Shown: positions 1-64,000 of the stretch, one piece after another | Layout of the letters: each line of letters starts with the position of its first letter | Position numbering within the stretch: position 1 is the first letter of the stretch | NCBI GenBank assembly: GCA_003243965.1 | Contig: QHBO01000016.1 | Span: 6,778 to 70,777 of the forward strand | Length of the DNA: 64,000 nt | Source of the DNA: Chloroflexota bacterium | Lineage (GTDB): Bacteria; Chloroflexota; Limnocylindria; QHBO01 | Direction of reading: 5' to 3' | Made by a program: the position numbers and the translations under genes | The notes under the pieces: generated by a model | The model's database searches: none | Seen by the model: only the letters and a program-made list of their open reading frames with translations | What the model was told of the DNA's origin: nothing

Positions 1-1224
1 GCCCCCGATCGGTCCGGAGCCGGCGAACACCAGCACGTAGAGCGACATCACCCGTCCGCGCAGCTCGTCCGGCACGCCATACTGGACCGCCACGTTGATG
101 GTGTTGATCATCAGCATTGAGCTCAGGCCAATGATCACCACCAGGCCATAGGCCAGCAGGGGTGCGCGGTTGAGGCCGAGCAGCACTTCGAACGCCACGA
201 AGAAGACGCCGCCGCCGATGATCAGCGGGATCAGCGGCCGCCGGCTCCCCGAGAAGGCCAGGCTCAGCGAGCCGATCAGCGAGCCGGCGCCCATGGCGGC
301 GTACAGCAGCCCGTAGCCGTGCGCACCGATATCGAGCGTGTTGCGCGCGAAGAGCGGCAGCAGCGTCTGGAAGTTCATGCCGAAGGTGCTCATCCCAAAC
401 AGCAGCACGAGCGGCCACAGCACACTCGGGGTTCGCAGCGCGTAGCTCACGCCCTCGCCCAGACTCTGTCGCACCGACGGAAAGTGGTCGGGACGGTGCG
501 CCCGATATAGGCCGATCGGGTCCATGGCGATCAGCGCCACCAACACGGTCCCATAGCTGACCGCGTTGATCCCGAAGTTGACCGCCGTGCCCCACAGCGC
601 CAGGGTCACCCCGGCGATGGCCGGCCCGATGACGCGCGCCGCGTTGAACGTCGCTGAGTTGAGCGCAATGGCGTTGATCAGGTCCTCGCGCGGGACGAGC
701 TCCGCGGCGAACGCCTGGCGGATCGGCATGTTGACCGCGTTGATCACGCCGAGCGACAGCGCGAGCAGGTAGATGTGCCAGATCTGGATCAGCCCCGAGG
801 CGGTCAGCCCGAACAGGACCAGCGCCTGGACCGCGGCGGCCACCTGGGTCGCGACCAGCGCGCGGCGCTTGTCGATCCGGTCAGCCAGCACACCGCCGAG
901 CGGCGCCAGCAGCGTCGAGGGGGCGAACTCGAGGGCGAGCACCAGGCCAAGCTGGAGCGGAGACCCGCCGAGCTGCAGCACCAGCCACGGCTCGCTGACC
1001 GACTGCATCCAGGTGCCGACCAGGCTGAGGATCTGGCCGAACATGTAGAGCCGGTAGTTGCGATGCCTGAGTGCGGCGACGCCCCGGCGTAAACCGCGCC
1101 TGCCTCGGCCGGTGCCCGAAGTGCGACCCGCGCCGCCGGCCCCATGATCGACAGGGGTCAGCAGGCGGAGACGAGGTGGAAGGGCGGCAGCCAGCAGCTG
1201 CCGGCGAAGCAGCGCGGCGAACAT
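1..1224 (-). CDS. MFS transporter (partial; C-terminus lies beyond window start)
   Basis: Minus-strand frame is open from base 1 up to an ATG at 1224 preceded by an in-frame TAA; my translation shows multiple hydrophobic helices and MFS-like motifs (RNYRLYMFGQ near the N-terminus, LYVLVFAGSGPIGG at the window edge). Not in the ORF track because its stop lies outside the window. Confidence 0.55.
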   Translation of the reverse strand, partial: MFAALLRRQLLAAALPPRLRLLTPVDHGAGGAGRTSGTGRGRRGLRRGVAALRHRNYRLYMFGQILSLVGTWMQSVSEPWLVLQLGGSPLQLGLVLALEFAPSTLLAPLGGVLADRIDKRRALVATQVAAAVQALVLFGLTASGLIQIWHIYLLALSLGVINAVNMPIRQAFAAELVPREDLINAIALNSATFNAARVIGPAIAGVTLALWGTAVNFGINAVSYGTVLVALIAMDPIGLYRAHRPDHFPSVRQSLGEGVSYALRTPSVLWPLVLLFGMSTFGMNFQTLLPLFARNTLDIGAHGYGLLYAAMGAGSLIGSLSLAFSGSRRPLIPLIIGGGVFFVAFEVLLGLNRAPLLAYGLVVIIGLSSMLMINTINVAVQYGVPDELRGRVMSLYVLVFAGSGPIGG

Positions 1225-1281
1225 TGGTTAACTATGCTAACAAATTGGTGGGTTGGCGGCAAGCCGCTCCCCGGGGCGCGG

Positions 1282-2961
1282 TCAGCTCCCGAACAGGATC
1301 TCGCGGATGATCGGCGTCGGCGGCGTGCCATGGGCGAGCACCGATTCGAGGAACGGCCGGTAACGGAACTCACCGCCGTCGGATGCAGTCGCCTTGCGCG
1401 CCGTTGCTTCCAGGTCGTGCATCTCGACGCTGCCCAGGAAGTACTCGCACAGCTGGGTCGACGAGAGGCGGGCGCGATCCCACTTGTTCGCCGCCTCCGC
1501 CTCTTCCTGGAAGCCGTCCTCGACCATCAGGCGCATCGCCTCCTCGCGCTCCATCTGCCCGGCGTGGATACCGATGTCCATCAGCGCATTGGTGATCGAG
1601 CGCAGGTAGAACTTCCAGTGCACGAGCATCAGCGCCGAGTCGTCGGAGCCGTAGCCGATGTCCATCATCACCTGGGTGACGTACACCGCCCATCCCTCGG
1701 CAAACACTCCGGACTGGAAGATGGCGCGGACCGGCGACGTTGACCGATTGGAGTAGGCGAGCTGGGTGTAGTGGCCCGGCACCGCCTCATGGATGGTGAG
1801 CAGGCGCAGCATGCGGGCGTTGTCCTCGCGCAGGTACGACTCCTTCTGAACATCGGACCACTCGTCAGGGGTCGGAGTGATGGCGAAGAAGCTCGAGAGG
1901 CCACGGTCGAGCGGGCCGGGCGGGATCAGCATCGCTCCGCCGAAGGCACGCAGGAACTGTGGCGTCCAGACGATCTCGAGCGGTTCGTCGGTCAGGCCCA
2001 ACAGGTCTCGCTCACCGATGAAGGCCTCGATGCGCGCGTTCTCGGCGCGACAGAAGTCGAGCAGCTCGTCGGCCCGCGGATGATCGGTGGCGATCGCGTC
2101 CAGCACCCCGCGCACGACCGTTCCGTCGTCCGCCGGCGGCGGCTCGGAACCGACCCAGTCGCTCCACAGATCGCGGGCCAGGCGCACCATCTCCGCGCGC
2201 ACCTCGATGAACGCCTGCGCGGCGCGTGTCTTCAGGTCCTCCGGGGTGCGGTCGGACTTCAGCGCGTGGCGGAACTTCTGCTCGTAGAGCTCGGCGCCCA
2301 GGCGGAAACCGCCGGTCGCGCGGGGAAGCAGGTCGTCACGCAGCCACGCCGTGTGCGCCTCCACCGCGCCCACCGCTGCCTCGACGGCGGGGCGGAGCTC
2401 GTCCACCAGGTCGGGGTCGCCGGTCGCCTGCGCTTCGGCGAGCGCGGTGCGGGCCAGGTCGGCGACCCCCGGCATGGTCGCCACCGCACGTTCGGCGTGG
2501 AATGCGGAGACCGGCCGCTCCCCGGGGTGCTCCAGCGCGGCGCGGGCCAGCTCGAGCGCCGCCGGCAGCGCGCGAAGTCGCGCGGCGACGCTGCGGAGCC
2601 GTACCGCCGGCGGCGCGAAGGGACGCGCGATCAGGGGAAAGAGGCCGTTCCCGAACAGGTAGACATAGCTCATCGGGCTCCATCGGTCTTCCTGCAGCGT
2701 CGCCTCGTTGAACTGCGCGGCCCGCAGGTAGGCGAGAAGGATCCGGAGATCGATCGCCTCGTCGCGCGTCAGCCCGGCGGATTCGAGCCCCGCCAGCCGC
2801 GCCTCGGCATCGGCAAGGAAGGCGAGCCGCGCACTCCGTCCGGCATCGGTCAGGTCCGGCCAGCGATCGTCGTGCGTGTGGTTGCCGGCCTCGGTGGCGG
2901 CAACCGGATAGTGGCCGAAATAGCCGTCGAGCGTCTCCTCGACGAGCGCGCGAACGTCCAT
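1282..2961 (-). CDS. DUF885-family metallopeptidase-like protein
   Basis: 559-aa ORF with HEAVPGHYTQ (HExxGH-like) motif and overall DUF885 architecture; RBS-like context. Confidence 0.55.
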   Translation of the reverse strand: MDVRALVEETLDGYFGHYPVAATEAGNHTHDDRWPDLTDAGRSARLAFLADAEARLAGLESAGLTRDEAIDLRILLAYLRAAQFNEATLQEDRWSPMSYVYLFGNGLFPLIARPFAPPAVRLRSVAARLRALPAALELARAALEHPGERPVSAFHAERAVATMPGVADLARTALAEAQATGDPDLVDELRPAVEAAVGAVEAHTAWLRDDLLPRATGGFRLGAELYEQKFRHALKSDRTPEDLKTRAAQAFIEVRAEMVRLARDLWSDWVGSEPPPADDGTVVRGVLDAIATDHPRADELLDFCRAENARIEAFIGERDLLGLTDEPLEIVWTPQFLRAFGGAMLIPPGPLDRGLSSFFAITPTPDEWSDVQKESYLREDNARMLRLLTIHEAVPGHYTQLAYSNRSTSPVRAIFQSGVFAEGWAVYVTQVMMDIGYGSDDSALMLVHWKFYLRSITNALMDIGIHAGQMEREEAMRLMVEDGFQEEAEAANKWDRARLSSTQLCEYFLGSVEMHDLEATARKATASDGGEFRYRPFLESVLAHGTPPTPIIREILFGS

Positions 2962-3019
2962 GGCAGCCCTCGTGACGGAGTCGCAATCGTACCCAATCCT
3001 TTGCTAGCCTTGGCGCCCG

Positions 3020-3742
3020 ATGAGCGACAACCTCTGCTACACCGATGCCTACGCGCGCGCCACGCGCTGCACGGTGACGGCGATCGACGGCGCTTCGGTG
3101 CTGTTGGACCGCACCGTCTTCTATCCGGGCGGAGGCGGCCAGCCGGCCGACAACGGGTGGCTGCGCACCGACGACGGCCGCGGCTGGCGCGTGACACGGG
3201 CCCGCCGGCAGGATGACGACATCTGGCACGAGCTGGCGACCGACGATCCGGTCCCCGAGCCCGGGACCGAGATGACTGCCGAGCTCGACTGGGATCGGCG
3301 TCACCGGCTGATGCGCACCCACTCGGCGCTCCACGTCCTGTGCGGCGTCGTCTGGCGCGATCACCGAGCGTCGGTCACCGGCGGCAACATGGAGCCCCTC
3401 AGCGGCCGGATGGACTTCGAGTTCGAGTCGATGCACGCCGAGCTGGTGGCCGACATCGAGCAGCGGGTGAACACGGAGATCGCCGCCGACCGCGATATCC
3501 GGGTCAGCATCCTGGCGCGCGACGAGGCGTTCGCGATTCCCGACCTGATCCGTACCAAGATCAACCTGCTGCCCGCGGGGATCAGCGTGGTGCGCACGAT
3601 CGAGATCGTCGGCCTCGACCTGCAGGCGGACGGCGGCACTCACGTTGCGCGGACCGCGGAGATCGGCCGCGTCCGGATCACCGGCTACGAGTCCAAGGGG
3701 CGGATCAACAAGCGGATCCGGATGGCCGTCGAGGACGCCTGA
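3020..3742 (+). CDS. AlaX-like alanyl-tRNA editing / tRNA_SAD domain protein
   Basis: 240 aa; HSALHVL (HxxxH) and GGTHV motifs typical of the AlaRS/ThrRS second additional domain; size matches AlaX-M. Confidence 0.5.
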   Translation: MSDNLCYTDAYARATRCTVTAIDGASVLLDRTVFYPGGGGQPADNGWLRTDDGRGWRVTRARRQDDDIWHELATDDPVPEPGTEMTAELDWDRRHRLMRTHSALHVLCGVVWRDHRASVTGGNMEPLSGRMDFEFESMHAELVADIEQRVNTEIAADRDIRVSILARDEAFAIPDLIRTKINLLPAGISVVRTIEIVGLDLQADGGTHVARTAEIGRVRITGYESKGRINKRIRMAVEDA

Positions 3743-3800
3743 GGGTCCTCGCGGCGGACGACACCGCGGCCCGGCGCCCTTGATCGGGCCAGATCACCCG

Positions 3801-4832
3801 TCAGTGAGGCGGCGGAACGAGGCGACCGAAGCGCTCGGGGTCCATGCAGGCCGCGACCTGGATGGCGTTCAGCGCCGCCCCCTTGCGCAGGTTGTCGCTG
3901 CTCAGGAACAACGCGAATCCCCGGGCGCGACCGGGGATTGCCCGAAGGCGGCCGACGATCACCGGGTCGCGGCCCTCAGCGTCGAGCGGCATCGGGTGGC
4001 GGGCGCTGCCGTCGGCTGGCCGGTACTCCAGACCCGGAGCGGCACGCAGCGCTTCCTCCAGCTCTGTAACGGCCAGCGCGCGAGCGGTACGCAGGTGCAC
4101 GGCCACCGAGTGGCCGGTGTGGACCGGGACGCGGACCGCGGTCGCGGCAACGTCGAGAGCCGGCAGCCCGAGGATCCTGCGCACCTCCCCGCGAATCTTG
4201 TTCTCCTCGCCGGTCCAGCCGTCGTCGGACAGGATGTCGATCTGCGGGACCACGTTGTCGGCGATCCGGCCGTGGAACGGCGAGCCCGCGGCCTTGTCGC
4301 GATGCCGGCTGCCCCGCTCCGCGAGGAACGCGTCGAGGCCCGGACGACCGGCCCCACTGACCGCCTGGTACGAGGCCAGATCGACCGACTCCAGCCCCGC
4401 GGCATCGCGGATCGGTGCCAGCACCACGACCGCCGCGGCGGTGGTGCAGTTCGGGTTGGCAATCAGGTTGCCGGCGTAGCCGCGGAGCGTCTTCCCGTTC
4501 GCCTCGGGCACCACCAGCGGCACGGTCGGATCGAGCCGAAAGGCGCTGGAGTTGTCGATCACCAGCGGAACGCGCCGTCCGGCGCCGGCGACGATGTCGC
4601 GCGAGGCCGGACCATCGGTCGCCAGGAACAGGAGGTCGAGCTCGGATGCTGCCGCGTCGTCCAGTGGCCGGACCTCCACGTCGGCGGTGCCGAACCGCAC
4701 GCCGCCCGCCTCGCGACCACGCCCGAAGGCGCGCAGCCGGTCAACCGGGAGGCCCGCATCGGCGAGGATCGACAGGAAGATGCCACCCACCACGCCACGT
4801 GCGCCGGCGACGCCGACGGTCGGCCAGCTCAC
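3801..4832 (-). CDS. asd: aspartate-semialdehyde dehydrogenase
   Basis: Translation carries GARGVVG NAD(P) fold, NPNCTT active-site Cys region and a SDNLRKGAALNAIQ C-terminus; GTG start at 4832 overlaps the hom stop (GTGA). Confidence 0.8.
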   Translation of the reverse strand: MSWPTVGVAGARGVVGGIFLSILADAGLPVDRLRAFGRGREAGGVRFGTADVEVRPLDDAAASELDLLFLATDGPASRDIVAGAGRRVPLVIDNSSAFRLDPTVPLVVPEANGKTLRGYAGNLIANPNCTTAAAVVVLAPIRDAAGLESVDLASYQAVSGAGRPGLDAFLAERGSRHRDKAAGSPFHGRIADNVVPQIDILSDDGWTGEENKIRGEVRRILGLPALDVAATAVRVPVHTGHSVAVHLRTARALAVTELEEALRAAPGLEYRPADGSARHPMPLDAEGRDPVIVGRLRAIPGRARGFALFLSSDNLRKGAALNAIQVAACMDPERFGRLVPPPH

Positions 4833-5770
4833 CCGATGGCTCCGTGCCGCGGCGCGAACAGGATCGGCCGCTCGCCGGCGCTCAGGCGAGCGAGATCGGC
4901 GTACAGCGCGCCGGCGGTGGCGCGCCCGCCGGCGCCCGGACCGACGAGAAGATGGGGATCGGTATCGGTCAACTCCACCACGAGCCCGCTCGCGACCCCC
5001 GAGACACCGGCCAGGGGCGAGGAGGGAGGCAGTCTCATCGGTCGCACGGTCATGCGCTCCGGTGTCGCCTCGGCGACGAGGCGCACGGTCGCCCCGGGCT
5101 CGAGCCGGATGCCAACGATACCCTGCCGTTCGACCTCGGACTCGGACCGCCAGCCGCCCCATGCCACCGATGCGAGGATCGCCAGCTTCTGCGCGGCATC
5201 GCGGCCCTCGACGTCGAAGGTCGGATCGGCCTCGGCGTAGCCGGCGTCCTGAGCAGCCTGCAGCGCCTGGGCGTAGGTATTGCCTCGGGCCATGGCGCTC
5301 AGCATGAAGGTGGTGGTCGCGTTCAGCACCCCGCGCAGCCGCTCGATCCGACCGGTGGCCGCCAGATGGGCGACGAGCTCGATCATCGGTGCGCCGCCTC
5401 CGACCGATGCGGACGCCAGCAGCGCCCCACCGTGCCCGGTGGCAAGCTCGGCGAGGAGCGCCCCGTGCGTGGCGAGGAGTGCCTTATTGGCGGTCACGTA
5501 CGCCCGTCCGCGCGTCAGCGAGTCGCGCGCCCAGTCGAGCGCTGCGTCGACGCCACCGACGACCTCGACGACGATCTCGGCCTCGCGAATCAGCTCCGGC
5601 GGCGACATGAGCGGAACGCCTGCGGGGAGCGGAGTGGCGCGGCCGCGGGAGGGATCACGGACCGCAAGCGCCACGATCTGGACCCGGACCGGTCCCTGGG
5701 CGATCAGCAGGCCGAGTGCGGACCCCACGGTGCCCCAGCCGATGAGCCCGATGCGGAGCGTGTCACTCAT
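4829..5770 (-). CDS. hom: homoserine dehydrogenase (short form, no ACT domain)
   Basis: IGLIGWGTVGS Rossmann motif, homoserine DH catalytic region (FDVEGRDAAQKLAILA); placed directly upstream of asd. Confidence 0.75.
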   Translation of the reverse strand: MSDTLRIGLIGWGTVGSALGLLIAQGPVRVQIVALAVRDPSRGRATPLPAGVPLMSPPELIREAEIVVEVVGGVDAALDWARDSLTRGRAYVTANKALLATHGALLAELATGHGGALLASASVGGGAPMIELVAHLAATGRIERLRGVLNATTTFMLSAMARGNTYAQALQAAQDAGYAEADPTFDVEGRDAAQKLAILASVAWGGWRSESEVERQGIVGIRLEPGATVRLVAEATPERMTVRPMRLPPSSPLAGVSGVASGLVVELTDTDPHLLVGPGAGGRATAGALYADLARLSAGERPILFAPRHGAIG

Positions 5771-5819
5771 CGCGCCGAGTCTACCGGTCGGCTCCGTCCG
5801 CGCAGGCTATCCTCCGCGC

Positions 5820-6158
5820 ATGGGTGCCACCGAGACCGTCGACCTGTTCTTCGAGCTGATCAACGATGACCACCGCGATAAGGCGGTCGCCCTGTTTGCC
5901 GAGCACGCGGTGCTGGGAATCTCCGTTCCGGGGTCCTCGGAGCGGACGAACCTGCGCGGGCGAGACAAGGTCGGCGGATGGTTCGTCCGGGCCGGCGACG
6001 GGTTCCGGATGTTCGCGAACGACGGGCGGAGCATGGGGGCGAGCTACATCGCCGATTGCACCGTACTGCGTCCCGGCGTCGCCCCGATGCGGCTCGAGGC
6101 GAATTTCCGGGTCGAGAACGGCCAGATCGTGTCGCTCTTCCTGCAGCCGACCGGTTAG
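5820..6158 (+). CDS. NTF2/SnoaL-like small protein
   Basis: 112-aa ORF from an internal ATG of track ORF 5280..6158; fold-family guess from size and composition only. Confidence 0.35.
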   Translation: MGATETVDLFFELINDDHRDKAVALFAEHAVLGISVPGSSERTNLRGRDKVGGWFVRAGDGFRMFANDGRSMGASYIADCTVLRPGVAPMRLEANFRVENGQIVSLFLQPTG

Positions 6159-6180
6159 CGATCCTGCGGCATCGGGCCGG

Positions 6181-7401
6181 TCAGTCGTCGTGATCCTTGC
6201 CGCCGCGCGGTGCCGGCGCCGCCTGGGCTTTGGGGGAGAGCGTCGGCGTCGACACTGACGTTGGTCGTGACGGCCGGCTCGTGGCCGAGGCCAGCCTCTG
6301 GTCGGCGGCGCGAACCGGCGTCACCGCCTGCTGGCCGCCGGGCGACGCGCCGCCGAGCGCCGTGAACCCGAAGACGCCGGCGACGAGCGCCACCAGCAGC
6401 GCCACCGCCGCCCATGCCGGCAAGCCGGAGCGACGCCGCTCCGCGCGCGACGGGGCCGAGCCGCGTCGCCGACCGATGGCCGGAACGATCGAGCTCACAC
6501 GTGCCATGGTGGTGGGCAGCGTGCGACCGTCGAGCCAGGCGCGCAGCGCGCCGGCCATCTCTCCCGCGTGCCGAGGTCGGTGCGCGAGGTCGGGTGCCAG
6601 CGCTGCAGCGACGATCGCGGCCAGCCTGGGGTCCACGTCGGACAGCGGTGGCGGGCCGGCGGCCTGCTGCTCGGCGAGCGCGAGCGGCGTGGATGCCTGG
6701 AAGGGTGGCTGCCCGGCCAGCGCCTCGTAGAGCATCACGCCCAGACCGAACAGATCGGCGCGTGGCCCGACGCTGCCGCCGGCGAGCTGCTCCGGCGCCA
6801 TGTAGCGGAGCGTGCCGATCACCGTGCCGGTCATCGTCATTCGGTCCGCTGCTTCACCGAGCAGGCGCGCGATGCCGAAGTCGGCAAGCTTGGCGCGCCC
6901 GGTGGCATCGAGCAGCACGTTGGCAGGCTTCAGATCGCGGTGCACGATCCCGCGTTTGTGGGCGTGGAACAGCGCGTCGGCCAGGTCGGCTCCGATCCTG
7001 GCGGCGTCGCGCGCCGGAATCCGCCCGTCCCGCTCGAGGCGCTGCGCGAGCGTCCCGCCCTCGACCAGCTCGAGGATGATGGCGGGCCGCTCGCCGAGCA
7101 CGTCAACGTCGTAGACGCGGACGATCGAGCGGTGCGACAGCGAGGCGACGGCACGCGCTTCGGCCGCCAGCCGCCGTCGGGAGCGCTCGTCCGGAAGCAG
7201 GTGCGCGTGAAGGAGCTTGATCGCAACCGGGCGTGCGAGCCGCAGGTCGTGGCCCCGCCACACGTCGGCGCTGCCGCCCCGGGCAAGGAGCTCGACCAAG
7301 CGGTAGCGCCCAAGCACGAGGCCGTCGGCGGTGCCGACCGCGCCAGCCACAAGCCCCGGCGGCCTCGCGGCCCCGGTGCGAACGGGCATCTTGTCGGGCA
7401 T
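6181..7401 (-). CDS. Ser/Thr protein kinase with C-terminal TM segment
   Basis: Hanks kinase motifs: VAIK, HRDLKPAN, DFG, APE; one hydrophobic helix (AAVALLVALVAGVFGF) then a Pro/Ser/Thr tail. Start placed at MPDKMP, after which the kinase domain begins. Confidence 0.75.
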   Translation of the reverse strand: MPDKMPVRTGAARPPGLVAGAVGTADGLVLGRYRLVELLARGGSADVWRGHDLRLARPVAIKLLHAHLLPDERSRRRLAAEARAVASLSHRSIVRVYDVDVLGERPAIILELVEGGTLAQRLERDGRIPARDAARIGADLADALFHAHKRGIVHRDLKPANVLLDATGRAKLADFGIARLLGEAADRMTMTGTVIGTLRYMAPEQLAGGSVGPRADLFGLGVMLYEALAGQPPFQASTPLALAEQQAAGPPPLSDVDPRLAAIVAAALAPDLAHRPRHAGEMAGALRAWLDGRTLPTTMARVSSIVPAIGRRRGSAPSRAERRRSGLPAWAAVALLVALVAGVFGFTALGGASPGGQQAVTPVRAADQRLASATSRPSRPTSVSTPTLSPKAQAAPAPRGGKDHDD

Positions 7402-7490
7402 TTGTCCGCGAGACGGTGCAAGAAGGGTGCTAGGGATCGCCGTTGCGGTGCGCGCCGTCAACGCCGCGCGCAGGTCATGATCGCCGCCGA

Positions 7491-8249
7491 TCAGCGAAAG
7501 AGGTCCCGCTCCGCATCCATGACGAGGGCCGCGGCCCGTCCCGCGCCGGGTGCGTAGCGGTAGCCGCGGATGACGACCACCGGGCAATGGCTCGTCTTGC
7601 CCGCAGCCAGGTCAGCAGCCGAGGCCAGCTCGTCCGCGACGGCGATGACCGTGGAGTGCATCTCGCGTCCATCGGCATCGGGCTGGCCACGGAGGTCGAT
7701 GAGCACCTCGAGGCCGGCCGCGCCGAGCGCCACGTCCACGATCCCGTTGCGCCAGGGTCGCCCGAACGAGTCCGAGAGGATGACCGCCGGAGCGGCACCG
7801 CTGATTCGGCGCACGCCGTCGCGCAATTCGAGGGCGGAGGTGTCCGGATCGACCGGGAGCAAGGTCGCGGAGTCCGCGCCGCCGACGTTGGACAGATCGA
7901 CACCCGCGTTGGCGCACACGAACCCATGGCGGGTCCGGCTGATGATCAGCCCGCCCGGGCCCATCCGCACCAGGTCGGTGCTCTCTCGCAGGACGAGCTC
8001 GATCTGTCGGGGGTCCTTGCCCCAGCGCTCCCCCACCTGCCGCGCGAAAGCGGACGGGTCGACTGTGGCGAGATCGACCACGCGGCCCTCGGCCTTGGAC
8101 ACGATCTTCTGGGTGACCACCACGACGTCGTCATCGGTCAGACCGATGCCCTGCGCAGCTGCTGCCGCGCAGATCAGGGCGGCCAGATCGTCACCGGGCG
8201 ACACCTCGGGGATGCCATCCAGCGCCAGCAGCTCGATGCCCTGCGTCAC
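7491..8249 (-). CDS. cofE: coenzyme F420-0:L-glutamate ligase (stand-alone CofE, no FbiB C-terminal domain)
   Basis: 252 aa, CofE-like throughout; GTG start overlaps the cofC stop. Confidence 0.7.
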   Translation of the reverse strand: MTQGIELLALDGIPEVSPGDDLAALICAAAAAQGIGLTDDDVVVVTQKIVSKAEGRVVDLATVDPSAFARQVGERWGKDPRQIELVLRESTDLVRMGPGGLIISRTRHGFVCANAGVDLSNVGGADSATLLPVDPDTSALELRDGVRRISGAAPAVILSDSFGRPWRNGIVDVALGAAGLEVLIDLRGQPDADGREMHSTVIAVADELASAADLAAGKTSHCPVVVIRGYRYAPGAGRAAALVMDAERDLFR

Positions 8250-8839
8250 GCCGCGTCGCCCATGTCAAGCCACCGGACGAGGTCAGCGGGGGTGTCCAGG
8301 TCGAATGCGAGCCCGGGCCGCTCCACCACCGAGACCGTGGCGCCCGCGGCCGATGCCGCAGTGCGGTGAGCGGCGAAGCTTTCCGGGCCGAACGCGAAGC
8401 CGATGACATCGGCCGGGCGCAGCGCCAGCCCGTTCGTTCCGGTCCCCGCCCGGTCGGGGGCGATGGCCACCGCCCGCCCGCCGTCGACCGCCTCGAGGAG
8501 CGCGCGCACGTCGGCGGGCGTGATGTTGGGGAGATCCCCGTGCAGCACCGCAAGGCAAGGGATTCCCTCGGCGAGCGCCGCGCTGCGCGCCTGCTCCAGG
8601 CCGGCATTCAGGCCCATCCCGCGCTGCACGACCATCCGGGCGCCCGCCGGCTCGACGAGCTCCCCGAGCGCGGGATCGGGCGAGATGACGCACACCTCTG
8701 CGCCGGACGCAGCCGCAGCCTCCAGCACGTGGAGCAGCAGGCGTCGCGCGAGCGCCAGCCGTTCGTCCGGCGACAGGACCGATGCGAGGCGCGTCTTCGC
8801 GATCCCCAGTCCGCGGTGCGGGATGATGATCCGGGTCAC
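8246..8839 (-). CDS. cofC: 2-phospho-L-lactate guanylyltransferase (CofC/FbiD)
   Basis: About 197 aa from a GTG preceded by GGGAGG; nucleotidyltransferase fold motifs (IIPHRGLGIAKTRL...LHGDLP); overlaps cofD end and cofE start. Confidence 0.7.
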   Translation of the reverse strand: MTRIIIPHRGLGIAKTRLASVLSPDERLALARRLLLHVLEAAAASGAEVCVISPDPALGELVEPAGARMVVQRGMGLNAGLEQARSAALAEGIPCLAVLHGDLPNITPADVRALLEAVDGGRAVAIAPDRAGTGTNGLALRPADVIGFAFGPESFAAHRTAASAAGATVSVVERPGLAFDLDTPADLVRWLDMGDAA

Positions 8840-9777
8840 CTCCCGAGCATAGCGTCCGCGGCCGAGATGATCCTTCTGGCGAGCTCGGCTCGGTCCTCCT
8901 CGGTCGACATCACGGTGGGCAGGACATCGACGGCCATTCCCAACGCGGCGATGGCGGGGGCAAGCTCCGCGTCCTGCTCGTCGAGCACGAAGCGGTCGAC
9001 GATGCCAGCGTACAGACGGGCGACGCCGAGCGCGCTGACCTCGTGCCCGAGCGAAGCAAGCATCCGATCTGCAGGCCCCTTGAGAGCGTGCCCGCCGATG
9101 ATCGGGCTGACCGCCACGCACGCCGCGGCCGCGCCCTGCACCCCCTCGCGCATGCCGCGGATGCCGAGGATCGGCGCGACGCTGACGATCGGGTTGGACG
9201 GGGCGATCACGATCAGGTCCGCCTCCGCGATGGCGGCGATCGCCGCGGGCGACGGCCGCGCCTGCTCGATGCCGGCGAACCGGACGCCCCGCACCTCGTC
9301 GCGCTGTGCCCGGGCCACGAAGTAGGTCTGGAAGTCGAGCTCGCCGGCATCGGTCGAGACCACGGTGCGCACCGGGTCATCGGTCGCCGGGACGACCTGG
9401 GTGGTGACTCCCAGCGAGCCGGCCAGGGCGCGCGAGACATCGGTCAGGGTCGACCCCTCGCGGAGGAGGCGCGATCGACGGACGTGGGTGGCAAGGTCCG
9501 CGTCGCCGATCCGGAACCAGGTCGGCTCGCCGAGACGGCCCAGCATCTCGAGCGCGGTCCACGTGTCGCCGCGGACGCCCCAGCCGGATTCGCCGACGAT
9601 GCCGGCCAGCGTGTACAGGACGCTGTCGAGATCGGGGCTGACGTGCAGCCCGAAGAGCTCGAGGTCGTCCGCAACGTTGGCGATGACCGTCAGCTCGCCC
9701 GCCCCGACGACGTGTTGGAAGCCGTGCGCCAGCTTCGCCCCCCCGGTCCCGCCGGCCAGCACGACGACGCTCGTCAG
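8836..9777 (-). CDS. cofD: 2-phospho-L-lactate transferase (CofD/FbiA)
   Basis: Signature VVVLAGGTGGAKL N-terminus and CofD/UPF0052 family body. True start uncertain (CTG at 9777 or GTG at 9762); the upstream 165 nt of the track ORF overlap the preceding LLM gene and look non-coding. Confidence 0.7.
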   Translation of the reverse strand: MTSVVVLAGGTGGAKLAHGFQHVVGAGELTVIANVADDLELFGLHVSPDLDSVLYTLAGIVGESGWGVRGDTWTALEMLGRLGEPTWFRIGDADLATHVRRSRLLREGSTLTDVSRALAGSLGVTTQVVPATDDPVRTVVSTDAGELDFQTYFVARAQRDEVRGVRFAGIEQARPSPAAIAAIAEADLIVIAPSNPIVSVAPILGIRGMREGVQGAAAACVAVSPIIGGHALKGPADRMLASLGHEVSALGVARLYAGIVDRFVLDEQDAELAPAIAALGMAVDVLPTVMSTEEDRAELARRIISAADAMLGR

Positions 9778-10751
9778 GCGGCCTCCAGGGCCGGCTTGAC
9801 CTCGGTGACGACGCGCTCCATGGTCTCGGCGTCGTACGGCGCCGGGAAGCCGACGATGAAATGCCGGATGCCGAGCGCCATGTAGCGCCGCAGCCGCTCG
9901 ACCACCATCTCGACCGTGCCGACCGGCTGGTCGGTCCACAGGCGTGCGCGCCCGTTCTGCTCGAAGGTCCGCTCCAGGACGCGCCGCGCCTCCGCCGGGT
10001 CCTCCCGGATGATCATCACCCCAGTGCCGACGGTGCGCTCGATCGCCTGGGTGTCGCGCCCCACCTCGACGCAGTGGCGTCGCAGCACCTCGTCCTTGCG
10101 CCGCACGTTCTCCACCGAGCCGCCAAAGTTGGACGCATCCGCATAGCGGGCGACGGTGCGCAGCGTCCGACGTTCGCCGCCGCCGCCGATCAACAGCGGC
10201 AGTCGCCGCTGGACGGGCGCGGGATCGAGTCGCACCTCCCTGGCCCGGTAGTAACGGTCACCGCTCGGCCGGTGGCCGTCGAGCATGCCGCGCATGATGC
10301 GAGCTGCCTCGTCGAGCCAGCGCAGGCGTTCGCCCGGCGACCCGCCGAATTCGACCCCGTAGGCGGTGTGCTCGGTCTCGAACCACGCGCCGCCGATGCC
10401 CAGCACCGCGCGGCCCCGACTGATGTGGTCGAGCGTCGCCGCCATCTTGGCCACCAGCGCCGGGTTGCGGAACGTGTTCGCCCCGACCATCAGGCCGAGC
10501 CTGACCCGTTCGGTGGTCACGGCCCAGCCGGCGAGTGTCAGCCAGCCCTCCAGGATCGGACCATCCGCGTTTCCGATGATCGGGTACAGGTGGTCCCAGG
10601 TCCAAACGCTGTCGAACCCGAGCCGATCGGCCCGGACGCCGGCTTCCCCCAGCGACCGCCAGTCGGTGTACTGGTTCCAGCACAGCGCACCGAATCGGAC
10701 GCGCTCGCCGCCGACCGCGGACGGGGCCGTGCTCTCGCCCGTCGCGCTCAC
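9774..10751 (-). CDS. F420-dependent LLM-class oxidoreductase (paralog 2)
   Basis: Luciferase-like monooxygenase TIM-barrel motifs shared with the upstream paralog (WTWDHLYPI, MVGANTFRNPALVAKMA, LGIGGAWFETEH). GTG start overlaps the stop of paralog 1 (GTGA). Confidence 0.7.
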   Translation of the reverse strand: MSATGESTAPSAVGGERVRFGALCWNQYTDWRSLGEAGVRADRLGFDSVWTWDHLYPIIGNADGPILEGWLTLAGWAVTTERVRLGLMVGANTFRNPALVAKMAATLDHISRGRAVLGIGGAWFETEHTAYGVEFGGSPGERLRWLDEAARIMRGMLDGHRPSGDRYYRAREVRLDPAPVQRRLPLLIGGGGERRTLRTVARYADASNFGGSVENVRRKDEVLRRHCVEVGRDTQAIERTVGTGVMIIREDPAEARRVLERTFEQNGRARLWTDQPVGTVEMVVERLRRYMALGIRHFIVGFPAPYDAETMERVVTEVKPALEAA

Positions 10752-11704
10752 CGCGCAGCGGCCAGCAGGTGGTCGCGCAGGGCTGGCCTCACCTCGCCGA
10801 TGATGCGCTCCAGCGTCTCGATGTCCCACGGCGCCTGGGAGTCGAAGTAGATGTGCCGGAAGCCGATGTCCAGGTACGGCGCGAGCCTGTCGGCCAGCTG
10901 TTCCGGCGTGCCGACCCACTCGGGACCTCTCCACCCGCGGTGAGCGCGCCCGATCTCGGTCGCCACCCGGCGTGCCTCCGCGGGGTCGTCGCGCAGCACC
11001 ACCGAGCCCGCCTGGAGCGTGCGCTCGATCTCGGACTGGTCCCTACCGGTCTGCGCGCACCAATCCCGCAGGACCGCATCCTTGTGCTTCACGCGCTCCA
11101 CGTCGCCGCCCACGTTCCACGCGTCCGCGTAGCGCGCCACGGTCGCCAGCGTCTTGCGCTCCCCGCCCCCGCCGATCAGGATCGGCAGGCGACCCTGGAC
11201 CGGCGGAGGATCGTTGCGCACCGACTTGGCAGCGTAAAAGCGGCGGCCGCTGGGCGTGCTGCCGTCCAGCATCCCGCGCATGACCATCGCCGCCTCATCG
11301 AGCCAGTTGAGCCGCTCCCCGAAGCCGGAGCCGAAGTTGATGCCGTAGGCGATGTGCTCGGTTTCGAACCACGCCCCGCCGATCCCCAGCACGGCCCGCC
11401 CCCCGCTGATGTGGTCGAGGGTGGTCGCCATCTTGGCCACCAGGGCCGGGTTGCGGAACGTGTTCGCGCCGACCATCAGGCCGAGCGTGACCTTCCTGGT
11501 CGCCTGCGCCCACGCCGCGAGCGTCAGCCAGCCCTCGAAGATCGGCCCCTCGGCGTCACCGACGATCGGATACAGATGGTCCCACGTCCAGAGCGAGTCG
11601 TAGCCGAGCTCGTCGACCCTGCGGCCGATAGCCTCCAGCGACTCCCAGTCGGTGTATTGATTCCAGGCCAGAACGCCGAGCTTGAGCTCTCTTCCATCGG
11701 TCAT
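10748..11704 (-). CDS. F420-dependent LLM-class oxidoreductase (paralog 1)
   Basis: 318-aa LLM protein; high identity to 9774..10751, including identical peptide stretches and identical antisense shadow ORFs (MCSVSNHAPP...). Confidence 0.75.
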   Translation of the reverse strand: MTDGRELKLGVLAWNQYTDWESLEAIGRRVDELGYDSLWTWDHLYPIVGDAEGPIFEGWLTLAAWAQATRKVTLGLMVGANTFRNPALVAKMATTLDHISGGRAVLGIGGAWFETEHIAYGINFGSGFGERLNWLDEAAMVMRGMLDGSTPSGRRFYAAKSVRNDPPPVQGRLPILIGGGGERKTLATVARYADAWNVGGDVERVKHKDAVLRDWCAQTGRDQSEIERTLQAGSVVLRDDPAEARRVATEIGRAHRGWRGPEWVGTPEQLADRLAPYLDIGFRHIYFDSQAPWDIETLERIIGEVRPALRDHLLAAAR

Positions 11705-11718
11705 GTGTGTTGGACTCC

Positions 11719-12126
11719 CTATGTGTGTCGTGTGGCCCGCTCGACGTGCATCAGGATCGTGACCCGATGCTGCCCCTCGAAGGCTGCCGGGTCGTCGCCG
11801 TAACGTCGCGCCAGAGCCTGGATGTCGCGCAGACCGCGCTCCGGGTCGTCGATCAGCTCTGCCCGACCCGCGAGGGTCACGTAGTCATTTTCCTGCTCGA
11901 AGCACAGGCTGACCCGCGGGTCGCGGCGCAGATGCCGCTCCTTGATGCGGCCGACGCGCGTGTTCATCAGCACCACGTCGCCGGCGGCGAGATCGAACCA
12001 GATCACTGACTGGCTTGGCATGCCGTCGCTGGCGATCGTGGCCATCACCGGGAAGCGCAGTTCGGCCATCAGCCAGCTGCGGATCTCGAGGCTCAGCGTC
12101 GGGGTGCTGACGAGCGTCTCGGCCAT
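11719..12126 (-). CDS. PPOX-class (pyridoxamine 5'-phosphate oxidase-like) probable F420-dependent enzyme
   Basis: Only the C-terminal 135 aa of the 395-aa track ORF look protein-like (split-barrel PNPOx-like); ATG at 12126 has an AAGGAG RBS 7 nt upstream; first gene of the F420 operon. Confidence 0.5.
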   Translation of the reverse strand: MAETLVSTPTLSLEIRSWLMAELRFPVMATIASDGMPSQSVIWFDLAAGDVVLMNTRVGRIKERHLRRDPRVSLCFEQENDYVTLAGRAELIDDPERGLRDIQALARRYGDDPAAFEGQHRVTILMHVERATRHT

Positions 12127-12277
12127 TCGTCTCCTTCTCTGGGTGTTTGTTCGGTCCACGCCGTGGCGGCCGCTCTGTTTTTCATCGTACCGGTGGCGCA
12201 GATTCCGTGCCGGAGCCGGGTCCGCGTAGACTGCGGCGACGATGAAGATCGGACCGACGACACAGCGCTCCCGCTGA

Positions 12278-13438
12278 GTGGCACTCCACCGCGCGCCGAC
12301 CGCCGCGCTGCTGAGCATCGGTACCGAGATCATGCTCGGCGAGATCGTGGACACCAACGCGGCGTTTCTGGCCGGCGAGCTGCGACACGCCGGGCTGGAG
12401 CTACGGACCGTTCGGCAGGTCGGCGACGACGCGGACGCGATCGCCGCGGCCTTTTCCGAGTGCCTCGCCGCGTTCGACGTCGTGATCGCGACCGGCGGCC
12501 TGGGTCCAACGCACGACGACCTGACGCGGGAGGCGCTCGCACAGGCGCTGGGCGAAGAATTGTTCGAGGACGCAGAGCTGGTCGTCACCCTTCGCAGCCG
12601 ATTCCGCGGGATGGGTGAGATGCCGGTCGCCAATCTGCGGCAGGCGATGCGAATCCGGTCGGCACACGCGCTTGCCAACCCGATCGGCTCCGCGCCCGGC
12701 TGGTGGACCGATCGGGATGGAAACATCGCCGTGCTGCTGCCCGGGGTGCCCGGAGAGATGCGGCGGATGTGGGGCGAGCAGGTGCTGCCCCGTCTGGAGC
12801 GCCGCTTGACCCTCCGTCCGCTGCACGCCAGGGTGGTCAAGGCGTTCGGGATTGGCGAGTCGGCGGCGGCCGCAACGCTCGATGCGCTGCTCCGCGCGCC
12901 CGGCACCGGGATCGAGGCGGGGATCTATGCGCGCGACGACGGGATCCACGTTCGCTTCGCGAGTCGAGACCGGGGTGCGCCGCTCGGCGACCTGGTCGAG
13001 CGGGCGCTGGCCGCTCTCGGCGAGGATGCCTACGGGACCGATCAGACGACACTCGTCGACGCTGCGCTCGGCGCGCTGGCTCGGCGCGGCGTGACCACGA
13101 TCGCGACGGTCGAGTCAGGCACCCACGGGGCGCTGCTGTCGACGCTCTCGGAGCTGGGGCAGGGCGGTGAGCCTCGGTTCGTGGGCGGTGTGTGCGGCGA
13201 GAGGGCGGATGCCGCGGCGCTCGACGCCGATGCGACCCTCTTCCTCGCCGCTGCCGTGAATGACGACCGCGGCCGGGCTCGCTGCACCGTTCGGCTCGGC
13301 GGGATGGCAGCGTTTGGCGAGCGACGGTCCATGGTGCACGGCGTGGGCGCGCAGCTGTATCGGCGCGCGGCCTTCAGCGCTCTGGATCAGGTACGCCGGG
13401 CGCTGACGGTCAGGCCGGAGCAGCCCAGCGACCGATGA
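12278..13438 (+). CDS. cinA: CinA-like competence/damage-inducible protein (MoCF-binding domain + CinA C-domain)
   Basis: LSIGTEIMLGEIVDTN N-terminus and overall two-domain architecture. Confidence 0.65.
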   Translation: MALHRAPTAALLSIGTEIMLGEIVDTNAAFLAGELRHAGLELRTVRQVGDDADAIAAAFSECLAAFDVVIATGGLGPTHDDLTREALAQALGEELFEDAELVVTLRSRFRGMGEMPVANLRQAMRIRSAHALANPIGSAPGWWTDRDGNIAVLLPGVPGEMRRMWGEQVLPRLERRLTLRPLHARVVKAFGIGESAAAATLDALLRAPGTGIEAGIYARDDGIHVRFASRDRGAPLGDLVERALAALGEDAYGTDQTTLVDAALGALARRGVTTIATVESGTHGALLSTLSELGQGGEPRFVGGVCGERADAAALDADATLFLAAAVNDDRGRARCTVRLGGMAAFGERRSMVHGVGAQLYRRAAFSALDQVRRALTVRPEQPSDR

Positions 13439-14318
13439 GACGCACCGCGGCGGGGCGCACCTCGAGGCGCCAATCGCGGCGCTCGCCGATGACGTCGCCA
13501 TCGGCCTGGACGACCAGCGGCCGGACGCTGCTGATCTCCACCACGCGCGCATCTGTGCGCGGGACCGATGGCCGGACGCCGGCCGCCCATCGGATCGCAT
13601 CCAGTGCCAGTCGCGGCGCGGGCCCGGGGTAGACCCGCAGGCTGGCCAGACCGCGATCGTATCGGGCTCCCGGGTTGATCCGCAGCCCGCGCCCGTAGAA
13701 CGGCGTGGTGCTGACCACCAGCAGCTCCATCGGTCCGTCGTGGACGACCCGCGCATCGGCGATCACCCGGACGCCCGTCCTGCGGAAGAGGTCGGGCACC
13801 GACTCGGCGATGGCGCGCGCCCAGCCAGGCAGACGCCGCGCACCGGCCAGCGCGTAGCGTCGCGCGACCAGCGCGTCCCAGCCAGCACCGGCGAACAGGC
13901 ACAGGCGTCCGTCGACCGCAACCAGGTCGATGTCCTGCGCAACACCGGCACCGATGACCGCCGCGAGCGACTGCGGGTCGCTCGGCAGTCGGAGGAGATG
14001 CGCCGTGGCATTGCCGAACCCGGCCGGGATGTAGCCCAGCGTCACGTCGCGACCCTCCACGACGTTGTAGGCCACCGACAGGCTCCCGTCACCACCTGCC
14101 ACCACGACCGTGCCATAGCCCTCGACCCGCGCGACCATCCACGCGCGCAGCTCCTCCGCGTCACGCGTGGCGGTGACCAACAGCTCGGCATCCAGCGCCC
14201 GGCGCACAAGGTCGACGGTCCGCCGGGTCCGAGCGCTGCGGCCAGCGCCGGCCGCCTCGTTCACGAACACCGCGGCGCGCCGGATCGGGTTGTGCTTCCC
14301 CGGGATGGGAGCCGTCAT
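13410..14318 (-). CDS. diacylglycerol kinase-family lipid kinase (YegS/DagK-like)
   Basis: VVVAGGDGSL motif and DAGK catalytic domain arrangement. Confidence 0.6.
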   Translation of the reverse strand: MTAPIPGKHNPIRRAAVFVNEAAGAGRSARTRRTVDLVRRALDAELLVTATRDAEELRAWMVARVEGYGTVVVAGGDGSLSVAYNVVEGRDVTLGYIPAGFGNATAHLLRLPSDPQSLAAVIGAGVAQDIDLVAVDGRLCLFAGAGWDALVARRYALAGARRLPGWARAIAESVPDLFRRTGVRVIADARVVHDGPMELLVVSTTPFYGRGLRINPGARYDRGLASLRVYPGPAPRLALDAIRWAAGVRPSVPRTDARVVEISSVRPLVVQADGDVIGERRDWRLEVRPAAVRLIGRWAAPA

Positions 14319-14340
14319 GTGCCTGAACTCCCCGACGGAC

Positions 14341-15828
14341 TCAGAACCAGCGCGTGGTCACCATCTTCTTGGTCGTGTAGAACTCGACGCCGTCCCGCCC
14401 GGTGACGTGCAGGTCGCCGAAGAACGAGTTGCGCCGGCCGCTGAACGGGAAGAACGCCATCGGCGCGGCGACACCGACGTTCACGCCGAGCATTCCCGCC
14501 GACGAGCGGCGCTTGAACTCACGCGCGGCCTTGCCGCTGCTGGTGAAGATCGAACCGGCATTCCCGTATCGGTTGGTGGCGCGCATCAGGTCCAGCGCCC
14601 CGTCGACATCATCGGCCTTCAGGACGGAAAGGACCGGGCCGAACAGCTCGTCGCGGGCCATCTCGGCCTGGGGATCGATCTCGACGATGGTGGGTCCCAC
14701 GAAATAGCCGGTCGACGGCGTCCCATCGCGCCCGTCGCGCAGCATGCGGGCGCCATCGGTCAGTCCGCGCTCGACGTACCCCAGGATCCGCTCCTTGGAA
14801 TCGGGACGGATCACCGGACCGAGATCCACGTCCTCGTCCAGGCCGAAGCCCATCTTGATCCGGTCGGCGCGCTCCACGAAGCGCGGCAGGAACTCGTCTG
14901 CGGCCGTGCCCACCACGGTCATCACCGATCCCGCCAGGCAGCGCTGGCCGGCGTTACCGAAGGCCGATTCGGTGATGTTCTCGATCGACGGCTCCAGCAC
15001 GGCGTCGGGCATGACGATGATGTGGTTCTTGGCGCCGCCGAGGGCCTGCACCCGCTTGCCGTGCCGGGCGGCCGTCTCGTACACGATCTTGGCCACGCGA
15101 GCGGAGCCGACGAAGCTGACCGCATCGATCTCGGGGTGGCTGCACAGCTCGGTGACCGCCTCGGCCGCCCCGTGAACGATGTTGAACACGCCCTTTGGCA
15201 GGCCTGCCTCGGCCAGCAGCTCCGCCATGCGCACCGCGGAGAGCGGCGTCCGCTCCGACGGCTTGAGGATGAAGGTGTTGCCCGCCGCGATCGCCAGCGG
15301 ATACATCCACAGCGGGACCATGAACGGGAAGTTGAAGGGCGTGATGCCGGCCGCGACGCCGACCGGGAAGCGAACCAGCTCCGAGTCGATTCCGCGGCTG
15401 ATCTGGTCGAGGTTGGTGCCCATCATCAGCGTCGGCATGCCGCACGCGAAGTCGACCACCTCGATGCCGCGCCGGACCTCGCCGGCAGCGTCGCTGTAGA
15501 TCTTGCCGTTCTCGGTGGTGCACAGCCGGATCAGCTCCTCGCGCGAGTCGAGGAGCGCCTCTCGGAACCGAAACATGTAGGCGGCCCGTTCCGGGACCGG
15601 GACCTCGCTCCAGTCCTCGAACGCCCGCCGCGCGGCGCGAGCAGCGGCATCCACGTCCGCGGCGCCGGACAGCGGAACGCGCGCCAGCAGCTCCTCGGTG
15701 GCCGGGTTCGGCACGTCGAGGTACTGGTCGGTCCTGGCGGCGACCCATTCGCCACCGATGTAGTTCTTCAGATCGCCGCGCTGGGCCGATGCGGGGATCT
15801 CGCGGGTCGTTCCCAGGGTTGCAGTCAT
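14341..15828 (-). CDS. mmsA: CoA-acylating methylmalonate-semialdehyde dehydrogenase
   Basis: 495-aa aldehyde dehydrogenase with MmsA/IolA-specific N-terminus (NYIGGEWV), catalytic Cys region (GQRCLA) and C-terminal RFPFSGRRNSFFGD. Confidence 0.8.
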   Translation of the reverse strand: MTATLGTTREIPASAQRGDLKNYIGGEWVAARTDQYLDVPNPATEELLARVPLSGAADVDAAARAARRAFEDWSEVPVPERAAYMFRFREALLDSREELIRLCTTENGKIYSDAAGEVRRGIEVVDFACGMPTLMMGTNLDQISRGIDSELVRFPVGVAAGITPFNFPFMVPLWMYPLAIAAGNTFILKPSERTPLSAVRMAELLAEAGLPKGVFNIVHGAAEAVTELCSHPEIDAVSFVGSARVAKIVYETAARHGKRVQALGGAKNHIIVMPDAVLEPSIENITESAFGNAGQRCLAGSVMTVVGTAADEFLPRFVERADRIKMGFGLDEDVDLGPVIRPDSKERILGYVERGLTDGARMLRDGRDGTPSTGYFVGPTIVEIDPQAEMARDELFGPVLSVLKADDVDGALDLMRATNRYGNAGSIFTSSGKAAREFKRRSSAGMLGVNVGVAAPMAFFPFSGRRNSFFGDLHVTGRDGVEFYTTKKMVTTRWF

Positions 15829-15916
15829 CGATGTGCACCGATAGCGGGTGGTGGCCGATCGTCGAACGCCGATTCTACTGCGGGCAGTGTCCGTGCCGGC
15901 TCCGCGTGGCAGACGG

Positions 15917-15948
15917 AAGAGGGTCGCCCGCTTGGGCGACCCTCTTCG
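15917..15948. terminator. perfect 14-bp stem / 4-nt loop hairpin downstream of the lipoprotein gene
   Basis: GAAGAGGGTCGCCC-GCTT-GGGCGACCCTCTTC seen directly; weak U-tract on the plus strand only. Confidence 0.4.
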
Positions 15949-15972
15949 GAGATCTTTGGACGCGAACGCGGG

Positions 15973-16605
15973 TCAGGGCAGCTTCGAGAGCGCCTCTGCG
16001 GCCGCCGCCTGATCCTTGCTCTGCACCAGGAACAGGATGTCACCCTTGGTGTACGTGTACTGGGGTCCCTGCGCGCTCTGCTTAGGATCCGTCCAGGTCT
16101 GCACGTCCTTGCCGCCGATATTTGCGGCGCTGAACGTCACGGTCGTCCCGTTCTTCTCGGCGGCCTTTTTGAACTCGTCGAGGATGCGGTTTCCATCAGC
16201 ACCCGCGATCCGAAATGCGCCGAGGCTGATGGCGGGGGCGGAGCCGGATGCGACGGCCACGGAGACGTCATTGGGCGTCTTGCCGAGCGCGGTCAGCATC
16301 GCGAGGAACTCCTTATTCGATGAATCGGTACCAAGGAACTGCGAGCCCTTCAGCGAGATCTTCTGCAGCTTCTGGCCCTTCACCTGGTCGGGAAGCAGGC
16401 TCTCGAGGTCCTTTGCCTGATTCAGGTCGATGGAGGACGCCGGCGCCCCGCTCCGCGAGGAGCTCGCCGCGGCCGTCGGGGTGGGCGTGGCCGTCGGCGA
16501 GGCGGTGGGCGTGGGGCTGGCGCCCTGCGAGCTGGAGCAGGCGACAGCCAGCAGTGCGAGCAGGGCGAGCGCGCCGGCGGGAGCGCTCGTGCGCGAACGA
16601 GTCAT
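15973..16605 (-). CDS. Lys-rich lipoprotein of unknown function
   Basis: Internal ATG gives a signal peptide with lipobox (LLAVAC|SSS), then a P/T/A-rich linker and a ~150-aa globular domain; the upstream 58 codons of the track ORF look non-coding. Confidence 0.45.
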   Translation of the reverse strand: MTRSRTSAPAGALALLALLAVACSSSQGASPTPTASPTATPTPTAAASSSRSGAPASSIDLNQAKDLESLLPDQVKGQKLQKISLKGSQFLGTDSSNKEFLAMLTALGKTPNDVSVAVASGSAPAISLGAFRIAGADGNRILDEFKKAAEKNGTTVTFSAANIGGKDVQTWTDPKQSAQGPQYTYTKGDILFLVQSKDQAAAAEALSKLP

Positions 16606-16702
16606 GGTCTGGATGTCTCCACTAGCGACCTGGGCAGCAGCCCTCCTGGCTGCATCGCCGGTCGAGAGCATAGCCGACCCTCTCGCGAGTGTGCCAGCCG
16701 GC

Positions 16703-18082
16703 TCAGTGCAGGTTTGCGCTCCGCTCTCGCCTGAGAAAGCGGCCGGCACCCTTGCTGCCGCGCCATTCGCCGCCTTCAACCACGACCGTGCCCCGGCTCA
16801 GCACCACGTCCGCTCCGCCGGTCACCTCCCTCCCCTCGTAGCACGAATAGTCGACGTCCATGTGGTGAGTGGAGGCGCTGATCGTATGTCTGCGGGCCGG
16901 GTCGTAGACCACGATGTCGGCATCGGCGCCGACCCCGATGACGCCCTTGCGCGGCAGGCCAAACAGTCTTGCCGGCGCGCTGGAGATGAGCTCGACCCAT
17001 CGGTTCGGGCTGAAGCGCCCGCGGACCACTCCCCCGTCATGCAGCAGGTCGACGCGGTTCTCGACGCCGGGCAGCCCGTTCGGCACCTTCCGGAAGTCGT
17101 CGCGCCCCAGGTCCTTCTGCCCGTGGAAGTCGAACGGGCAATGGTCGGTGCTGACCACCTGGAGGTCGTCGCGCACGAGCCCCTTCCACAGCTCCTCCGC
17201 GTGGTCGGCGGGCCGGAGCGGCGGCGAGCAGACGAACTTCGCGCCCTCGAAGCCGTTGCCCATGTCCTCGAGACTCAGGAACAGGTACTGGGGGCAGGTC
17301 TCCGCGAACGCCGGCAGGCCGGCGTCCCGCGCGCGGCGCACCTCGTCGAGCGCCTGACGGGCGGAGAGGTGGACGATGTATACCGGCGCACCGGCCACCT
17401 CCGCCAGGCGGATCACCCGGTTGGTGGCCTCGCCCTCCAGCACCGGAGAGCGCGACGTACCGTGGTAGTAGGGATCGGTGTGGCCGGCGGCCACTTCCTG
17501 TCCCGCGACGACGTCGATGGCCAGCCCGTTCTCGGCGTGCATCATGATCAGCCCGCCGTTGCGCGCGCTGCGCTGCATGGCCCGGAAGATCGCCCCGTCG
17601 TCGCTGAAGAACACGCCCGGATAGGCGGTGAACAGCTTGAACGAGGTGACCCCCTCGTCAACGAGGCCGTCCATCTCGTCGAGCACGTCATCTCGGACGT
17701 CGCTGATGATCATGTGGAAGCCGTAGTCGACGCACGCGTTGCCGTCCGCCTTGCGGTGCCACGCCTCGAGGCCTTCCCGGAGCGAGCCGCCGCGAGGCTG
17801 CACCGCGAAGTCGATGATCGTGGTCGTGCCGCCGAATGCCGCGGCGCGCGTCCCGCTCTCGAACGTGTCCTTGGCGAACGTCCCGCCGAACGGAAGCTCC
17901 ATGTGGGTGTGCACGTCGATGGCGCCGGGGATCAGCCACTTTCCGCTCGCATCGATGGTGCGATCCGCGCCCAGGTCCAGCTCCTGACCGATGAGGGCGA
18001 TCTGCTCCCCGTCCACCAGCACGTCCGCCCTGCTCGTCGCGTCAGCATTGATGACGGTGCCGTTCTTGATCAGCGTGCGCAT
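16703..18082 (-). CDS. dihydropyrimidinase / D-hydantoinase (cyclic amidohydrolase)
   Basis: Metal-binding HxH (DVHTHM), carboxylated-Lys region, MMHAEN; start at MRTLIKNGTV with a GGGAGG RBS. Confidence 0.8.
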   Translation of the reverse strand: MRTLIKNGTVINADATSRADVLVDGEQIALIGQELDLGADRTIDASGKWLIPGAIDVHTHMELPFGGTFAKDTFESGTRAAAFGGTTTIIDFAVQPRGGSLREGLEAWHRKADGNACVDYGFHMIISDVRDDVLDEMDGLVDEGVTSFKLFTAYPGVFFSDDGAIFRAMQRSARNGGLIMMHAENGLAIDVVAGQEVAAGHTDPYYHGTSRSPVLEGEATNRVIRLAEVAGAPVYIVHLSARQALDEVRRARDAGLPAFAETCPQYLFLSLEDMGNGFEGAKFVCSPPLRPADHAEELWKGLVRDDLQVVSTDHCPFDFHGQKDLGRDDFRKVPNGLPGVENRVDLLHDGGVVRGRFSPNRWVELISSAPARLFGLPRKGVIGVGADADIVVYDPARRHTISASTHHMDVDYSCYEGREVTGGADVVLSRGTVVVEGGEWRGSKGAGRFLRRERSANLH

Positions 18083-18204
18083 CGGGCCTCCCTGCTGTGG
18101 GGATCGGGAGCACCGGCCCCCTGCTCCCGCGAGCCGCGCGGTGCCGGGCGACAGAGGCGCCATGGTAGCGCGTGCCGCATCCTCCCCGGCCGCGGGCATG
18201 GCAG

Positions 18205-18226
18205 TGAACGTTGCCAAATGAACGTT
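18205..18226 (+). promoter_or_regulatory. direct repeat TGAACGTT-N6-TGAACGTT upstream of the lipoprotein/ECF sigma locus
   Basis: Seen directly in the divergent intergenic region; GAAC...CGTT resembles ECF-type promoter elements, but the spacing is not canonical. Confidence 0.2.
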
Positions 18227-18312
18227 CTGCTGGCCTGCGTACGCCAGACAGTCAGACGCGCTCCCGGAGCCTCCGGGACCGACTCCAGGTCATCCAGGCG
18301 GAGGAGAGGCAG

Positions 18313-19170
18313 ATGAGCACCATCACTCGGGGCAGGTCGGGGGTCGGCCGCACCCATCCATGGAGGGCAGCCCGCATCTCTCTGGCGGCCGTCATCGCCA
18401 TCAGCCTGGCCGGATGCCAGGCAGGGACAGCGGGCCAGTCGTCCGGGTCTCGCACGCTCGCAGCCACGCGATCCGCCGTGCCAACCGCCTCGGCCGTCTC
18501 TCCCCGCGCGACCAGTTCCGCCGAGCTCTCTGACGCCATCAGTCGTCCGACCGAGATACCGTCCGATGGCACGTGCGATCGGAATCGGACCTGCCTCGGC
18601 GTGCTGAAGGCCGGGACGCACCGCACCAGCGTCTTCAGCCCGGCCTTCACGTTCACGCTCCCGGCCGGCGGTTGGGTGAACCGGGAGGATGCGTTCGGTG
18701 TGTTCCCGTTGGAGAGCCTGACGGTGCCCGGCGACGCGATCTTCTTCTTCCGCTTTCCCAGCGCCAGCGCACCCGGCGGAGGCCAGGCGCCCCGGGTCGG
18801 AAACAGCGTGGGCGACCTGACTGACTGGCTCGGAACGCTCAAGGTGCTCGGGGCCACCAAGCCGACGGCGGTGACGATTGGCGGCCTGTCCGGTCAGCAG
18901 CTGGATGTTGCGATTGCCAAGGGCACGGAGACGCACCCCGATGGCTGCACGGTCAGGGTCTGCGTCGACCTCTTCAGCGCGGTGGACCCGCGCGCCCACC
19001 AAACCTGGAAATGGGACCTGGGCCTCGCCGGCCCGGAGCGGGAACGTCTCATCCTGCTGATCGCGCGCGACGGTGTGGTGCTCATCGTGCTCGATTCCCT
19101 CGACGGTACCACCTTCGACTCGCTGGTCGAGGCGGCGAAGCCGATCCTCGCATCGGTCCGCTTCCAGTAG
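18313..19170 (+). CDS. lipoprotein with a Cys-pair domain (paralog of the anti-sigma sensor domain)
   Basis: ATG at 18313 with a GGAGGAGAGG RBS; signal peptide with lipobox (ISLAGC); mature domain shares CxxxxCLGxLxAGxHxTxVF...GGWVNRED...CVDLF...LVDSLDG...PILASxRF with the C-terminus of 19815..20771. Confidence 0.55.
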   Translation: MSTITRGRSGVGRTHPWRAARISLAAVIAISLAGCQAGTAGQSSGSRTLAATRSAVPTASAVSPRATSSAELSDAISRPTEIPSDGTCDRNRTCLGVLKAGTHRTSVFSPAFTFTLPAGGWVNREDAFGVFPLESLTVPGDAIFFFRFPSASAPGGGQAPRVGNSVGDLTDWLGTLKVLGATKPTAVTIGGLSGQQLDVAIAKGTETHPDGCTVRVCVDLFSAVDPRAHQTWKWDLGLAGPERERLILLIARDGVVLIVLDSLDGTTFDSLVEAAKPILASVRFQ

Positions 19171-19248
19171 GCAGGATGTCCGGCCGGTCCCGGCGCAATC
19201 AGCGGACGCGGTGTTCACGGCGAGCCCGCAAGGGGCGATCATGAGCCG

Positions 19249-19818
19249 ATGCTGCGGCACCTGGTCGTGCAGGCGAGCCTCGGCGATCACGACGCGTTCG
19301 CCGAGCTGGTCGAGCGTGTCGCGAGCCGATGCCAGTCGACCGCCGTGCAGATCCTGCGTGACGGGGCACTCGCCGAGGAGGCTGCCCAGGAGGCGCTCAT
19401 CCGCGCCTGGCGCGATCTTCCGCGGCTGCGCGATCCCGATCGATTCGAGGCGTGGCTTCGGCGACTGCTGGTCCACGCCTGCTACGACGCCGCGCGACGG
19501 GAGCGGCGGCGGAGAGGCACCGAGCTGAAGCTGATGGCCGAGTCTCGTGGCGCGATGGCCAACGGCGCGGTGGCCGACGGCGGAACCGCCCTGGCCGAGC
19601 GCGACGCCCTGGAGCAGGTCCTGGCCGGCCTCTCACCCGCCCACCGCGCCGCGCTCGTGCTGCGCCACGTGCTGGACCTCAGTGTTCCGCAGGTCGCCGA
19701 GTCGCTCGGGGTCCCGATCGGCACCGCCAAGTCGCGCCTGCACCATGCCGAGGGTGCGCTGCGCGTGGCGCTCGAGCAGGAGGAGCGGGCCGCTGGCCAT
19801 GGCGAGGAGCAGGCATGA
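19249..19818 (+). CDS. ECF-family RNA polymerase sigma factor
   Basis: Sigma-70 regions 2 and 4 (AQEALIRAW...; LSVPQVAESLGVPIGTAKSRL); stop overlaps the next start (ATGA). Confidence 0.8.
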   Translation: MLRHLVVQASLGDHDAFAELVERVASRCQSTAVQILRDGALAEEAAQEALIRAWRDLPRLRDPDRFEAWLRRLLVHACYDAARRERRRRGTELKLMAESRGAMANGAVADGGTALAERDALEQVLAGLSPAHRAALVLRHVLDLSVPQVAESLGVPIGTAKSRLHHAEGALRVALEQEERAAGHGEEQA

Positions 19819-20771
19819 GGCGTCAACCTGGCCGTGACCAGCGCATCCGGGAGCTCCTGACCCGCACGCCGGAGGAGCGTTCCACCGATGAGCTCGTCCA
19901 GGCCGTCGTCACGCGCACTCGGGGCCTGCCGCAGCGAGGGCGGAGCCGGTGGCGAGACCTGGGGACGCGGCGATTGCTGCTCGCCGGGGCGGTAGGCGCG
20001 GCCGCCGTTCTCGTCCTGGTCGTCGGCGCGACGCTTCGGAATCCACCGGGAAGCGGTCGCCAGCCCGGCGGCCGGCTCGATCACTCGCCGGCCACCGAGC
20101 TGCCGATCAGCCTTCCACGTCCAACCAGCCTGCCCACCGATGGCTCATGCGAGCCCATCGCCGGCTGCCTGGGCATCCTGGCCGCCGGCAGCCATCAGAC
20201 TGCGGTCTTTCGGCCGACGACCACCTTTACCACGGCCGGCGGCTGGGTCAACCGAGAGGATCGCGGTGGCATCTTCGACCTTCGCTCGACCGCGATTCCG
20301 GGAGATGCCCTGCTGCTGCTGCGTGACCCGGTGCCGCTCCGGGACGGCCGGATCGTCGGCGGTGTCGGCAGCGACGCGCGCGCGCTCGCCGCGTGGCTGG
20401 CGGCAGATCCGCGCCTGTCGGCCAGCGGTGCCGCCTCCGCCAGCATCGGGGGCCTGAACGGAATGCGGCTGCGGCTGGCCATCGCGTCGGGGACGTCCGG
20501 CCGGCCGCTCGGCTGCGCCACGCAGGTCTGTGTCGATCTCTTCACCGCCACCGATCCCGCCACCCGGCCGGTCTGGCAGTACCGCATCTCCCTGAGCGGG
20601 ACCGAGCGCGCAACGGTGTATCTGCTCGATGCGCCGCCGGGGGTGATCATGATCCTGGTCGACTCGCTCGATGGCCGGACGTTGGATCGACTGGAGGCAG
20701 CCGCGGCGCCGATCCTGGCATCCATGCGCTTTGCGGTGGAAAGAGGGGCCTCGACGCCATCGCCGCCGTGA
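19815..20771 (+). CDS. anti-sigma factor: short cytoplasmic segment, one TM helix, extracytoplasmic lipoprotein-like domain
   Basis: Translationally coupled to the sigma gene; TM segment LLLAGAVGAAAVLVLVVGA; C-terminal ~200 aa paralogous to 18313..19170. Confidence 0.55.
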   Translation: MRRQPGRDQRIRELLTRTPEERSTDELVQAVVTRTRGLPQRGRSRWRDLGTRRLLLAGAVGAAAVLVLVVGATLRNPPGSGRQPGGRLDHSPATELPISLPRPTSLPTDGSCEPIAGCLGILAAGSHQTAVFRPTTTFTTAGGWVNREDRGGIFDLRSTAIPGDALLLLRDPVPLRDGRIVGGVGSDARALAAWLAADPRLSASGAASASIGGLNGMRLRLAIASGTSGRPLGCATQVCVDLFTATDPATRPVWQYRISLSGTERATVYLLDAPPGVIMILVDSLDGRTLDRLEAAAAPILASMRFAVERGASTPSPP

Positions 20772-20786
20772 GCGACCGGCGGTAGG

Positions 20787-21377
20787 ATGGCGGCAATGGG
20801 AGACGCAGGCGGCACCGATCGGCTTCACTTCACCGGCGACGAACAGGCCGACCGACTACTGGCGGCAGAGCCGATGGCGCTGCTCATCGGCTTCGCGCTC
20901 GACCAGCAGGTGACGGTGCAGAAGGCGTTCTCAGGACCACTCGAGCTGAAGCGGCGAATCGGGACGCTGGATGCGACCCGGATCGCGGAGCTGCCGCTTC
21001 CCGAGCTGGTGGCGGCATTCCAGGCGCGTCCGGCGCTGCATCGGTTCCCCGGGGCCATGGCCCGGCGCGTCCAGGACCTGGCGGCCTACGTGCGCAACGA
21101 GTACGGGGGCGAGGCGGCGCGGCTCTGGACGGAGGCGCCTGACGCATCCGCGCTGCGGCAGCGGATTGCCCAGCTTCCCGGCTTCGGCGAGATGAAGGTC
21201 AGCGGGCTGACCGCCGTTCTCGTCAAGCGCCTCGGCGTGCAGCCGCCGGGTTGGCAAGACGCCCTGCCGGATCATCCGACGCTCGGAGACGTCGATTCTG
21301 CTGAGGCGCTCGAGCTCTACCAAGCACGAAAGCGAGCCCACAAGGCAGAGCTCCGCGCGGCAGGCGGGCTTCAGTAA
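20787..21377 (+). CDS. HhH-GPD superfamily base-excision-repair-like protein
   Basis: 196 aa with helix-hairpin-helix region (LPGFGEMKVSGL); family assignment moderate. Confidence 0.45.
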   Translation: MAAMGDAGGTDRLHFTGDEQADRLLAAEPMALLIGFALDQQVTVQKAFSGPLELKRRIGTLDATRIAELPLPELVAAFQARPALHRFPGAMARRVQDLAAYVRNEYGGEAARLWTEAPDASALRQRIAQLPGFGEMKVSGLTAVLVKRLGVQPPGWQDALPDHPTLGDVDSAEALELYQARKRAHKAELRAAGGLQ

Positions 21378-21406
21378 AGTTTCGGTTGCCTCCAGTCCGG
21401 GCGTGT

Positions 21407-22414
21407 TCAGTACACGGCCGGCGCCGGCACGGAGCCCATGATCTGGCGGCCGTAGAGGTCGAGCTGATCCTCCTCATCGCCGTTCATCAGGTAGATGTTG
21501 AACTGGGTCACTCCGGCGTCTCGAAGCTCCTCGAGCCGCTCCCGGTGCGCCGATGCCGGCCCCACGACTGCCAGCCGATCAGTGATCTCGTCGGACACGA
21601 AGCGCGCGTTGTCGCTGCCAACCTCCGCGTGGTGCAGGTAGTCGTAGCCCTCGCGGTTCGCCACGTACCGCCACAGCGGCTCCGGCAGCTCCTCGCGCGG
21701 GTAGCGGCTGAGGAGGTCGACCACGTGGTTGCTGACCAGCGCGGGGAACCAGCGAACGCGCTCGCGCGCGGCGGCCATGTCGTCGGCGAGGTACGCGGGC
21801 GCAGCTGCCATCACCTCGATGGCATCGGGGTTGCGGCCGGCCTCCTCCGCGGCACGTCGCACGAAAGCGAGACACCAGCGGATGATGTCCGGGTCGGCGA
21901 GCTGCAGGATGATCCCGTCCGCCACTCGGCCGGCCGCGGCGAGCGCCTTGGGGCCGTAGCCGGCGATCCAGATCGGCACCGGGCCGTGTTCCGCCCAGGT
22001 CAGCTGGATGGCGGTGCCGTCCACCTCGATGGGCTCGCCGGCGGTCAGCGCCCGCACGATGCGGCACGCCTCCTCCAGGTACGCCACCGTGAGCGGCTTC
22101 TTGCCGGCCACGCGCACCGCGGAGTCGCCGCGCCCCATCCCGAGGTCCATGCGGCCGCCCGCGATCTCGTTCAGGGTCGCGAGCACGGAAGCCGTGACGG
22201 TCACGTCCCGCGTTCCCGGGTTGGTGACGCAGGTCCCGAGGCGCATCCGCTCTGTGCTGGCCGCGATCAACGTCAGGAGCGGGTACGGATCCCGCCACAG
22301 GATGTGGGAATCGAAGATCCAGCCGTAATCGAAGCCGTTGGACTCCGCCCGCGCTGCGAGGTCGACGGCACGCTGGTATCGGTATTCCGGCTTCAGCGTG
22401 ATCCCGAAGCGCAT
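21407..22414 (-). CDS. LLM-class (probably F420-dependent) oxidoreductase
   Basis: Start at MRFGITLKPEY (typical LLM N-terminus); luciferase-like barrel motifs; the upstream 96 codons of the track ORF are Ser/Thr-rich junk. Confidence 0.65.
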   Translation of the reverse strand: MRFGITLKPEYRYQRAVDLAARAESNGFDYGWIFDSHILWRDPYPLLTLIAASTERMRLGTCVTNPGTRDVTVTASVLATLNEIAGGRMDLGMGRGDSAVRVAGKKPLTVAYLEEACRIVRALTAGEPIEVDGTAIQLTWAEHGPVPIWIAGYGPKALAAAGRVADGIILQLADPDIIRWCLAFVRRAAEEAGRNPDAIEVMAAAPAYLADDMAAARERVRWFPALVSNHVVDLLSRYPREELPEPLWRYVANREGYDYLHHAEVGSDNARFVSDEITDRLAVVGPASAHRERLEELRDAGVTQFNIYLMNGDEEDQLDLYGRQIMGSVPAPAVY

Positions 22415-22448
22415 CTGATCCTCCTTCGCGGCGCGTTCATCGCGCCCG

Positions 22449-23297
22449 CTAGGGACGCACGAGGTCCTCGTAGGCGTCGGGCCGGCGATCGCGGTAGAAC
22501 TGCCACAGCTGGCGGACCTCGTCGATTGCGTCGAGGTCGAGGTCGCGCACGATGAGCTCTTCGCGGTGCGGGTCACCGACATCGCCCACGAACTGGCCGC
22601 GGGGATCGACGAAGTACGACTGGCCGTAGAAGTCGTCGTCGCCGAGCGGCTCGATACCGACCCGATTGATGGTGCCGACGAAGTAGCCGTTGGCCAGCGC
22701 ATGGCTCACCTGCTCGACGCGCCACAGGTATTCCGACAGGCCACGCGAAGTTGCAGACGGGATGAAGACCAGCTCCGCTCCGTTGAGCCCCAGCGCCCTG
22801 GCGCCCTCGGGGAAGTGGCGGTCGTAGCAGATGTAGACGCCGACCTTGCCGACCGCGGTGTCGAAGACCGGGTAGCCGAGGTTCCCGGGTCGGAAATAGA
22901 ACTTCTCCCAGAAGCCCTTGACCTGCGGGATGTGCGTCTTGCGGTACTTTCCCAGGTAGCTGCCATCGGCATCGATCACCGCGGCGGTGTTGTAGTAGAT
23001 GCCGCGGGCGTGCTCGTCCTCCTCGTACATCGGGACGATCAGCACCATGCCGGTCTCGCGGGCGAGCTCCTGCATCCGCTTGGTGGTGGGACCGTCGGGG
23101 ATGTGCTCGGTGTAGGAGAAATACTGAGGATCCTGCACCTGGCAGAAGTACGGCCCGTAGAAGAGCTCCTGGAAGCACATCACCTTCGCGCCCTGGGCCG
23201 CCGCCTCTCGGGCGTAACGCTCGTGCTTCTCGATCATCGACTCCTTCTCGCCGGTCCACTCCGCCTGGAGCAGGGCCGCACGGACGATGCGAGCCAT
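22449..23297 (-). CDS. carbon-nitrogen hydrolase (N-carbamoyl-amino acid amidohydrolase / beta-ureidopropionase-like)
   Basis: CN-hydrolase catalytic triad context: CFQE (Glu), KTH (Lys), ICYD (Cys); start at MARIVRAALLQ. Confidence 0.7.
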   Translation of the reverse strand: MARIVRAALLQAEWTGEKESMIEKHERYAREAAAQGAKVMCFQELFYGPYFCQVQDPQYFSYTEHIPDGPTTKRMQELARETGMVLIVPMYEEDEHARGIYYNTAAVIDADGSYLGKYRKTHIPQVKGFWEKFYFRPGNLGYPVFDTAVGKVGVYICYDRHFPEGARALGLNGAELVFIPSATSRGLSEYLWRVEQVSHALANGYFVGTINRVGIEPLGDDDFYGQSYFVDPRGQFVGDVGDPHREELIVRDLDLDAIDEVRQLWQFYRDRRPDAYEDLVRP

Positions 23298-23445
23298 CGG
23301 TTCCTCCGTCGAATCATGACAAAACGTCAAGGAGTGATTGGGCAGTCTCGAGGAGCCGATACAGTACACCGGTCGCCCGCCAGCCCACCGACGCTGCCGG
23401 CTGGCCCCTCGGACCCATCGGCGCCCGACCCGCGGACCGGGGGCG

Positions 23446-24117
23446 TCAGACGAAGTGTCGCCCGCTCCTGATCAGCCCGACGACGATGACGACGTGCGCG
23501 GCCAGGAAGACGGCGATCACCACCAGGACGACCACGACCGTCGTGGTCGGGTCGATCATTGTCGATCGCGCCGCGAGCGCGGAGCTTTGGCGGAGGGAGG
23601 CGAGCGAGCTCAGCACCACCACCGCGTCGAGCAGGATCCCCAGCACCGCGAGCACCATTCCGGTGATGCGGCCCCACCCACGCCGCCTGAGGACGCCGAT
23701 CCCGGCCGCGATATGCGCCGCGGCGAACCCCAGCGCAATGATCGCCAGCACCACCATGACCGCCGACATCGCTCCGAGCATGCCGCGCATGTCGATGCCC
23801 TGCAGCTCCGGCGTGCTGAACGCAGGGTTGTTCGGCGAGAGTCCGCTCATCACGGCCTGGGAGAGCAGGAACAGCAGGCCCCAGATCGCGGAAAGGACGC
23901 CCAGCACCAGGAGGATGACACCGATCGCAATCAGCATCGGCGGCGTCCCACCCGCCGGTGACGCGCCACCCGGTGGCGGCCCAGCCGGAGGTGTGCTCGG
24001 CGGGCTCCATCCAGCCGCGGGTGCCGCGGGAGGCTGCCATGCGCGGGGCGGCTCGGTGCCCTGTGTGGACGCAATCTCAGAACGTTGACGAAACCTTTGC
24101 AAGGAGCTGAGCGTCAC
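23446..24117 (-). CDS. membrane protein with Pro-rich N-terminal region and four predicted TM helices
   Basis: GTG-initiated ORF; strongly hydrophobic helices; function unknown. Confidence 0.35.
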   Translation of the reverse strand: MTLSSLQRFRQRSEIASTQGTEPPRAWQPPAAPAAGWSPPSTPPAGPPPGGASPAGGTPPMLIAIGVILLVLGVLSAIWGLLFLLSQAVMSGLSPNNPAFSTPELQGIDMRGMLGAMSAVMVVLAIIALGFAAAHIAAGIGVLRRRGWGRITGMVLAVLGILLDAVVVLSSLASLRQSSALAARSTMIDPTTTVVVVLVVIAVFLAAHVVIVVGLIRSGRHFV

Positions 24118-24240
24118 TACGTAGCCTTTCCCCGCAGGCGGTCTCTGGTGCGCTAGCCATCATGCCACCGTCAGTGGTGAAGAGAACTCAAGAATTTCTT
24201 TCCCGGTGCGGCGTTGTGGCGGTGACACAAGCGGCCGTTA

Positions 24241-25974
24241 ATGACAGTGCACTCACAACGATTGGGAACCATGCGTTCAACGCTTCGACAGCGAGCTCTG
24301 AGCCTCGCCTCAACGATTCCGGTAGGCCTGATGCTCATCGCCGCCCTGGTTGCAGCCCTCAAGGCGCTGGAGGTGGTCGTGCCGCCCCTGCGGCCGCTGC
24401 CGGCCATTCTTCCCATCGATCCCGATGCGTCCCAGCGGCTGACCGCGCTAACCGTGTGCATCGCCCTGCTGGCGCTGGGCATCGGTCTGGCTCGCCGCAA
24501 GCGCGCCGCATGGTGGCTCGCGATCAGCGTCCTCCTTCCGGCGCTCGTGGTCCAGCTGTCGATGCTGCGCCATCCCATCTCCGCCTCGCTCGCCGGCCTC
24601 TCGCTCCTGGTCCTGTTCCTCGATCGCCGACGCTACCGGGTCTCCAGCGGCCGGGCATCGCGACGGATCACGACGATCCTGAGCGCAACCGGTCTGGCGA
24701 TCGCGGGCGCTGCGCTCGCGCTGGCCGCGGCAACCGGCGTCGGAATCGTTCGCCCGGATTCCGAGCTTGGCAGTTTGGTGAATGCCACGGTCCGCTGGGT
24801 GGCCCTCGGTGATCCGACGGTTGCGCTGCTGGGACAGGGGGCGCTGCTGGCGATCATCGTCCTGATTGCCAGGGTGGTGGTGGCGGCGGGATTCTGGAGG
24901 CTGCTCACGCCGGCGGAGTCGCCTGACCTCGACCCGGGCCTCCAGCTGCATGCCACCGCGGTCGCCGAGCGCTTCGGCCACGGGGCGCTTCGGCCCTTCC
25001 AGCTGGGCAATGACAAGAGCTACTTCACGCTTCCCGATGCCGAATCCGCCATCGCCTTCGCTCGCGATGGGCGCTTGGCGGTCGCCCTCGGCGATCCGAT
25101 CGGTCCACCCGAGGCCGGCCGGCGCGTTGCCGAGGCGTTCCTGCGCGAATGTGCGCGGCGCGACTGGGTGCCGTGTGTCTACCAGGCATCTTCCGCCGGA
25201 CTGCCGCTCCTGACCGATCTCGGTCTGCGCCCCTACCTGATCGGCAAGGAGGCGACCGTCGACCTGACGAGCTTCGATCTCACAGGCGGCAAGCGCGCGA
25301 ACCTGCGCCACACGGTGACGCGCGCTCAGCGCGGCGGAGTCGCCGCGCGTTGGTACCCCGATGGCGTCGGGGGTGAGCCGGCGAGCCTGATCGAGCAGCT
25401 TCGCGAGCTCGATCGGGCGTGGCGCGGCAACCGCCCGGAGATGGGGTTCACGATCAGCCGCTTCGACCCGATCGACCTGGTGCGCTATCCGGTCAGCGTC
25501 GCCTATGACGACCAGGGCAATCCGCTCGCGTTCGCGACGTTCCGTGCCACCGGCGAGGGAGGCTGCGTCCTCGATCTCATCCGTCGCCAGCCCGGCGGCG
25601 TCCCCGGCGCCATGGAGCTCTGCCTTGCTTCCGCCGCCACCGAGCTGCGCGCCGCGGGGTTCACGACCCTCTCGCTGGGCCTGGCACCGCTCGCCGGCCT
25701 CGAGAGCGGCCGCGGCGTGGTCGAGCGCCTGCTGGCGCTTGGTGCCCGCGCCATCCGACCGGCGTACGACGTGCGGGGCCTTGCGTTCTTCAAGGGCAAG
25801 TTTGCGCCAACCTGGGAGCCGCGCTACCTCGTCGTCGACAAGCGCGCCAGCCTGCCCCGAGTAATGATGGCCCTGCTTCGCCTTCATCTCGGAGGCGCGA
25901 AGGGGCTGTTGAAGGCAGCTGGCGCGGAGATCGCACCGCACCGTCGTACGGTCGCGGCTCACGCTGGTGACTGA
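24241..25974 (+). CDS. MprF-like aminoacyl-phosphatidylglycerol synthase (TM anchor + DUF2156 synthase domain, no flippase domain)
   Basis: About 6 N-terminal TM helices followed by a C-terminal domain resembling the lysyl/alanyl-PG synthase domain. Confidence 0.55.
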   Translation: MTVHSQRLGTMRSTLRQRALSLASTIPVGLMLIAALVAALKALEVVVPPLRPLPAILPIDPDASQRLTALTVCIALLALGIGLARRKRAAWWLAISVLLPALVVQLSMLRHPISASLAGLSLLVLFLDRRRYRVSSGRASRRITTILSATGLAIAGAALALAAATGVGIVRPDSELGSLVNATVRWVALGDPTVALLGQGALLAIIVLIARVVVAAGFWRLLTPAESPDLDPGLQLHATAVAERFGHGALRPFQLGNDKSYFTLPDAESAIAFARDGRLAVALGDPIGPPEAGRRVAEAFLRECARRDWVPCVYQASSAGLPLLTDLGLRPYLIGKEATVDLTSFDLTGGKRANLRHTVTRAQRGGVAARWYPDGVGGEPASLIEQLRELDRAWRGNRPEMGFTISRFDPIDLVRYPVSVAYDDQGNPLAFATFRATGEGGCVLDLIRRQPGGVPGAMELCLASAATELRAAGFTTLSLGLAPLAGLESGRGVVERLLALGARAIRPAYDVRGLAFFKGKFAPTWEPRYLVVDKRASLPRVMMALLRLHLGGAKGLLKAAGAEIAPHRRTVAAHAGD

Positions 25975-27610
25975 GGTGGCGCTACCGAGACTTCCGCAGC
26001 GCACGCTGCATGGAACCGCGCGGGCCGCGGCTCCCGAGATCGCAGCGGTCCTGCTGGTGGCCGCGGTGCTCTGGGTGCTCCGGACCACCGCCACGATCCC
26101 GTCGATCCGCGACACCCTGATCTTCATGGGTTTCGACACCGAGCGGGCGATGCTGATCGTCGCCCTGCTGATGGGCCTCGCCGCCGGTACCATCGCGGGC
26201 GCGGTCGGCACCGGCCGACTGCCAGCCGCGATCCTCGGCATCGGGGCGACCGCAGCCACGTACGCGCACACATTCATCGCCCAGACCACCCGGGACACAA
26301 CTGCATCAGCCAACCTTGGTCGCCTCGATCCAGGAGGCTGGCTGACGACATTCCTGGCGATCGTGGCGGCCGGTGGCCTGGCCGGACTCGCGGCGGGAAT
26401 CCTGGCCAGCGAGGCGCGCAGTGCCGTGGCGGATCTCGCCGGGCAGGTGCGCGCGGCGTATCGGACCCGCCGGCCAGCGGCGATCCACCGCGCCAGGCTC
26501 GCGGTGGTGGTCACGGTCGTGGCGGCGGTGCTGGTCGCCGTGCCGTCGATGGGAGCGATGCTGAACTACAGCGCGGATGTGCTGATGCGCAATGGCGGCC
26601 AGAACGTCCCGCTCGTGCCGAGCGGCGCGGGGATGGTCGGGATACCCGGCATGGGCGGTCAGAGCACCAAGCCGCCGACCGGCCGCAGCAGCTCCCCGGG
26701 GACGAGCGGCTGGAGCCACGGTGCTCCCCAGGGCGTCGCACTCCCGCCGGTGACCACCACCTCGGGGTCGCGGCCGTGGCTCGCCTGGCGGCCCAGCGGC
26801 AGCGGCCAGGTCCTGTACGTCAAGCTGCCGGCTCCCTGGAGCGCTGGCACGAGCCCGACCGCCAACGTGGCCGTCTATCTTCCCCCCGGTTACGGCATCG
26901 GAAACCGGCGCTATCCGGTGGTCTATGAGGCGCCCTGGCCGATCACGCTGTTCCAGAACGGGGCGAACATCCAGGGCACGCTGGATGCCCTGATCACCTC
27001 GGGCACGATCCCGGCCAGCATCTTCGTGTTTGCGTCGAGCGGCGGCGGCCCGTACGTCGACAACGAGTGCATCAACTCCGCCGACGGGCGCGAGAACTTC
27101 GACGACTACCTGAGCCGCACCCTGATCAGCTACGTCGATCAGAACTACCGGACGATTGCCGATCGACGGGCGCGATCGCTGATGGGCGACTCACAGGGCG
27201 GGTACTGCGCCGCCGACCTGCTGGTCCGTCATCCGGATGTCTTCGGGCAGGAGATCACCTGGAGCGGCTACTTCATGGCCGCGCCACTGATCAGCATCTC
27301 ACCCAGCGCCGTGGCGCCGTTCGGCGGCAACCTGGCGCTGATGCGGGCCTATTCGCCGATGCTGCTCACCCCGCGCATTCCCCAGGCGCTGCGTGGCCAG
27401 CTGTACTTCGTGATCATCGGCCTCCCGACCCAGCCGATCTACGGGCCGCAGATCCAGGCCTTCACCGCGCAGCTGCGCTACCTGGGCTACCCGTACACGG
27501 TGATCAGCACCCCCTTCGGGCACTCGTGGAACGGCGTCCGCGACACGCTGCCGGCGGCCTTGATGGCGATCGCCGCCCAGGAAGTGCGGACCGGGGTCTT
27601 CGCTCACTGA
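25967..27610 (+). CDS. membrane-anchored esterase (PF00756 'putative esterase' / Ag85–Fes-like alpha/beta hydrolase)
   Basis: About 5 N-terminal TM helices; catalytic GDSQGG nucleophile elbow; 8-nt overlap with the preceding gene. Confidence 0.5.
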   Translation: MTEVALPRLPQRTLHGTARAAAPEIAAVLLVAAVLWVLRTTATIPSIRDTLIFMGFDTERAMLIVALLMGLAAGTIAGAVGTGRLPAAILGIGATAATYAHTFIAQTTRDTTASANLGRLDPGGWLTTFLAIVAAGGLAGLAAGILASEARSAVADLAGQVRAAYRTRRPAAIHRARLAVVVTVVAAVLVAVPSMGAMLNYSADVLMRNGGQNVPLVPSGAGMVGIPGMGGQSTKPPTGRSSSPGTSGWSHGAPQGVALPPVTTTSGSRPWLAWRPSGSGQVLYVKLPAPWSAGTSPTANVAVYLPPGYGIGNRRYPVVYEAPWPITLFQNGANIQGTLDALITSGTIPASIFVFASSGGGPYVDNECINSADGRENFDDYLSRTLISYVDQNYRTIADRRARSLMGDSQGGYCAADLLVRHPDVFGQEITWSGYFMAAPLISISPSAVAPFGGNLALMRAYSPMLLTPRIPQALRGQLYFVIIGLPTQPIYGPQIQAFTAQLRYLGYPYTVISTPFGHSWNGVRDTLPAALMAIAAQEVRTGVFAH

Positions 27611-27686
27611 GCAGGCCCGGAAGGGCACAATCCGACCGCCTGGCGGCGGGCGGCCACCTCCGGCTCCTGACCGATATCCTCGCAGG

Positions 27687-28865
27687 ATGAACCTCGTCGA
27701 CGTGTTGATCCTGGTCGTTGTCCTGGCAGCGACGGGTATCGGCGCGCGCTCAGGCTTTGCGGCGCTCTTCTTCGCCCTGCTCGGCCTGTGCGGCGGACTG
27801 CTGCTGGCCGTCGTGAGCGCGGGCCTGTTCCGCGCTCAGCTATCGGAACTGGCGCCGCAAGCGCGCCTTCTGGTCGTGCTTGCTGGAGTGGCAATCCTGC
27901 TGGCCGCCGGCGAGGGGCTCGGGGCGAGCCTTGGCGCCCGACTCTCATGGCGCCTGCGGCGGTCGGTGCTGGCACCGCTCGACGCGCTCGGCGGTGCGCT
28001 GCTCGGAGCGGGGCACGGGATCCTGATCGTCTGGCTCGTCGGATCATTCGTGCTCGCCGCCGGCGGTCCGCGCCTGGTTGCGGAGGCCCGTCGCTCGACC
28101 GTCCTGTCGGCCATTTATCGCGTCTTGCCCGCGCCGAGCCTGATCGGCTCGAGCCTGCTGGCGCTGATCGACCGCAGCGATCTCCCGCGGCTCTTCGCCG
28201 GGCTGGAACCGTCGCCGGCTCCGCCCGTGGCGCTGCCCGGCGACCAGCAGGCGCAGGCCCTGGCGCGCAGCGCGATCGCCAGCACGGTGGAGGTGGTGGT
28301 CGCCGCCTGCGATCGAGAGCAGGTCGGTACCGGCTTCTTCGTTGCCCCATCGGTGGTGGTCACCAACGCGCACGTCGTCAGCGGCGGGACGCAGATGGTG
28401 GTCCGCCGCGGCGACGGCGACCATCCCGCCATCCTGACCTTCTTCGACCCCGATCACGACATCGCACTGCTGCGGGTCAGCGGAACGACCGGAGCGCCAC
28501 TGACCCTGGCAGCCCAGATCCCGGCGCGTGGGACCCGCGGGGTGGCGCTGGGGCACCCGCTGGCGGGGCCGTTGACCGTCATCCCGGCCGCCGTCACGGC
28601 GCAGTACAACCCAGCGCGCGGGACCGACATCGACGACCGGCGTACGGTGCTGCGGTCGATCGTCGAGCTCCGGGCGCACGTCGAGCACGGCGACAGCGGC
28701 GGACCCCTGGTCGTTGCGCCCGGCGTGGTGGGTGGCATCGTGTATGGGGCGTCTGCCTCCACGGCCGATGTCGGCTATGCGCTTGCGGCGCCGATGGTGG
28801 CGCGCGAAATCTCCCCGGTCCTGGGCCGCGCGGCGCCGGTCGGCTCGGGAACGTGCATCCCCTGA
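27687..28865 (+). CDS. MarP-like membrane serine protease (CvpA-like 4-TM domain + trypsin-like domain)
   Basis: N-terminal CvpA-like helices; trypsin-fold catalytic residues (TNAHV, DIALL, GDSGGP). Confidence 0.65.
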   Translation: MNLVDVLILVVVLAATGIGARSGFAALFFALLGLCGGLLLAVVSAGLFRAQLSELAPQARLLVVLAGVAILLAAGEGLGASLGARLSWRLRRSVLAPLDALGGALLGAGHGILIVWLVGSFVLAAGGPRLVAEARRSTVLSAIYRVLPAPSLIGSSLLALIDRSDLPRLFAGLEPSPAPPVALPGDQQAQALARSAIASTVEVVVAACDREQVGTGFFVAPSVVVTNAHVVSGGTQMVVRRGDGDHPAILTFFDPDHDIALLRVSGTTGAPLTLAAQIPARGTRGVALGHPLAGPLTVIPAAVTAQYNPARGTDIDDRRTVLRSIVELRAHVEHGDSGGPLVVAPGVVGGIVYGASASTADVGYALAAPMVAREISPVLGRAAPVGSGTCIP

Positions 28866-28930
28866 GAGGCATCGCTCCTCACGTGGCCCGGGGTGTGGTG
28901 TAATCGGCCGCACTTGCGCTCGAGGTTCCG

Positions 28931-30259
28931 ATGACCGTCACGTCCAGTCGCCTCAGCACGCAGGAGATCCTGCGGCTCAACTCCGAGTACACCTTCTTCT
29001 CATGGTCGGCCCAGGCGAAGGTCAATCCGATCGTCATCGACCACGGCCAGGGGATCCACTTCTGGGATCCAGATGGCAAGCGCTACATCGACTTCAACAG
29101 CCAGCTGATGAGCGTCAACATCGGTCATGGTGATCGACGCGTGGCCGATGCCATCGCCGACCAGGCGCATACCCTCGCCTTCGCCGCACCCCAGTTCGCG
29201 ACCGAGGTGCGCGGACGCCTGGGGGAGCTGCTGGCGCAACTGACCCCGGGGGACCTGAACAAGTTCTTCTTCACCCTCGGCGGAGCGGAGGCGAACGAGA
29301 ACGCGCTGCGCATGGCCCGGATGTACACCGGTCGCCAGAAGGTGATCGCCCGCTACCGCTCCTACCACGGTGCCACCGCGGGTGCCATCAGCGTCACCGG
29401 TGACCCGCGCCGATGGGCGAACGAGCCGGGGGTGCCGGGGGTGATCCGGGTGATGGACCCGTATCGGTATGGCAATCCGGAGCCGGACCCGGTCGAGGAG
29501 CACCTCGCCTATCTCGACGAGGTGATCCAGTACGAGGGGCCAGATACGATCGCCGCCTTCATCCTGGAGACGGTCACCGGCACCAACGGGATCCTGGTCC
29601 CGCCGGACGGCTACCTCCAGGGCGTCCGCGAGCTGTGCGACCGCTACGGGATGGTGATGATCACCGACGAGGTGATGGCCGGCTTTGGGCGCACCGGACG
29701 CTGGTTCGCCGTCGATAACTGGGACGTGGTGCCGGACCTGCTGACCATGGCCAAGGGGCTCACCAGCTCGTACCTGCCGCTCGGGGCGGTGGCCATCAAG
29801 CCGGAGATCGCCGCCCACTTCAACGAGCGCGTCTATTACGGCGGCCTCACCTACTCCGCCCACCCGATCAGCTGCGCCGCGGCCATCGCCGCGGTGAACG
29901 TCCTCCGCGACGATGACCTGGTCGGCAATGCGGCTCGCCTGGGCCCGGTGATGGCGCGGCTGCTGCGCGACCTGATGGAGCGCCATCCGAGCGTCGGGAC
30001 GGTGCGCAGCATCGGTCTGTTCGGGATCCTGGAGCTCGCTCGGCGGCGCGACCCCTGGGAGCCGCTGGCGCCCTTCAACGGCAGCTCGCCGGAGATGGCC
30101 GCGCTCGAGGCACGCCTCCGCGATGACGGCCTGTACACCATGCTCCACTGGAACGGCGTCTTCACCAACCCGCCGCTGTGCATCACCGAGGACGAGCTGC
30201 GCGAGGGGTTCGCGATCATCGATCGCGCCCTCGAAGCCACCGACGCCGCCATTGCCTGA
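28931..30259 (+). CDS. class-III aminotransferase (omega-amino acid/beta-alanine:pyruvate transaminase-like)
   Basis: PLP fold with ITDEVMAGFGRTG and TMAKGLTS (Lys) motifs. Confidence 0.75.
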   Translation: MTVTSSRLSTQEILRLNSEYTFFSWSAQAKVNPIVIDHGQGIHFWDPDGKRYIDFNSQLMSVNIGHGDRRVADAIADQAHTLAFAAPQFATEVRGRLGELLAQLTPGDLNKFFFTLGGAEANENALRMARMYTGRQKVIARYRSYHGATAGAISVTGDPRRWANEPGVPGVIRVMDPYRYGNPEPDPVEEHLAYLDEVIQYEGPDTIAAFILETVTGTNGILVPPDGYLQGVRELCDRYGMVMITDEVMAGFGRTGRWFAVDNWDVVPDLLTMAKGLTSSYLPLGAVAIKPEIAAHFNERVYYGGLTYSAHPISCAAAIAAVNVLRDDDLVGNAARLGPVMARLLRDLMERHPSVGTVRSIGLFGILELARRRDPWEPLAPFNGSSPEMAALEARLRDDGLYTMLHWNGVFTNPPLCITEDELREGFAIIDRALEATDAAIA

Positions 30260-30265
30260 CCGGCG

Positions 30266-31195
30266 ATGACCGCCGCCGGCGCCCTGCTGCCGCGCCGCCG
30301 TCGACCTGCGCTGGAGATGCACGGCGCCGCCTCCGCCGCCCGGGGGGTGCTGTCTTTCGTGGTCGTCACGCTGCTGATCGCGGTCGTCTGGGAGGGCGCC
30401 AAGTGGATCGCCGGCGACCCCTGGCGCGAGATCCTGGGGATGCCGCTCAACCCGCCGCACGTGCCGCCCTTCAACGTCCTGCAGCTCAACGACCAGAACC
30501 TGCCGCATGTGTGGGACATCGTCGCGGCCTTCGGCCGGCCGGCGACGCGCAACAATCCCTTCACGCTGGGGGCGGTGCTGACCGATGCGGCCCTCTTCAC
30601 CGGCCGCAGCGCGGTGGTCGGCTTCGCCGCCGGGGCGATCTTCGGGCTGGCGCTGGCCGTCGTGTTCGTGCACAGCCGGCTCCTGGAGCGAGCGCTCGTC
30701 CCGTACGTGGTCGCCAGCCAGACGGTGCCGATCATCGCCCTCGCCCCGATGCTGGTGCTGTGGGTCGGCACCGAGTGGACGAGCGTGGCGCTGGTGAGCG
30801 CTTACCTGACCTTCTTCCCGGTCACCATCGCCGGCATCCGAGGGCTCACCTCCCCGGATCCGCGGGCGCTGGAGCTGATGCGCAGCTATGCCGGCGGCTG
30901 GTGGGGCGTGCTCTGGAAGGTGCGGTTTCCGGCTGCGCTGCCCTACCTCTTCACCGCGTTCAAGATCAGCGCCACGGCGAGCGTGGTGGGCGCCATCGTG
31001 GGCGAGGAGCCGACCGGCATCCGCGGCGGCTTGGGCCGCGCCATCCTGGAGTTCAACACGCAATACATCTCCGGCCCGGAGAAGCTGTGGGCCACGGTGC
31101 TCGTCTCCGCCGCGCTGGGCATCGCGCTGTTCGCGGCCGTTCGGCTGGCCGAGCTGCTCGTCCTCCGCGGACGCGTGGCGGCGGTGGAAGCGTGA
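30266..31195 (+). CDS. ABC transporter permease (NitT/TauT family)
   Basis: 6-TM BPD-transport domain with EAA-like loop; GTGA overlap with the ATPase gene. Confidence 0.7.
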   Translation: MTAAGALLPRRRRPALEMHGAASAARGVLSFVVVTLLIAVVWEGAKWIAGDPWREILGMPLNPPHVPPFNVLQLNDQNLPHVWDIVAAFGRPATRNNPFTLGAVLTDAALFTGRSAVVGFAAGAIFGLALAVVFVHSRLLERALVPYVVASQTVPIIALAPMLVLWVGTEWTSVALVSAYLTFFPVTIAGIRGLTSPDPRALELMRSYAGGWWGVLWKVRFPAALPYLFTAFKISATASVVGAIVGEEPTGIRGGLGRAILEFNTQYISGPEKLWATVLVSAALGIALFAAVRLAELLVLRGRVAAVEA

Positions 31196-32106
31196 GCGCG
31201 CGCCTCCCCGCCGACGTGGGCAGCGTGGGCGTCTCGGGCGCCTCGCCCGTCGCCTCCGCCGGCTCGAGCGCCTCGGGCGCCGACAGGCAGATCGTCGCGG
31301 TGCGCGGCGTCCAGAAGCGGTTCTCGATCGGCGGAGACACGACCCTGGCCCTGGAGGAGGTCGACCTGCGGGTCGAGGCGGGCGAGTTCGTGAGCCTCAT
31401 CGGTCCGTCCGGCTGCGGGAAGAGCACCCTGCTGCGGATCATCGGTGACCTCACCGCCCCCAGCGCCGGTTCGGTCGAGGTGAATGGCAAGCCCGCCCAC
31501 CGCGCACGCCACGACCGCGACTACGGGATCGTCTTCCAGGCACCGGTGCTGTTCGACTGGCGCACGATCGATTCGAACGTGCAGCTTCCCCTGGAGATCG
31601 TGGGGACGCCGCGCCGGGAGCGTGCTCAGCGCGCCTCGGAGATGCTTGCCCTGGTGGAGCTCTCGGACTTTCGCCGCCACCACCCCTGGCAGCTCTCGGG
31701 CGGCATGCAGCAGCGTGCGGCGATCGCGCGTGCGCTGGTCCTGGAGCCCAGGCTGCTGCTCATGGACGAGCCGTTCGGCGCGTTGGATGAGATGACCCGC
31801 GAGCGGATGAACGACGAGCTGCTGCGAATCTGGGAACGGACCGGAACGACCGTCATCTTCGTCACGCACTCGATTCCCGAGGCGGTCTTCCTCTCGAGCC
31901 GCGTGGTGATCATGTCGCCGCGGCCGGGGCGCATCACCCGCATCATCCCCATCGACCTGCCGCGTCCCCGCGACGATGCGACCCGCGAGACGCCGCGCTA
32001 CTTCGAGCTCGTCACCGAGGTGCGGGAGGCGCTTCGCGGCGGAGAGCTCCGGCAGCCCGCGCAGGGGAAGGCGGCTGACGAGGCCGCCGGCAGGCTCGGA
32101 ACATGA
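31192..32106 (+). CDS. ABC transporter ATP-binding protein (NitT/TauT family)
   Basis: Walker A GPSGCGKST, signature LSGGMQQR, Walker B LLLMDEP; GTG start at the permease stop. Confidence 0.8.
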   Translation: MSARLPADVGSVGVSGASPVASAGSSASGADRQIVAVRGVQKRFSIGGDTTLALEEVDLRVEAGEFVSLIGPSGCGKSTLLRIIGDLTAPSAGSVEVNGKPAHRARHDRDYGIVFQAPVLFDWRTIDSNVQLPLEIVGTPRRERAQRASEMLALVELSDFRRHHPWQLSGGMQQRAAIARALVLEPRLLLMDEPFGALDEMTRERMNDELLRIWERTGTTVIFVTHSIPEAVFLSSRVVIMSPRPGRITRIIPIDLPRPRDDATRETPRYFELVTEVREALRGGELRQPAQGKAADEAAGRLGT

Positions 32107-32882
32107 GACGTCGGCTCGCCTACTACCTGCCCACGATCGTCGTCTTCGTCGGCGGCATCCTCCTCTGGGAGCTGCTGGTGCGCGCCCTGAACATCGAGCG
32201 CTTCCTGCTTCCGCGACCGACCGACATCATCGGCGCCTTCGGTGACAATTGGGAGCTGCTGCGCAACGCCGGCATCAACACGCTCGTCGAGGCGGTCGGC
32301 GGCTTCGCCATCGGTCTGACGGCGGGCCTCGCCGCGGCCCTGGCAACCTCGCGCTTCGCGGTCGCACGATCGGCGCTGCTGCCGTTTGCGATCGCCGCCA
32401 ACGCGGTGCCGATCGTGGCCTTCGCCCCGATCATGAACAACTGGTTCGGTGTCACCAGCCCGTTGTCGAAGATGATGATCGTGGCGGTGCTGGTCTTCTT
32501 CCCGGTGATGATCAACGTGGTGCGCGGCCTGGTGAGCGCCGACGCGGCCACCCTGGAGCTGATGCGCTCCTACGCCGCCAGCGAGCTGCAGATCCTGCGC
32601 CGAGTCAGGATTCCCGCCGCCCTCCCCTACTTCTTCACGGCACTCAAGGTGGGGGCGACGCTGAGCCTCATCGGGGCAATCGTCGGCGAATACTTCGGCG
32701 GAGCGAGCGAGGCGCTGGGCCGCGTCATCGTCGAGAGCGCAGCATTCCTGCGCTTCTCCACCGCCTGGGCCGCCATCATCATCGCTGCGGCGCTCGGAAT
32801 CGCCTTCTACCTGCTGATCACCGCGCTGGAGCGAGTGGCGATGCCATGGCACGCGTCCGTTCGGGGCGCACGGGAAGGCTGA
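32103..32882 (+). CDS. ABC transporter permease (NitT/TauT family, second)
   Basis: ATGA overlap with the ATPase gene; BPD-transport domain. Confidence 0.7.
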   Translation: MRRRLAYYLPTIVVFVGGILLWELLVRALNIERFLLPRPTDIIGAFGDNWELLRNAGINTLVEAVGGFAIGLTAGLAAALATSRFAVARSALLPFAIAANAVPIVAFAPIMNNWFGVTSPLSKMMIVAVLVFFPVMINVVRGLVSADAATLELMRSYAASELQILRRVRIPAALPYFFTALKVGATLSLIGAIVGEYFGGASEALGRVIVESAAFLRFSTAWAAIIIAAALGIAFYLLITALERVAMPWHASVRGAREG

Positions 32883-33028
32883 CCACGGACCGATCGACTT
32901 GGCGATGGCTCGAGAGCAGGCAGGAGGTGGAGGTGGCGCCGCAGCCGGCGCATAACAGGACCCGAGGCGGAACGCAAGAATGCGGCGCGACCGTGGCCGG
33001 TCGGCCCCAACCGGAAGGAACAGCCCCG

Positions 33029-34228
33029 ATGAAGCATCTCTGGCGCAGCATCACTCTATTGGCCGCCGGCGGCTTGGCCCTGACCGCGTGCGGGACCGGC
33101 GGCGCCGGTGCCACTCCGACCACCTCCCCGAGCGTGGTCTTCTCGTCCAGCGCGGGTGCCAGCGGCCCGGCCGCACAGTCCGACTGTGGGGCGAGCGCGC
33201 TCGGCGGCTCCAACGTCAAGGTGCGGTTCCAGCTGCAGTGGACTCCGCAGGCGCAGTTCGCCGGCTACTACGCCGCCAAGGACAACGGCTACTACCGCGA
33301 TGCCGGTCTGGACGTCACGATCCTCGACGGCGGCCCGACCATCGCCCCGCAGACCGTGGTCGCCGCCAAGGACGGCCCCGAGTTCGGCGAGGCGTGGGTT
33401 CCCAAGGTGCTCGTCGCGAACGAGCAGGGCGCCGACCTGGTCAACATCGCCCAGGTGTTCCAGCGCTCCGGAACCCTGGAAGTCTCCTGGAAGGACAGCA
33501 ACATCACCGACCCGGCCCAGTGGAAGGGTAAGAAGGTCGGCGCCTGGGGCTTCGGCAACGAGTTCGAGGTGACCGCCGCAGCGCGCAAAGCCGGCCTCAC
33601 CGACGCCGACTACAAGAAGGTGACGCAGGACTTCAACATGGCGCTCCTGCTGAACCGGGAGATCGACACCGCCGAGGCGATGATCTACAACGAGCTCGCA
33701 CAGCTGCTGGAGACGACCGATCCCAAGACCGGCAAGCTCTACAGCCAGGATCAGCTAAACATCATCGACCTCAACAAGTACGGCACCGCGATGCTCCAGG
33801 ACCATGTCATCGCCCGCAAGAGCTGGCTCGACGGCCAGACCAGCGGCGTCAGCAACGCGCAGATCGCGACCTGCTTCCTGCGCGCCTCGTTCAAGGGCTG
33901 GATCTACTGCCGCGATAACCCAGACAAGTGCGTCGACATCACGCTGAACCAGGGCACCATCCTGGGCAAGGGGCACCAGCGCTGGATGATGAACGAGATC
34001 AACGCGCTGATCTGGCCCTCGCCGAGCGGCATCGGGATCCTGGATCCCAAGCTCTGGAACCAGACCGTGTCGATCTCCAAGGACTTCAAGATCCTGAAGG
34101 CCGATCCGGCGAGCTGGGCGTATCGGACCGATCTGGCGCAGAAGGCGCTCGACGGACTCCAGGGGACCGATACCCAGGGCGCGAGCTTCCAGAAGGGCAC
34201 GGTGCAGGTCACGCCCAAGGGCGAGTGA
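33029..34228 (+). CDS. NMT1/THI5-like substrate-binding lipoprotein
   Basis: ATG with a GGAAGGAA RBS; lipobox LALTAC; periplasmic binding fold of the NMT1 family (binds pyrimidine-type ligands in characterised members). Confidence 0.6.
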   Translation: MKHLWRSITLLAAGGLALTACGTGGAGATPTTSPSVVFSSSAGASGPAAQSDCGASALGGSNVKVRFQLQWTPQAQFAGYYAAKDNGYYRDAGLDVTILDGGPTIAPQTVVAAKDGPEFGEAWVPKVLVANEQGADLVNIAQVFQRSGTLEVSWKDSNITDPAQWKGKKVGAWGFGNEFEVTAAARKAGLTDADYKKVTQDFNMALLLNREIDTAEAMIYNELAQLLETTDPKTGKLYSQDQLNIIDLNKYGTAMLQDHVIARKSWLDGQTSGVSNAQIATCFLRASFKGWIYCRDNPDKCVDITLNQGTILGKGHQRWMMNEINALIWPSPSGIGILDPKLWNQTVSISKDFKILKADPASWAYRTDLAQKALDGLQGTDTQGASFQKGTVQVTPKGE

Positions 34229-34250
34229 CCCTCCACCTCCGCGCACGACC

Positions 34251-34281
34251 GATGAGGCCCCTCGACGCGAGGGGCCTCATC
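34251..34281. terminator. perfect 14-bp hairpin between convergent genes (overlaps the HAD stop codon)
   Basis: GATGAGGCCCCTCG-ACG-CGAGGGGCCTCATC seen directly. Confidence 0.4.
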
Positions 34282-34999
34282 GCATCTGGCCAGCCTCGTC
34301 CGGCTCGGGCGCGGACGCCGATCTCCACGCTTCGCCGATGCGCTCGCCGAGCTCCCGGAGGGTGTCGACGACCAGCACGCCCGGCGCTGTGCGCCCGTCT
34401 CCGGTCTCGTTCCCGCTCGCCGGCAGCCGCTGGATGACCCCCCACGGGCCGCGGCGGATCCAGACCGCCCGCATGCCGGCCGCGGCGCTCGGCAGCACGT
34501 CGTTGTCGACCCGATCCCCGACGTAGGCGACATCGGCTGCGGCGGGCGCACCGAGCAGCTCGAGGGTGCGGGCAAAGAAGGCCGGATCGGGCTTCCACAC
34601 GCCGAGCTCGTCGCTCATGGCCATCGCCTCCGCGTCCACGCCGAGTCGGCGCAGCTCCGCGGTCCTGGCCGCCGGCTGGTTGGCGATCACCGCCGTTCGA
34701 TACCCGGCCGCACGCAGCGTGGCGAACAGCGGAAGGGCGTCGGGATACAGGTCGTCTGCGCGGAAACCGTCGTACGCCGCCTCGACCTCGTCGACCCGAG
34801 CCCGCCAATCGGTCACCCCGAACAGGGCGAACACCTCGCGGTGCTCCTGGCCGCGCTCGACCACGGCCCCGAGACCGGCCAGGAAGGTGAGCCGCGGGAT
34901 GCCCAGCACGTCGGCCCAGATCGACCACACCCGGGTCTCGTCGATGAGCGTCTCGCCCACGTCCAGGACCACCCAGCGACCGTCGGCCGGCCGACTCAT
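34277..34999 (-). CDS. HAD-superfamily hydrolase
   Basis: Motif I DVGETL (DxG/D-T), motif III K, motif IV GDRVDND. Confidence 0.6.
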   Translation of the reverse strand: MSRPADGRWVVLDVGETLIDETRVWSIWADVLGIPRLTFLAGLGAVVERGQEHREVFALFGVTDWRARVDEVEAAYDGFRADDLYPDALPLFATLRAAGYRTAVIANQPAARTAELRRLGVDAEAMAMSDELGVWKPDPAFFARTLELLGAPAAADVAYVGDRVDNDVLPSAAAGMRAVWIRRGPWGVIQRLPASGNETGDGRTAPGVLVVDTLRELGERIGEAWRSASAPEPDEAGQMR

Positions 35000-35499
35000 C
35001 GGTCTCTTGCCCCGGACCTGAGCGCCCCGCGGACGCGATCGATGACCTGCGCCAGCTCGGTCTCCGGAAGGTCCGGGTGGTCGAGGCTGACGATCTCGCC
35101 GGCGCCGCTGGGAAGTGGCCGAACCTCGACGTGCCCCTCGATGAGCTGCGTGCTGAGCACGCCGGCCGGCGTGTTCGGGGCGAGATGGACGTGCAGGTGC
35201 GGAATCCCGCTGCCGAAGACGTAGGCGTACACCTGCGGCGCATCGGTGGCCTCCCGCAGCACCGCGCTGACATGCGCGATCACCCGTCCGAAGGTCGCCG
35301 CCTCGGGGCCATCGAGGTCGGCGAGAAACGGGATGTGGCGAATCGGCTCCAGGTAGCCGAAGCCGAGCGTCGGCCCCTGGGTCGCCATCGAGAAGCGCCA
35401 GAGATCGTCGCGCCAGACCTCGACCCGGCTGAGCCCCGGATCGCCGTCCGGCCCCCGGCACAGCGCGCAGTCGGGTGCCGCCGGCACTCGATCGACCAT
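34996..35499 (-). CDS. HIT-family (histidine triad) protein
   Basis: HLHVHL histidine triad; ATGA-coupled to the HAD gene. Confidence 0.65.
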   Translation of the reverse strand: MVDRVPAAPDCALCRGPDGDPGLSRVEVWRDDLWRFSMATQGPTLGFGYLEPIRHIPFLADLDGPEAATFGRVIAHVSAVLREATDAPQVYAYVFGSGIPHLHVHLAPNTPAGVLSTQLIEGHVEVRPLPSGAGEIVSLDHPDLPETELAQVIDRVRGALRSGARDR

Positions 35500-35530
35500 C
35501 CCCGCGTCCCTCGCGCCAGGCGCCCTTGGC

Positions 35531-36934
35531 TCAGGCGTTCTTCACGCCGGTGACCAGGGCCTGGACGCTCTGCTTGGCGTCCCCGAACAGCATCGCGGTC
35601 TTGTCATCGGCGTACAGCGGGTTGGCGATGCCGGCAAAGCCGGCGGCCATCGAGCGCTTGAGGACGACCACGTTGGCTGCCTGGTCGACGTTGAGGATCG
35701 GCATCCCGTAGATCGGCGAGCTCTTGTCGGTCCGGGCGGCTGGATTGGTGACGTCATTGGCGCCGATCACCAGCGCGACGTCGGCGGTCGGGAACTCGTC
35801 GTTGATCTCGTCCATCTCCTTGAGGCGCTCGTACGGCACGTTCGCCTCCGCCAGCAGCACGTTCATGTGGCCCGGCATCCGGCCGGCGACCGGGTGGATC
35901 GCGAACTGGACATCCACGCCCCGCGCCAGGAGCAGGTCCATCAGCTCGCGGACCGGCTGCTGCGCCTGGGCGACGGCCATCCCGTAGCCCGGAACGATGA
36001 TCACCTTCTGGCCATAGGCCATCAGCACCGCCGCGTCCTCGGCGCCGATCTCCCTCGCGTTCTGCTCCGCGCCGGCCGGTCCCCCGGCGGCGGCGCCCCC
36101 CGTGCCGAACGCACCGAACAGCACGTTGAACAGCGACCGATTCATGGCCCGGCACATCAGCTGGGTGAGGACCGCGCCGGACGCGCCGACCAGCGTGCCG
36201 GCGATCAGCAGCGCGTAGTTGCCGAGCACGAAGCCGGTGGCCGCGACCGCGATCCCGGTGTAGCTGTTCAGCAGGCTGATGACCACCGGCATGTCCGCCC
36301 CGCCGATCGGCATCACCAGCGCCACGCCGGTGACGAGCGCGATCGCGACGAACGCCAGGAACAGCGGGACGCTGTTGGTGATCGCGGCCAGCACGATGCC
36401 GATGACCACCAGCGCACCGAGCAGGACGGCAGCGACGATCTGCTGACCCGGATAGCTCACCGGGCGCGCGGGGATGAGCCCCTGTAGCTTGCCAAAGGCG
36501 ACGATCGATCCGGTCAGCGAGACGCCACCGATGACGGCGCCCAGGAGCGTGGCGATCATCGGTACCAGGGGAAGAAGGCCACTCCCGTGTCCCGCGGCGG
36601 CGAGGAACTCGGAGAGCGCGACGACCGCTGCGGCGCCGCCTCCGGCGCCGTTGAAGATGGCCACCATCTGCGGCATGGCCGTCATCGGCACCCGTCGGGC
36701 GCCGAGCATGCCGACGACCGCACCGATGGCGCCGGCCAGCAGCAGGATCCACCAATGCGAGAGCATGCCCGGGGTGACGGCGAGGGTCCACACGATCACC
36801 AGCGCCATCCCGGCGGCGCCGAGCAGGTTGCCGGTGCGGGCCGTCCGGGGCGAGGCGAGGAACCTCAGGGCCAGGATGAACCCGGAAGCGGCGAGCAGGT
36901 ACACCACGTAGGTGAGGAGCGTGAGCAGCGTCAT
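35531..36934 (-). CDS. pntB: NAD(P) transhydrogenase subunit beta
   Basis: N-terminal multi-TM domain plus C-terminal NADP(H)-binding dIII domain (GYGMAVAQAQ...). Confidence 0.85.
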   Translation of the reverse strand: MTLLTLLTYVVYLLAASGFILALRFLASPRTARTGNLLGAAGMALVIVWTLAVTPGMLSHWWILLLAGAIGAVVGMLGARRVPMTAMPQMVAIFNGAGGGAAAVVALSEFLAAAGHGSGLLPLVPMIATLLGAVIGGVSLTGSIVAFGKLQGLIPARPVSYPGQQIVAAVLLGALVVIGIVLAAITNSVPLFLAFVAIALVTGVALVMPIGGADMPVVISLLNSYTGIAVAATGFVLGNYALLIAGTLVGASGAVLTQLMCRAMNRSLFNVLFGAFGTGGAAAGGPAGAEQNAREIGAEDAAVLMAYGQKVIIVPGYGMAVAQAQQPVRELMDLLLARGVDVQFAIHPVAGRMPGHMNVLLAEANVPYERLKEMDEINDEFPTADVALVIGANDVTNPAARTDKSSPIYGMPILNVDQAANVVVLKRSMAAGFAGIANPLYADDKTAMLFGDAKQSVQALVTGVKNA

Positions 36935-37278
36935 CGGCGTCCGCCCTCGCCCTTGCCCGCCTCGTCGCCGCCTCGGCCTCGGCCCCGGCCGCGGAACATC
37001 TCGAGCATCCGGTCGGTGACCACGAAGCCGCCGACCACGTTGATGGTGCCGAGCACGACGGCGACGAAGGCCAGCACGATGCGCAGCGGATCATCCGCGG
37101 TGGCCGCCACCAGCATCGCGCCGACCACGATCACGCCGTGCACCGCATTGGCGCCCGACATCAACGGCGTGTGGAGCATGGTGGGCACCTTGCTGACCAC
37201 CTCGTAGCCGACGAACGCGGCCAGCACCAGGATGAAGAGCGCGTCGATGAGCGCGCGCGGGTCGAGCGCCTCGGTCAT
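36931..37278 (-). CDS. pntAB: NAD(P) transhydrogenase subunit alpha part 2 (membrane)
   Basis: 115-aa three-helix membrane subunit; 4-nt overlaps with both neighbours. Confidence 0.7.
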   Translation of the reverse strand: MTEALDPRALIDALFILVLAAFVGYEVVSKVPTMLHTPLMSGANAVHGVIVVGAMLVAATADDPLRIVLAFVAVVLGTINVVGGFVVTDRMLEMFRGRGRGRGGDEAGKGEGGRR

Positions 37279-38459
37279 CGGCCCGCGCCCCCGGACGACG
37301 ACTCGGCCCGATCGGTGTCGAGACCCAGGGCGGACCGCGTCGCCTCGTGAACCACCTCGCCCTGGTGGGTGATCGTCGCGCCGCGCGTGATCTCGTCCCC
37401 GAAGTCGATGGTCACGCGGCCCTCGTGGACCAGGTGGCTGACGAGCGTCTGCACGTTCTTGGCGTACATCTGGGTTGCGCTGCCCGGCATCATCGCCGGC
37501 AGGTTGGTGAGGCCGATGATCGTGACGCCATCCTTCACCACCTCACGCCCCGGCTCGGTGAGCTCGCAGTTCCCGCCCGCCTCGGCGGCCATGTCGACGA
37601 TCACGCTCCCCGGCTTCATGCTGCGCACCATCGCCTCGGTGATCAGCCGCGGCGCCGGCCGCCCGGGGATCAGGGCGGTGGTGATCACGAAATCCGCTTC
37701 GCTCACCCGCTGGGCGATCAGCTCCGCCTGGCGGCGCTTGTAGTCGTCGCTCATCTCGCGGGCGTAGCCACCCGCCGTCTCGGCCTGCGCTTTCTCCTCA
37801 TCGGTCATCTCGACATCTAGGAAGGTGGCACCCAGCGACTGGACCTGCTCCTTGACCACCGGGCGGACGTCGGTCGCCTCGACCACCGCTCCCAGCCGTC
37901 GGGCGGTACCGATCGCCATCAGGCCGGCCACGCCGGCGCCCATGATGATGCCGCGTGCCGGGCGGACCGTGCCCGCGGCGGTGGTCAGTAGCGGAAAGAA
38001 CTTCGGCAGCCGGTTCGCGGCCAGGAGGACCGCCTTGTAGCCACCGACCGTGCTCTGACTGGAGAGCGAGTCCATCGACTGCGCGCGCGTGATGCGCGGG
38101 ATGGCGTCCATGCTGATGGCCGTGATTCCCGCCGACGCGAGACGCACGGCAAGCTGCGGGTTCGAGAGCACGCCGAGCGTACCGATCAGCACCGTCCCCG
38201 GCTTGAGCATCTCGATCTCCTCGTCGCTGGGCCGGCCGACACGAAGCACGAGGTCAGCCTGGCCATACAGCGAGGGAGCGTCCGGCGCGATCGTCACCCC
38301 GGCGTCCCGGTACAGGTCATCGGGGATCGAGGAGCCTTCGCCCGCGCCGGCCTGCACGATGACCTCCACGCCGTCGCCGGCCAGCTGCGCGCCGGCCTGC
38401 GGGGTCAGCGCGACGCGTGTCTCGCCGGGGGCGGTCTCGCGCGGGACAGCGATCTTCAT
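37275..38459 (-). CDS. pntAA: NAD(P) transhydrogenase subunit alpha part 1 (dI, alanine-DH-like)
   Basis: MKIAVPRE N-terminus; Rossmann GAGVAGL; dI domain. Confidence 0.85.
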   Translation of the reverse strand: MKIAVPRETAPGETRVALTPQAGAQLAGDGVEVIVQAGAGEGSSIPDDLYRDAGVTIAPDAPSLYGQADLVLRVGRPSDEEIEMLKPGTVLIGTLGVLSNPQLAVRLASAGITAISMDAIPRITRAQSMDSLSSQSTVGGYKAVLLAANRLPKFFPLLTTAAGTVRPARGIIMGAGVAGLMAIGTARRLGAVVEATDVRPVVKEQVQSLGATFLDVEMTDEEKAQAETAGGYAREMSDDYKRRQAELIAQRVSEADFVITTALIPGRPAPRLITEAMVRSMKPGSVIVDMAAEAGGNCELTEPGREVVKDGVTIIGLTNLPAMMPGSATQMYAKNVQTLVSHLVHEGRVTIDFGDEITRGATITHQGEVVHEATRSALGLDTDRAESSSGGAGR

Positions 38460-38740
38460 CGGGCTTCCTGTGGTAACGGGGAGGATGGTGAGCTCAGACC
38501 GGGGTCACGAGTCGACACCTGCGGAAACCGCGCCCCGCAGGGGCGGTTCGGTGGCGAAGTGTAGCAAAGGCATGCGGCGTCTCCTCGCCCGCCGCCACCG
38601 CGGCAGCCCGACGGCGGGCACCCTTCGGACCGATCGACGGGACCTGCCGCATAATCGGCGCTTGGTGCTGCGGCCAGAGCGCGGCGTGGGGCGACAGGAG
38701 CTGGGTGGGAGGCACGGGGCGTGAAGCACCGGACCACGGC

Positions 38741-39706
38741 ATGAGCCTGGTCGTCGATCACATCTCCAAGCGCTTCGGGACGATCCTTGCCCTCGACGAC
38801 GCGACCTTCACCGTCGAGCCGGGACGCATCTTTGGTCTGCTTGGCGCGAACGGGGCGGGCAAGACGACCTCGATGCGAATCGTGCTGGACATCCTGCGCC
38901 CCGACTCGGGAACGGTGACCTGGGAGGGGCGACCGAACACCGCTCTGCCGCGGCGGACGTGGGGCTACCTGCCAGAGGAGCGCGGCCTCTACCTGCGTAT
39001 GCGCGTCGCCGAGGTGCTGCGCTTCTTCGCCTCCCTGTACGGCGTCTCATCGGCCGATGCGTCCGGCGAGGTCGACGCCTGGCTCGAGCGATTCCGGATC
39101 GCCGACTACCTGAACAGAAAGGTCGAGGAGCTGTCGAAGGGGAACCAGCAGAAGATCCAGTTCATAGCCTCGATCCTCCACGACCCCCAGGTGCTGATCA
39201 TGGACGAGCCGTTCTCCGGGCTCGACCCGGTCAACGTGCAACTGCTCAAGGAAGCGTTCCTGGCGATGCGCGATCGAGGCAAGACGCTGATCTTCTCGAC
39301 GCACCAGATGGAGACGGTGGAGGAGCTGTGCGAGTCGATCGCCATCCTCGATCGCGGCCGGGTGGTGGTCAGCGGCGCCGTCCGGGACGTCAAACGCGCG
39401 ATGGGACGCCAGGTGGTCCGCCTGGCCGTCGATGGGGATGGCACCGGCTGGGTGGAGCAGATCCCGGGCGTGCAGCTCACGCGTCGGGGGGAGGACTATC
39501 TCGAGCTCCATGTCGCGAGTGGCAGCGACCCCGAGGAGGTCCTGCGCGCAGCGCTCGCCCGCGGCGACCGGGTGACCCGTTTCGAGATCGCCGACCCGTC
39601 GTTGGAGGAGATCTTCATCGAGCACGTGGGCAGGCGCGCCGAGGAGCCGGAACGCCACCTCGCGGAGGTGGCCACAGCCCCCGACACCGGAGCGCAAGAC
39701 CGATGA
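38741..39706 (+). CDS. ABC transporter ATP-binding protein (ABC-2 exporter type)
   Basis: GANGAGKTT Walker A, LSKGNQQK signature, LIMDEP. Confidence 0.8.
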   Translation: MSLVVDHISKRFGTILALDDATFTVEPGRIFGLLGANGAGKTTSMRIVLDILRPDSGTVTWEGRPNTALPRRTWGYLPEERGLYLRMRVAEVLRFFASLYGVSSADASGEVDAWLERFRIADYLNRKVEELSKGNQQKIQFIASILHDPQVLIMDEPFSGLDPVNVQLLKEAFLAMRDRGKTLIFSTHQMETVEELCESIAILDRGRVVVSGAVRDVKRAMGRQVVRLAVDGDGTGWVEQIPGVQLTRRGEDYLELHVASGSDPEEVLRAALARGDRVTRFEIADPSLEEIFIEHVGRRAEEPERHLAEVATAPDTGAQDR

Positions 39707-41013
39707 GCGGGCTCTTTCCGAACGCGTGGTACATCGCTCGACGCGAATACCTCGTTCGCGTGCGCAGCCGCGCCTTCGTGATCATGACCGCGATCCTGGC
39801 CCTGGTCGGCCTGGGCCTGGCGCTCGCCCCCGTCGGCTTCCGGATGCTGGGTGCCGATCGTCCGCAGCGCCTGGGCGTCGTCATCTCTGCCGCTGATCCG
39901 CCGCCTCGGACGCTGGGGCTCCTCGGTGGCGGCTTGAACCCCCCGAGCGCGGCCGGCCAGGCCGACGGCGGCACGCCCCGGTCGGCGAACTACGAGCTTG
40001 TCCCGGTCAGCGATCCGATCGCCGCCAGACGCGACGTTCAGGACGGCCGGCTGAACGGCCTGCTGACCATCGGCCGAAGCAGCTCCGGAGACCTGGCCTT
40101 TGACTACTTTGGGGACAGCAGTCCCACCTCGCGCTCGCTGGCGGCCGTCCAAGCCGCCTCCCAACAGCTGGCCATCTCGGACCGCCTGACGCGCGCTGGG
40201 GTGCGCGATCCGTCCGCCATCTTCACGCCGGTCGGCTTCCGGGTCGAGCCGCTCGATCCCAACGCCGGCCGGCGCGACACCGCGGCCTCCGTCGCCGCCT
40301 ATCTGCTCGCGACGGTCCTGGTGGTGCTCACCTTCATGGCGATCATGACCTACGGAAACTGGGTCGCCGGCAGCGTTGCGGAGGAGAAGAGCAGTCGCGT
40401 GATGGAGCTGCTGATCACCGCCGCCAGCCCTCGACAGCTGCTCGCCGGCAAGGTGATCGGCACCTGCGCTGCGGGCCTGACCCAATACCTGGCGATCCTG
40501 GGCGCCGCCCTGGTGGGTGTCATCCTGTCCGGCCCCCTGTCGCGCGCGATCGTGGGCGGCTCCGGGGCCAGCTCCCCGTTTGCAGGGGTCACCATCCCGG
40601 TGCTCATCGTATTCGGCCTCTTCTTCCTCGGCGGCTTCGTCCTGTACGCGGCCGTGTACGCCGCCCTGGGCTCGATGGTGAGCCGCCAGGAGGACGTCCA
40701 GCAGATGGTCGGGCCGATGACCCTGGTCGGCGTGGTGGGCTACTTTGCGGCCTTCACGGCGCTCAGCACCCCCGACTCCGGATGGGTCCACGTTCTCTCG
40801 TTCGTCCCGTTCTTCGCGCCGTATTTCATGCCTCTGCGGCTGGTGCTCTCGACCGTGACGCCCCTGGAGGTGGTGTTCAGCGCGCTCCTGCTGGTGGCCG
40901 GGATCGTGATCGTCCACTCGCTCGCGGCACGCATCTACTCCGCCGGCGTGCTGCTCTACGGCCAGCGACCCGGAATCCGGGCCGTGTGGCGCGCCGCCCG
41001 CGTGCGTCGCTGA
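39703..41013 (+). CDS. ABC-2 family permease with large extracytoplasmic loop
   Basis: ATGA coupling; N-terminal TM, ~180-aa loop, then 5 TM helices. Confidence 0.55.
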   Translation: MSGLFPNAWYIARREYLVRVRSRAFVIMTAILALVGLGLALAPVGFRMLGADRPQRLGVVISAADPPPRTLGLLGGGLNPPSAAGQADGGTPRSANYELVPVSDPIAARRDVQDGRLNGLLTIGRSSSGDLAFDYFGDSSPTSRSLAAVQAASQQLAISDRLTRAGVRDPSAIFTPVGFRVEPLDPNAGRRDTAASVAAYLLATVLVVLTFMAIMTYGNWVAGSVAEEKSSRVMELLITAASPRQLLAGKVIGTCAAGLTQYLAILGAALVGVILSGPLSRAIVGGSGASSPFAGVTIPVLIVFGLFFLGGFVLYAAVYAALGSMVSRQEDVQQMVGPMTLVGVVGYFAAFTALSTPDSGWVHVLSFVPFFAPYFMPLRLVLSTVTPLEVVFSALLLVAGIVIVHSLAARIYSAGVLLYGQRPGIRAVWRAARVRR

Positions 41014-41026
41014 GCACCACAGCCCG

Positions 41027-41578
41027 GTGAGCCGCGGGCTGACCGTCGCCGGCCGACGCCTGGAGCTCGTCCGCGGCGACATCACGACCCAGGCCCTGGA
41101 TGCCATCGCCAACGCGGCCAACGCCGCCCTGCGCGGGGGAGGCGGCGTGGACGGCGCGATCCACACCGCCGCCGGGCCAGGCGTGCTGGACGAGCTGCGC
41201 TCGCGATACCCGTCCGGAACGCCGACCGGGACCGCGGTGGCCACCGCGGCCGGTCGCCTGAAGGCGCGCTGGCTGATTCACGCCGTCGGCCCAGTGTGGA
41301 CCGGCGGCACCCATGGCGAGGAAGCGCTGCTGGCAGCGGCGTACCGGTCGTCGCTCGCAGCGGCGGATCGGCTCGGGGCGCGGAGCCTCGCGTTGCCGGC
41401 AATCAGCCTCGGCATCTACCGCTTTCCGCTGCGGGCCGGAGCGCGGATCGCGCTCGACGCCGTGCTGCACCACTTCGGCGGTGAGACGTCGCTGGAGCTG
41501 GTGCGCTTCGTCCTCTATTCCGACGAGACGTTGTCCGCCTTCTCGGTGGCGCTGGACGAGCTCGCGCCGCCTGCATAG
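41027..41578 (+). CDS. macro domain protein (O-acetyl-ADP-ribose deacetylase / ADP-ribose-binding, YmdB-like)
   Basis: NAANAALRGGGGVDGAIH motif diagnostic of macro domains. Confidence 0.7.
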   Translation: MSRGLTVAGRRLELVRGDITTQALDAIANAANAALRGGGGVDGAIHTAAGPGVLDELRSRYPSGTPTGTAVATAAGRLKARWLIHAVGPVWTGGTHGEEALLAAAYRSSLAAADRLGARSLALPAISLGIYRFPLRAGARIALDAVLHHFGGETSLELVRFVLYSDETLSAFSVALDELAPPA

Positions 41579-42777
41579 CGGAGGTCGCTGGGGCCAATGC
41601 CGCTGGTGCGCAGCGGAGGGCTCGTTGGGCGGTCCGTCAGCGCAAAGCGCCTGTCCGGCGGCGCCAGGCCGCGCCACGCATCCTCGTCACCGGTCATGCC
41701 GGCGGCCACGAGCTCGCCGATCACCGGGCCATGCTTGAACCCGTGGCCGGAGCCGCCACCCACGATCCAGGCGTTGGCCCATGCCGGGTGGCGGTCGATG
41801 ATGAAGTTCGTGTCGGCGGTGCTCTCGTACTGGCACACGCGGCCCTCGGCGACCGGCCGGTCGGCGAGCGACGGGAAGCGCAGGCGGAGCAGCCCGCGTA
41901 CCGCTGCGACGGTTGCATCGGACACGCGTCGCTCCTGTCGATCCGGATCGATCGGAGGTCCGGGCCAGTCCGGGGCGCACTTCATCCCGCGCCCCTCGAT
42001 CGACCCGATCCCGTAGAAGGCGCGGTCGTAATCGACCCAGGTCGGCAGCACGCCGGCGTCGAACCGGGCATCACCCGGGGGCGGCGCGACGTACACGAGC
42101 TCCTGGCGGGTGACGCTGATGCGGCCGCCGAGCAGCTGGGGGAAGAGGCCCGGGAGCCAGGGGCCGCACGCGAACACGAAGGCGTCGGCCTCGAGCGCCG
42201 ACCCGTCCGCGAGGCGGACGCGGCGCAGCCGCTCCGGGCCGGCATCGGCCGCATCGGGGACCAGCACGCGTCCGATTCGCAGCTCGCCACCGTTGCCGCC
42301 GAACGCGGCGGCGGTGAGTGCCACGCCGCGCCGGGCCAGCAGCGCGCCCGCCTCGGGCTCGTGGAGCGCCCACCCCAGGTCATCGGGGGAGATGACCGGC
42401 CACCGGCGCGCCACGTCCTCCGCGGAGAGCCGCTCGATCGGGATCTCGAGCTCGCGAAGCGGTTCGACGGACCCGGCTTCGAAGCCGTCATCGCTGTGCG
42501 CGAACCACAGGACACCGCTCGGGACGAACAGCTGGACTCCGGCGGCAGCCTCCAGCTCGCGCCAGTGCGCGAGGGCACGACGCTGCCAGCGCGGGTAGTG
42601 GCGGTCGGCGCCGTGCGCGCTGCGCGTGACGCGCGACTCGTCTCCGGAGGAGGCGAGCGAGTTCCCCGCGCCGTACGAGTCGACCAGAGTCACCGCGTGG
42701 CCCCGCGCCCGCAGCCAGTACGCCGTCCAGGTCCCCATCACCCCGGCTCCGATGACCACGATCCGGTCGCTCGCCAC
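41515..42777 (-). CDS. FAD-dependent oxidoreductase (DAO family: sarcosine/glycine oxidase-like)
   Basis: IVVIGAGVMG dinucleotide-binding motif directly after a GTG start; C-terminal GHGFKHGP DAO motif. Confidence 0.6.
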   Translation of the reverse strand: MASDRIVVIGAGVMGTWTAYWLRARGHAVTLVDSYGAGNSLASSGDESRVTRSAHGADRHYPRWQRRALAHWRELEAAAGVQLFVPSGVLWFAHSDDGFEAGSVEPLRELEIPIERLSAEDVARRWPVISPDDLGWALHEPEAGALLARRGVALTAAAFGGNGGELRIGRVLVPDAADAGPERLRRVRLADGSALEADAFVFACGPWLPGLFPQLLGGRISVTRQELVYVAPPPGDARFDAGVLPTWVDYDRAFYGIGSIEGRGMKCAPDWPGPPIDPDRQERRVSDATVAAVRGLLRLRFPSLADRPVAEGRVCQYESTADTNFIIDRHPAWANAWIVGGGSGHGFKHGPVIGELVAAGMTGDEDAWRGLAPPDRRFALTDRPTSPPLRTSGIGPSDLRYAGGASSSSATEKADNVSSE

Positions 42778-42841
42778 CGGCCGATGGTAGTCGCTCGAAT
42801 GGCGGCCGCGACCGATGGAGTGTTCGGCTAGGCTTTCGAGC

Positions 42842-43855
42842 ATGACCGCGCCGCATCAGGACTCGCATCCCGACGCAGGCGCACCATCCCCGGGGCAGGC
42901 GGAGGCCGCACTCCCTCCGGACTCTCGCGCCGCGTCCCCGCCCGAGCCGGCGATCCGCACCGAGAGGCTGACCAAGCGCTACGGAAGGGTGCCCGCGCTG
43001 AACGCGCTGACGCTCGACGTCCAGCAGGGCGAGATCTTTGGCTTCCTTGGTCCGAACGGCGCGGGAAAGTCGACGACGATCCGAACCCTGCTGGGCTTCC
43101 TCCATCCGACCGACGGCCGTGCCAGCGTCCTGGGCCTGGACGTGGCGACCCAGAGCGTCGAGATCAGGCGTCGGACCGGATACCTTCCCGGTGGCATCGC
43201 GCTGTACGACTCGCTGACCGGGATGGGCGCCCTGGACTACCTCGCGGAGCTGCAGGGTCGGCCTCCGGTTCGTCGCGCCGAGCTCGCGGACCGCCTTCAG
43301 CTGTCGGCCACCGTCCTGCGCCGCCGCGTGCGGGACTACTCACGAGGGATGCGGCAGAAGATCGGGGTCATCCAGGCCCTGCAACACGACCCGGAGCTGG
43401 CGATCCTGGACGAGCCCACGGAGGGGCTCGATCCGCTCATGCAGCAGGCCTTCTACGCCATCCTGCTGGACCTCCGGCGCGAGGGCCGCACCGTCTTCTT
43501 CAGCTCGCACATCCTGTCCGAGGTGGAACGCGTCTGCGACCGGGTCGCCATCATCCGGGCCGGCCAGCTGATGGCGCTGCAGCACATCGACGAGCTGCTG
43601 GCGCGGCGCAAGCGCAAGGTGGCGCTGCGCTGGCGCGGAGGGACCCCCGACCTGTCGGCCATCCCCGGGCTTGCGGACGTGACGGTCCATCGCGACCAGG
43701 TGCGGGCCACGTTGCAGGGAGCCATGGCGCCCTTCATCCGCGCCATCGCGTCCCCATCGCTCGAGGACCTGACGATCGAGCCGGCGAGCCTGGAGGAGGC
43801 GTTTCTCGAGTTCTACGCCGATGGTGACGATAACCCCGCGGAGGTCGCCGGATGA
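42842..43855 (+). CDS. ABC transporter ATP-binding protein (ABC-2 type)
   Basis: GPNGAGKST Walker A, YSRGMRQK signature, ILDEP. Confidence 0.75.
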   Translation: MTAPHQDSHPDAGAPSPGQAEAALPPDSRAASPPEPAIRTERLTKRYGRVPALNALTLDVQQGEIFGFLGPNGAGKSTTIRTLLGFLHPTDGRASVLGLDVATQSVEIRRRTGYLPGGIALYDSLTGMGALDYLAELQGRPPVRRAELADRLQLSATVLRRRVRDYSRGMRQKIGVIQALQHDPELAILDEPTEGLDPLMQQAFYAILLDLRREGRTVFFSSHILSEVERVCDRVAIIRAGQLMALQHIDELLARRKRKVALRWRGGTPDLSAIPGLADVTVHRDQVRATLQGAMAPFIRAIASPSLEDLTIEPASLEEAFLEFYADGDDNPAEVAG

Positions 43856-44655
43856 ACGGCGCGCTGCTCGTCCAGACCTGGCGCTGGCAGGCCGTCAAGC
43901 TGGCGATCGTGGCGCTCTGCGCGGTCGGCTGGGGATGGCTGCTGCCCCTCTTCTACGCGCAGTTCTCCGACTCGATCCGCACATTGGCCGCCCAGAACCC
44001 GCTCTTCCAGCAGCTCTCGAACTTTGGCTCCGGGTCGCTGCTGACACTCCCCGGCACGGTGACGCTCGGCACCGAGCACCCGATCGCCATCGCGCTGCTC
44101 GGCGTCTTCGCGATCGGCATGGGCGCCGTCGCGGTCGCCGGCGAGCGCCAGCGCGGCACCCTGGAGGTGCTGCTCGCCCGCCCGATCCCACGTCGAGGCC
44201 TGGTGATGACCCTGACCGTGGCGCTCTTTGGGCTGATCGCGGTGGTGATCGCCGCGATGCTGGCCGGGATGACGCTGGGAGCCGCGACCCAGGGAGTCTT
44301 CGACCAGCTGAACGTCAGCCGCCTGCCACTGGTGTGGGTCAATGGGTTCCTGCTGTGGGCGGCATTCGGCACCTTCGCCATCGCGGCATCGGTCAGCTTC
44401 GACCGCAGCGGGCCGGCCATCGGTCTGTCGCTGGCGTACCTGATGGTCAACTACTTCCTGGAGATCCTGGGCACCTTCGTGCCCGGCGCCCGGTGGGCCC
44501 AGGAGTACTCGCTGTTCCACCACTTCCAGCCGACCGAGATCCTCACCGGCTCGGCTGACCCGCTCGACTTCGTGCTGTTACTGGCGGTGGCCGTGATCCC
44601 CGTCGTCTACGCGCTGGTTGTCTTCCCGCGCCGCGACCTTCCGGCACCGGGATGA
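43852..44655 (+). CDS. ABC-2 family permease
   Basis: ATGA coupling to the ATPase gene; 6 hydrophobic helices. Confidence 0.55.
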   Translation: MNGALLVQTWRWQAVKLAIVALCAVGWGWLLPLFYAQFSDSIRTLAAQNPLFQQLSNFGSGSLLTLPGTVTLGTEHPIAIALLGVFAIGMGAVAVAGERQRGTLEVLLARPIPRRGLVMTLTVALFGLIAVVIAAMLAGMTLGAATQGVFDQLNVSRLPLVWVNGFLLWAAFGTFAIAASVSFDRSGPAIGLSLAYLMVNYFLEILGTFVPGARWAQEYSLFHHFQPTEILTGSADPLDFVLLLAVAVIPVVYALVVFPRRDLPAPG

Positions 44656-47279
44656 AGAGCGCCGCGGGCCTCGGCGATCGCCTCGTCGGTCGACATTCGA
44701 CTCCCGCGCACCCAGGCTGCGGCCGTGACGGGGTCGTGGCGCAGCCGATCGGGTTGGAATCCGAGGAGATCCCGGTTCGTCGGGTTGAGTCCCGTGCCGG
44801 ACGACGTCTCCAGCGCCGCAACGGCGCCCGACAGACGGGCCGCCCGCTGCCGGTCTCCCTGCGCTTCCGCCAGCGCGGCGACGGCATCGAGTACCAGGAC
44901 GTAGCCCGACACGTCACGGGCCGCGGCGAAGATCTCGAGCGCCTCTGACAGGTGAAGCTGCGCTTCGTCGAGGGTCCGCAGCTTCACCGCCACGACGCCC
45001 AGATCGTAGAGGGTCCATCCAACCATGAACTCGTCATCGAGCTCTCGGAAGATGGGCAGCGCCTGAAGACCGGCGTCGCGCGCGGCGGATAGCTGGTTGG
45101 TCGTCCAGCCCAGGTTGGCAAAGGCCCACATCACCTTTGCGACTCCCGCTTTGTCGCCGATCTCCTCAAAGAGCGCACGCGCCTCGTTGGTGAGCTCCTC
45201 TCCCCGCACGTAGTCGGCATCCGAGCCACTGAACGCGAACGTGAACGACAGGTTGTAGATCGCCTCCGCGGTCGCGCGTCGGTCGCCCTGGGCGCGCCGC
45301 AGCGCCAGGCATGCGTCGTACGCCTCGCGTGCGGGGCCGAGCTCACCCTTCCACCAGGCGAGGCCGCCGAGTGCCTCGAGCGCATCGGCGCGCAGCACCG
45401 TTTCATGCTCCGCGCCCGCCATGGCCAGGGCACGGCGGACCTGCTCGAAGCCCTCCACCAGGTAGCCGCGCATCTGCCACATGCGCCACAGGCCGGCGGT
45501 CATGCGCAGGGCCAGCTCCGGCTCGTCGTTGTCGACGGCCCAAGAGATCGCGGCCCGCAGGTTGTCGTGCTCGTCCTCGAGGCGATCGAGCCACTCGCGC
45601 TTCTGCGCACCGAGCAACTGTGGTCGCGCCGTTTCCACCAGTCCGGCGAAGAGTCGGGCATGGCGTCGCCGCAGGTCGGTGGCGTCGCCCGATCGCTCGA
45701 GCTGCTCGAGGGCAAAGTCCCGGATCGTCTCGAGCATCCCGAACCGTGGTTGGCCACGCGCATCGGTCACCTGGCGCACCAGGCTCTTGTCGACCAGGGA
45801 GCTCAACACATCGAGCAGATCCTCGCCCCCGTCATCGGTGGCGCACACCGACTCCACCGCCTCGAGCCCGGCGCCACCGACGAACACGGACATGCCGGCA
45901 AACAACCTCCGCTCGGCGTCGTCGAGCATGTCATGGCTCCAGCCGATGGCGCCTCGCAACGTCTGCTGGCGCTCGGGGAGGTCGCGCGCCCCGCCGGAGA
46001 GCAGCGAGAGGCGGTGGGCGAGCCGCTGCAGCATCGCGTCGGGGGTCAGCACCCGGATGCGCGCCGCGGCCAGCTCGATCGCCAGTGGTAGACCGTCCAG
46101 GCTGACCGCGATCTGGGCAACCGCCGGCGCGTTCTCGTTCGTGACCCGGAAATCGGGTTTGACCGCGACCGCGCGCTCGATGAACAGGCGGACCGCCTCG
46201 TACTGGGAGATCGCTTCGACATTTCGGTCACGAAGCGGGTCGGGGAGGCCGAGCGGGGGCACCGGGTACTCACGCTCCCCGTACAGGTGGAGCACGGCGC
46301 GGCTGGTGACGAGCACCGTGAGGCGCGCGGCCGAGGTGAGCAGCTCGCCAACCACCGGCGCTGCGGAGGCGACCTGCTCGAAGTTGTCGAGCACGAGCAG
46401 CATGGTCCGCTCGCGCAGATGCTCGCGCAGCCGGTCGAGCGGCTCCAGGCCGCCGCGGTTGGCGATACCGATCTCCTGCGCAATGGTCGGCGCAACCAGC
46501 TCGGCGTCGCCAATCGGAGCCAGCGCGACGAAGTAGACCCCGTCGGGGAAGCGATCCAGCGCATCCGCCGCGACCTGAAGGCTGAGCCTGGTCTTGCCTG
46601 TCCCACCCGGCCCGGTAAGCGTCAGCAGGCGAGCCTGGCCGAGCAGCTCCCTGACCTCGGCGATCTCACGCTCCCGGCCGAGGAAGCTCGAATTCTGGAC
46701 CGGGAGGTTGTTGGGAATGACGTCGAGCGAGCGGACCTGTCGATCGTCGACCGGGAGCCCTTCGATCAGGAGCCGGTTGAGGCGTTCACTCCGCTCGAGG
46801 TCCTTGAGCCGATGCTCACCGAGGTCGAGCAGCGTGACGCCATCGGGCAACAGGTGCTCAACGAGCGCTGCCGTCGGGGCGGAGAGCAGCACCTGCCCGC
46901 CGTGCCCGGCCGCAGCGATCCGGGCCGCGCGGTGCACGTCGATCCCGACGTACGAGCTCCCGCTCGGCGTCCCCTCGCCGGTGTGAAGTCCCATCCGGAC
47001 TCGCAGCGGCATGTCGCCAGGCCACTGCTCGGCGGCCAGCGCCCGCTGTGCCGCGACGGCCGCTGCCACGCTGCGCGGCGCGCTCGGGAAGACCGCGAAG
47101 ATTGAGTCGCCCTCGGTGCCGACCACCGCGCCACCCTCGGCGGTGACCGACTCGCGCAGCAGCAGGTGGTGACGTTCGAGCAGCGAGGTGTAGCGGTCAC
47201 CGAGCGCCTGGAGCATCCGGGTCGAGCCCTCGATGTCGGTGAACAGGAAGGTGACCGTGCCCGCGGGCAGGGTGCTCAT
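44607..47279 (-). CDS. class III adenylate/guanylate cyclase fused to STAND (NB-ARC/AAA) ATPase and TPR repeats
   Basis: N-terminal CHD motifs (FLFTDIEGST, VRMGLHTGE, GIDVHRAARI); Walker A GPGGTGKT; long helical repeat region; no C-terminal LuxR HTH. Confidence 0.7.
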   Translation of the reverse strand: MSTLPAGTVTFLFTDIEGSTRMLQALGDRYTSLLERHHLLLRESVTAEGGAVVGTEGDSIFAVFPSAPRSVAAAVAAQRALAAEQWPGDMPLRVRMGLHTGEGTPSGSSYVGIDVHRAARIAAAGHGGQVLLSAPTAALVEHLLPDGVTLLDLGEHRLKDLERSERLNRLLIEGLPVDDRQVRSLDVIPNNLPVQNSSFLGREREIAEVRELLGQARLLTLTGPGGTGKTRLSLQVAADALDRFPDGVYFVALAPIGDAELVAPTIAQEIGIANRGGLEPLDRLREHLRERTMLLVLDNFEQVASAAPVVGELLTSAARLTVLVTSRAVLHLYGEREYPVPPLGLPDPLRDRNVEAISQYEAVRLFIERAVAVKPDFRVTNENAPAVAQIAVSLDGLPLAIELAAARIRVLTPDAMLQRLAHRLSLLSGGARDLPERQQTLRGAIGWSHDMLDDAERRLFAGMSVFVGGAGLEAVESVCATDDGGEDLLDVLSSLVDKSLVRQVTDARGQPRFGMLETIRDFALEQLERSGDATDLRRRHARLFAGLVETARPQLLGAQKREWLDRLEDEHDNLRAAISWAVDNDEPELALRMTAGLWRMWQMRGYLVEGFEQVRRALAMAGAEHETVLRADALEALGGLAWWKGELGPAREAYDACLALRRAQGDRRATAEAIYNLSFTFAFSGSDADYVRGEELTNEARALFEEIGDKAGVAKVMWAFANLGWTTNQLSAARDAGLQALPIFRELDDEFMVGWTLYDLGVVAVKLRTLDEAQLHLSEALEIFAAARDVSGYVLVLDAVAALAEAQGDRQRAARLSGAVAALETSSGTGLNPTNRDLLGFQPDRLRHDPVTAAAWVRGSRMSTDEAIAEARGALHPGAGRSRRGKTTSA

Positions 47280-47357
47280 CGGACGCTCCTAGCTGGCTCG
47301 CGCAGTTTCCGCCTCGACGGGCGGATCGGCAAGGCCCAACTCGGCTACCCTCCGCCG

Positions 47358-48329
47358 ATGCTCCTCTCGTCGGTCCGCGTGCCGGTCAGCCGCGCGGAGC
47401 AGATCCGCGGCTCGGTTCGTCTGCTTTCGGATCGACCGATCCTGACCGCCATCCTCGGCGCCCTGACCATCGCCTTCAGCGCCGTCCTGGTCCGGCTTTC
47501 CGGCGCCTCGCCCGCCACCGCGGCCATCTTTCGGTGTGCCTACGCCCTGCCGGCGCTCGGCCTGCTCGCGTGGCTCGAGCACCGACGTTACGGGCCACGC
47601 CCCGCGGCGCAGGTCCGCCTGGCGCTCGTGGCCGGAATCTTCTTTGCGGTCGACCTGGTGATCTGGCACCACACCATCGGGCTCGTCGGCGCCGGCCTGG
47701 CGACCGTGCTGGGAAACACCCAGGTCGTGATCGTCGCGCTGGCCGCCTGGCTCTTCCTCGGGGAGCGTCCTACGTCGCGGGTGCTGGTGGCGATTCCGGT
47801 CGTCCTCCTCGGAGTGGTGCTCATCTCCGGCGCAATCGGCGGGCACGCGTATGGGCGCGACCCGGGGCTGGGTGTCGTGACCGGGGTGCTCACCGGCTTC
47901 GCCTATGCGGGCTTCCTGCTCGTGCTGCGGCGCGGCAACCAGGACATCCGGCGTCCGGCGGGGCCGCTCTTCGACGCCACCGCGGTGGCCATGGTCGCCG
48001 CCGTGCTCATCGGGCTGCCGTTCGGCGAGGTGAATCTCGTGCCGAGCTGGCCGGAGCACGGCTGGCTGGTGGCCCTCGCCCTCTCGTCGCAGGTGGTCGG
48101 CTGGCTGCTGATCAGCGTCTCGCTGCCTCGCCTGCCGGCCGCGGTGACCAGCGTGGTTTTGACGCTGCAGCCGATCGGCTCGGTGCTGCTCGGCATGGTG
48201 CTCCTGCACGAGAGCCCGTCGGCCGTCCAGCTGCTGGGCGCCGCGACCATCCTCGCCGGCCTGCTGTTCGCCACGGTGCACCGTCGGACCGGCGCGGCGC
48301 CACCGTCTCCATCGGAGCTTCCGGTCTAG
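47358..48329 (+). CDS. EamA/DMT-family transporter
   Basis: 10-TM duplicated EamA architecture. Confidence 0.6.
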   Translation: MLLSSVRVPVSRAEQIRGSVRLLSDRPILTAILGALTIAFSAVLVRLSGASPATAAIFRCAYALPALGLLAWLEHRRYGPRPAAQVRLALVAGIFFAVDLVIWHHTIGLVGAGLATVLGNTQVVIVALAAWLFLGERPTSRVLVAIPVVLLGVVLISGAIGGHAYGRDPGLGVVTGVLTGFAYAGFLLVLRRGNQDIRRPAGPLFDATAVAMVAAVLIGLPFGEVNLVPSWPEHGWLVALALSSQVVGWLLISVSLPRLPAAVTSVVLTLQPIGSVLLGMVLLHESPSAVQLLGAATILAGLLFATVHRRTGAAPPSPSELPV

Positions 48330-48339
48330 CCCCGGGAGT

Positions 48340-49110
48340 TCAGTGTCCCAGCGTCGCGGCCAGGCGGACCGCCGCCTCCAGCGTCCCCGCGCCCTCGATC
48401 CGGACCGTGACGCCGGATTGCTCAAAGACCAGCGCGTCTCCAACCAGCCGCATGCTGGAATCCACGATCTGCCCGTTCGCATCGCGGTAGAAGAAGAAAT
48501 GCTCGCCGCCGGCAATCCAGTACGCCGCCTGACCGTTGACGCTCGTGCGTCGCACCCCCGTTCCGGTGGTGATCAGCTTCTCGAACACCTCTGGACCGAT
48601 GTCGCCGCGGAACTCCGTGATCGCCACGCCGATGCCTGTGGGGTCGGCGGGGTATCCAGCACGCGCAGCGTAGACCAGCGTCACCGTGCCGCCGACGGGG
48701 ATCCGCTCGAAGAAGATGTGATCGGGCTTGCCTGGTCCGCCGGCGCCCGGCACCAGAATCGTGAAGCCGGCACGCCGGCGCGCCTCGTCGAGGCTGACCT
48801 CGATGCCGAAGTTGCGCTCCGAGACGACCCCGGAGGGGAGAGGTACCGGCGTGCGCTCGGTGAAGGTGATTCGCACCCCCCCGACCAGGAAGCCGAGCGC
48901 GGCCGCGATCCCCGCCAGGAGCACGAGCGCCGCGGCCGCCAGCAGGAAGCTCCTGCCCAGCGGGCCGAAGAAGCGGCGGCGGCTCGCCGAAGTGGCGGCG
49001 AGCCGGACGCGCACCATGTCCGCCAGCGGGGGCGTGGCCGGGAAGTCGAGGTGCCCTCCCAGATCGGCCAGCCCCGCCTCGAGGCCCTGCACGTCGAATC
49101 GGTCAGCCAT
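48340..49110 (-). CDS. membrane-anchored anti-sigma factor (single TM, extracytoplasmic domain)
   Basis: Immediately downstream of and overlapping the ECF sigma gene; TM FLLAAAALVLLAGIAAALGFLV. Confidence 0.45.
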   Translation of the reverse strand: MADRFDVQGLEAGLADLGGHLDFPATPPLADMVRVRLAATSASRRRFFGPLGRSFLLAAAALVLLAGIAAALGFLVGGVRITFTERTPVPLPSGVVSERNFGIEVSLDEARRRAGFTILVPGAGGPGKPDHIFFERIPVGGTVTLVYAARAGYPADPTGIGVAITEFRGDIGPEVFEKLITTGTGVRRTSVNGQAAYWIAGGEHFFFYRDANGQIVDSSMRLVGDALVFEQSGVTVRIEGAGTLEAAVRLAATLGH

Positions 49111-49681
49111 CGATGCGCACCTGCCGCGTGTCGGCGGAGAGCGCTGCCCGGAGGCGGCCCATGGCCCGCGACAGGCGGGACTTCACCGTTCCGCGCGGGA
49201 TTCCCAGCGCAGCCGCCATCTCCGCCTCGCCCAGGTCCAGGAACCAGCGAAAGGCGAGCACCTCGCGGTCCTCGTCCCGCAGGCCGTTGACGGCGGCGAG
49301 CAGCTCCTGCCGGCGCTCGCCGGCCAGGACCGCCGCCTCGGGCGATGGAGCCGCACCACCCGAGGGGCGATCCTGCGCAAGTCGCAGAGCGAGGCTCTCG
49401 CGGCGGGTGCTGCCTCGCCGACGGTTTCGCGCCGCGTTGGCCACGATCTGCAGGATCCATGGCCGTGGCTCCGCACCGGCCCGAAAGCGCGGCAGCGCGT
49501 GCCAAGCCCGGACAAAGCCTTCCTGCGCCGCATCGCGGGCCTCGTCGGCGTCGCGGCAGATCAGGACGGCCGTGCGGAAGGCGAGCATCTCGTATCGACG
49601 CACCAGCTCCTCGTACGCGGCGACATCGCCGCGCCTTGCTCGCTCGATCAGATCGCTATCGGTCAGTGGACGGCCCTCCAC
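49103..49681 (-). CDS. ECF-family RNA polymerase sigma factor
   Basis: Regions 2 and 4 conserved (AAQEGFVRAW; LGIPRGTVKSRLSRA). Confidence 0.8.
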   Translation of the reverse strand: MEGRPLTDSDLIERARRGDVAAYEELVRRYEMLAFRTAVLICRDADEARDAAQEGFVRAWHALPRFRAGAEPRPWILQIVANAARNRRRGSTRRESLALRLAQDRPSGGAAPSPEAAVLAGERRQELLAAVNGLRDEDREVLAFRWFLDLGEAEMAAALGIPRGTVKSRLSRAMGRLRAALSADTRQVRIDG

Positions 49682-49777
49682 CGTTGCGCAACCGATACAC
49701 CGCCGGCGCGGGCGCGGTTCCCCGGGACCGGCCCATGGGCGCTATCGTGCACTGACTCGATCCGAAGGGAGACGACA

Positions 49778-49927
49778 ATGGGCCTGCTTCTCGGCTTGCT
49801 TGCGATCGTGGTGGTGCTGATCATCATCGGCTTCATCGTGCGGCTGGCGATCGGCCTGATCGCGGTGCTGGTGGTGGTCGCACTGGCGATCATGGCGTGG
49901 GGCATGCTCCGCGGACGGCGCGTCTGA
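49778..49927 (+). CDS. 49-aa hydrophobic small membrane protein
   Basis: ATG with an AAGGGAG RBS 7 nt upstream; two predicted TM helices; divergent from the ECF sigma gene. Confidence 0.3.
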   Translation: MGLLLGLLAIVVVLIIIGFIVRLAIGLIAVLVVVALAIMAWGMLRGRRV

Positions 49928-49934
49928 CTGACCG

Positions 49935-51128
49935 ATGCCTCCCGGCGATCGGCTCCTGATCGGCAGTGGCCGGTTGCTCGTCGCCCAGCCGGACGGCGCT
50001 CCCCGGCCGGGGCCGCTCTCGCCGTGGGCGCTGCTCATCCGCGACGGTCTCATCGCCTGGGTCGGCTCTCCGGACGATGCACCCGCCGTGGGCGAGGTCG
50101 ACGACCTCGGCAGCGCGCTGGTCACCCCGGGGCTGATCGACGCGCATACGCACCCGATCTTCGCCGGCGACCGCTCAGACGAAGCAGCGGCCCGGCTGGC
50201 GGGGACCCCGTACTCCGGCGGCGGGATCATGCGCACGGTGGCGGCCACCCGCGCCGCGAGCGACGCGCAGCTCCTTGACCTGACCGCCGGCCGCCTCGCC
50301 GCGGCGCTCGGATCGGGCACCACCACCATCGAGTGCAAGTCCGGCTACGGCCTGGCCCCGGCCGAGGAGCTGCGGCAGCTGGCGATCATCGGGCGGGCCG
50401 CACAGCGGGTCGGGATACGGGTGGTGCGCACCTTCCTCGGGGCGCACGCAGTCGGGCCGGAGGCGGCATCCCCTGGCGAGTACGTGGCCAGCGTCGTCGA
50501 CGAGATGCTCCCCGAGGCGGCCCGCCACGCCGAGTTCTGCGACGTCTTCTGCGACGAGGGTTTCTTTGATCTGCAGTCCACGGAGGGGATCCTGACGACG
50601 GCGCGGTCGCTGGGCCTTGGCCTGCGGCTTCACGCCGAGCAGCTTGCCCGCACCGGCGCCACGGAGCTCGGCGTCCGCCTGGGGGCGGCGTCGGTCGATC
50701 ACCTCGAGCGGCTCGACGCGGCGGGAGTGGCGGCGCTGGCCCAATCCCGCACCGTGGCCACCCTGCTCCCCGGCCCGGCGCTGGCGATGGGTGGCCCGCT
50801 ACCGCCGGCGCGTGAGCTGCTGGCGGCCGGTGCTCGGGTCGCCCTGGCCACGGACGCGAACGCCGGCACCTGGGGCAGCTACTCGATGCCGATGGCGATC
50901 GGCCTGGGCGCAACCCTGTTGGGGATGGGCGTCGATGCGGCGGTGCGGAGCGCCACGTTCGGCGCCGCGCAGGCCCTTCAGCTCGATGAGGTGTGCGGCA
51001 CGCTGCGCGCGGGGCTGGCCGCCGACATCGTCGCCTGGGACGCAGAGCATGAAGGTGCGTTCGCGCTGCGGATGGGCGACGTCCGTCCCGCGCGCATCTG
51101 GATGGCCGGCATCGAGGCCAGCCGCTGA
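49935..51128 (+). CDS. hutI: imidazolonepropionase-like amidohydrolase
   Basis: IDAHTHP metal-binding motif and HutI-like body. Confidence 0.7.
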   Translation: MPPGDRLLIGSGRLLVAQPDGAPRPGPLSPWALLIRDGLIAWVGSPDDAPAVGEVDDLGSALVTPGLIDAHTHPIFAGDRSDEAAARLAGTPYSGGGIMRTVAATRAASDAQLLDLTAGRLAAALGSGTTTIECKSGYGLAPAEELRQLAIIGRAAQRVGIRVVRTFLGAHAVGPEAASPGEYVASVVDEMLPEAARHAEFCDVFCDEGFFDLQSTEGILTTARSLGLGLRLHAEQLARTGATELGVRLGAASVDHLERLDAAGVAALAQSRTVATLLPGPALAMGGPLPPARELLAAGARVALATDANAGTWGSYSMPMAIGLGATLLGMGVDAAVRSATFGAAQALQLDEVCGTLRAGLAADIVAWDAEHEGAFALRMGDVRPARIWMAGIEASR

Positions 51129-51239
51129 TCGGACGCTCAAGGGCCGCCGACGAGCCGCCGTCTATGATGGGCCGGCACCCGGGCCGCAGGGCCGATCGGC
51201 CGCGGGGTTGCCTTCCCAGCCAAACCGGAGGATTGCGCA

Positions 51240-52613
51240 TTGGACCGCTTCGACATCGCGGTGATCGGAGCCGGCGCCGCCGGCGAGGCCGCGACGCACC
51301 TGGCTGCCGGCCGGGGAGCCAGGGTCGTGGTCGTCGACCGCGAGCTGTTTGGCGGCGCATGCCCGTTCTGGGCGTGCATGCCCTCCAAGGCGCTGCTCCA
51401 CGCCGCCGCGGTGCACCACGCCGGCGGTGCGTACGAGTGGCGTCGTGCATCGGATTTCCGCGACTACATGATCAATCGCGAACGGACCGATTGGCCCGAC
51501 GATGGCGGGCACGTGCGCGCCCTGGAGGGCGCGGGGGCGACCGTCGTGCGTGGCAGCGCCCGATTCATCGGTCCCGGCCTGCTGGAGGCTCGCCACGAAG
51601 AGACCGTGCATCGGCTCGAAGCCGACAAGGTGATCCTGGCCATCGGCTCGGTGCCAAGGATCCCCTCCATTCCGGGCCTCGACCGGGTCGAGTACTGGAC
51701 CAACCGGGAAGGGACCGCGACGCGCGACCTGCCGCGGAGCCTGCTGATCATGGGCGGCGGCCCGACCGGCGTGGAGCTGGCGCAGGTCTACGCGCGGTAC
51801 GGCGTGCCGACCACCCTGATCGACAGCAACCCGCGCATCAACAGTCGGGACCATCCGCGCAGCTCCGAGATCCTGGCGGCCGCGCTGGAGCGCGACGGCG
51901 TCACCATCCGCACCGGCGTGCGCGCGCAACGGGTGCGGCCCGCGGCCGGTGAGGAGGCAGACCATGCGCTTGAGCTGTCCGACGGCTCGAGCGTGGAGGG
52001 CCAGCGGATCCTGGTTGCCATCGGCCGCAGCCTGCCGCTGGACGGCATGGAATTGGCGGCGATCGGCGTGACGCCGCGCGACGGCCGCCTCGACGTGGAC
52101 GATCGGCTGCGGGTGGCTGACAACGTGTTCGCCGCGGGCGACGTGGCCGGGCCGGAGCTCCACACCCACCTGGCGCACTACGAGGGCGAGCTCGCGGCTC
52201 GGCTGGCGCTGGGCGACGACGTGACGCCCGACCTGCGCGCCATTCCGCGCGCCACCTACACCGATCCGGAGACCGCATCGGTCGGCCTGCAGCTGGAGCA
52301 GGCGCGAGCGCGCGGCATGGATGCGATCGAGCTGACCGAGGACCTGGCGACGACCGCCAAGGGCTACGTCTCAGAGGCGCAGGGCCACGTCAGCATCGTG
52401 ATCGATCGCCGGTCACGCACGCTGGCCGGTGCGTTCATGGCCGGTCCCGGCGTCTCGGAGGCGATCCACGAGGCGGTCCTGGCACTGAAGCTGGGTACCC
52501 CGATGGAGGTGCTGGCCGACACGATCCACGCCTTCCCGACGGTGGCCCGCGTCCTCGGCTCGCTCTTTACCCGTGCCGAGCGGGAGATCGCTGCCGGGAG
52601 CGGACAAGGGTAG
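51240..52613 (+). CDS. class-I pyridine nucleotide-disulfide oxidoreductase (dihydrolipoamide DH / mercuric reductase-like)
   Basis: FAD GxGxxG, redox CxxxxC (GGACPFWACMPSK), NAD GGGPTGVE, C-terminal dimerisation His (HAFPT). Confidence 0.7.
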   Translation: MDRFDIAVIGAGAAGEAATHLAAGRGARVVVVDRELFGGACPFWACMPSKALLHAAAVHHAGGAYEWRRASDFRDYMINRERTDWPDDGGHVRALEGAGATVVRGSARFIGPGLLEARHEETVHRLEADKVILAIGSVPRIPSIPGLDRVEYWTNREGTATRDLPRSLLIMGGGPTGVELAQVYARYGVPTTLIDSNPRINSRDHPRSSEILAAALERDGVTIRTGVRAQRVRPAAGEEADHALELSDGSSVEGQRILVAIGRSLPLDGMELAAIGVTPRDGRLDVDDRLRVADNVFAAGDVAGPELHTHLAHYEGELAARLALGDDVTPDLRAIPRATYTDPETASVGLQLEQARARGMDAIELTEDLATTAKGYVSEAQGHVSIVIDRRSRTLAGAFMAGPGVSEAIHEAVLALKLGTPMEVLADTIHAFPTVARVLGSLFTRAEREIAAGSGQG

Positions 52614-52622
52614 GCTGAGCCG

Positions 52623-53711
52623 GTGATGACCCCGCTCCTGCCGATGCTCGGCGCGCCGCCGAGGGCGTCCTCCGCGGGAAACGCGACCGCGGGAAACGCG
52701 ACGGAGTTGCCCGCCGACCGGTTCGGCCGCCGCCTGCACGACCTGCGGGTCAGCGTGACGGACCGATGCAACTTCCGCTGCGTGTACTGCATGCCGCGCG
52801 AGGTGTTCGGGGCGCAGCACGCCTTCCTGCCGAGCGCGGACCTGCTCACCTTCGACGAGATCGTGCGACTCGTCGAGCGGTTCGTTGGTCTCGGGGTGCA
52901 GAAGGTAAGGCTGACCGGCGGAGAGCCGCTGGTGCGGCGCGGGCTGGAGGATCTGGTCAGACGTCTGACCGCGATCGATGGGATCCGCGACCTGACCCTG
53001 ACCACCAACGGAGCGCTGCTCAGCGCACGCGCCGATGCGCTCGCCGCGGCGGGCCTGCAGCGGGTCACCGTCAGCCTCGACGCGCTCGATGACCCGACCT
53101 TCAAGCGCATGAATGACGCGCGCTTCCCGGTGGCGCGCGTGCTGGACGCGATGGGCGCCGCCGAGACGGCGGGCCTCGGACCGATCAAGGTCAACACGGT
53201 CGTGCGCCGGGGCGTGAACGAGCACGCGGTGCTGGACCTCGCCCGCCACTTCCGTGGCAGCGGACGCATCGTCCGCTTCATCGAGTACATGGACGTCGGC
53301 CACACCAACGGCTGGCGACTGGCGGAGGTCGTGCCCGCCGATGAAATCCTGACGCGCATCGACTCCATCTTCCCGCTGGAGCCGATCTCGCCCACCTACC
53401 GCGGTGAGGTCGCGCGGCGCTATCGGTACCGTGACGGCGCCGGGGAGATCGGGGTGGTGGCATCGGTCACCCAACCGTTCTGCGGTGACTGCAACCGCGC
53501 GCGGTTGAGCGCTGACGGCAAGGTGTACACCTGCCTGTTCGCGACGGCGGGCCACGACCTGCGGGCGCTGCTGCGGGGAGGCGTCGCCGACGCCACCCTC
53601 GACTCCGCGATCCGGACCCTGTGGGGATCGCGCGAGGACCGCTACTCAGAGCTGCGAACCGCCGGCACCGCGGATCTGGCGCGGGTGGAGATGAGCTACA
53701 TCGGCGGGTAG
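52623..53711 (+). CDS. moaA: GTP 3',8-cyclase (molybdenum cofactor biosynthesis, radical SAM)
   Basis: CNFRCVYC radical-SAM cluster and C-terminal CGDCNRARL second cluster. Confidence 0.85.
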
Positions 53712-54805
53712 CCGCGGCTCCGCGAGTGGATCGGTCCCTCACCAGCGCGGAGCATCCCCCCGGCGCGCCCGCGGTCAACGGCCAGGATCTCCGCCACGAT
53801 CGAGCGTGCGACCTCCGCCGGTTCCTCTGCGCCGATGTCCAGCCCGGCCGGCGCGTGGAGCTTCAGCCGGTCCGCGGGGCTCAGGCCGACGCCCTGCTCC
53901 TCCAGCTCGGCGAGGATGCGCTGTGTGCGCGCTCGCGGACCGAGCACCCCGATGTAGCGGACCGGCGTGCCCATCACGGCGCGCACGTACTCCAGGTCCC
54001 GCAGGTAGTTGTGGCTCATGACCACCACGAAGTCGCGCACCGATGGCTCCAGGTGGGCGGCGAGATCCGGCGGAGCGGCATCCGCGAACCGGACCTCCGG
54101 CCCGAAGCGTGCGTGGTTCAGCAGGCGACGCCGGACATCGGTGACCAGCACCCGCCAGCCGAGGGCGCGGGCGTCGCCAACCAGTGGCACGGCATCGTGG
54201 CCGGCTCCGCACACCACGAGCCGGATCGGCGGCCCGATGACCTCGACGAAGGCGCGGCTCTCGGGGCGCAGCTCGACGAGGCTGCTGCGGCCCCGCTCCA
54301 GCGCCGCGGACGCTGCCGACTGCGCTGACTCGGTGAGTGGCGGCGGCAGGTCCGACCACCGCCTCCGCGAGGCATCCATCGCCAGCCGCGCGCCGAGCGG
54401 GTCGGAGAGCAGGGTGACCAGCGCCACCGGCGCTGCGCCCGCGAGCCCCGATTCCAGGAGGGGCAGCACGCGACGTACCGCCTCACCCGCCTCGACCAGC
54501 ACCTCCATCGCTCCGTTGCAGCCGAGACCCAGGCCCCACACCTCGTCGCCGTCCGCGGTTGCGTCGAACGCCACCAGCCGGGATCGACCGTCACCCAGCA
54601 CCTCCCGGCCGGTTCGGGCCACCTCCCCTTCGAAGCAGCCGCCGCTCAGGGTCCCGATCGGCTCTCCGCTGGCCGGCACCAGCAGGCGCGCACCGGGCCG
54701 CCGATATGTCGAGCCGCGGACCGCGACGATGGTGGCCAGCGCCATCGGCATGCCGCGTTCCTCGAGCTCGCGGGCCGCGGACAGGATGGCGCGAAGCTCG
54801 CTCAC
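53696..54805 (-). CDS. XdhC/CoxI-family accessory protein
   Basis: N-terminal XdhC_CoxI domain ([20 protein letters not shown]) and Rossmann-like C-domain; start placed at a GTG (VSELRAIL...). Confidence 0.55.
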
Positions 54806-54827
54806 CGGACGGCTGCTGCGACCTGGC

Positions 54828-56186
54828 TCACGACGGCTCGAAGAGCACGCCGGGGTTGAGGATGCCACGCGGGTCGAGAGCATCCTTCACCGCGCGCATG
54901 GCGGCCAGGTCGGCCGCGCCGCGGTCGGCCGCGAACCAGCGGCGCTTGGCGACCCCCACTCCATGCTCGGCGCTGACGGTGCCGGCCATCTGGATCACGA
55001 GCTCCAGGACCTCGTCGTCGACGCGCTCGTCGTCCGCGGCGGGACCGAGCACGTTGACATGCAGGTTGCCGTCGGCGATGTGGCCATACAGGATCGTCCG
55101 CGCTGTCGGATCCGTCCGCGAGACCGTCTCTTGCACGCGCTCGACGAACTCGGCCAGCCGAGCGACCGGCACCCCGATGTCGAGCTTGTGGGCGATTCCC
55201 TGGGCGCCGATCGCCTCGGTGTGTCGCTCACGGAGCTCCCAGAGTCGGCGGCGGCCCGCGGGATCGCTGGCGAGCACCACCGAGCTCTCCTCCTGGAGCG
55301 CGGCGGCCATCTCATCGGTCGGGTCGCGTTCGGCCGCCGCTTCGACCAGCAGGTACGCGCCATGTGGCCCTGCAAGCGGGGGCCGGGCCCCGGAATGGCG
55401 GGCCACCAACTCGAGCCCATCGGGGAAGAACAGCTCCGCGGCGAGCAGCCATGGCGCGCGCCGCAGCCGCGCCACCAGGGAGACCGCCGCCGCCGTGTTC
55501 GGCAGGCCGACCAGCGCCACGCTCCGACCGGGGAGCGGCGGGACGAGACGCAGGCGAGCGCGGGTCACGATCCCCAGCGTCCCCTCGCTCCCGGTCAGCA
55601 GCCCGGCAAGGTCGTACCCGGTGTTGTCCTTTGCCAGGCCCGAGAGACGCCGCACCACGCTCCCATCGGCGAGCACCGCCTCGAGACCGATGACCTGCGC
55701 GCGCATGCCGCCGTAGCGGAGGAGGTGCAGCCCACCGGCGTTGGTGGCCACCATCCCGCCGATGGTCGCCGAGTCGCGCGCGCCCAGGTCGACCCCGAAC
55801 TCCCAGCCGGCGGCCCGAACATGCTGCTGGAGCGCGGCGAGCGTGACGCCGGCTCCGGCCAGCGCTTCGCCGGCAAGACCGTCCACCGGTTCCACGTCGC
55901 GAAGGCGCGCCAGGCTGACGACCAGCTCGCCGTTGCGTGGCACGCCGCCGCCGACCAACCCGGTGTTGCCGCCCTGCGGAACGATGGCCACCCCCGCCTC
56001 GGCGCAGACCTTCACCACCCCGGCCAGCTCCTCGACGTCGGCCGGGCGCGCAACGGCGAGCGCCGGCCCGCCGAAGCGCCGCGTCCAGTCGACCTCGTAG
56101 CCGGCGCGCAGGGATGGATCGGTGAGAAGGTGGGAATCACCCACGATGCGCCGCAGCGCCGCGAGCGAGGCGTGGCTCTCCGTCAC
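54828..56186 (-). CDS. FAD-linked oxidase (GlcD/D-lactate dehydrogenase family)
   Basis: FAD-binding PCMH domain (PQGGNTGLVGG) and FAD-oxidase C-domain. Confidence 0.65.
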   Translation of the reverse strand: MTESHASLAALRRIVGDSHLLTDPSLRAGYEVDWTRRFGGPALAVARPADVEELAGVVKVCAEAGVAIVPQGGNTGLVGGGVPRNGELVVSLARLRDVEPVDGLAGEALAGAGVTLAALQQHVRAAGWEFGVDLGARDSATIGGMVATNAGGLHLLRYGGMRAQVIGLEAVLADGSVVRRLSGLAKDNTGYDLAGLLTGSEGTLGIVTRARLRLVPPLPGRSVALVGLPNTAAAVSLVARLRRAPWLLAAELFFPDGLELVARHSGARPPLAGPHGAYLLVEAAAERDPTDEMAAALQEESSVVLASDPAGRRRLWELRERHTEAIGAQGIAHKLDIGVPVARLAEFVERVQETVSRTDPTARTILYGHIADGNLHVNVLGPAADDERVDDEVLELVIQMAGTVSAEHGVGVAKRRWFAADRGAADLAAMRAVKDALDPRGILNPGVLFEPS

Positions 56187-56250
56187 CCGCCGATCGTACG
56201 CTCTGGGGCAGGCACAGCCCTTGCCCACGTCGACCGCCGCGCGACGACGT

Positions 56251-57072
56251 ATGCGGCTCGTGATGCTCATCGGTCGGAAAGTCGTCATCCGCTTCGGCGA
56301 GGACCAGGGACTGTCGTGGGCGGCTGCGGTCGGCTTCTACCTCTTCCTGTCGATCCCGCCGCTGATGGTGGCGGCTACCTGGGCTGGCGGCTTCGTCGTG
56401 TCGCAGCAGACCTCCTCCGGGTTCGTGGTCGACCAGGTCTCGCGCTTCCTGCCCGCGGAGCGCCAGCTGCTTACCGCCGTGATCCACGGCGGGACGGGAT
56501 CCGCAGCCTATACCGCCGTGACATTGCTGATCCTCGCCTTCTCCGCGAGCCGTGTCTTCGCGGCGCTGATCAGCGCGATCAACGTCATGTGGCGCCGCGT
56601 GGACCAGCTCAGCTTTGCCCGTCGGCAGCTGTTGCGCGCGACGCTGATGGCGGCTGCCGCCGGCCTGTTGGTGGCGAGCGCCGACCTCGAGGCTGGAGCA
56701 GGCGCGATCGCCCGCGCCTTCGGGGGGTCTCGATCGATCGATTGGCTGCTGCGCTCCCAGCTGGTGCCCGTCGCGCTCCTGTTTGCCGGTCTGGTGGCGA
56801 CCTACAAGCTCGTGCCCCGGACCTCGGTCCGGATCAGCTCCTCCGCCATCGGCGCGGCCGCGGCCACGCTCGGCATCCGGGCCGCGCACCTGGTCTTCGC
56901 CACCTATCTCCAGGCCTTCGGTGGCTTCAACACGGCCTACGGAGCACTGGCCAGCGTGGCGGTGCTCCTGACCTGGTCGCTGATCGTGAGCATCATCGTG
57001 CTGCTCGGAGCCGAGCTGGTCGCCGTCCTGGACCGGCGCCGGATCCCGAATCGGGGCCAGTGGACCGGCTGA
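56251..57072 (+). CDS. YihY/BrkB-family membrane protein
   Basis: 6-TM YihY architecture; internal ATG start. Confidence 0.55.
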   Translation: MRLVMLIGRKVVIRFGEDQGLSWAAAVGFYLFLSIPPLMVAATWAGGFVVSQQTSSGFVVDQVSRFLPAERQLLTAVIHGGTGSAAYTAVTLLILAFSASRVFAALISAINVMWRRVDQLSFARRQLLRATLMAAAAGLLVASADLEAGAGAIARAFGGSRSIDWLLRSQLVPVALLFAGLVATYKLVPRTSVRISSSAIGAAAATLGIRAAHLVFATYLQAFGGFNTAYGALASVAVLLTWSLIVSIIVLLGAELVAVLDRRRIPNRGQWTG

Positions 57073-57099
57073 CCGGCTACCGACGCGTACCATCCGCCG

Positions 57100-58266
57100 A
57101 TGAACCCGTCCGCCCCGCAGCCCAGGCCGCCCGACCGGACCGACCGGACCGACCGATGGGAGACGCTCGACACTCCGGCGCTGCTGGTGGACCTCGACCG
57201 ATTGGAGCACAACATTGGCCGCATGGCCGGGCTGGCGCGCGACGCCGGCCTCGCCCTGCGGCCGCACTTCAAGGCGCACAAGTCGGTGGCCATCGCGCGG
57301 CGGCAGCTGGATGCCGGCGCCACCGGCATGACGGTGGCCAAGCTGGACGAGGCGGAGGTGCTGGCCGATGCCGGCGTCCCGGATGTGCTGCTCGCCTACG
57401 AGCTCGTGACCCCGGACAAGATCCAGCGCGCGCTCGGCCTGGGACGCCGAACGCGCCTCTCGGTGGCGGTCGACGACCCGTTGGGGGTCGCGGCGCTCTC
57501 CGCGGCCGCGAGCGCGGCGGGGGTCGAGATGGACGTCGTGATCGAGATCGATTCGGGGTTGCATCGGTGTGGCGTCCTACCGGTCGATGCTCCGGCGCTG
57601 GGCCTCCGGATCGCGCAGGCAACCGGACTGCGGCTCGCGGGCGTCTTCACGCACGGCGGGCATGCGTACAGCGCCGCGGACGAGGGTGAGCTTCAGACGG
57701 CGGCCGCCGACGAGGCGGGGTCGGTGGTCGATGCCGCTGCGCGACTGCGGGAGGCGGGAGTCGAGGTCAACGCGGTGAGCGTTGGCTCCACGCCGACTGC
57801 CGCGCTCTCGGCGATGCTCGTCAGGCGGCCCGAGTTCGCCGGACTGACCGAGTTGCGCCCGGGGAACTACGTCTTCCACGACGGGATCCAGGTCTCGCTC
57901 GGCGTCGCAACGGCCCAGGACTGCGCGCTCAGCGTGGCTGCCACGGTCATCAGCAGGCCCACCGCTGACCGCGCGGTGATCGACTGCGGGTCCAAGACGC
58001 TCGGCCTGGACCGCGGCGCCCACGCCACCGCACGCCTCGAGCATTTCGGCGAGGTGGTCGGCATGCCCGCGCGCCTGGCCCGGCTCTCCGAGGAGCACGG
58101 CGTGCTCGCGCTACCGCCCGAGCTGGCGCTGGCCGTCGGCGACCGGGTCCGGATCCTGCCGAACCACGCGTGCACGGTCAGCAACCTGGGGCGGGCGTTC
58201 TACGGCATCCGCGATGCCCGGGTCGTGGAGGAGCTGACGATCGACGCCGCCGGCGGGGTCCACTGA
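57100..58266 (+). CDS. PLP-dependent alanine-racemase-fold enzyme (D-serine deaminase DSD1 / D-threo-3-hydroxyaspartate dehydratase-like)
   Basis: PHFKAHK PLP-Lys motif; Ala_racemase_N fold. Confidence 0.55.
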   Translation: MNPSAPQPRPPDRTDRTDRWETLDTPALLVDLDRLEHNIGRMAGLARDAGLALRPHFKAHKSVAIARRQLDAGATGMTVAKLDEAEVLADAGVPDVLLAYELVTPDKIQRALGLGRRTRLSVAVDDPLGVAALSAAASAAGVEMDVVIEIDSGLHRCGVLPVDAPALGLRIAQATGLRLAGVFTHGGHAYSAADEGELQTAAADEAGSVVDAAARLREAGVEVNAVSVGSTPTAALSAMLVRRPEFAGLTELRPGNYVFHDGIQVSLGVATAQDCALSVAATVISRPTADRAVIDCGSKTLGLDRGAHATARLEHFGEVVGMPARLARLSEEHGVLALPPELALAVGDRVRILPNHACTVSNLGRAFYGIRDARVVEELTIDAAGGVH

Positions 58267-58311
58267 GGACCCTCGCAGCTCCACCCGGCAGCGAGGGCCG
58301 CAGGGCAAGCA

Positions 58312-59295
58312 TCACTCCTCCTGCGGGTCGGATGGCATCGGCTCGTCCAGCGCGACGGAGCCGGAACCGGATGTCGGTGGAGATCGTCGCGGAACGCGCG
58401 ACTCGGCGAAACCGTCGCCGCCGGCGTCCGAGGCATCGGGCTCGGCGGGAAGACTGCGGCGCAATCCGACGTGCGGCCGTCGACCAGCGAGCTGCCGAGA
58501 CGCGAGGACCACCAGGAACAGGGCCGTCTCGACCAGCACGATGGTCGCCCCGCTGGCCGCGTCGGCCCAGTAGCTGACGTACAGGCCCACGATAGGTGCC
58601 ACGATCCCGATCCCGGCCGCCACCAGCAGCAACCGGCCGAAGCTCCGGGTCAGCAGCTGCGCGGTGGCAGCCGGCGTCACCAGCATGGCGACCACCAGGA
58701 TGATCCCGACTGCCTGCAGGCTGACCACGATGGTGATCGCGATCAGCGCCAGGAACAGATAATCGAGCCGCGCGACCGGCAGGCCGGACGCCGCGGCGCC
58801 GAGGGGGTCGAACGTCGCGTACAGCAGCTCCTTCCACAAGATCGCGACCGCGGCAAGCACGGCGACCGCCAGCGCCACCAGCGCCAGCAGGTCTCCGAAT
58901 CCGATCCCCAGCACCTCGCCGAAGAGGAATCCAAAGAGATCGCCAACGTAGTTCGGGATGAGGCTGAACAGGAAGACACCCAGCGCGAACATCCCGGCGA
59001 ACAGGACACCGATGGCCGTGTCGCCCCGCAGCCCCCCGCGGCGCGTGACCCAGCCGATCAGCAGCGCGGTGGCCACCGACGCGACCGCCGCACCGATGTA
59101 GAACGGGCCCTTGAGCATGTAGGCGACCACCACGCCGGGGAAGGCGGCGTGGCTCAGCGCGTCGCCCATGAAGGCCAGGCCGCGCAGCACCATGTAGCTG
59201 CCCACCACGGCGCACACCAGGCCGACGACCGCCGATGCGGCCAGGGCGCGGAGGAAGAAGTCGTAGCCGAGTGGGTCGAGGATCGGCCCCATCAC
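58312..59295 (-). CDS. znuB: metal ABC transporter permease (ZnuB/MntB family)
   Basis: ABC-3 permease topology; 4-nt overlap with the ATPase gene. Confidence 0.7.
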   Translation of the reverse strand: MMGPILDPLGYDFFLRALAASAVVGLVCAVVGSYMVLRGLAFMGDALSHAAFPGVVVAYMLKGPFYIGAAVASVATALLIGWVTRRGGLRGDTAIGVLFAGMFALGVFLFSLIPNYVGDLFGFLFGEVLGIGFGDLLALVALAVAVLAAVAILWKELLYATFDPLGAAASGLPVARLDYLFLALIAITIVVSLQAVGIILVVAMLVTPAATAQLLTRSFGRLLLVAAGIGIVAPIVGLYVSYWADAASGATIVLVETALFLVVLASRQLAGRRPHVGLRRSLPAEPDASDAGGDGFAESRVPRRSPPTSGSGSVALDEPMPSDPQEE

Positions 59296-60122
59296 CGTCG
59301 GTGGCCCTCGTGGAAGTGGTGCTCGCCACCGCTCGCCGTGTCGTGGTGATGGGCGTCGTCGAGGATCACGGCCCGGTCGCGGAGCACCAGCATGTGGCCA
59401 CCGTACGTGCGGCTCAGCACATCGGGATCCAGCACCAGATCCGAGGGACCCACGGCGATCACGTGGCCGTTCAGTGCCACGACCGTGGTGAAGTGCTCCG
59501 CGGCGGCCGCGAGGTCATGCGTCGTCGCAATGGCGGTGCGCCCCGCGGCCGTCTCCGCGGTCAGCAGCTCCATCAGGTCCTCCTGGGTGGTGAGGTCGAC
59601 CCCGGTCACCGGCTCGTCGAGCAGGTAGAGATCCGGCTCCGCGGCGATGGCGCGCGCAAGGAACGCCCGCCTCCGCTGGCCGCCGGACAGGGCGCCGATC
59701 TGCACGCTGCGGCGGTCGATCATGCCCACCCGCTCGAGCGCGGCGCTCACCGCGGAGCGGTCGGCTCGCCCCGGCCGACGCCAGGGACCGAGGCGCGGGA
59801 AACGGCCCATCATCGCCACGTCCCAGACGCTGACCGGGAACGACCAGTCGACCATCTCCGCCTGTGGCACGTAGGCCACTCGGCGCGCCTCGCGTCCGGG
59901 GGCGGCGCCGAGCACCTCGACGCTGCCGCTCCACGGCACCACCAGCCCGGCGATCAGCTTCAGCAACGTGGACTTGCCACCGCCGTTCGGACCGAAGATG
60001 GCCACCAGCCCACCGGGTGGGATCTCGAGCGTCACGTCGTCGAGCGCCGCGCGCTGGTCGTAACCGGCGCTGACGTCCGCCAGCCGGACGGCGCTCTCCG
60101 ACGCGGCTGCATCGGTCCTCAT
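59292..60122 (-). CDS. znuC: metal ABC transporter ATP-binding protein with His-rich C-terminal tail
   Basis: GPNGGGKST, LSGGQRRR, LLDEP; C-terminal HHHDTASGGEHHFHEGH. Confidence 0.8.
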   Translation of the reverse strand: MRTDAAASESAVRLADVSAGYDQRAALDDVTLEIPPGGLVAIFGPNGGGKSTLLKLIAGLVVPWSGSVEVLGAAPGREARRVAYVPQAEMVDWSFPVSVWDVAMMGRFPRLGPWRRPGRADRSAVSAALERVGMIDRRSVQIGALSGGQRRRAFLARAIAAEPDLYLLDEPVTGVDLTTQEDLMELLTAETAAGRTAIATTHDLAAAAEHFTTVVALNGHVIAVGPSDLVLDPDVLSRTYGGHMLVLRDRAVILDDAHHHDTASGGEHHFHEGHRR

Positions 60123-61042
60123 CGGAGCGCCTCGACCAGCTGCTGTGTGTCCCAGCGGATGACTGCCTCATAGCTCGTCACCGGCGGGTCTCCCAAGCTG
60201 TCGTCATACAGATTGGCCACCACCCGGGTCCCCGTCTCGGCGGCGAGCTGGTCGGCCAGCTTGGCCGGGAACTGACGCTCACTGAAGATCGCCTTCACGC
60301 CGGCCTGCCGGATCGCGCCGACCAGCTGTGCGGTGTACCCGGCGCTGGGATCCTGACCCGGAGCAGGCACCGCGACCCCGACGATCGTGATCCCGTAGGC
60401 CCGCGCGTAGTACGGGAACGCGTCGTGGAAGGTCACGATCCGGCGGTTGGTGACCGGGACGCCGCCGACCTGCTCCCGGACCCAGCGGTCGAGCGCGGCG
60501 AGACGGCTGCGGTAGGTGGCCGCCTGCGACCGATAGCGCGCGCCGTTGGCAGGATCCGCCCGCTCGAGGCCACCGAGGATCCGGTCCACGTAGAGCTGCC
60601 CGTACCCGACGTCCATCCACAGGTGTGGATTCTGACTCCCCGACCGATCCGAACCGATGAGCTGGACGCCCGACAGGCCCTCGGCCAGCTTGATGAGTGG
60701 CGTGGAGGCCTGGGCGGCGTTGCCCATCGTCCTCTGCAGCCAGTCGTCGAATCCCAGCCCGTTCATGACCAACAGGCGCGCGCCGGCCACCGCGCGGATA
60801 TCGCTCGGCCGTGGCGCGAAGGTGTGCACGTCGCCGTTGGCCGGCACCAGGCTGGTGACATTCACCAGGTCGCCGCCGACGTTACGCACCATGTCGGCAA
60901 ACACGGTGGTGGTGGTTACCACGGGGAGCCGTCCGCCGCTTCCCGGGGAGCTGGCGACCGATCCGGAGCCGATGCTGCACGCGCTGAGGACCCCGCCGAC
61001 CAGCAGCGCCAGGGCCGGCCGAGTGCGTCCGATGGGCCTCAT
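60119..61042 (-). CDS. znuA: metal-binding lipoprotein (ZnuA/TroA cluster-9 SBP)
   Basis: Lipobox LSAC; His-containing metal site residues; ATGA overlap with zur. Confidence 0.65.
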   Translation of the reverse strand: MRPIGRTRPALALLVGGVLSACSIGSGSVASSPGSGGRLPVVTTTTVFADMVRNVGGDLVNVTSLVPANGDVHTFAPRPSDIRAVAGARLLVMNGLGFDDWLQRTMGNAAQASTPLIKLAEGLSGVQLIGSDRSGSQNPHLWMDVGYGQLYVDRILGGLERADPANGARYRSQAATYRSRLAALDRWVREQVGGVPVTNRRIVTFHDAFPYYARAYGITIVGVAVPAPGQDPSAGYTAQLVGAIRQAGVKAIFSERQFPAKLADQLAAETGTRVVANLYDDSLGDPPVTSYEAVIRWDTQQLVEALR

Positions 61043-61497
61043 CGGTCTGGCTTCATCTCGCGGCCAGCCGCCAGGCATTCGGGACACGTGCCGAACAGCT
61101 CCAGACGATGAAAGTCGAGCCGATACCCAGTCTGGCGCGCAGCGGCCAGCAGCGCGCCGTCGAGCGTCTGCTCGGCCACCTCGACGGAAAGACCGCAGCT
61201 CGCGCAGACGAGGTGATGGTGATGCCCCATCTCGCAGCGCACGTACGCGTGCGCGCCCGATGGCAGGTCGACCCGCTCGATGAGCTGCAGCTCCTCCAGG
61301 AGCTCGAGCCCCCGAAACACGGTGGCGCGCGCCAGCGGCCGTCGGCGGCGACGTGCGACAGCAAGCAGCTCCTCCGCGGTGAAGTGGCCTCTGCGCTCGT
61401 CGACGAGTACCGCCAGCTGTCGGCGCGGCCCCGTCAATCGGTGGCCCGTCCGGCTGAGCGCGGTGAGGATGCGCGCCTGCCTCGACATGCGCGGCAT
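61039..61497 (-). CDS. zur: Fur-family metalloregulator (Zur-like)
   Basis: Winged-helix N-terminus; HHHH and CxxC...CxxC metal sites; first gene of the operon. Confidence 0.7.
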   Translation of the reverse strand: MPRMSRQARILTALSRTGHRLTGPRRQLAVLVDERRGHFTAEELLAVARRRRRPLARATVFRGLELLEELQLIERVDLPSGAHAYVRCEMGHHHHLVCASCGLSVEVAEQTLDGALLAAARQTGYRLDFHRLELFGTCPECLAAGREMKPDR

Positions 61498-61504
61498 GCT
61501 ACCT

Positions 61505-61528
61505 CTATTCGAGACTGAGTCGCAATAG
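61505..61528. promoter_or_regulatory. candidate Zur operator: imperfect palindrome CTATTCGAGACTGAGTCGCAATAG
   Basis: AT-richer inverted repeat 8–30 bp upstream of the zur start codon. Confidence 0.3.
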
Positions 61529-61830
61529 TCGTCCCCGTTGGGCGGCGACCCGCGCACCGCGTGGCCAAGGCCGAGCCCACGACGCGGCCCGCCGTGGGTC
61601 AGTCCCGTCAGGACATCGAACGGCACGTGGGACGACCTGCCGAGGCAGGTGCGGCGTCCATTTCGGCCTGACAGGACCATTCAGCGCCGCTGGCTGGCCG
61701 CGACGTGCGAACTGATGTCCCGACAGGACTGCGGACCCCTCCGCAACGCATTCGGTGGCCAAGGCCTCGGGAATCCCCCGGTAACGGCCTCGGTACCGGG
61801 TCTCGGCAACGGCCCGGCCGTCCGGGAGAG

Positions 61831-62376
61831 CTACCTCGCCGGGGCTCCCCGCCGGACTCGGTCCCGCGCCGGGCGCGATGCCGCGCGGTGGCGCGCGATT
61901 CCAACGCCCACAACGCCCAGCGCGCTCAGGCCGCTCAGCGCCAGGAGCATCCTGCCGAGCGCTGCCGCCGGCCCGGGATTCGACGACATGGCCGCATCGG
62001 GCAGGGAGCCGCCCGTCACGGTCAGGGTCGCAAACGCGCCGCACTCGGTGGCGCGAAGGATCCCCCACACCGTCCAGGTTCCCTCGTCGCCACGCTGCGC
62101 GGTGAACTTGACGCTGAACGACGTGCCGGGCGGCGTGGTGGCGGCCGGGGCCGCGGTCTCTGACGGCCGGGCATTCGCGCCGCGCACCAAGAAGATCTCC
62201 GCGCCGCCGAAGTTGCCCGACACGGTGAACTGCTGGCCAACCGCCACCACGCTCGGCCGAACGTTGACCGCGCAGGTCGACTGCGCCGCGGCCGTCCCCG
62301 ACAGGGCGATGCTGACCAGCGCGGCGGCGATCCCGCCCGCGCTCCATCGTGCTGCTCGGCTTCGCATTCCGCTCAT
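61831..62376 (-). CDS. secreted protein with signal peptide and C-terminal hydrophobic anchor
   Basis: Internal ATG gives signal peptide ...LSGTAAAQ; C-terminal LLALSGLSALGVVGVGIARHR. Confidence 0.35.
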   Translation of the reverse strand: MSGMRSRAARWSAGGIAAALVSIALSGTAAAQSTCAVNVRPSVVAVGQQFTVSGNFGGAEIFLVRGANARPSETAAPAATTPPGTSFSVKFTAQRGDEGTWTVWGILRATECGAFATLTVTGGSLPDAAMSSNPGPAAALGRMLLALSGLSALGVVGVGIARHRAASRPARDRVRRGAPAR

Positions 62377-62506
62377 GAGGTCCCTCCCATCCCAGTCTGC
62401 CGAGCGCCACGGGGCGCGCCGCACCCACACGCTACGCGGTCACCACGACCCCGGTCAAGAAGCGCTGTACCGATGCCACCCGGCGTCCACCGGACGCCCC
62501 ACCGGC

Positions 62507-63586
62507 CTAGAGGGTGACGCGCAGCGCGTCGGCGGTGGTCACCAGCCAGGTCTGCTCCCCGGCCTGCACGAGCGTCCAGCTTCCCTGCCCGCGATTGCCG
62601 AGCAGCAGCGGCGCACCAACGGGCGCACCGTTGACATCGAGCCGTTGCAGGACCCCAGGCGCGAAGGCGGTCCAGATGGCGCCCAGCAGCGGCGCGATGA
62701 AGGTGTGCAGCACCGGCGAGCGACGCTCCACGCCTCGAGCGCCAAGCACCAGGATGCGGCCCGCGCTTTCCTCATCGGGATGATTGGCCCCGGCCACGAT
62801 CACGCATTGGCCGTCGGCATCGGTCGGTGGCGAGCTGCCATCGGCGACCGCCAGCTCCTGGACGAGCTTCCCCGAGGCGGCGTCGAGACGCTGCAGGACC
62901 GTGGCTGGCGGCGTGGCCTCGGGGTCCGGGGTCCGGGCCACCCACAGGCTGCCGCAGGCGACCGCCGGGACACCGCTGAAGGGAAAGGTGGCGACCACTC
63001 GACCCGTCGCCGCGTCAATGCGCCGCAGCGGGCCGCCGCCCACCTGGGCGCCGGGCACGAAGACGCCGCCAAAGCCCGCCACGATGCGGCCGCCGATCTC
63101 GATCGGCAGCGTCTGCACCACGCGGTTCAGCGCCGGATCGATGCGCGACAGGGTGTTGGCGCCGCTTGCGCCGGTCTGCGTGCTCCCCGAATTGGCGACC
63201 CATACCGATCCGCCGGCAACGGCCACCGAGCCGGGGAAGGTGCCCATCGCGATCCGAGCCGTGACTCGTGCCGAGCTCGTGTCGACGCGCAGCAGCCAGC
63301 CGTGCGGTTGACCGATGACCGGGATCCACAGCGATCCGAAGCCGGCCACCGTCTCTCCGGCCTCGACGCTCTCGGCCCCGCTCGGCCGCAGCGGCACCCG
63401 GGCGGTCACCGCTACCGGCCGCGGTGAGAGCGCTGCGCTGGGCCGAGCTGAGGCGCTGAAGCCGGCAGCCGATCCTGTCGGACCCACGGACGGGCTGGGA
63501 GCAGCCGAGCCCGTGTGTTCCACCGATGGCGACGAGCAGCCCACCATCAGCACGGCCAGCGTCGCGGCCATGGTCCCTCTCGTCAC
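62507..63586 (-). CDS. lipoprotein, probable beta-propeller-like repeat protein
   Basis: Lipobox LMVGCSS; Gly-rich repeated strands; unknown function. Confidence 0.4.
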
Positions 63587-64000
63587 GGAGCGCCGGACGC
63601 TTCCAGGGCGCGCCGCACCGCCGGGGCGACTTGGGTGCCCAGGAGCTCGATCGATCGCATGATCCGGTCGTGTGGCAGGCCGCCGCCGATGATCTGCAGC
63701 AGGAATCGGTCGTGGTGGAAGAGCTCGTGCTGGAAGAGGATCTTCTCGATCACCTCGGCCGGGCTACCCACGAAGTTCGCGCCGCGCAGCGTGCGCGAGG
63801 CATCGAACGATTCGCGGTCCATCGGAGGGAATCCCCGCTCGCGACCGATGCGGTTCATGACCGCGGCGAGGGGCGCGTACGCCTCATCGGCCGCCTGTTG
63901 AGAGGTATCGGCGACGTACCCGTGCGAGTTGATGCTGACCGCCGGCGCAGGATCGTGGCCGGCGGCGCGTGCCGCGCGACGGTGGAGCTCCACGAAGCCG
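63583..64000 (-). CDS. LLM-class flavin/F420-dependent oxidoreductase (C-terminal part; N-terminus beyond window end)
   Basis: C-terminal luciferase-like segment; ORF runs off the window. Confidence 0.45.

What the first reader, a model, noticed from the sequence alone, without database searches (positions are those of the whole stretch)
24241..28865. Envelope-lipid module: MprF-like aminoacyl-PG synthase overlapping a membrane esterase, followed by a MarP-like protease
A protein with a TM anchor plus DUF2156 synthase domain (no flippase domain) overlaps by 8 nt a gene for a membrane-anchored alpha/beta-hydrolase with a GDSQGG nucleophile elbow. Synthase/hydrolase pairs for aminoacyl-phosphatidylglycerol are known in other bacteria, but with different hydrolase families, so this would be a distinct pairing. 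Immediately downstream on the same strand is a CvpA–trypsin fusion like the mycobacterial acid-resistance protease MarP. Together these suggest a stress-responsive membrane-remodelling locus.
Basis: partly seen in the sequence, partly recalled or inferred. Interest (0 to 1): 0.55.

Follow-up and report, generated by a model that had tools for sequence, protein, structure and literature searches.

The report
Short MprF synthase with membrane esterase
A soil Chloroflexota genome carries a tightly coupled gene pair, an enzyme that attaches amino acids to membrane lipids and a membrane-anchored esterase predicted to face outwards; it is a divergent relative of a pair already described in Corynebacterium, and the neighbouring MarP protease is probably just a neighbour.

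Summary
Three + strand genes sit at the stated coordinates:
- a 577-aa MprF-type synthase that lacks the flippase core;
- a 547-aa membrane esterase (PF00756, GDSQGG);
- a 392-aa MarP-family protease.

- The window comes from a Limnocylindria-type Chloroflexota MAG, not an actinobacterium.
- The synthase/esterase pair is real and selected. The two genes are adjacent on one strand in 46 of about 58 evaluable related loci, in both gene orders and often with 4-nt overlaps. The pair recurs in Dormibacterota and in Prescottella, and it occurs as single fused proteins (P0350, P0185, P0186).
- It is not a "distinct pairing". A PF00756 "putative esterase" (PesT) in an operon with a short MprF homologue (AlaDAGS) is already published for Corynebacterium. 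The window esterase is homologous to an actinobacterial esterase in that same context.
- MarP is adjacent only in the two closest relatives, so a three-gene module is not supported.

New here:
- a lineage-restricted 5-TM domain on the esterase, with 123 representatives among 1.84 billion proteins;
- fusions that place the esterase outside the cell;
- a variable catalytic-acid position in the esterase;
- loss of two synthase residues that are essential in S. aureus MprF.

Verdict: a new variant of a known kind, of moderate interest.

The parts
24118..24240 (.). Intergenic region between a minus-strand ORF (23446-24117) and the synthase. It is the probable divergent promoter region of the + strand unit.
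   Evidence: Composition by codon position favours the minus-strand ORFs upstream. The sequence here is locally less G+C-rich. No sigma-70 consensus, terminator or Rfam match was found.
24241..25974 (+). Short MprF-type aminoacyl-tRNA:lipid aminoacyltransferase, 577 aa. It has a membrane domain homologous to MprF TM9-14 plus a tandem-GNAT synthase domain, and no flippase subdomain 1.
   Evidence: PF09924 at 1.3e-63. NF033480 matches positions 309-838/841 only, at 277 bits, below the 600 cut-off. PDB matches: 7f47, 9w50, 4v34, 6lvf/7duw and 4v36, at 1e-44 to 1e-34.
24241..24900 (+). Membrane domain of the synthase (about residues 1-220), with five clear hydrophobic segments and one weaker.
   Evidence: Hydropathy scan. 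Aligns to residues 354-530 of R. tropici MprF, which is subdomain 2, TM9-14 (PMC8131360).
24958..25920 (+). Cytoplasmic tandem-GNAT catalytic domain. D258/K259, E400, D445, R448 and K518/K520 are conserved. The positions of S. aureus K621 and E624 are L333 and K336.
   Evidence: Motif mapping and family alignment. The list of essential residues comes from PMC2774229.
25967..27610 (+). Membrane esterase, 547 aa: a 5-TM domain, a disordered linker and a PF00756 alpha/beta-hydrolase domain.
   Evidence: It is 100% identical to P0001, from a 289,825-bp JGI metagenome contig.
26006..26563 (+). Lineage-restricted 5-TM domain (residues 14-199). Near-invariant motifs are MGFDxDRA (54-61), E/Q-T (106-107), FDxxGW (120-125; LDPGGW in the window protein), R151 and P193.
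   Evidence: AF2 helices at 14-40, 58-80, 84-112, 122-167 and 175-199. Conservation. No Pfam or PDB relative. Only 123 representatives in 1.84 billion proteins.
26564..26761 (+). Low-complexity Pro/Gly/Ser-rich linker (residues 200-265), variable in length among relatives.
   Evidence: pLDDT below 50 for residues 202-265. This region is gappy in alignment A1.
26762..27607 (+). Predicted extracytoplasmic serine esterase domain. The nucleophile is Ser409 (GDSQGG) and the catalytic His is His519. Cys368 and Cys414 are invariant. The canonical acid position after beta7 is Leu486.
27687..28865 (+). MarP-family membrane serine protease (CvpA domain plus trypsin-like domain). It is a neighbour and not part of the conserved pair.
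   Evidence: NF033740 at 272.5 bits, above the 250 cut-off. PDB 3k6y at 6e-32. Adjacent only in L001 and L002.

Best explanation
The core feature is a translationally coupled two-gene lipid-aminoacylation module of the AlaDAGS/PesT type, found here in a Limnocylindria-like Chloroflexota genome.

Gene 1 is a short MprF homologue with a membrane domain equivalent to MprF TM9-14 and a cytoplasmic tandem-GNAT domain. It is inferred to take an aminoacyl group from aminoacyl-tRNA at the inner face of the membrane and esterify a lipid hydroxyl. The acceptor (phosphatidylglycerol or diacylglycerol) and the amino acid are unknown.

Gene 2 is a serine esterase (PF00756). A family-specific 5-TM domain holds it on the outer face of the membrane. 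It is inferred to act on the ester bond of the aminoacyl-lipid made by gene 1, either hydrolysing it to set the level of the lipid or passing the aminoacyl group to another acceptor.

The two proteins probably work as a physical complex. The synthase lacks the flippase core, so the esterase's conserved 5-TM domain is the best candidate for docking to the synthase, and possibly for presenting the lipid head group at the outer leaflet.

The MarP protease gene downstream may be co-transcribed in this genome but is not part of the conserved unit.

Shown here: domain identities, coupling, conservation of the pair, fusions, and predicted topology. Inferred: substrates, direction of the esterase reaction, and the role of the 5-TM domain.
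For: 1. Identity of the parts.

2. Coupling in the window: an 8-nt overlap or a 1-nt gap.

3. Conservation. 68 GTDB species loci encode the esterase, all of them Chloroflexota/Limnocylindrales. 46 have the synthase directly adjacent on the same strand, in both orders and many with 4-nt overlaps. One further locus (L038) has it divergent. About 10 of the rest are too short to judge.

4. Independent recurrence. A Dormibacterota-type esterase (P0069) overlaps a 506-aa LPG_synthase_C gene by 8 nt. The Prescottella sp. R16 esterase P0192 overlaps an 838-aa LPG_synthase_C gene by 4 nt.

5. Fusions. P0350 (1095 aa), P0185 (995 aa) and P0186 (965 aa) carry synthase, 5-TM domain and esterase in one chain, in the same order as the window genes.

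6. Topology. There are five TM helices. The Arg/Lys-rich loops alternate: 11/1/2/1/7 in P0350, directly after the tRNA-dependent and therefore cytoplasmic GNAT domain (window protein). A Cys pair is invariant in the esterase domain. All of this places the esterase outside.

7. Precedent. In Corynebacterium, PesT is a putative esterase in an operon with AlaDAGS and is needed for Ala-PG formation. AlaDAGS and LysX have six TM helices plus a GNAT domain (PMC6103681, PMC10580965). In S. aureus MprF, the last six TM helices plus the C-terminal domain suffice for synthesis but not for exposure at the outer leaflet (PMC2774229).
Against: - No activity was measured for any member of this Chloroflexota family.
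- The synthase has L333 and K336 where S. aureus MprF has K621 and E624, both reported as essential. This pair is variable across the family and is also altered in the Prescottella homologue.
- The esterase lacks an acidic residue at the canonical post-beta7 position (Leu486). That position varies across the family (D, Q, K, S, N and others), so the acid of the triad is unidentified and the chemistry could be unusual.
- About 11 loci with ample flanks have the esterase without a synthase. Their neighbours are other envelope genes or housekeeping metabolic genes, so the esterase family is not exclusively tied to the synthase.
- The C. glutamicum PesT sequence itself could not be obtained. The PesT link rests on the literature description and on a Prescottella gene pair with the same arrangement.
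- The function of PesT is itself unresolved.
Confidence: 0.65

Rival explanations
1. The esterase is not a hydrolase. It is an extracytoplasmic aminoacyl transferase, acting like Ag85 mycolyltransferases of the same Pfam family. It would move the aminoacyl group from the lipid made by the synthase to a second acceptor, either another lipid such as PG or an envelope polymer. The pair would then be an export route for activated amino acids rather than a homeostasis pair.
For: - One of the two published hypotheses for PesT is an Ala-DAG-to-PG transferase activity (PMC6103681).
- The nearest folds include Ag85C and MPT51, and the sequence search weakly matches the C. glutamicum PS1 protein (6sx4).
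- The esterase is predicted to be outside.
- Some synthase-less paralogues sit next to LytR_cpsA_psr cell-wall ligase genes.
- The acid position is relaxed while Ser409 and His519 remain invariant.
Against: - No acceptor is identified.
- The top structural neighbours are plain hydrolases: feruloyl esterases and esterase D.
- The other characterised partners of aaPGS genes (AhyD, VirJ/PA0919) are hydrolases.
Confidence: 0.2
2. One reading: synthase, esterase and MarP form one stress-responsive membrane-remodelling module.
For: - All three genes are on the same strand, with a 76-nt gap and no terminator-like site between the esterase and MarP.
- The order synthase-esterase-MarP-aminotransferase is kept in L001, and esterase-MarP in L002.
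- All three proteins are membrane proteins with envelope-facing or membrane-facing roles.
Against: - MarP is adjacent in only 2 of 68 loci, and those two are the closest relatives. This looks like retained local synteny, not selection.
- The pair occurs with many different neighbours, and in Dormibacterota and Actinobacteria without MarP.
- The flanking genes in the window are a luciferase-like monooxygenase, a CN hydrolase, a class-III aminotransferase and an ABC importer.
Confidence: 0.08
3. The DUF2156 protein has diverged from lipid aminoacylation. It would use another donor or acceptor, or be inactive, and the esterase would act on an unrelated envelope ester.
For: - L333 and K336 replace the K621 and E624 positions that are essential in S. 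aureus MprF.
- M. tuberculosis LysX2 shows that MprF-like domains can have non-canonical roles (PMC8974105).
- Esterase paralogues exist without a synthase.
Against: - The other residues are conserved: D258/K259, E400, D445, R448 and K518/K520.
- The full-length match to PF09924 is strong, and the match to solved AlaPG and LysPG synthase domains is 1e-40 to 1e-34.
- Family members with the canonical KxGEE motif are paired with the same esterase family, so the pairing does not depend on the variant motif.
Confidence: 0.1
4. The esterase is a siderophore (Fes-type) esterase or a carbohydrate esterase that merely lies next to the synthase.
For: JGI labels many relatives 'enterochelin esterase-like enzyme'. 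The best solved matches are feruloyl esterases.
Against: - The label is a generic COG name.
- There is no Fes or IroE among the top 50 folds.
- The adjacency is conserved, overlapping and fused.
- The protein is membrane-embedded, with a dedicated 5-TM domain.
Confidence: 0.03

Closest known systems
AlaDAGS-PesT of Corynebacterium glutamicum (Smith et al. 2015, as described in PMC6103681 and PMC10580965)
   Same: - A short MprF homologue (six TM helices plus a GNAT domain, no flippase core) is encoded in an operon with a 'putative esterase'.
- An actinobacterial pair with that arrangement (Prescottella: P0192 plus an MprF homologue) has a PF00756 esterase with N-terminal TM helices, GxSxGG and the same Cys pair. 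It is homologous to the window esterase (1e-12).
   Different: - The phylum differs: Chloroflexota, not Actinobacteria.
- The gene order here is synthase then esterase. Both orders occur in the family.
- The esterase's membrane domain is a different, lineage-specific 5-TM domain with its own invariant motifs, against about four unrelated TM helices in P0192.
- The canonical acid residue is not conserved.
- Fused single-chain versions exist.
- The products (Ala-DAG or Ala-PG there) are unknown here.
- The C. glutamicum PesT sequence itself was not compared.
Bifunctional MprF (S. aureus, R. tropici, P. aeruginosa)
   Same: The tandem-GNAT synthase domain and the preceding six-helix subdomain 2 are homologous.
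   Different: - Subdomain 1 (TM1-8), which holds the lipid-binding cavities and the YRxxY motif, is absent.
- The score is below the equivalog cut-off (277 bits against 600).
- The positions of K621 and E624 are changed.
aaPG hydrolases AhyD (Enterococcus) and VirJ-type PA0919/AcvB (Proteobacteria)
   Same: Each is a hydrolase gene in an operon with an aaPGS gene. The VirJ type also acts at the outer face of the cytoplasmic membrane.
   Different: They belong to unrelated hydrolase families. The window esterase matches only PF00756.
MarP (Rv3671c) of M. tuberculosis
   Same: It has a CvpA-type 4-TM domain plus a trypsin-like domain, the catalytic triad and the Cys pair. The match is above the NCBIfam equivalog cut-off, and PDB 3k6y matches at 6e-32.
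   Different: It is found here in Chloroflexota. No link to acid resistance was tested, and it is not conserved next to the lipid pair.

Membership tests
MprF / aaPGS superfamily (PF09924, LPG_synthase_C) | C-terminal tandem-GNAT synthase domain scoring above the Pfam gathering score | tested here: met
   215.3 bits against a cut-off of 27.5, residues 255-531. Solved AlaPGS and LysPGS domains match at 1e-40 and 5e-36.
MprF / aaPGS superfamily (PF09924, LPG_synthase_C) | At least six TM helices preceding the catalytic domain, which are required for activity in S. aureus MprF (PMC2774229) | tested here: met
   Residues 27-220 align to TM9-14 of R. tropici MprF. The hydropathy scan gives five clear segments and one weaker segment.
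MprF / aaPGS superfamily (PF09924, LPG_synthase_C) | The six residues essential in S. aureus MprF: K547, K621, E624, D731, R734 and K806 | tested here: inconclusive
   K259, D445, R448 and K518/K520 are present. The K621 position is L333 and the E624 position is K336 ('YLIGKEA' against 'FKxGEEA'). This pair varies across the Limnocylindria synthases, and the Lys position (K621) is also changed in the Prescottella homologue.
Bifunctional flippase/synthase MprF (NF033480) | N-terminal flippase subdomain 1 (TM1-8) and a whole-protein score above the equivalog cut-off | tested here: not met
   Only model positions 309-838 of 841 are matched, at 277 bits against a cut-off of 600. Subdomain boundaries are from PMC8131360.
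PesT-type esterase partner of short MprF homologues | 'Putative esterase' (PF00756) encoded in an operon with an MprF homologue | tested here: met
   PF00756 at 9e-19. Overlapping genes. The adjacency is conserved. PesT is described in PMC6103681. That PesT is a PF00756 member is my recollection of Smith et al. 2013/2015; those papers are not in the library.
PesT-type esterase partner of short MprF homologues | Sequence homology to an actinobacterial esterase located directly upstream of an MprF homologue | tested here: met
   P0192 (Prescottella sp. R16) overlaps an 838-aa LPG_synthase_C gene. BLASTP to the window esterase gives 1e-12 and 29% identity over 203 aa, covering the Cys pair and the nucleophile elbow. 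The N-terminal membrane domains are not alignable.
PesT-type esterase partner of short MprF homologues | Orthology to C. glutamicum PesT itself, and dependence of Ala-PG formation on it | not testable with these tools
The search from P0192 listed only Rhodococcus, Nocardia and close relatives among its best 120 of 1925 hits. The function needs an experiment.
Fes/IroE siderophore esterases | Closest sequence or fold relatives are enterobactin or salmochelin esterases | tested here: not met
   The top PDB sequence and fold matches are a soil metagenome esterase (8z91), CE1 feruloyl esterases, esterase D/FrmB and Ag85. No Fes or IroE appears in the top 50.
AhyD / VirJ (AcvB, PA0919) aaPG hydrolases | Membership of the corresponding hydrolase families | tested here: not met
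   Only PF00756 is matched at E <= 0.01. The review describes the three types as structurally unrelated.
MarP family serine protease (NF033740) | CvpA membrane domain plus trypsin-like domain, a score above the equivalog cut-off, the catalytic triad and the Cys pair | tested here: met
   272.5 bits against a cut-off of 250, matching model positions 1-389 of 390. PF02674 and PF13365 match. PDB 3k6y at 6e-32. H229, D258, S337, C208 and C390 are present.
MarP family serine protease (NF033740) | Functional or genomic linkage to the lipid pair | tested here: not met
   Adjacent only in L001 and L002 out of 68 loci.

The most novel reading that the evidence does not exclude
The esterase's lineage-specific 5-TM domain replaces the missing MprF flippase core. 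The pair (or the fused protein) would then be a split machine. It would aminoacylate a lipid inside, pass the head group across the membrane through the 5-TM domain, and hand the amino acid to an extracytoplasmic acceptor by Ag85-like transesterification. That would be a tRNA-fed, lipid-carried route for aminoacylating the cell envelope, analogous in logic to Dlt D-alanylation. It would also explain the unresolved role of PesT.
Probability: 0.12. Interest if true: 0.8.

Novelty: new variant of a known kind. Interest (0 to 1): 0.4.

Why it matters
Lipid aminoacylation by MprF-type enzymes changes membrane charge and underlies resistance to cationic peptides and daptomycin.

How short, flippase-less MprF homologues get their products to the outer leaflet is an open question. 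So is the function of the associated 'putative esterase' PesT; the 2017 review states that its role is not clear.

The Chloroflexota and Dormibacterota pairs add three usable facts:
- Natural single-chain fusions show that the two proteins work together.
- The topology puts the esterase outside the cell.
- A small, strongly conserved 5-TM domain is a concrete candidate for coupling the two sides of the membrane.

These facts give direct experimental handles on the PesT question. They also extend the system to abundant, uncultured soil phyla.

Tried and rejected
- The original PesT/AhyD papers (PMC4639916, PMC3829361 and their DOIs) and Hebecker 2011 (PMC3111014) are not in the library. The description of PesT comes from the review and the 2023 LysX paper.
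- Searching papers for cg1103, cg1104 and similar tags returned only unrelated hits.
- Three distant PF00756 hits (P0068, P0065, P0072) were checked for a neighbouring synthase. None had one, so they are not PesT-like pairs.
- The last protein search, from P0192, listed only Rhodococcus, Nocardia and close relatives, so C. glutamicum PesT was not reached.
- The 5-TM domain profile had no significant match in PDB (best: proteorhodopsin, E = 0.017) or Pfam. No link to the MprF flippase subdomain was detectable by sequence.
- The afdb50 fold library was unavailable.
- Model coordinates are not exposed. The catalytic acid and the Cys368-Cys414 distance could not be measured.
- There was no Rfam match, including no T-box, above noise. 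No promoter or terminator consensus was found, and no meaningful repeats.
- The + strand ORFs I first took as upstream genes (21386-22555, 22566-23471, 23486-24088) are probably shadows of minus-strand genes. The tblastn 'conservation' of 22566-23471 in L001 is best explained as the antisense frame of the CN hydrolase gene.
- Apparent 1,100-aa ORFs in L012, L018, L028, L041 and L049 are over-extended frames, not fusions.


Full report
WHAT IS THERE

Their GC3 of 0.81-0.88 is the coding pattern of this genome.

The esterase is 100% identical to a protein from a 289,825-bp JGI metagenome contig. Its relatives are annotated as Chloroflexota, Candidatus Limnocylindrales or, for one partial sequence, Candidatus Dormibacteraeota. 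All 68 loci recovered from species-representative genomes are Chloroflexota MAGs. The organism is therefore a Limnocylindria-type Chloroflexota, not an actinobacterium.

SYNTHASE (24241-25974)

- It matches PF09924 at 1.3e-63.
- It matches the bifunctional MprF equivalog only over model positions 309-838 of 841, at 277 bits, well below the 600-bit cut-off.
- Against solved structures it aligns to residues 354-874 of R. tropici MprF, and to the isolated AlaPG and LysPG synthase domains at 1e-40 and 5e-36.
- In R. tropici MprF, subdomain 1 (residues 24-325, TM1-8) holds the two lipid cavities and the YRxxY motif. Subdomain 2 (334-530) is TM9-14 (PMC8131360).
- The window protein therefore keeps subdomain 2 and the tandem-GNAT domain and lacks the translocation core. 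This is the architecture reported for the actinobacterial AlaDAGS and LysX: six TM helices plus a GNAT domain (PMC10580965). In S. aureus, that part of MprF is enough for Lys-PG synthesis but leaves most of the product in the inner leaflet (PMC2774229).
- Six residues were shown to be essential in S. aureus MprF: K547, K621, E624, D731, R734 and K806. The window protein keeps the DK motif (D258/K259), D445 and R448 (LDLIRR), and K518/K520 (FFKGKF), plus E400.
- It has L333 and K336 at the K621 and E624 positions: 'YLIGKEA' where canonical proteins have 'FKxGEEA'.
- Across the related Limnocylindria synthases this pair is variable: KVGEE, RVGHE, PIGRE, LVGRE and others. The Prescottella homologue also lacks the Lys. 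I treat this as divergence within an active family, but it is a real caveat.

ESTERASE (25967-27610)

- PF00756 matches at 9e-19.
- The AlphaFold2 model built on 33 relatives is good (pLDDT 82.8, pTM 0.73). It shows helices at 14-40, 58-80, 84-112, 122-167 and 175-199, a short helix at 43-53, a disordered linker at 202-265 and an alpha/beta-hydrolase fold at 266-547.
- Ser409 in GDSQGG sits between a strand and a helix, as a nucleophile elbow should. His519 follows the last strand. Both are invariant, as are Cys368, Cys414 and Asp391.
- The position where this fold normally has its acid, after strand 480-485, is Leu486 here. It varies across the family (D, Q, K, S, N, Y). The third member of the triad is therefore unidentified. 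I could not inspect coordinates.
- The nearest solved structures are CE1 feruloyl esterases, a soil metagenome esterase, esterase D/FrmB and Ag85 mycolyltransferases. No siderophore esterase appears in the top 50.
- The N-terminal 5-TM domain carries near-invariant polar motifs: MGFDxDRA, E-T, FDxxGW (LDPGGW in the window protein), R151 and P193. It has no Pfam or PDB relative. It is rare: 123 representatives at 50% identity among 1.84 billion proteins, 76 of them at E <= 1e-30.

IS THE PAIR REAL?

The two genes overlap by 8 nt, or are 1 nt apart if the second GTG is used.

Of the 68 loci found through the esterase:
- 46 have a synthase homologue directly adjacent on the same strand, in either order, many with 4-nt overlaps. 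One more (L038) has it divergent;
- about 10 are too short to judge;
- about 11 are genuine synthase-less paralogues.

A more distant esterase family, with relatives annotated as Candidatus Dormibacteraeota, shows the same arrangement. P0069 overlaps a 506-aa LPG_synthase_C gene by 8 nt.

Three cluster representatives are single-chain fusions of synthase, 5-TM domain and esterase, in the order of the window genes: P0350, P0185 and P0186. Conserved adjacency in both orders, recurrence in other lineages and fusions together make functional coupling the only reasonable reading.

TOPOLOGY

The GNAT domain needs aminoacyl-tRNA and is cytoplasmic. In the fusions it is followed by five hydrophobic segments whose connecting loops alternate between Arg/Lys-rich and poor: 11/1/2/1/7 in P0350. 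The window protein shows the same pattern, with seven Arg/Lys in the 148-177 loop. An odd number of helices starting from the cytoplasm puts the esterase outside. The invariant Cys pair fits an extracytoplasmic domain. The conserved MGFDxDRA and FDxxGW motifs fall in the outer loops, next to where the esterase would meet the membrane surface.

COMPARISON WITH WHAT IS KNOWN

The literature says otherwise.
- PesT is in an operon with AlaDAGS in Corynebacterium. Co-expression of both is needed for Ala-PG. Its role, either Ala-DAG-to-PG transferase or Ala-DAG hydrolase, is unresolved (PMC6103681; PMC10580965).

I could not retrieve the C. glutamicum protein. In Prescottella sp. R16, of the same suborder, a 439-aa PF00756 protein with N-terminal TM helices overlaps the start of an 838-aa LPG_synthase_C gene. 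That esterase has at least 1,925 relatives, those listed being mainly from Rhodococcus and Nocardia. It is homologous to the window esterase over the catalytic domain, including the Cys pair (1e-12; sequences). The pairing is therefore of the PesT kind.

The differences are:
- the phylum;
- the lineage-specific 5-TM domain, against about four unrelated helices in the actinobacterial protein;
- the relaxed acid position. The actinobacterial and Dormibacterota proteins keep acidic residues in the corresponding stretch;
- the existence of fusions.

MarP AND THE WIDER LOCUS

The third gene is a bona fide MarP-family protease. It follows the pair only in L001 and L002, the two closest relatives.

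Upstream of the synthase the real genes are on the minus strand: a luciferase-like monooxygenase, a CN hydrolase and a small unknown ORF. Downstream of MarP are a class-III aminotransferase and an ABC importer.

Nothing else in the neighbourhood concerns the envelope. No regulatory RNA, promoter or terminator consensus was found. The three-gene 'stress module' is not supported. MarP may still be co-transcribed here.

MECHANISM AND CONFIDENCE

Best reading, confidence 0.65: a two-part aminoacyl-lipid system. The synthase works at the inner face. The esterase works at the outer face on the synthase's product. The 5-TM domain is the contact, and possibly the route, between them.

- Hydrolase or aminoacyl transferase cannot be decided from sequence. 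I give the transferase variant 0.2.
- The acceptor lipid (PG or DAG) and the amino acid are open. The only characterised six-helix MprF homologues make aminoacyl-DAG, which makes DAG a serious candidate.
- The most novel reading is that the 5-TM domain substitutes for the flippase core in a tRNA-fed envelope aminoacylation route. I put this at about 0.12.

VERDICT

This is a new, structurally distinct variant of the known AlaDAGS/PesT kind in uncultured soil phyla, with MarP as a bystander. Interest is moderate (0.4). It does not overturn anything, but the fusions and the topology give direct handles on the unresolved function of PesT-type esterases.

Noticed in passing
L027:7164-11675, L030:9769-14291, L052:9640-14004: Synthase-less paralogues of the 5-TM esterase are followed by a conserved trio of genes. 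Pfam assignments were made for L030 only: a CAP-domain protein, an ABC ATPase and an 867-aa MacB/FtsX-type permease. L027 and L052 have ORFs of the same sizes in the same order.
   Followed up: partly
L016:9667-11079, L047:10711-12045: Other synthase-less paralogues are followed by a LytR_cpsA_psr (LCP) cell-wall polymer ligase gene. In L026 and L047 a 6-phosphogluconolactonase gene lies upstream. This hints that the esterase family has wider envelope roles.
   Followed up: partly
window 21386-24088 (+ strand ORFs) against 21407-24117 (- strand): The long + strand ORFs upstream of the synthase have no Pfam hits and the wrong composition by codon position. The real genes are on the minus strand: luciferase-like monooxygenase (21407-22702), CN hydrolase (22449-23369) and an unknown 223-aa ORF (23446-24117). 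The synthase is therefore divergently transcribed from them.
   Followed up: yes
window 28931-34228: Downstream of MarP, all on the + strand, are a class-III aminotransferase (28931-30259) and an ABC importer. The importer has two BPD_transp_1 permeases, an ABC ATPase and an NMT1/THI5-like binding protein.
   Followed up: partly
L013:13473-14321, L018:7338-8240, L036:13454-14296, L031:11625-12437; also L010, L011, L046: Several loci carry a second esterase copy. In some it lies in tandem. In others it lies about 2 kb beyond the synthase and matches only the catalytic domain (query residues about 263-545), possibly a copy without the 5-TM domain.
   Followed up: no
L072:6317-8833: The Prescottella MprF homologue paired with the PesT-like esterase is 838 aa, with about 11-12 hydrophobic segments. 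This is longer than the six-helix AlaDAGS described for Corynebacterium. Its extra N-terminal region was not analysed.
   Followed up: no
window 27422 (esterase residue 486) and alignment A1: The canonical catalytic-acid position after strand beta7 is Leu in the window esterase and varies across the family (D, Q, K, S, N, Y), while Ser409 and His519 are invariant. The acid of the triad is unidentified.
   Followed up: partly
window 25880-25916 (- strand): A sub-threshold Rfam match to the nadA riboswitch (23.9 bits against a gathering score of 37.5, E = 0.059) lies inside the synthase coding region on the opposite strand. It is almost certainly chance.
   Followed up: no

What the first reader, a model, noticed from the sequence alone, without database searches (positions are those of the whole stretch)
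44607..47279. Adenylate cyclase–STAND ATPase–TPR fusion without an output HTH
The 890-aa protein has an N-terminal class III cyclase catalytic domain followed by a Walker-A NB-ARC/AAA-type NTPase and a long TPR-like helical array. Related mycobacterial proteins end in a LuxR HTH; this one does not, so the cyclase is the only apparent output. The layout is a STAND-type ligand-gated switch producing cAMP or cGMP. STAND NTPases are increasingly tied to conflict and defence systems, and the cyclase output here is uncharacterised.
Basis: partly seen in the sequence, partly recalled or inferred. Interest (0 to 1): 0.55.

Follow-up and report, generated by a model that had tools for sequence, protein, structure and literature searches.

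The report
Cyclase fused to STAND–TPR switch
This is a real gene for a soluble signalling enzyme: a cyclic-nucleotide cyclase fused to an ATP-driven molecular switch and a helical-repeat sensor. It belongs to a very large, already catalogued bacterial family, and nothing around it points to anti-phage defence.

Summary
The 890-aa ORF (44607..47279, minus strand) is real. It has the stated layout: a class III cyclase domain (aa 6-172), a STAND NTPase module (196-531) and an arm plus TPR array (532-830), with no LuxR/GerE HTH. The one "HTH" Pfam match (HTH_77) was not positioned; the predicted winged helix at aa ~452-531 lies inside the switch module.

The cyclase core is intact. Both metal aspartates and the arginine are invariant. 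His116 replaces the canonical Asn, as it does at the aligned position of the Rv1900c cyclase structure. The base-specifying pair is Gly54/Ser109, neither the ATP nor the GTP signature, so the product cannot be read from sequence.

Lacking an HTH is not unusual. The 120 closest homologues and nearly all of the 150 best 50%-identity cluster representatives have the same HTH-less layout. JGI already annotates such proteins as "predicted ATPase/class 3 adenylate cyclase".

The gene is monocistronic in a housekeeping region. Its position is syntenic across Limnocylindria-type Chloroflexota, dN/dS is about 0.14, and no effector or defence gene is adjacent.

Most likely it is a ligand-gated STAND switch that activates the cyclase by induced dimerisation, probably making cAMP. 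Verdict: a new member of a known kind, of low interest.

The parts
44607..47279 (-). Complete gene: 890-aa cyclase-STAND-TPR protein (ATG 47279, stop 44607-44609)
   Evidence: GC3 0.86; a protein differing at one residue (P0001) is on two public contigs
47286..47290 (-). AGGAG ribosome-binding site, 6 nt upstream of the ATG
   Evidence: sequence read
46764..47264 (-). Class III cyclase homology domain (aa 6-172). Metal Asp15 and Asp58, His116 in place of Asn, Arg120, Gly54/Ser109 at the base-specifying positions
   Evidence: Pfam PF00211; PDB alignments to Ma1120 and Rv1900c; Foldseek TM 0.91-0.93; residue conservation
46695..46763 (-). Linker (aa 173-195), lower model confidence, containing the conserved PNNLP motif
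   Evidence: pLDDT 60-64 for aa 181-200; N191 and P193 invariant
46260..46694 (-). STAND nucleotide-binding domain (aa 196-340). Walker A GPGGTGKT (aa 223-230, nt 46590-46613), Walker B LLVLDNFE (aa 294-301, nt 46377-46400), sensor-I-like Ser326-Arg327
   Evidence: Pfam NB-ARC/AAA_22/nSTAND1; invariant K229, D298, N299, E301, S326, R327
45930..46259 (-). STAND helical domain (aa 341-450) with invariant DGLPLA (aa 395-400, the GxP motif)
   Evidence: invariant columns; helices in the AF2 model; family profile 172-531 aligns to AfsR residues 269-619, which span the AfsR NOD, Ala271-Glu618 (PMC10936776)
45687..45926 (-). Winged-helix domain of the STAND module (aa 452-531). This is the most likely location of the Pfam HTH_77 hit and is not a separate output HTH
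   Evidence: H454-465, H472-479, H488-497, hairpin E502-505/E511-514, H517-530; HTH_77 listed without coordinates; lies inside the AfsR NOD alignment
44790..45686 (-). Arm plus TPR sensor array (aa 532-830), about 14 paired helices
   Evidence: Pfam TPR_12 x3 and weak TPR_MalT; NCBIfam HaaT TPR region; LGN/Pins and Rap TPR hits; pLDDT above 90; lowest conservation of the folded domains
44607..44789 (-). C-terminal helical cap (aa 831-875) and disordered basic tail (876-890). No DNA-binding domain
   Evidence: helices 832-875, pLDDT below 50 for 880-890; no Pfam hit; cap motif conserved in relatives
42815..44655 (+). Context only: convergent ABC ATPase and ABC-2 permease genes. The permease 3' end overlaps the cyclase gene 3' end by 49 nt
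   Evidence: synteny in L001-L007, L048, L063
47358..48329 (+). Context only: divergent EamA-family transporter gene, 78 nt from the cyclase start codon
   Evidence: synteny

Best explanation
The gene encodes a soluble one-polypeptide signal transducer of the effector-NOD-sensor (STAND) type, in three parts. An N-terminal class III cyclase domain is the effector. A MalT/AfsR/PH0952-like nucleotide-binding oligomerisation module (NBD, helical domain, winged helix) is the switch. An arm plus TPR array is the sensor. Proposed mechanism (inferred): at rest the protein is an ADP-bound closed monomer, and its single cyclase domain cannot form the dimer-interface active site that class III cyclases require. 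An unknown cytoplasmic ligand then binds the arm/TPR and releases autoinhibition. ADP is exchanged for ATP and the NOD multimerises. The N-terminal cyclase domains pair into homodimers with complete active sites and make a cyclic nucleotide, most probably cAMP. That nucleotide acts on receptors encoded elsewhere in the genome. This is housekeeping signal transduction in a Limnocylindria-type Chloroflexota bacterium, not an immune system.
For: Shown: the three modules are present, in the order typical of STAND proteins with an N-terminal effector. The cyclase catalytic core is kept. D15, D58 and R120 are invariant in 120/120 close homologues, and D58 and R120 in all 67 aligned sequences of the wider set, where D15 is D in 66 and E in 1. 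Position 116 is His or Asn. His occupies the same aligned position in the Rv1900c cyclase structure 1ybt. The ATPase motifs are invariant: Walker A K229, Walker B D298/E301, S326-R327 and DGLPLA. All domains are under purifying selection: dN/dS is 0.12 for the cyclase, 0.12 for the NOD and 0.16 for the TPR. The gene is monocistronic, lying between a convergent ABC exporter and a divergent EamA gene. That arrangement is conserved among genomes whose proteins are only 54-59% identical. The same NOD-TPR chassis carries other signalling effectors in relatives: SARP in AfsR, Ser/Thr kinase (PknK-type) and LuxR. Inferred from the literature: STAND activation by inducer binding, ADP/ATP exchange and multimerisation (PMC6468293, PMC4381067, PMC10936776). 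From my own knowledge: class III cyclases need dimerisation for catalysis. The nearest characterised relative by architecture, Rv0386, is an adenylyl cyclase with about 20% guanylyl cyclase side activity (PMC4452763).
Against: No activity, ligand or oligomeric state is known for this protein or, as far as I could find, for any HTH-less bacterial member. The base-specifying residues are Gly54/Ser109 instead of Lys/Asp, so cAMP is a guess. Position 109 is not conserved even among orthologues (T/D/G/S/N). The transition-state Asn is replaced by His. No cNMP receptor or phosphodiesterase was found among the roughly 50 window ORFs scanned. For the analogous STAND region of mammalian full-length soluble adenylyl cyclase, no nucleotide or other regulator acting through it has been found (PMC12802110). 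STAND control of a cyclase therefore has no experimental precedent.
Confidence: 0.55

Rival explanations
1. Anti-phage or conflict system. The TPR-STAND part acts as a pattern-recognition receptor for a phage protein, and the cyclase makes a cyclic-nucleotide alarm (Pycsar-like, possibly cCMP/cUMP) that triggers an effector encoded elsewhere.
For: Many bacterial STAND NTPases are defence receptors (PMC13581612). cNMP cyclase domains occur as signal generators in predicted conflict systems (PMC7159879). There are weak PADLOC PycC matches (25.6 and 21.1 bits, aa 9-78). The base-specifying residues are non-canonical and vary between paralogues. Tandem paralogues occur in 7 of 79 loci.
Against: The PycC matches cover only the generic N-terminal cyclase core. 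There is no Avs, bNACHT or other STAND defence model hit. No effector gene is adjacent, and the gene is monocistronic between convergent and divergent transporter genes. Neighbours give only generic ABC-ATPase partial matches in PADLOC. The 64-kb window is housekeeping throughout. The locus is syntenic across genomes with 54-59% protein identity, unlike fast-turnover defence islands. TPR dN/dS is 0.16, not elevated. Only 3 weak, unannotated hits appear in 50,697 phage records.
Confidence: 0.07
2. Pseudo-cyclase. The N-terminal domain no longer cyclises nucleotides and serves as a nucleotide-binding or dimerisation module. The real output is protein-protein interaction through the oligomerised STAND/TPR scaffold.
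For: The canonical Lys and Asp (Ma1120 K101/D157) are Gly54/Ser109, and the transition-state Asn is His116 (PMC4215837). The related Rv1358 and Rv2488c lack some catalytic residues (PMC4452763). Inactive cyclase domains are reported in other multidomain proteins (PMC7159879).
Against: Both metal-binding aspartates and the triphosphate/transition-state Arg120 are invariant among 120 close homologues and essentially so among 67 aligned sequences of the wider set (one D15E). H116 is conserved in 119/120 and alternates only with the canonical Asn in the wider family. His occupies the same aligned position in the Rv1900c cyclase structure. Cyclase-domain dN/dS is 0.12. Such conservation of purely catalytic residues is not expected for a scaffold.
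Confidence: 0.18
3. Same switch, different product. The enzyme is a guanylyl cyclase, or a promiscuous or pyrimidine nucleotidyl cyclase, rather than an adenylyl cyclase.
For: The adenine-specifying Lys/Asp pair is absent. Ser, Thr or Gly at the second position is what guanylyl cyclases show (PMC4215837). Rv0386 has 20% GC side activity (PMC4452763). Relatives show many residue pairs at these positions: K-D, R-E, G-S, G-T, D-G.
Against: The Glu that replaces Lys in guanylyl cyclases (PMC4215837) is absent, since Gly54 occupies that position. Position 109 drifts among orthologues, which suggests it is not used for base recognition. From my own knowledge, Rv1900c also lacks the Lys yet prefers ATP.
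Confidence: 0.2

Closest known systems
Mycobacterium tuberculosis Rv0386 / Rv1358 / Rv2488c (Mclx1-3: cyclase-AAA/NB-ARC-(TPR)-LuxR)
   Same: N-terminal class III cyclase domain followed by a STAND-type P-loop NTPase. Substrate-specifying residues are non-canonical. Rv0386 is an active adenylyl cyclase with GC side activity (PMC4452763).
   Different: The mycobacterial proteins end in a LuxR/GerE HTH and so have two potential outputs. This protein ends in a TPR cap with no GerE match.
Ma1120 (M. avium) and Rv1900c/LipJ (M. tuberculosis) cyclase domains
   Same: These are the closest solved cyclase structures: E 4e-20 and 1e-13, about 32% identity, TM 0.91-0.93. They share the short arm region and the metal Asp pair and Arg. 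Rv1900c shares His at the Asn position.
   Different: Ma1120 is a stand-alone cyclase domain with canonical K101/D157. Rv1900c is fused to an alpha/beta-hydrolase. Neither has a STAND-TPR module.
AfsR (Streptomyces), MalT (E. coli), PH0952 (Pyrococcus): STAND regulators with a TPR sensor
   Same: NOD-arm-TPR chassis. The family profile aligns to the whole AfsR NOD (E 3e-22), and the top Foldseek hit is PH0952 over 736 columns. The same autoinhibition and multimerisation logic is expected (PMC6468293, PMC10936776).
   Different: Their effector is a DNA-binding domain (SARP, LuxR, ArsR-like). Here it is an enzyme that needs dimerisation.
Full-length mammalian soluble adenylyl cyclase (ADCY10, sACfl)
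   Same: Class III cyclase catalytic region followed by a predicted STAND P-loop domain and possible TPRs (PMC12802110, PMC3475452). How the STAND part regulates the cyclase is unknown in both cases.
   Different: sAC has two tandem catalytic domains (a C1-C2 pseudo-heterodimer) and therefore does not need oligomerisation to form a site. It also has haem and autoinhibitory segments and is eukaryotic. Homology of the STAND parts was not tested here.
PknK-type Ser/Thr kinase-STAND-TPR proteins of actinobacteria
   Same: The NOD-TPR part is 34-36% identical over aa ~190-880 to proteins annotated protein kinase/PknK on Rhodococcus plasmids. The logic is the same: an enzymatic effector on a STAND switch.
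   Different: The effector is a kinase, not a cyclase.
Pycsar (PycC cyclase plus effector) anti-phage systems
   Same: A class III-type cyclase fold producing a cyclic mononucleotide.
   Different: Pycsar is a two-gene operon with a TM or TIR effector and a small stand-alone cyclase. Here there is no partner gene, a STAND-TPR fusion, and only a 25-bit partial HMM match.

Membership tests
Class III nucleotidyl cyclase (Pfam PF00211) | Sequence match to the cyclase homology domain above the curated threshold | tested here: met
   31.1 bits against a gathering score of 21.9, aa 6-141; PDB profile hit to Ma1120 at E 5e-30
Class III nucleotidyl cyclase (Pfam PF00211) | Cyclase fold (beta-alpha-beta-beta-alpha-beta core) | tested here: met
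   AF2 model superposes on Ma1120 and Rv1900c with TM 0.83-0.93 and rmsd 1.6-3 A
Class III nucleotidyl cyclase (Pfam PF00211) | Two metal-binding aspartates | tested here: met
   D15 and D58 align to the FTDIxxST and GD motifs of Ma1120 and Rv1900c. Both are invariant in 120/120 close homologues. In the wider set of 67 aligned sequences D58 is invariant and D15 is D in 66 and E in 1
Class III nucleotidyl cyclase (Pfam PF00211) | Transition-state Asn and Arg | tested here: inconclusive
   Arg120 is present and invariant. Asn is replaced by His116, as at the aligned position of Rv1900c. The wider family has H (34) or N (32) at this position
Class III nucleotidyl cyclase (Pfam PF00211) | Substrate-specifying pair (Lys/Asp for ATP, Glu/Cys-type for GTP) | tested here: not met
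   Gly54 and Ser109 align to Ma1120 K101 and D157 (PMC4215837). This deviation is known for some active mycobacterial cyclases, so it affects the specificity call rather than family membership
Class III nucleotidyl cyclase (Pfam PF00211) | Cyclase activity and a dimeric active site | not testable with these tools
   Needs an enzyme assay and an oligomer analysis
STAND NTPase (MalT/AfsR/PH0952-like, TPR sensor) | P-loop NBD with Walker A, Walker B and a sensor-I Arg | tested here: met
   GPGGTGKT 223-230, LLVLDNFE 294-301 and S326-R327 are invariant; NB-ARC 25.9 bits against 23.5
STAND NTPase (MalT/AfsR/PH0952-like, TPR sensor) | Helical domain with a GxP motif, followed by a winged-helix domain | tested here: met
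   DGLPLA 395-400 is invariant; a winged helix is predicted at 452-531; Pfam HTH_77 is listed but not positioned; the profile aligns across the AfsR NOD 269-619
STAND NTPase (MalT/AfsR/PH0952-like, TPR sensor) | C-terminal repeat sensor (TPR) and overall NOD-arm-sensor fold | tested here: met
   TPR_12 x3; Foldseek top hit 6mfv PH0952 at E 3.5e-12 over 736 columns, then Apaf-1, CED-4 and plant NLRs
STAND NTPase (MalT/AfsR/PH0952-like, TPR sensor) | Inducer-dependent ADP/ATP switch and multimerisation | not testable with these tools
   Requires biochemistry
Mycobacterial cyclase/LuxR (Mclx: Rv0386-type) | C-terminal LuxR/GerE HTH | tested here: not met
   No GerE or other DNA-binding Pfam family at E <= 0.1. 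The C-terminus is a helical TPR cap plus a disordered tail. GerE was not among the 25 families most often matched in 36 longer relatives
Pycsar | Cyclase gene in an operon with a TM/TIR effector gene | tested here: not met
   The flanking genes are convergent and divergent transporter genes. No partner is conserved across 79 loci
Pycsar | Full-length match to PycC models | tested here: not met
   Only aa 9-78 match, at 25.6 and 21.1 bits
Defence STAND (Avs / bNACHT / CARD-NLR-like) | Match to defence STAND models, a toxic effector domain, or location in a defence island | tested here: not met
   No such PADLOC hit. The neighbours are not defence genes. The context is a syntenic housekeeping locus

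The most novel reading that the evidence does not exclude
The Gly54/Ser109 cyclase of this Limnocylindria clade makes a non-canonical or mixed cyclic nucleotide (for example cCMP/cUMP or cGMP) once its TPR sensor has bound an unknown ligand and the STAND module has assembled. If so, it would be the first demonstrated case of STAND oligomerisation switching a nucleotidyl cyclase on, and it would be a tractable bacterial model for the unexplained STAND region of mammalian soluble adenylyl cyclase.
Probability: 0.1. Interest if true: 0.55.

Novelty: new member of a known kind. Interest (0 to 1): 0.2.

Why it matters
For this window it matters little. The gene is one ordinary representative of a very large, already annotated family. 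A search with the whole protein gave 69,741 clusters at 50% identity with E <= 1e-30, a count that also includes STAND-TPR proteins carrying other effectors.

The family as a whole has some value. I found no published test of how a STAND switch controls a cyclase. The parallel question for full-length mammalian soluble adenylyl cyclase is still open (PMC12802110). A small soluble bacterial member such as this one, with invariant catalytic and ATPase motifs, would be a reasonable in vitro model.

The spread of residues at the base-specifying positions among paralogues (K-D, R-E, G-S, D-G and others) also hints at unexplored product diversity.

Tried and rejected
- **NOD-only PDB search.** A phmmer search of the PDB with the NOD region alone (aa 188-620) found nothing. 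The family profile was needed to reach AfsR.
- **De novo clustering of flanking ORFs in 79 loci.** The largest cluster (31 loci) consisted of low-complexity antisense ORFs typical of high-GC DNA and was discarded. The next clusters (a flavin oxidoreductase in 18 loci, an MFS transporter in 10) are unrelated housekeeping genes with no fixed orientation.
- **Paralogue in the window.** None was found.
- **Literature look-ups.** The Rv1900c structure paper could not be retrieved by DOI or PMC id, and a term search for its residues found nothing. Statements on Rv1900c activity and mutagenesis therefore rest on my own knowledge. The body of the 2004 actinobacterial cyclase survey is not held.
- **STAND atlas.** The supplementary tables of the 2026 STAND atlas are not held, and its main text does not mention cyclases. 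The defence score of this clade in that atlas could not be checked.
- **PADLOC hits on the neighbouring ABC ATPases** (mad3, AriA, mad8). I rejected these as generic ABC-ATPase similarity, because the matches are partial and each gene sits beside an ABC-2 permease gene.
- **RNA genes.** No tRNA or Rfam family is present in the window.
- **HTH_77 as a hidden output HTH.** I consider this unlikely. The only winged helix in the model lies inside the NOD alignment, at the canonical winged-helix position. The position of the HTH_77 match itself was not obtained.


Full report
**Observation**

An 890-codon ORF runs on the minus strand from ATG 47279 to the stop at 44607. An AGGAG lies six bases upstream of the ATG. 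Third-position GC is 0.86 and second-position GC is 0.48, the signature of true coding frames in this ~70% GC window. A protein differing at a single residue (P0001) is on record from two public assemblies. A 97%-identical orthologue lies in a Chloroflexota MAG (L001). Against that orthologue, dN/dS is 0.14 for the whole gene, 0.12 for the cyclase part, 0.12 for the NTPase part and 0.16 for the TPR part. All domains are therefore under purifying selection, though the substitution counts are small.

**Anatomy: sequence evidence**

Pfam gives these matches above the gathering score:
- Guanylate_cyc, aa 6-141
- NB-ARC, aa 215-329, and AAA_22
- three TPR_12 stretches

Weaker matches to nSTAND1, AAA_16 and TPR_MalT are also listed. 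No GerE/LuxR or other DNA-binding family appears at E <= 0.1. NCBIfam shows partial matches only: the LipJ cyclase domain (aa 10-159), the AfsR NOD (178-535) and a TPR protein (564-814).

**Anatomy: structure evidence**

An AlphaFold2 model built on 60 homologues has mean pLDDT 87. Foldseek against the PDB gives:
- the STAND-with-TPR-sensor protein PH0952 (6mfv) as top hit, E 3.5e-12 over 736 columns
- the Ma1120 and Rv1900c cyclase domains at TM 0.83-0.93
- Apaf-1, CED-4 and plant NLRs

The family profile aligns positions 172-531 to AfsR residues 269-619. That range spans the AfsR NOD, Ala271-Glu618 (PMC10936776).

**The one "HTH"**

Precomputed Pfam annotation lists a strong HTH_77 (PF25872) hit. 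That model is absent from the local Pfam copy, so I could not place it on the sequence. The model shows three helices, a beta-hairpin wing and a further helix at aa 452-531. This is the canonical winged-helix position of a STAND module, and it lies inside the AfsR NOD alignment. I infer that this is what HTH_77 detects, and that it is a structural part of the switch, not an output DNA-binding domain. The C-terminus (aa 831-890) is a helical cap plus a disordered basic tail.

**Catalytic residues**

- Alignment to the solved Ma1120 and Rv1900c domains identifies D15 and D58 as the metal-binding aspartates and R120 as the conserved arginine.
- The PDB also holds a Ma1120 "KDA to EGY" specificity mutant. 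Its sequence differs from wild type exactly at the columns aligned to query G54, S109 and A119.
- The alignment offsets put G54 opposite Ma1120 K101 and S109 opposite D157, the substrate-binding pair (PMC4215837).
- The canonical transition-state Asn is His116. Rv1900c also has His at that column.

Conservation of these positions:

| Position | 120 closest homologues | 67 aligned sequences, 38-59% identity: 66 from other genomes plus the query |
|---|---|---|
| D15 | 120/120 | D 66, E 1 |
| D58 | 120/120 | invariant |
| R120 | 120/120 | invariant |
| 116 | H 119/120 | H 34, N 32 |
| 54 | G 105/120 | G, R, K, D and others |
| 109 | T/D/G/S/N | D, S, E, G, T and others |

The commonest 54/109/116 combinations in the wider set are K-D-N (10), R-E-H (8) and G-S-N (7).

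The domain is therefore not a degenerate pseudo-cyclase. The Lys/Asp versus Glu/Cys rule gives no answer for this protein. The drift at position 109 among orthologues suggests that this residue is not used for base recognition. cAMP is the default expectation: the nearest characterised relative by architecture, Rv0386, is an adenylyl cyclase with about 20% guanylyl cyclase side activity (PMC4452763). Product identity remains an inference.

**NTPase motifs**

Walker A (GPGGTGKT, 223-230), Walker B (LLVLDNFE, 294-301), S326-R327 (sensor-I-like) and DGLPLA (395-400, the GxP motif) are invariant in the alignments. A working nucleotide switch is expected.

**Is the missing HTH unusual?**

No.
All 120 listed (56-61% identity, 874-1155 aa) carry cyclase, STAND and TPR Pfam families and no GerE. 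JGI already calls many of them "predicted ATPase/class 3 adenylate cyclase".
- The exhaustive search of 50%-identity cluster representatives found 69,741 clusters at E <= 1e-30. That figure includes STAND-TPR proteins with other effectors.
- The 150 best representatives are almost all colinear matches, from aa ~1-10 to ~815-880 of the query, in proteins of 863-1000 aa.
- I scanned the 36 longest of them. Their extra length is mostly more TPRs. Three carry a protein kinase domain and three an XRE-type HTH. GerE was not among the 25 most frequent families.

The LuxR-ended mycobacterial proteins (PMC4452763) are thus a side branch of a much larger HTH-less family.

**Distribution**

Relatives occur in Chloroflexota (Limnocylindria, Ktedonobacteria, Anaerolineae), Dormibacterota, Actinomycetota, Armatimonadota and rhizobial chromids. 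The same NOD-TPR chassis carries SARP (AfsR), Ser/Thr kinase (PknK-type) and LuxR effectors in actinobacteria. Seven of 79 loci hold tandem paralogues.

**Context**

- The gene is monocistronic. Downstream, an ABC ATPase gene and an ABC-2 permease gene converge on it, and the 3' ends overlap by 49 nt.
- Upstream, 78 nt away, an EamA transporter gene diverges from it.
- Further out lie an ECF sigma factor with a putative anti-sigma partner, an amidohydrolase, a macro-domain protein and a FAD oxidoreductase.
- The rest of the window encodes housekeeping functions: F420 biosynthesis, asd and hom, the pntAB transhydrogenase, moaA, a Znu-type transporter and others.
- There is no tRNA or Rfam element and no second copy of the gene.
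- The ABC and EamA flanks are conserved in about nine Limnocylindria-type genomes whose cyclase proteins are only 54-59% identical. This indicates long vertical inheritance at a fixed locus.
- Across the wider family no neighbour is conserved.

**Defence reading**

- PADLOC gives only partial PycC matches (aa 9-78; 25.6 and 21.1 bits) and no defence STAND model.
- The neighbours give only generic ABC-ATPase partial hits.
- Only three weak, unannotated metagenomic "Bacteriophage sp." contigs match among 50,697 phage records.
- Cyclase domains do occur in predicted conflict systems (PMC7159879), and many STAND clades are defensive (PMC13581612).
- This gene shows none of the contextual marks, so I put the defence reading at about 0.07.

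**Mechanism**

Shown: the domain order effector-NOD-arm-sensor, intact cyclase and ATPase motifs, and purifying selection on every domain.

Inferred from characterised STAND proteins (PMC4381067, PMC6468293, PMC10936776), and from my own knowledge that class III cyclases need a dimer:
1. The resting protein is an ADP-bound, autoinhibited monomer with an incomplete active site.
2. Ligand binding at the arm/TPR permits ADP/ATP exchange and multimerisation.
3. Multimerisation pairs the N-terminal cyclase domains and switches on cNMP synthesis.

The ligand, the product and the downstream receptor are unknown. No cNMP-binding gene was seen among the window ORFs scanned. The closest conceptual parallel is full-length mammalian soluble adenylyl cyclase. 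It has a predicted STAND P-loop region downstream of its catalytic domains, and no regulator acting through that region has been found (PMC12802110, PMC3475452).

**Verdict**

This is a new member of a known, very large and already annotated kind. Its one mildly interesting feature is the non-canonical Gly/Ser specificity pair on an otherwise intact cyclase. Interest is 0.2.

Noticed in passing
window 41027-41578 (+): A stand-alone macro-domain protein (ADP-ribose binding/hydrolase type, Pfam E 8e-35) sits between two DrrA-like ABC exporter pairs. It is conserved in the same position in L001-L004 and L048.
   Followed up: partly
window 38705-41013 (+) and 42815-44655 (+): Two paralogous ABC ATPase plus ABC-2 permease pairs (DrrAB-like exporters) lie within 6 kb. 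The second pair's permease gene overlaps the cyclase gene's 3' end by 49 nt in convergent orientation, and this overlap is kept in orthologous loci.
   Followed up: partly
window 48340-49681 (-) and 19249-19818 (+): There are two ECF sigma factor genes. The first is followed by a 256-aa ORF with no Pfam match, possibly its anti-sigma factor; this pair is also found in L001 and L002.
   Followed up: no
window 7491-11704 (-) and 21407-22702 (-): F420 cofactor genes (cofE-like F420 ligase, cofD) lie next to three luciferase-like, probably F420-dependent, monooxygenase genes.
   Followed up: no
window 6181-7587 (-): A Ser/Thr protein kinase gene (Pkinase, E 6e-45) is another eukaryote-like signalling gene in the window. 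It is unlinked to the cyclase gene.
   Followed up: no
L040, L044, L049, L052 (also L050, L058, L067): Tandem or nearby second copies of cyclase-STAND-TPR genes, 41-46% identical to the query, indicate lineage-specific paralogue expansion.
   Followed up: partly
P0129 (3933 aa) and P0247 (1692 aa): Very long relatives match the NOD-TPR part of the query, and the 3933-aa protein does so in five separate stretches. They may be concatenated STAND modules or fused gene calls.
   Followed up: no
P0177, P0254, P0262 and others in alignment A2: Among the 36 longest close relatives, three also carry a Ser/Thr kinase domain and three an XRE-type HTH (HTH_3/HTH_31). Match offsets of ~300-350 residues in three ~1330-aa members suggest N-terminal additions. 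These would be two-effector variants of the same switch.
   Followed up: partly
H1-H3: MT838110.1, MT835530.1, MT836681.1: Three unannotated 'Bacteriophage sp.' contigs from human faecal metagenomes encode 34-41% identical relatives, and H1 covers aa 9-753 including the cyclase. Whether they are truly viral or mis-binned was not examined.
   Followed up: no
loci L001-L079: Paralogues and orthologues fall into discrete residue classes at the two base-specifying positions plus the Asn/His position: K-D-N, R-E-H, G-S/T-N, D-G-H and others. These may correspond to different nucleotide specificities.
   Followed up: partly
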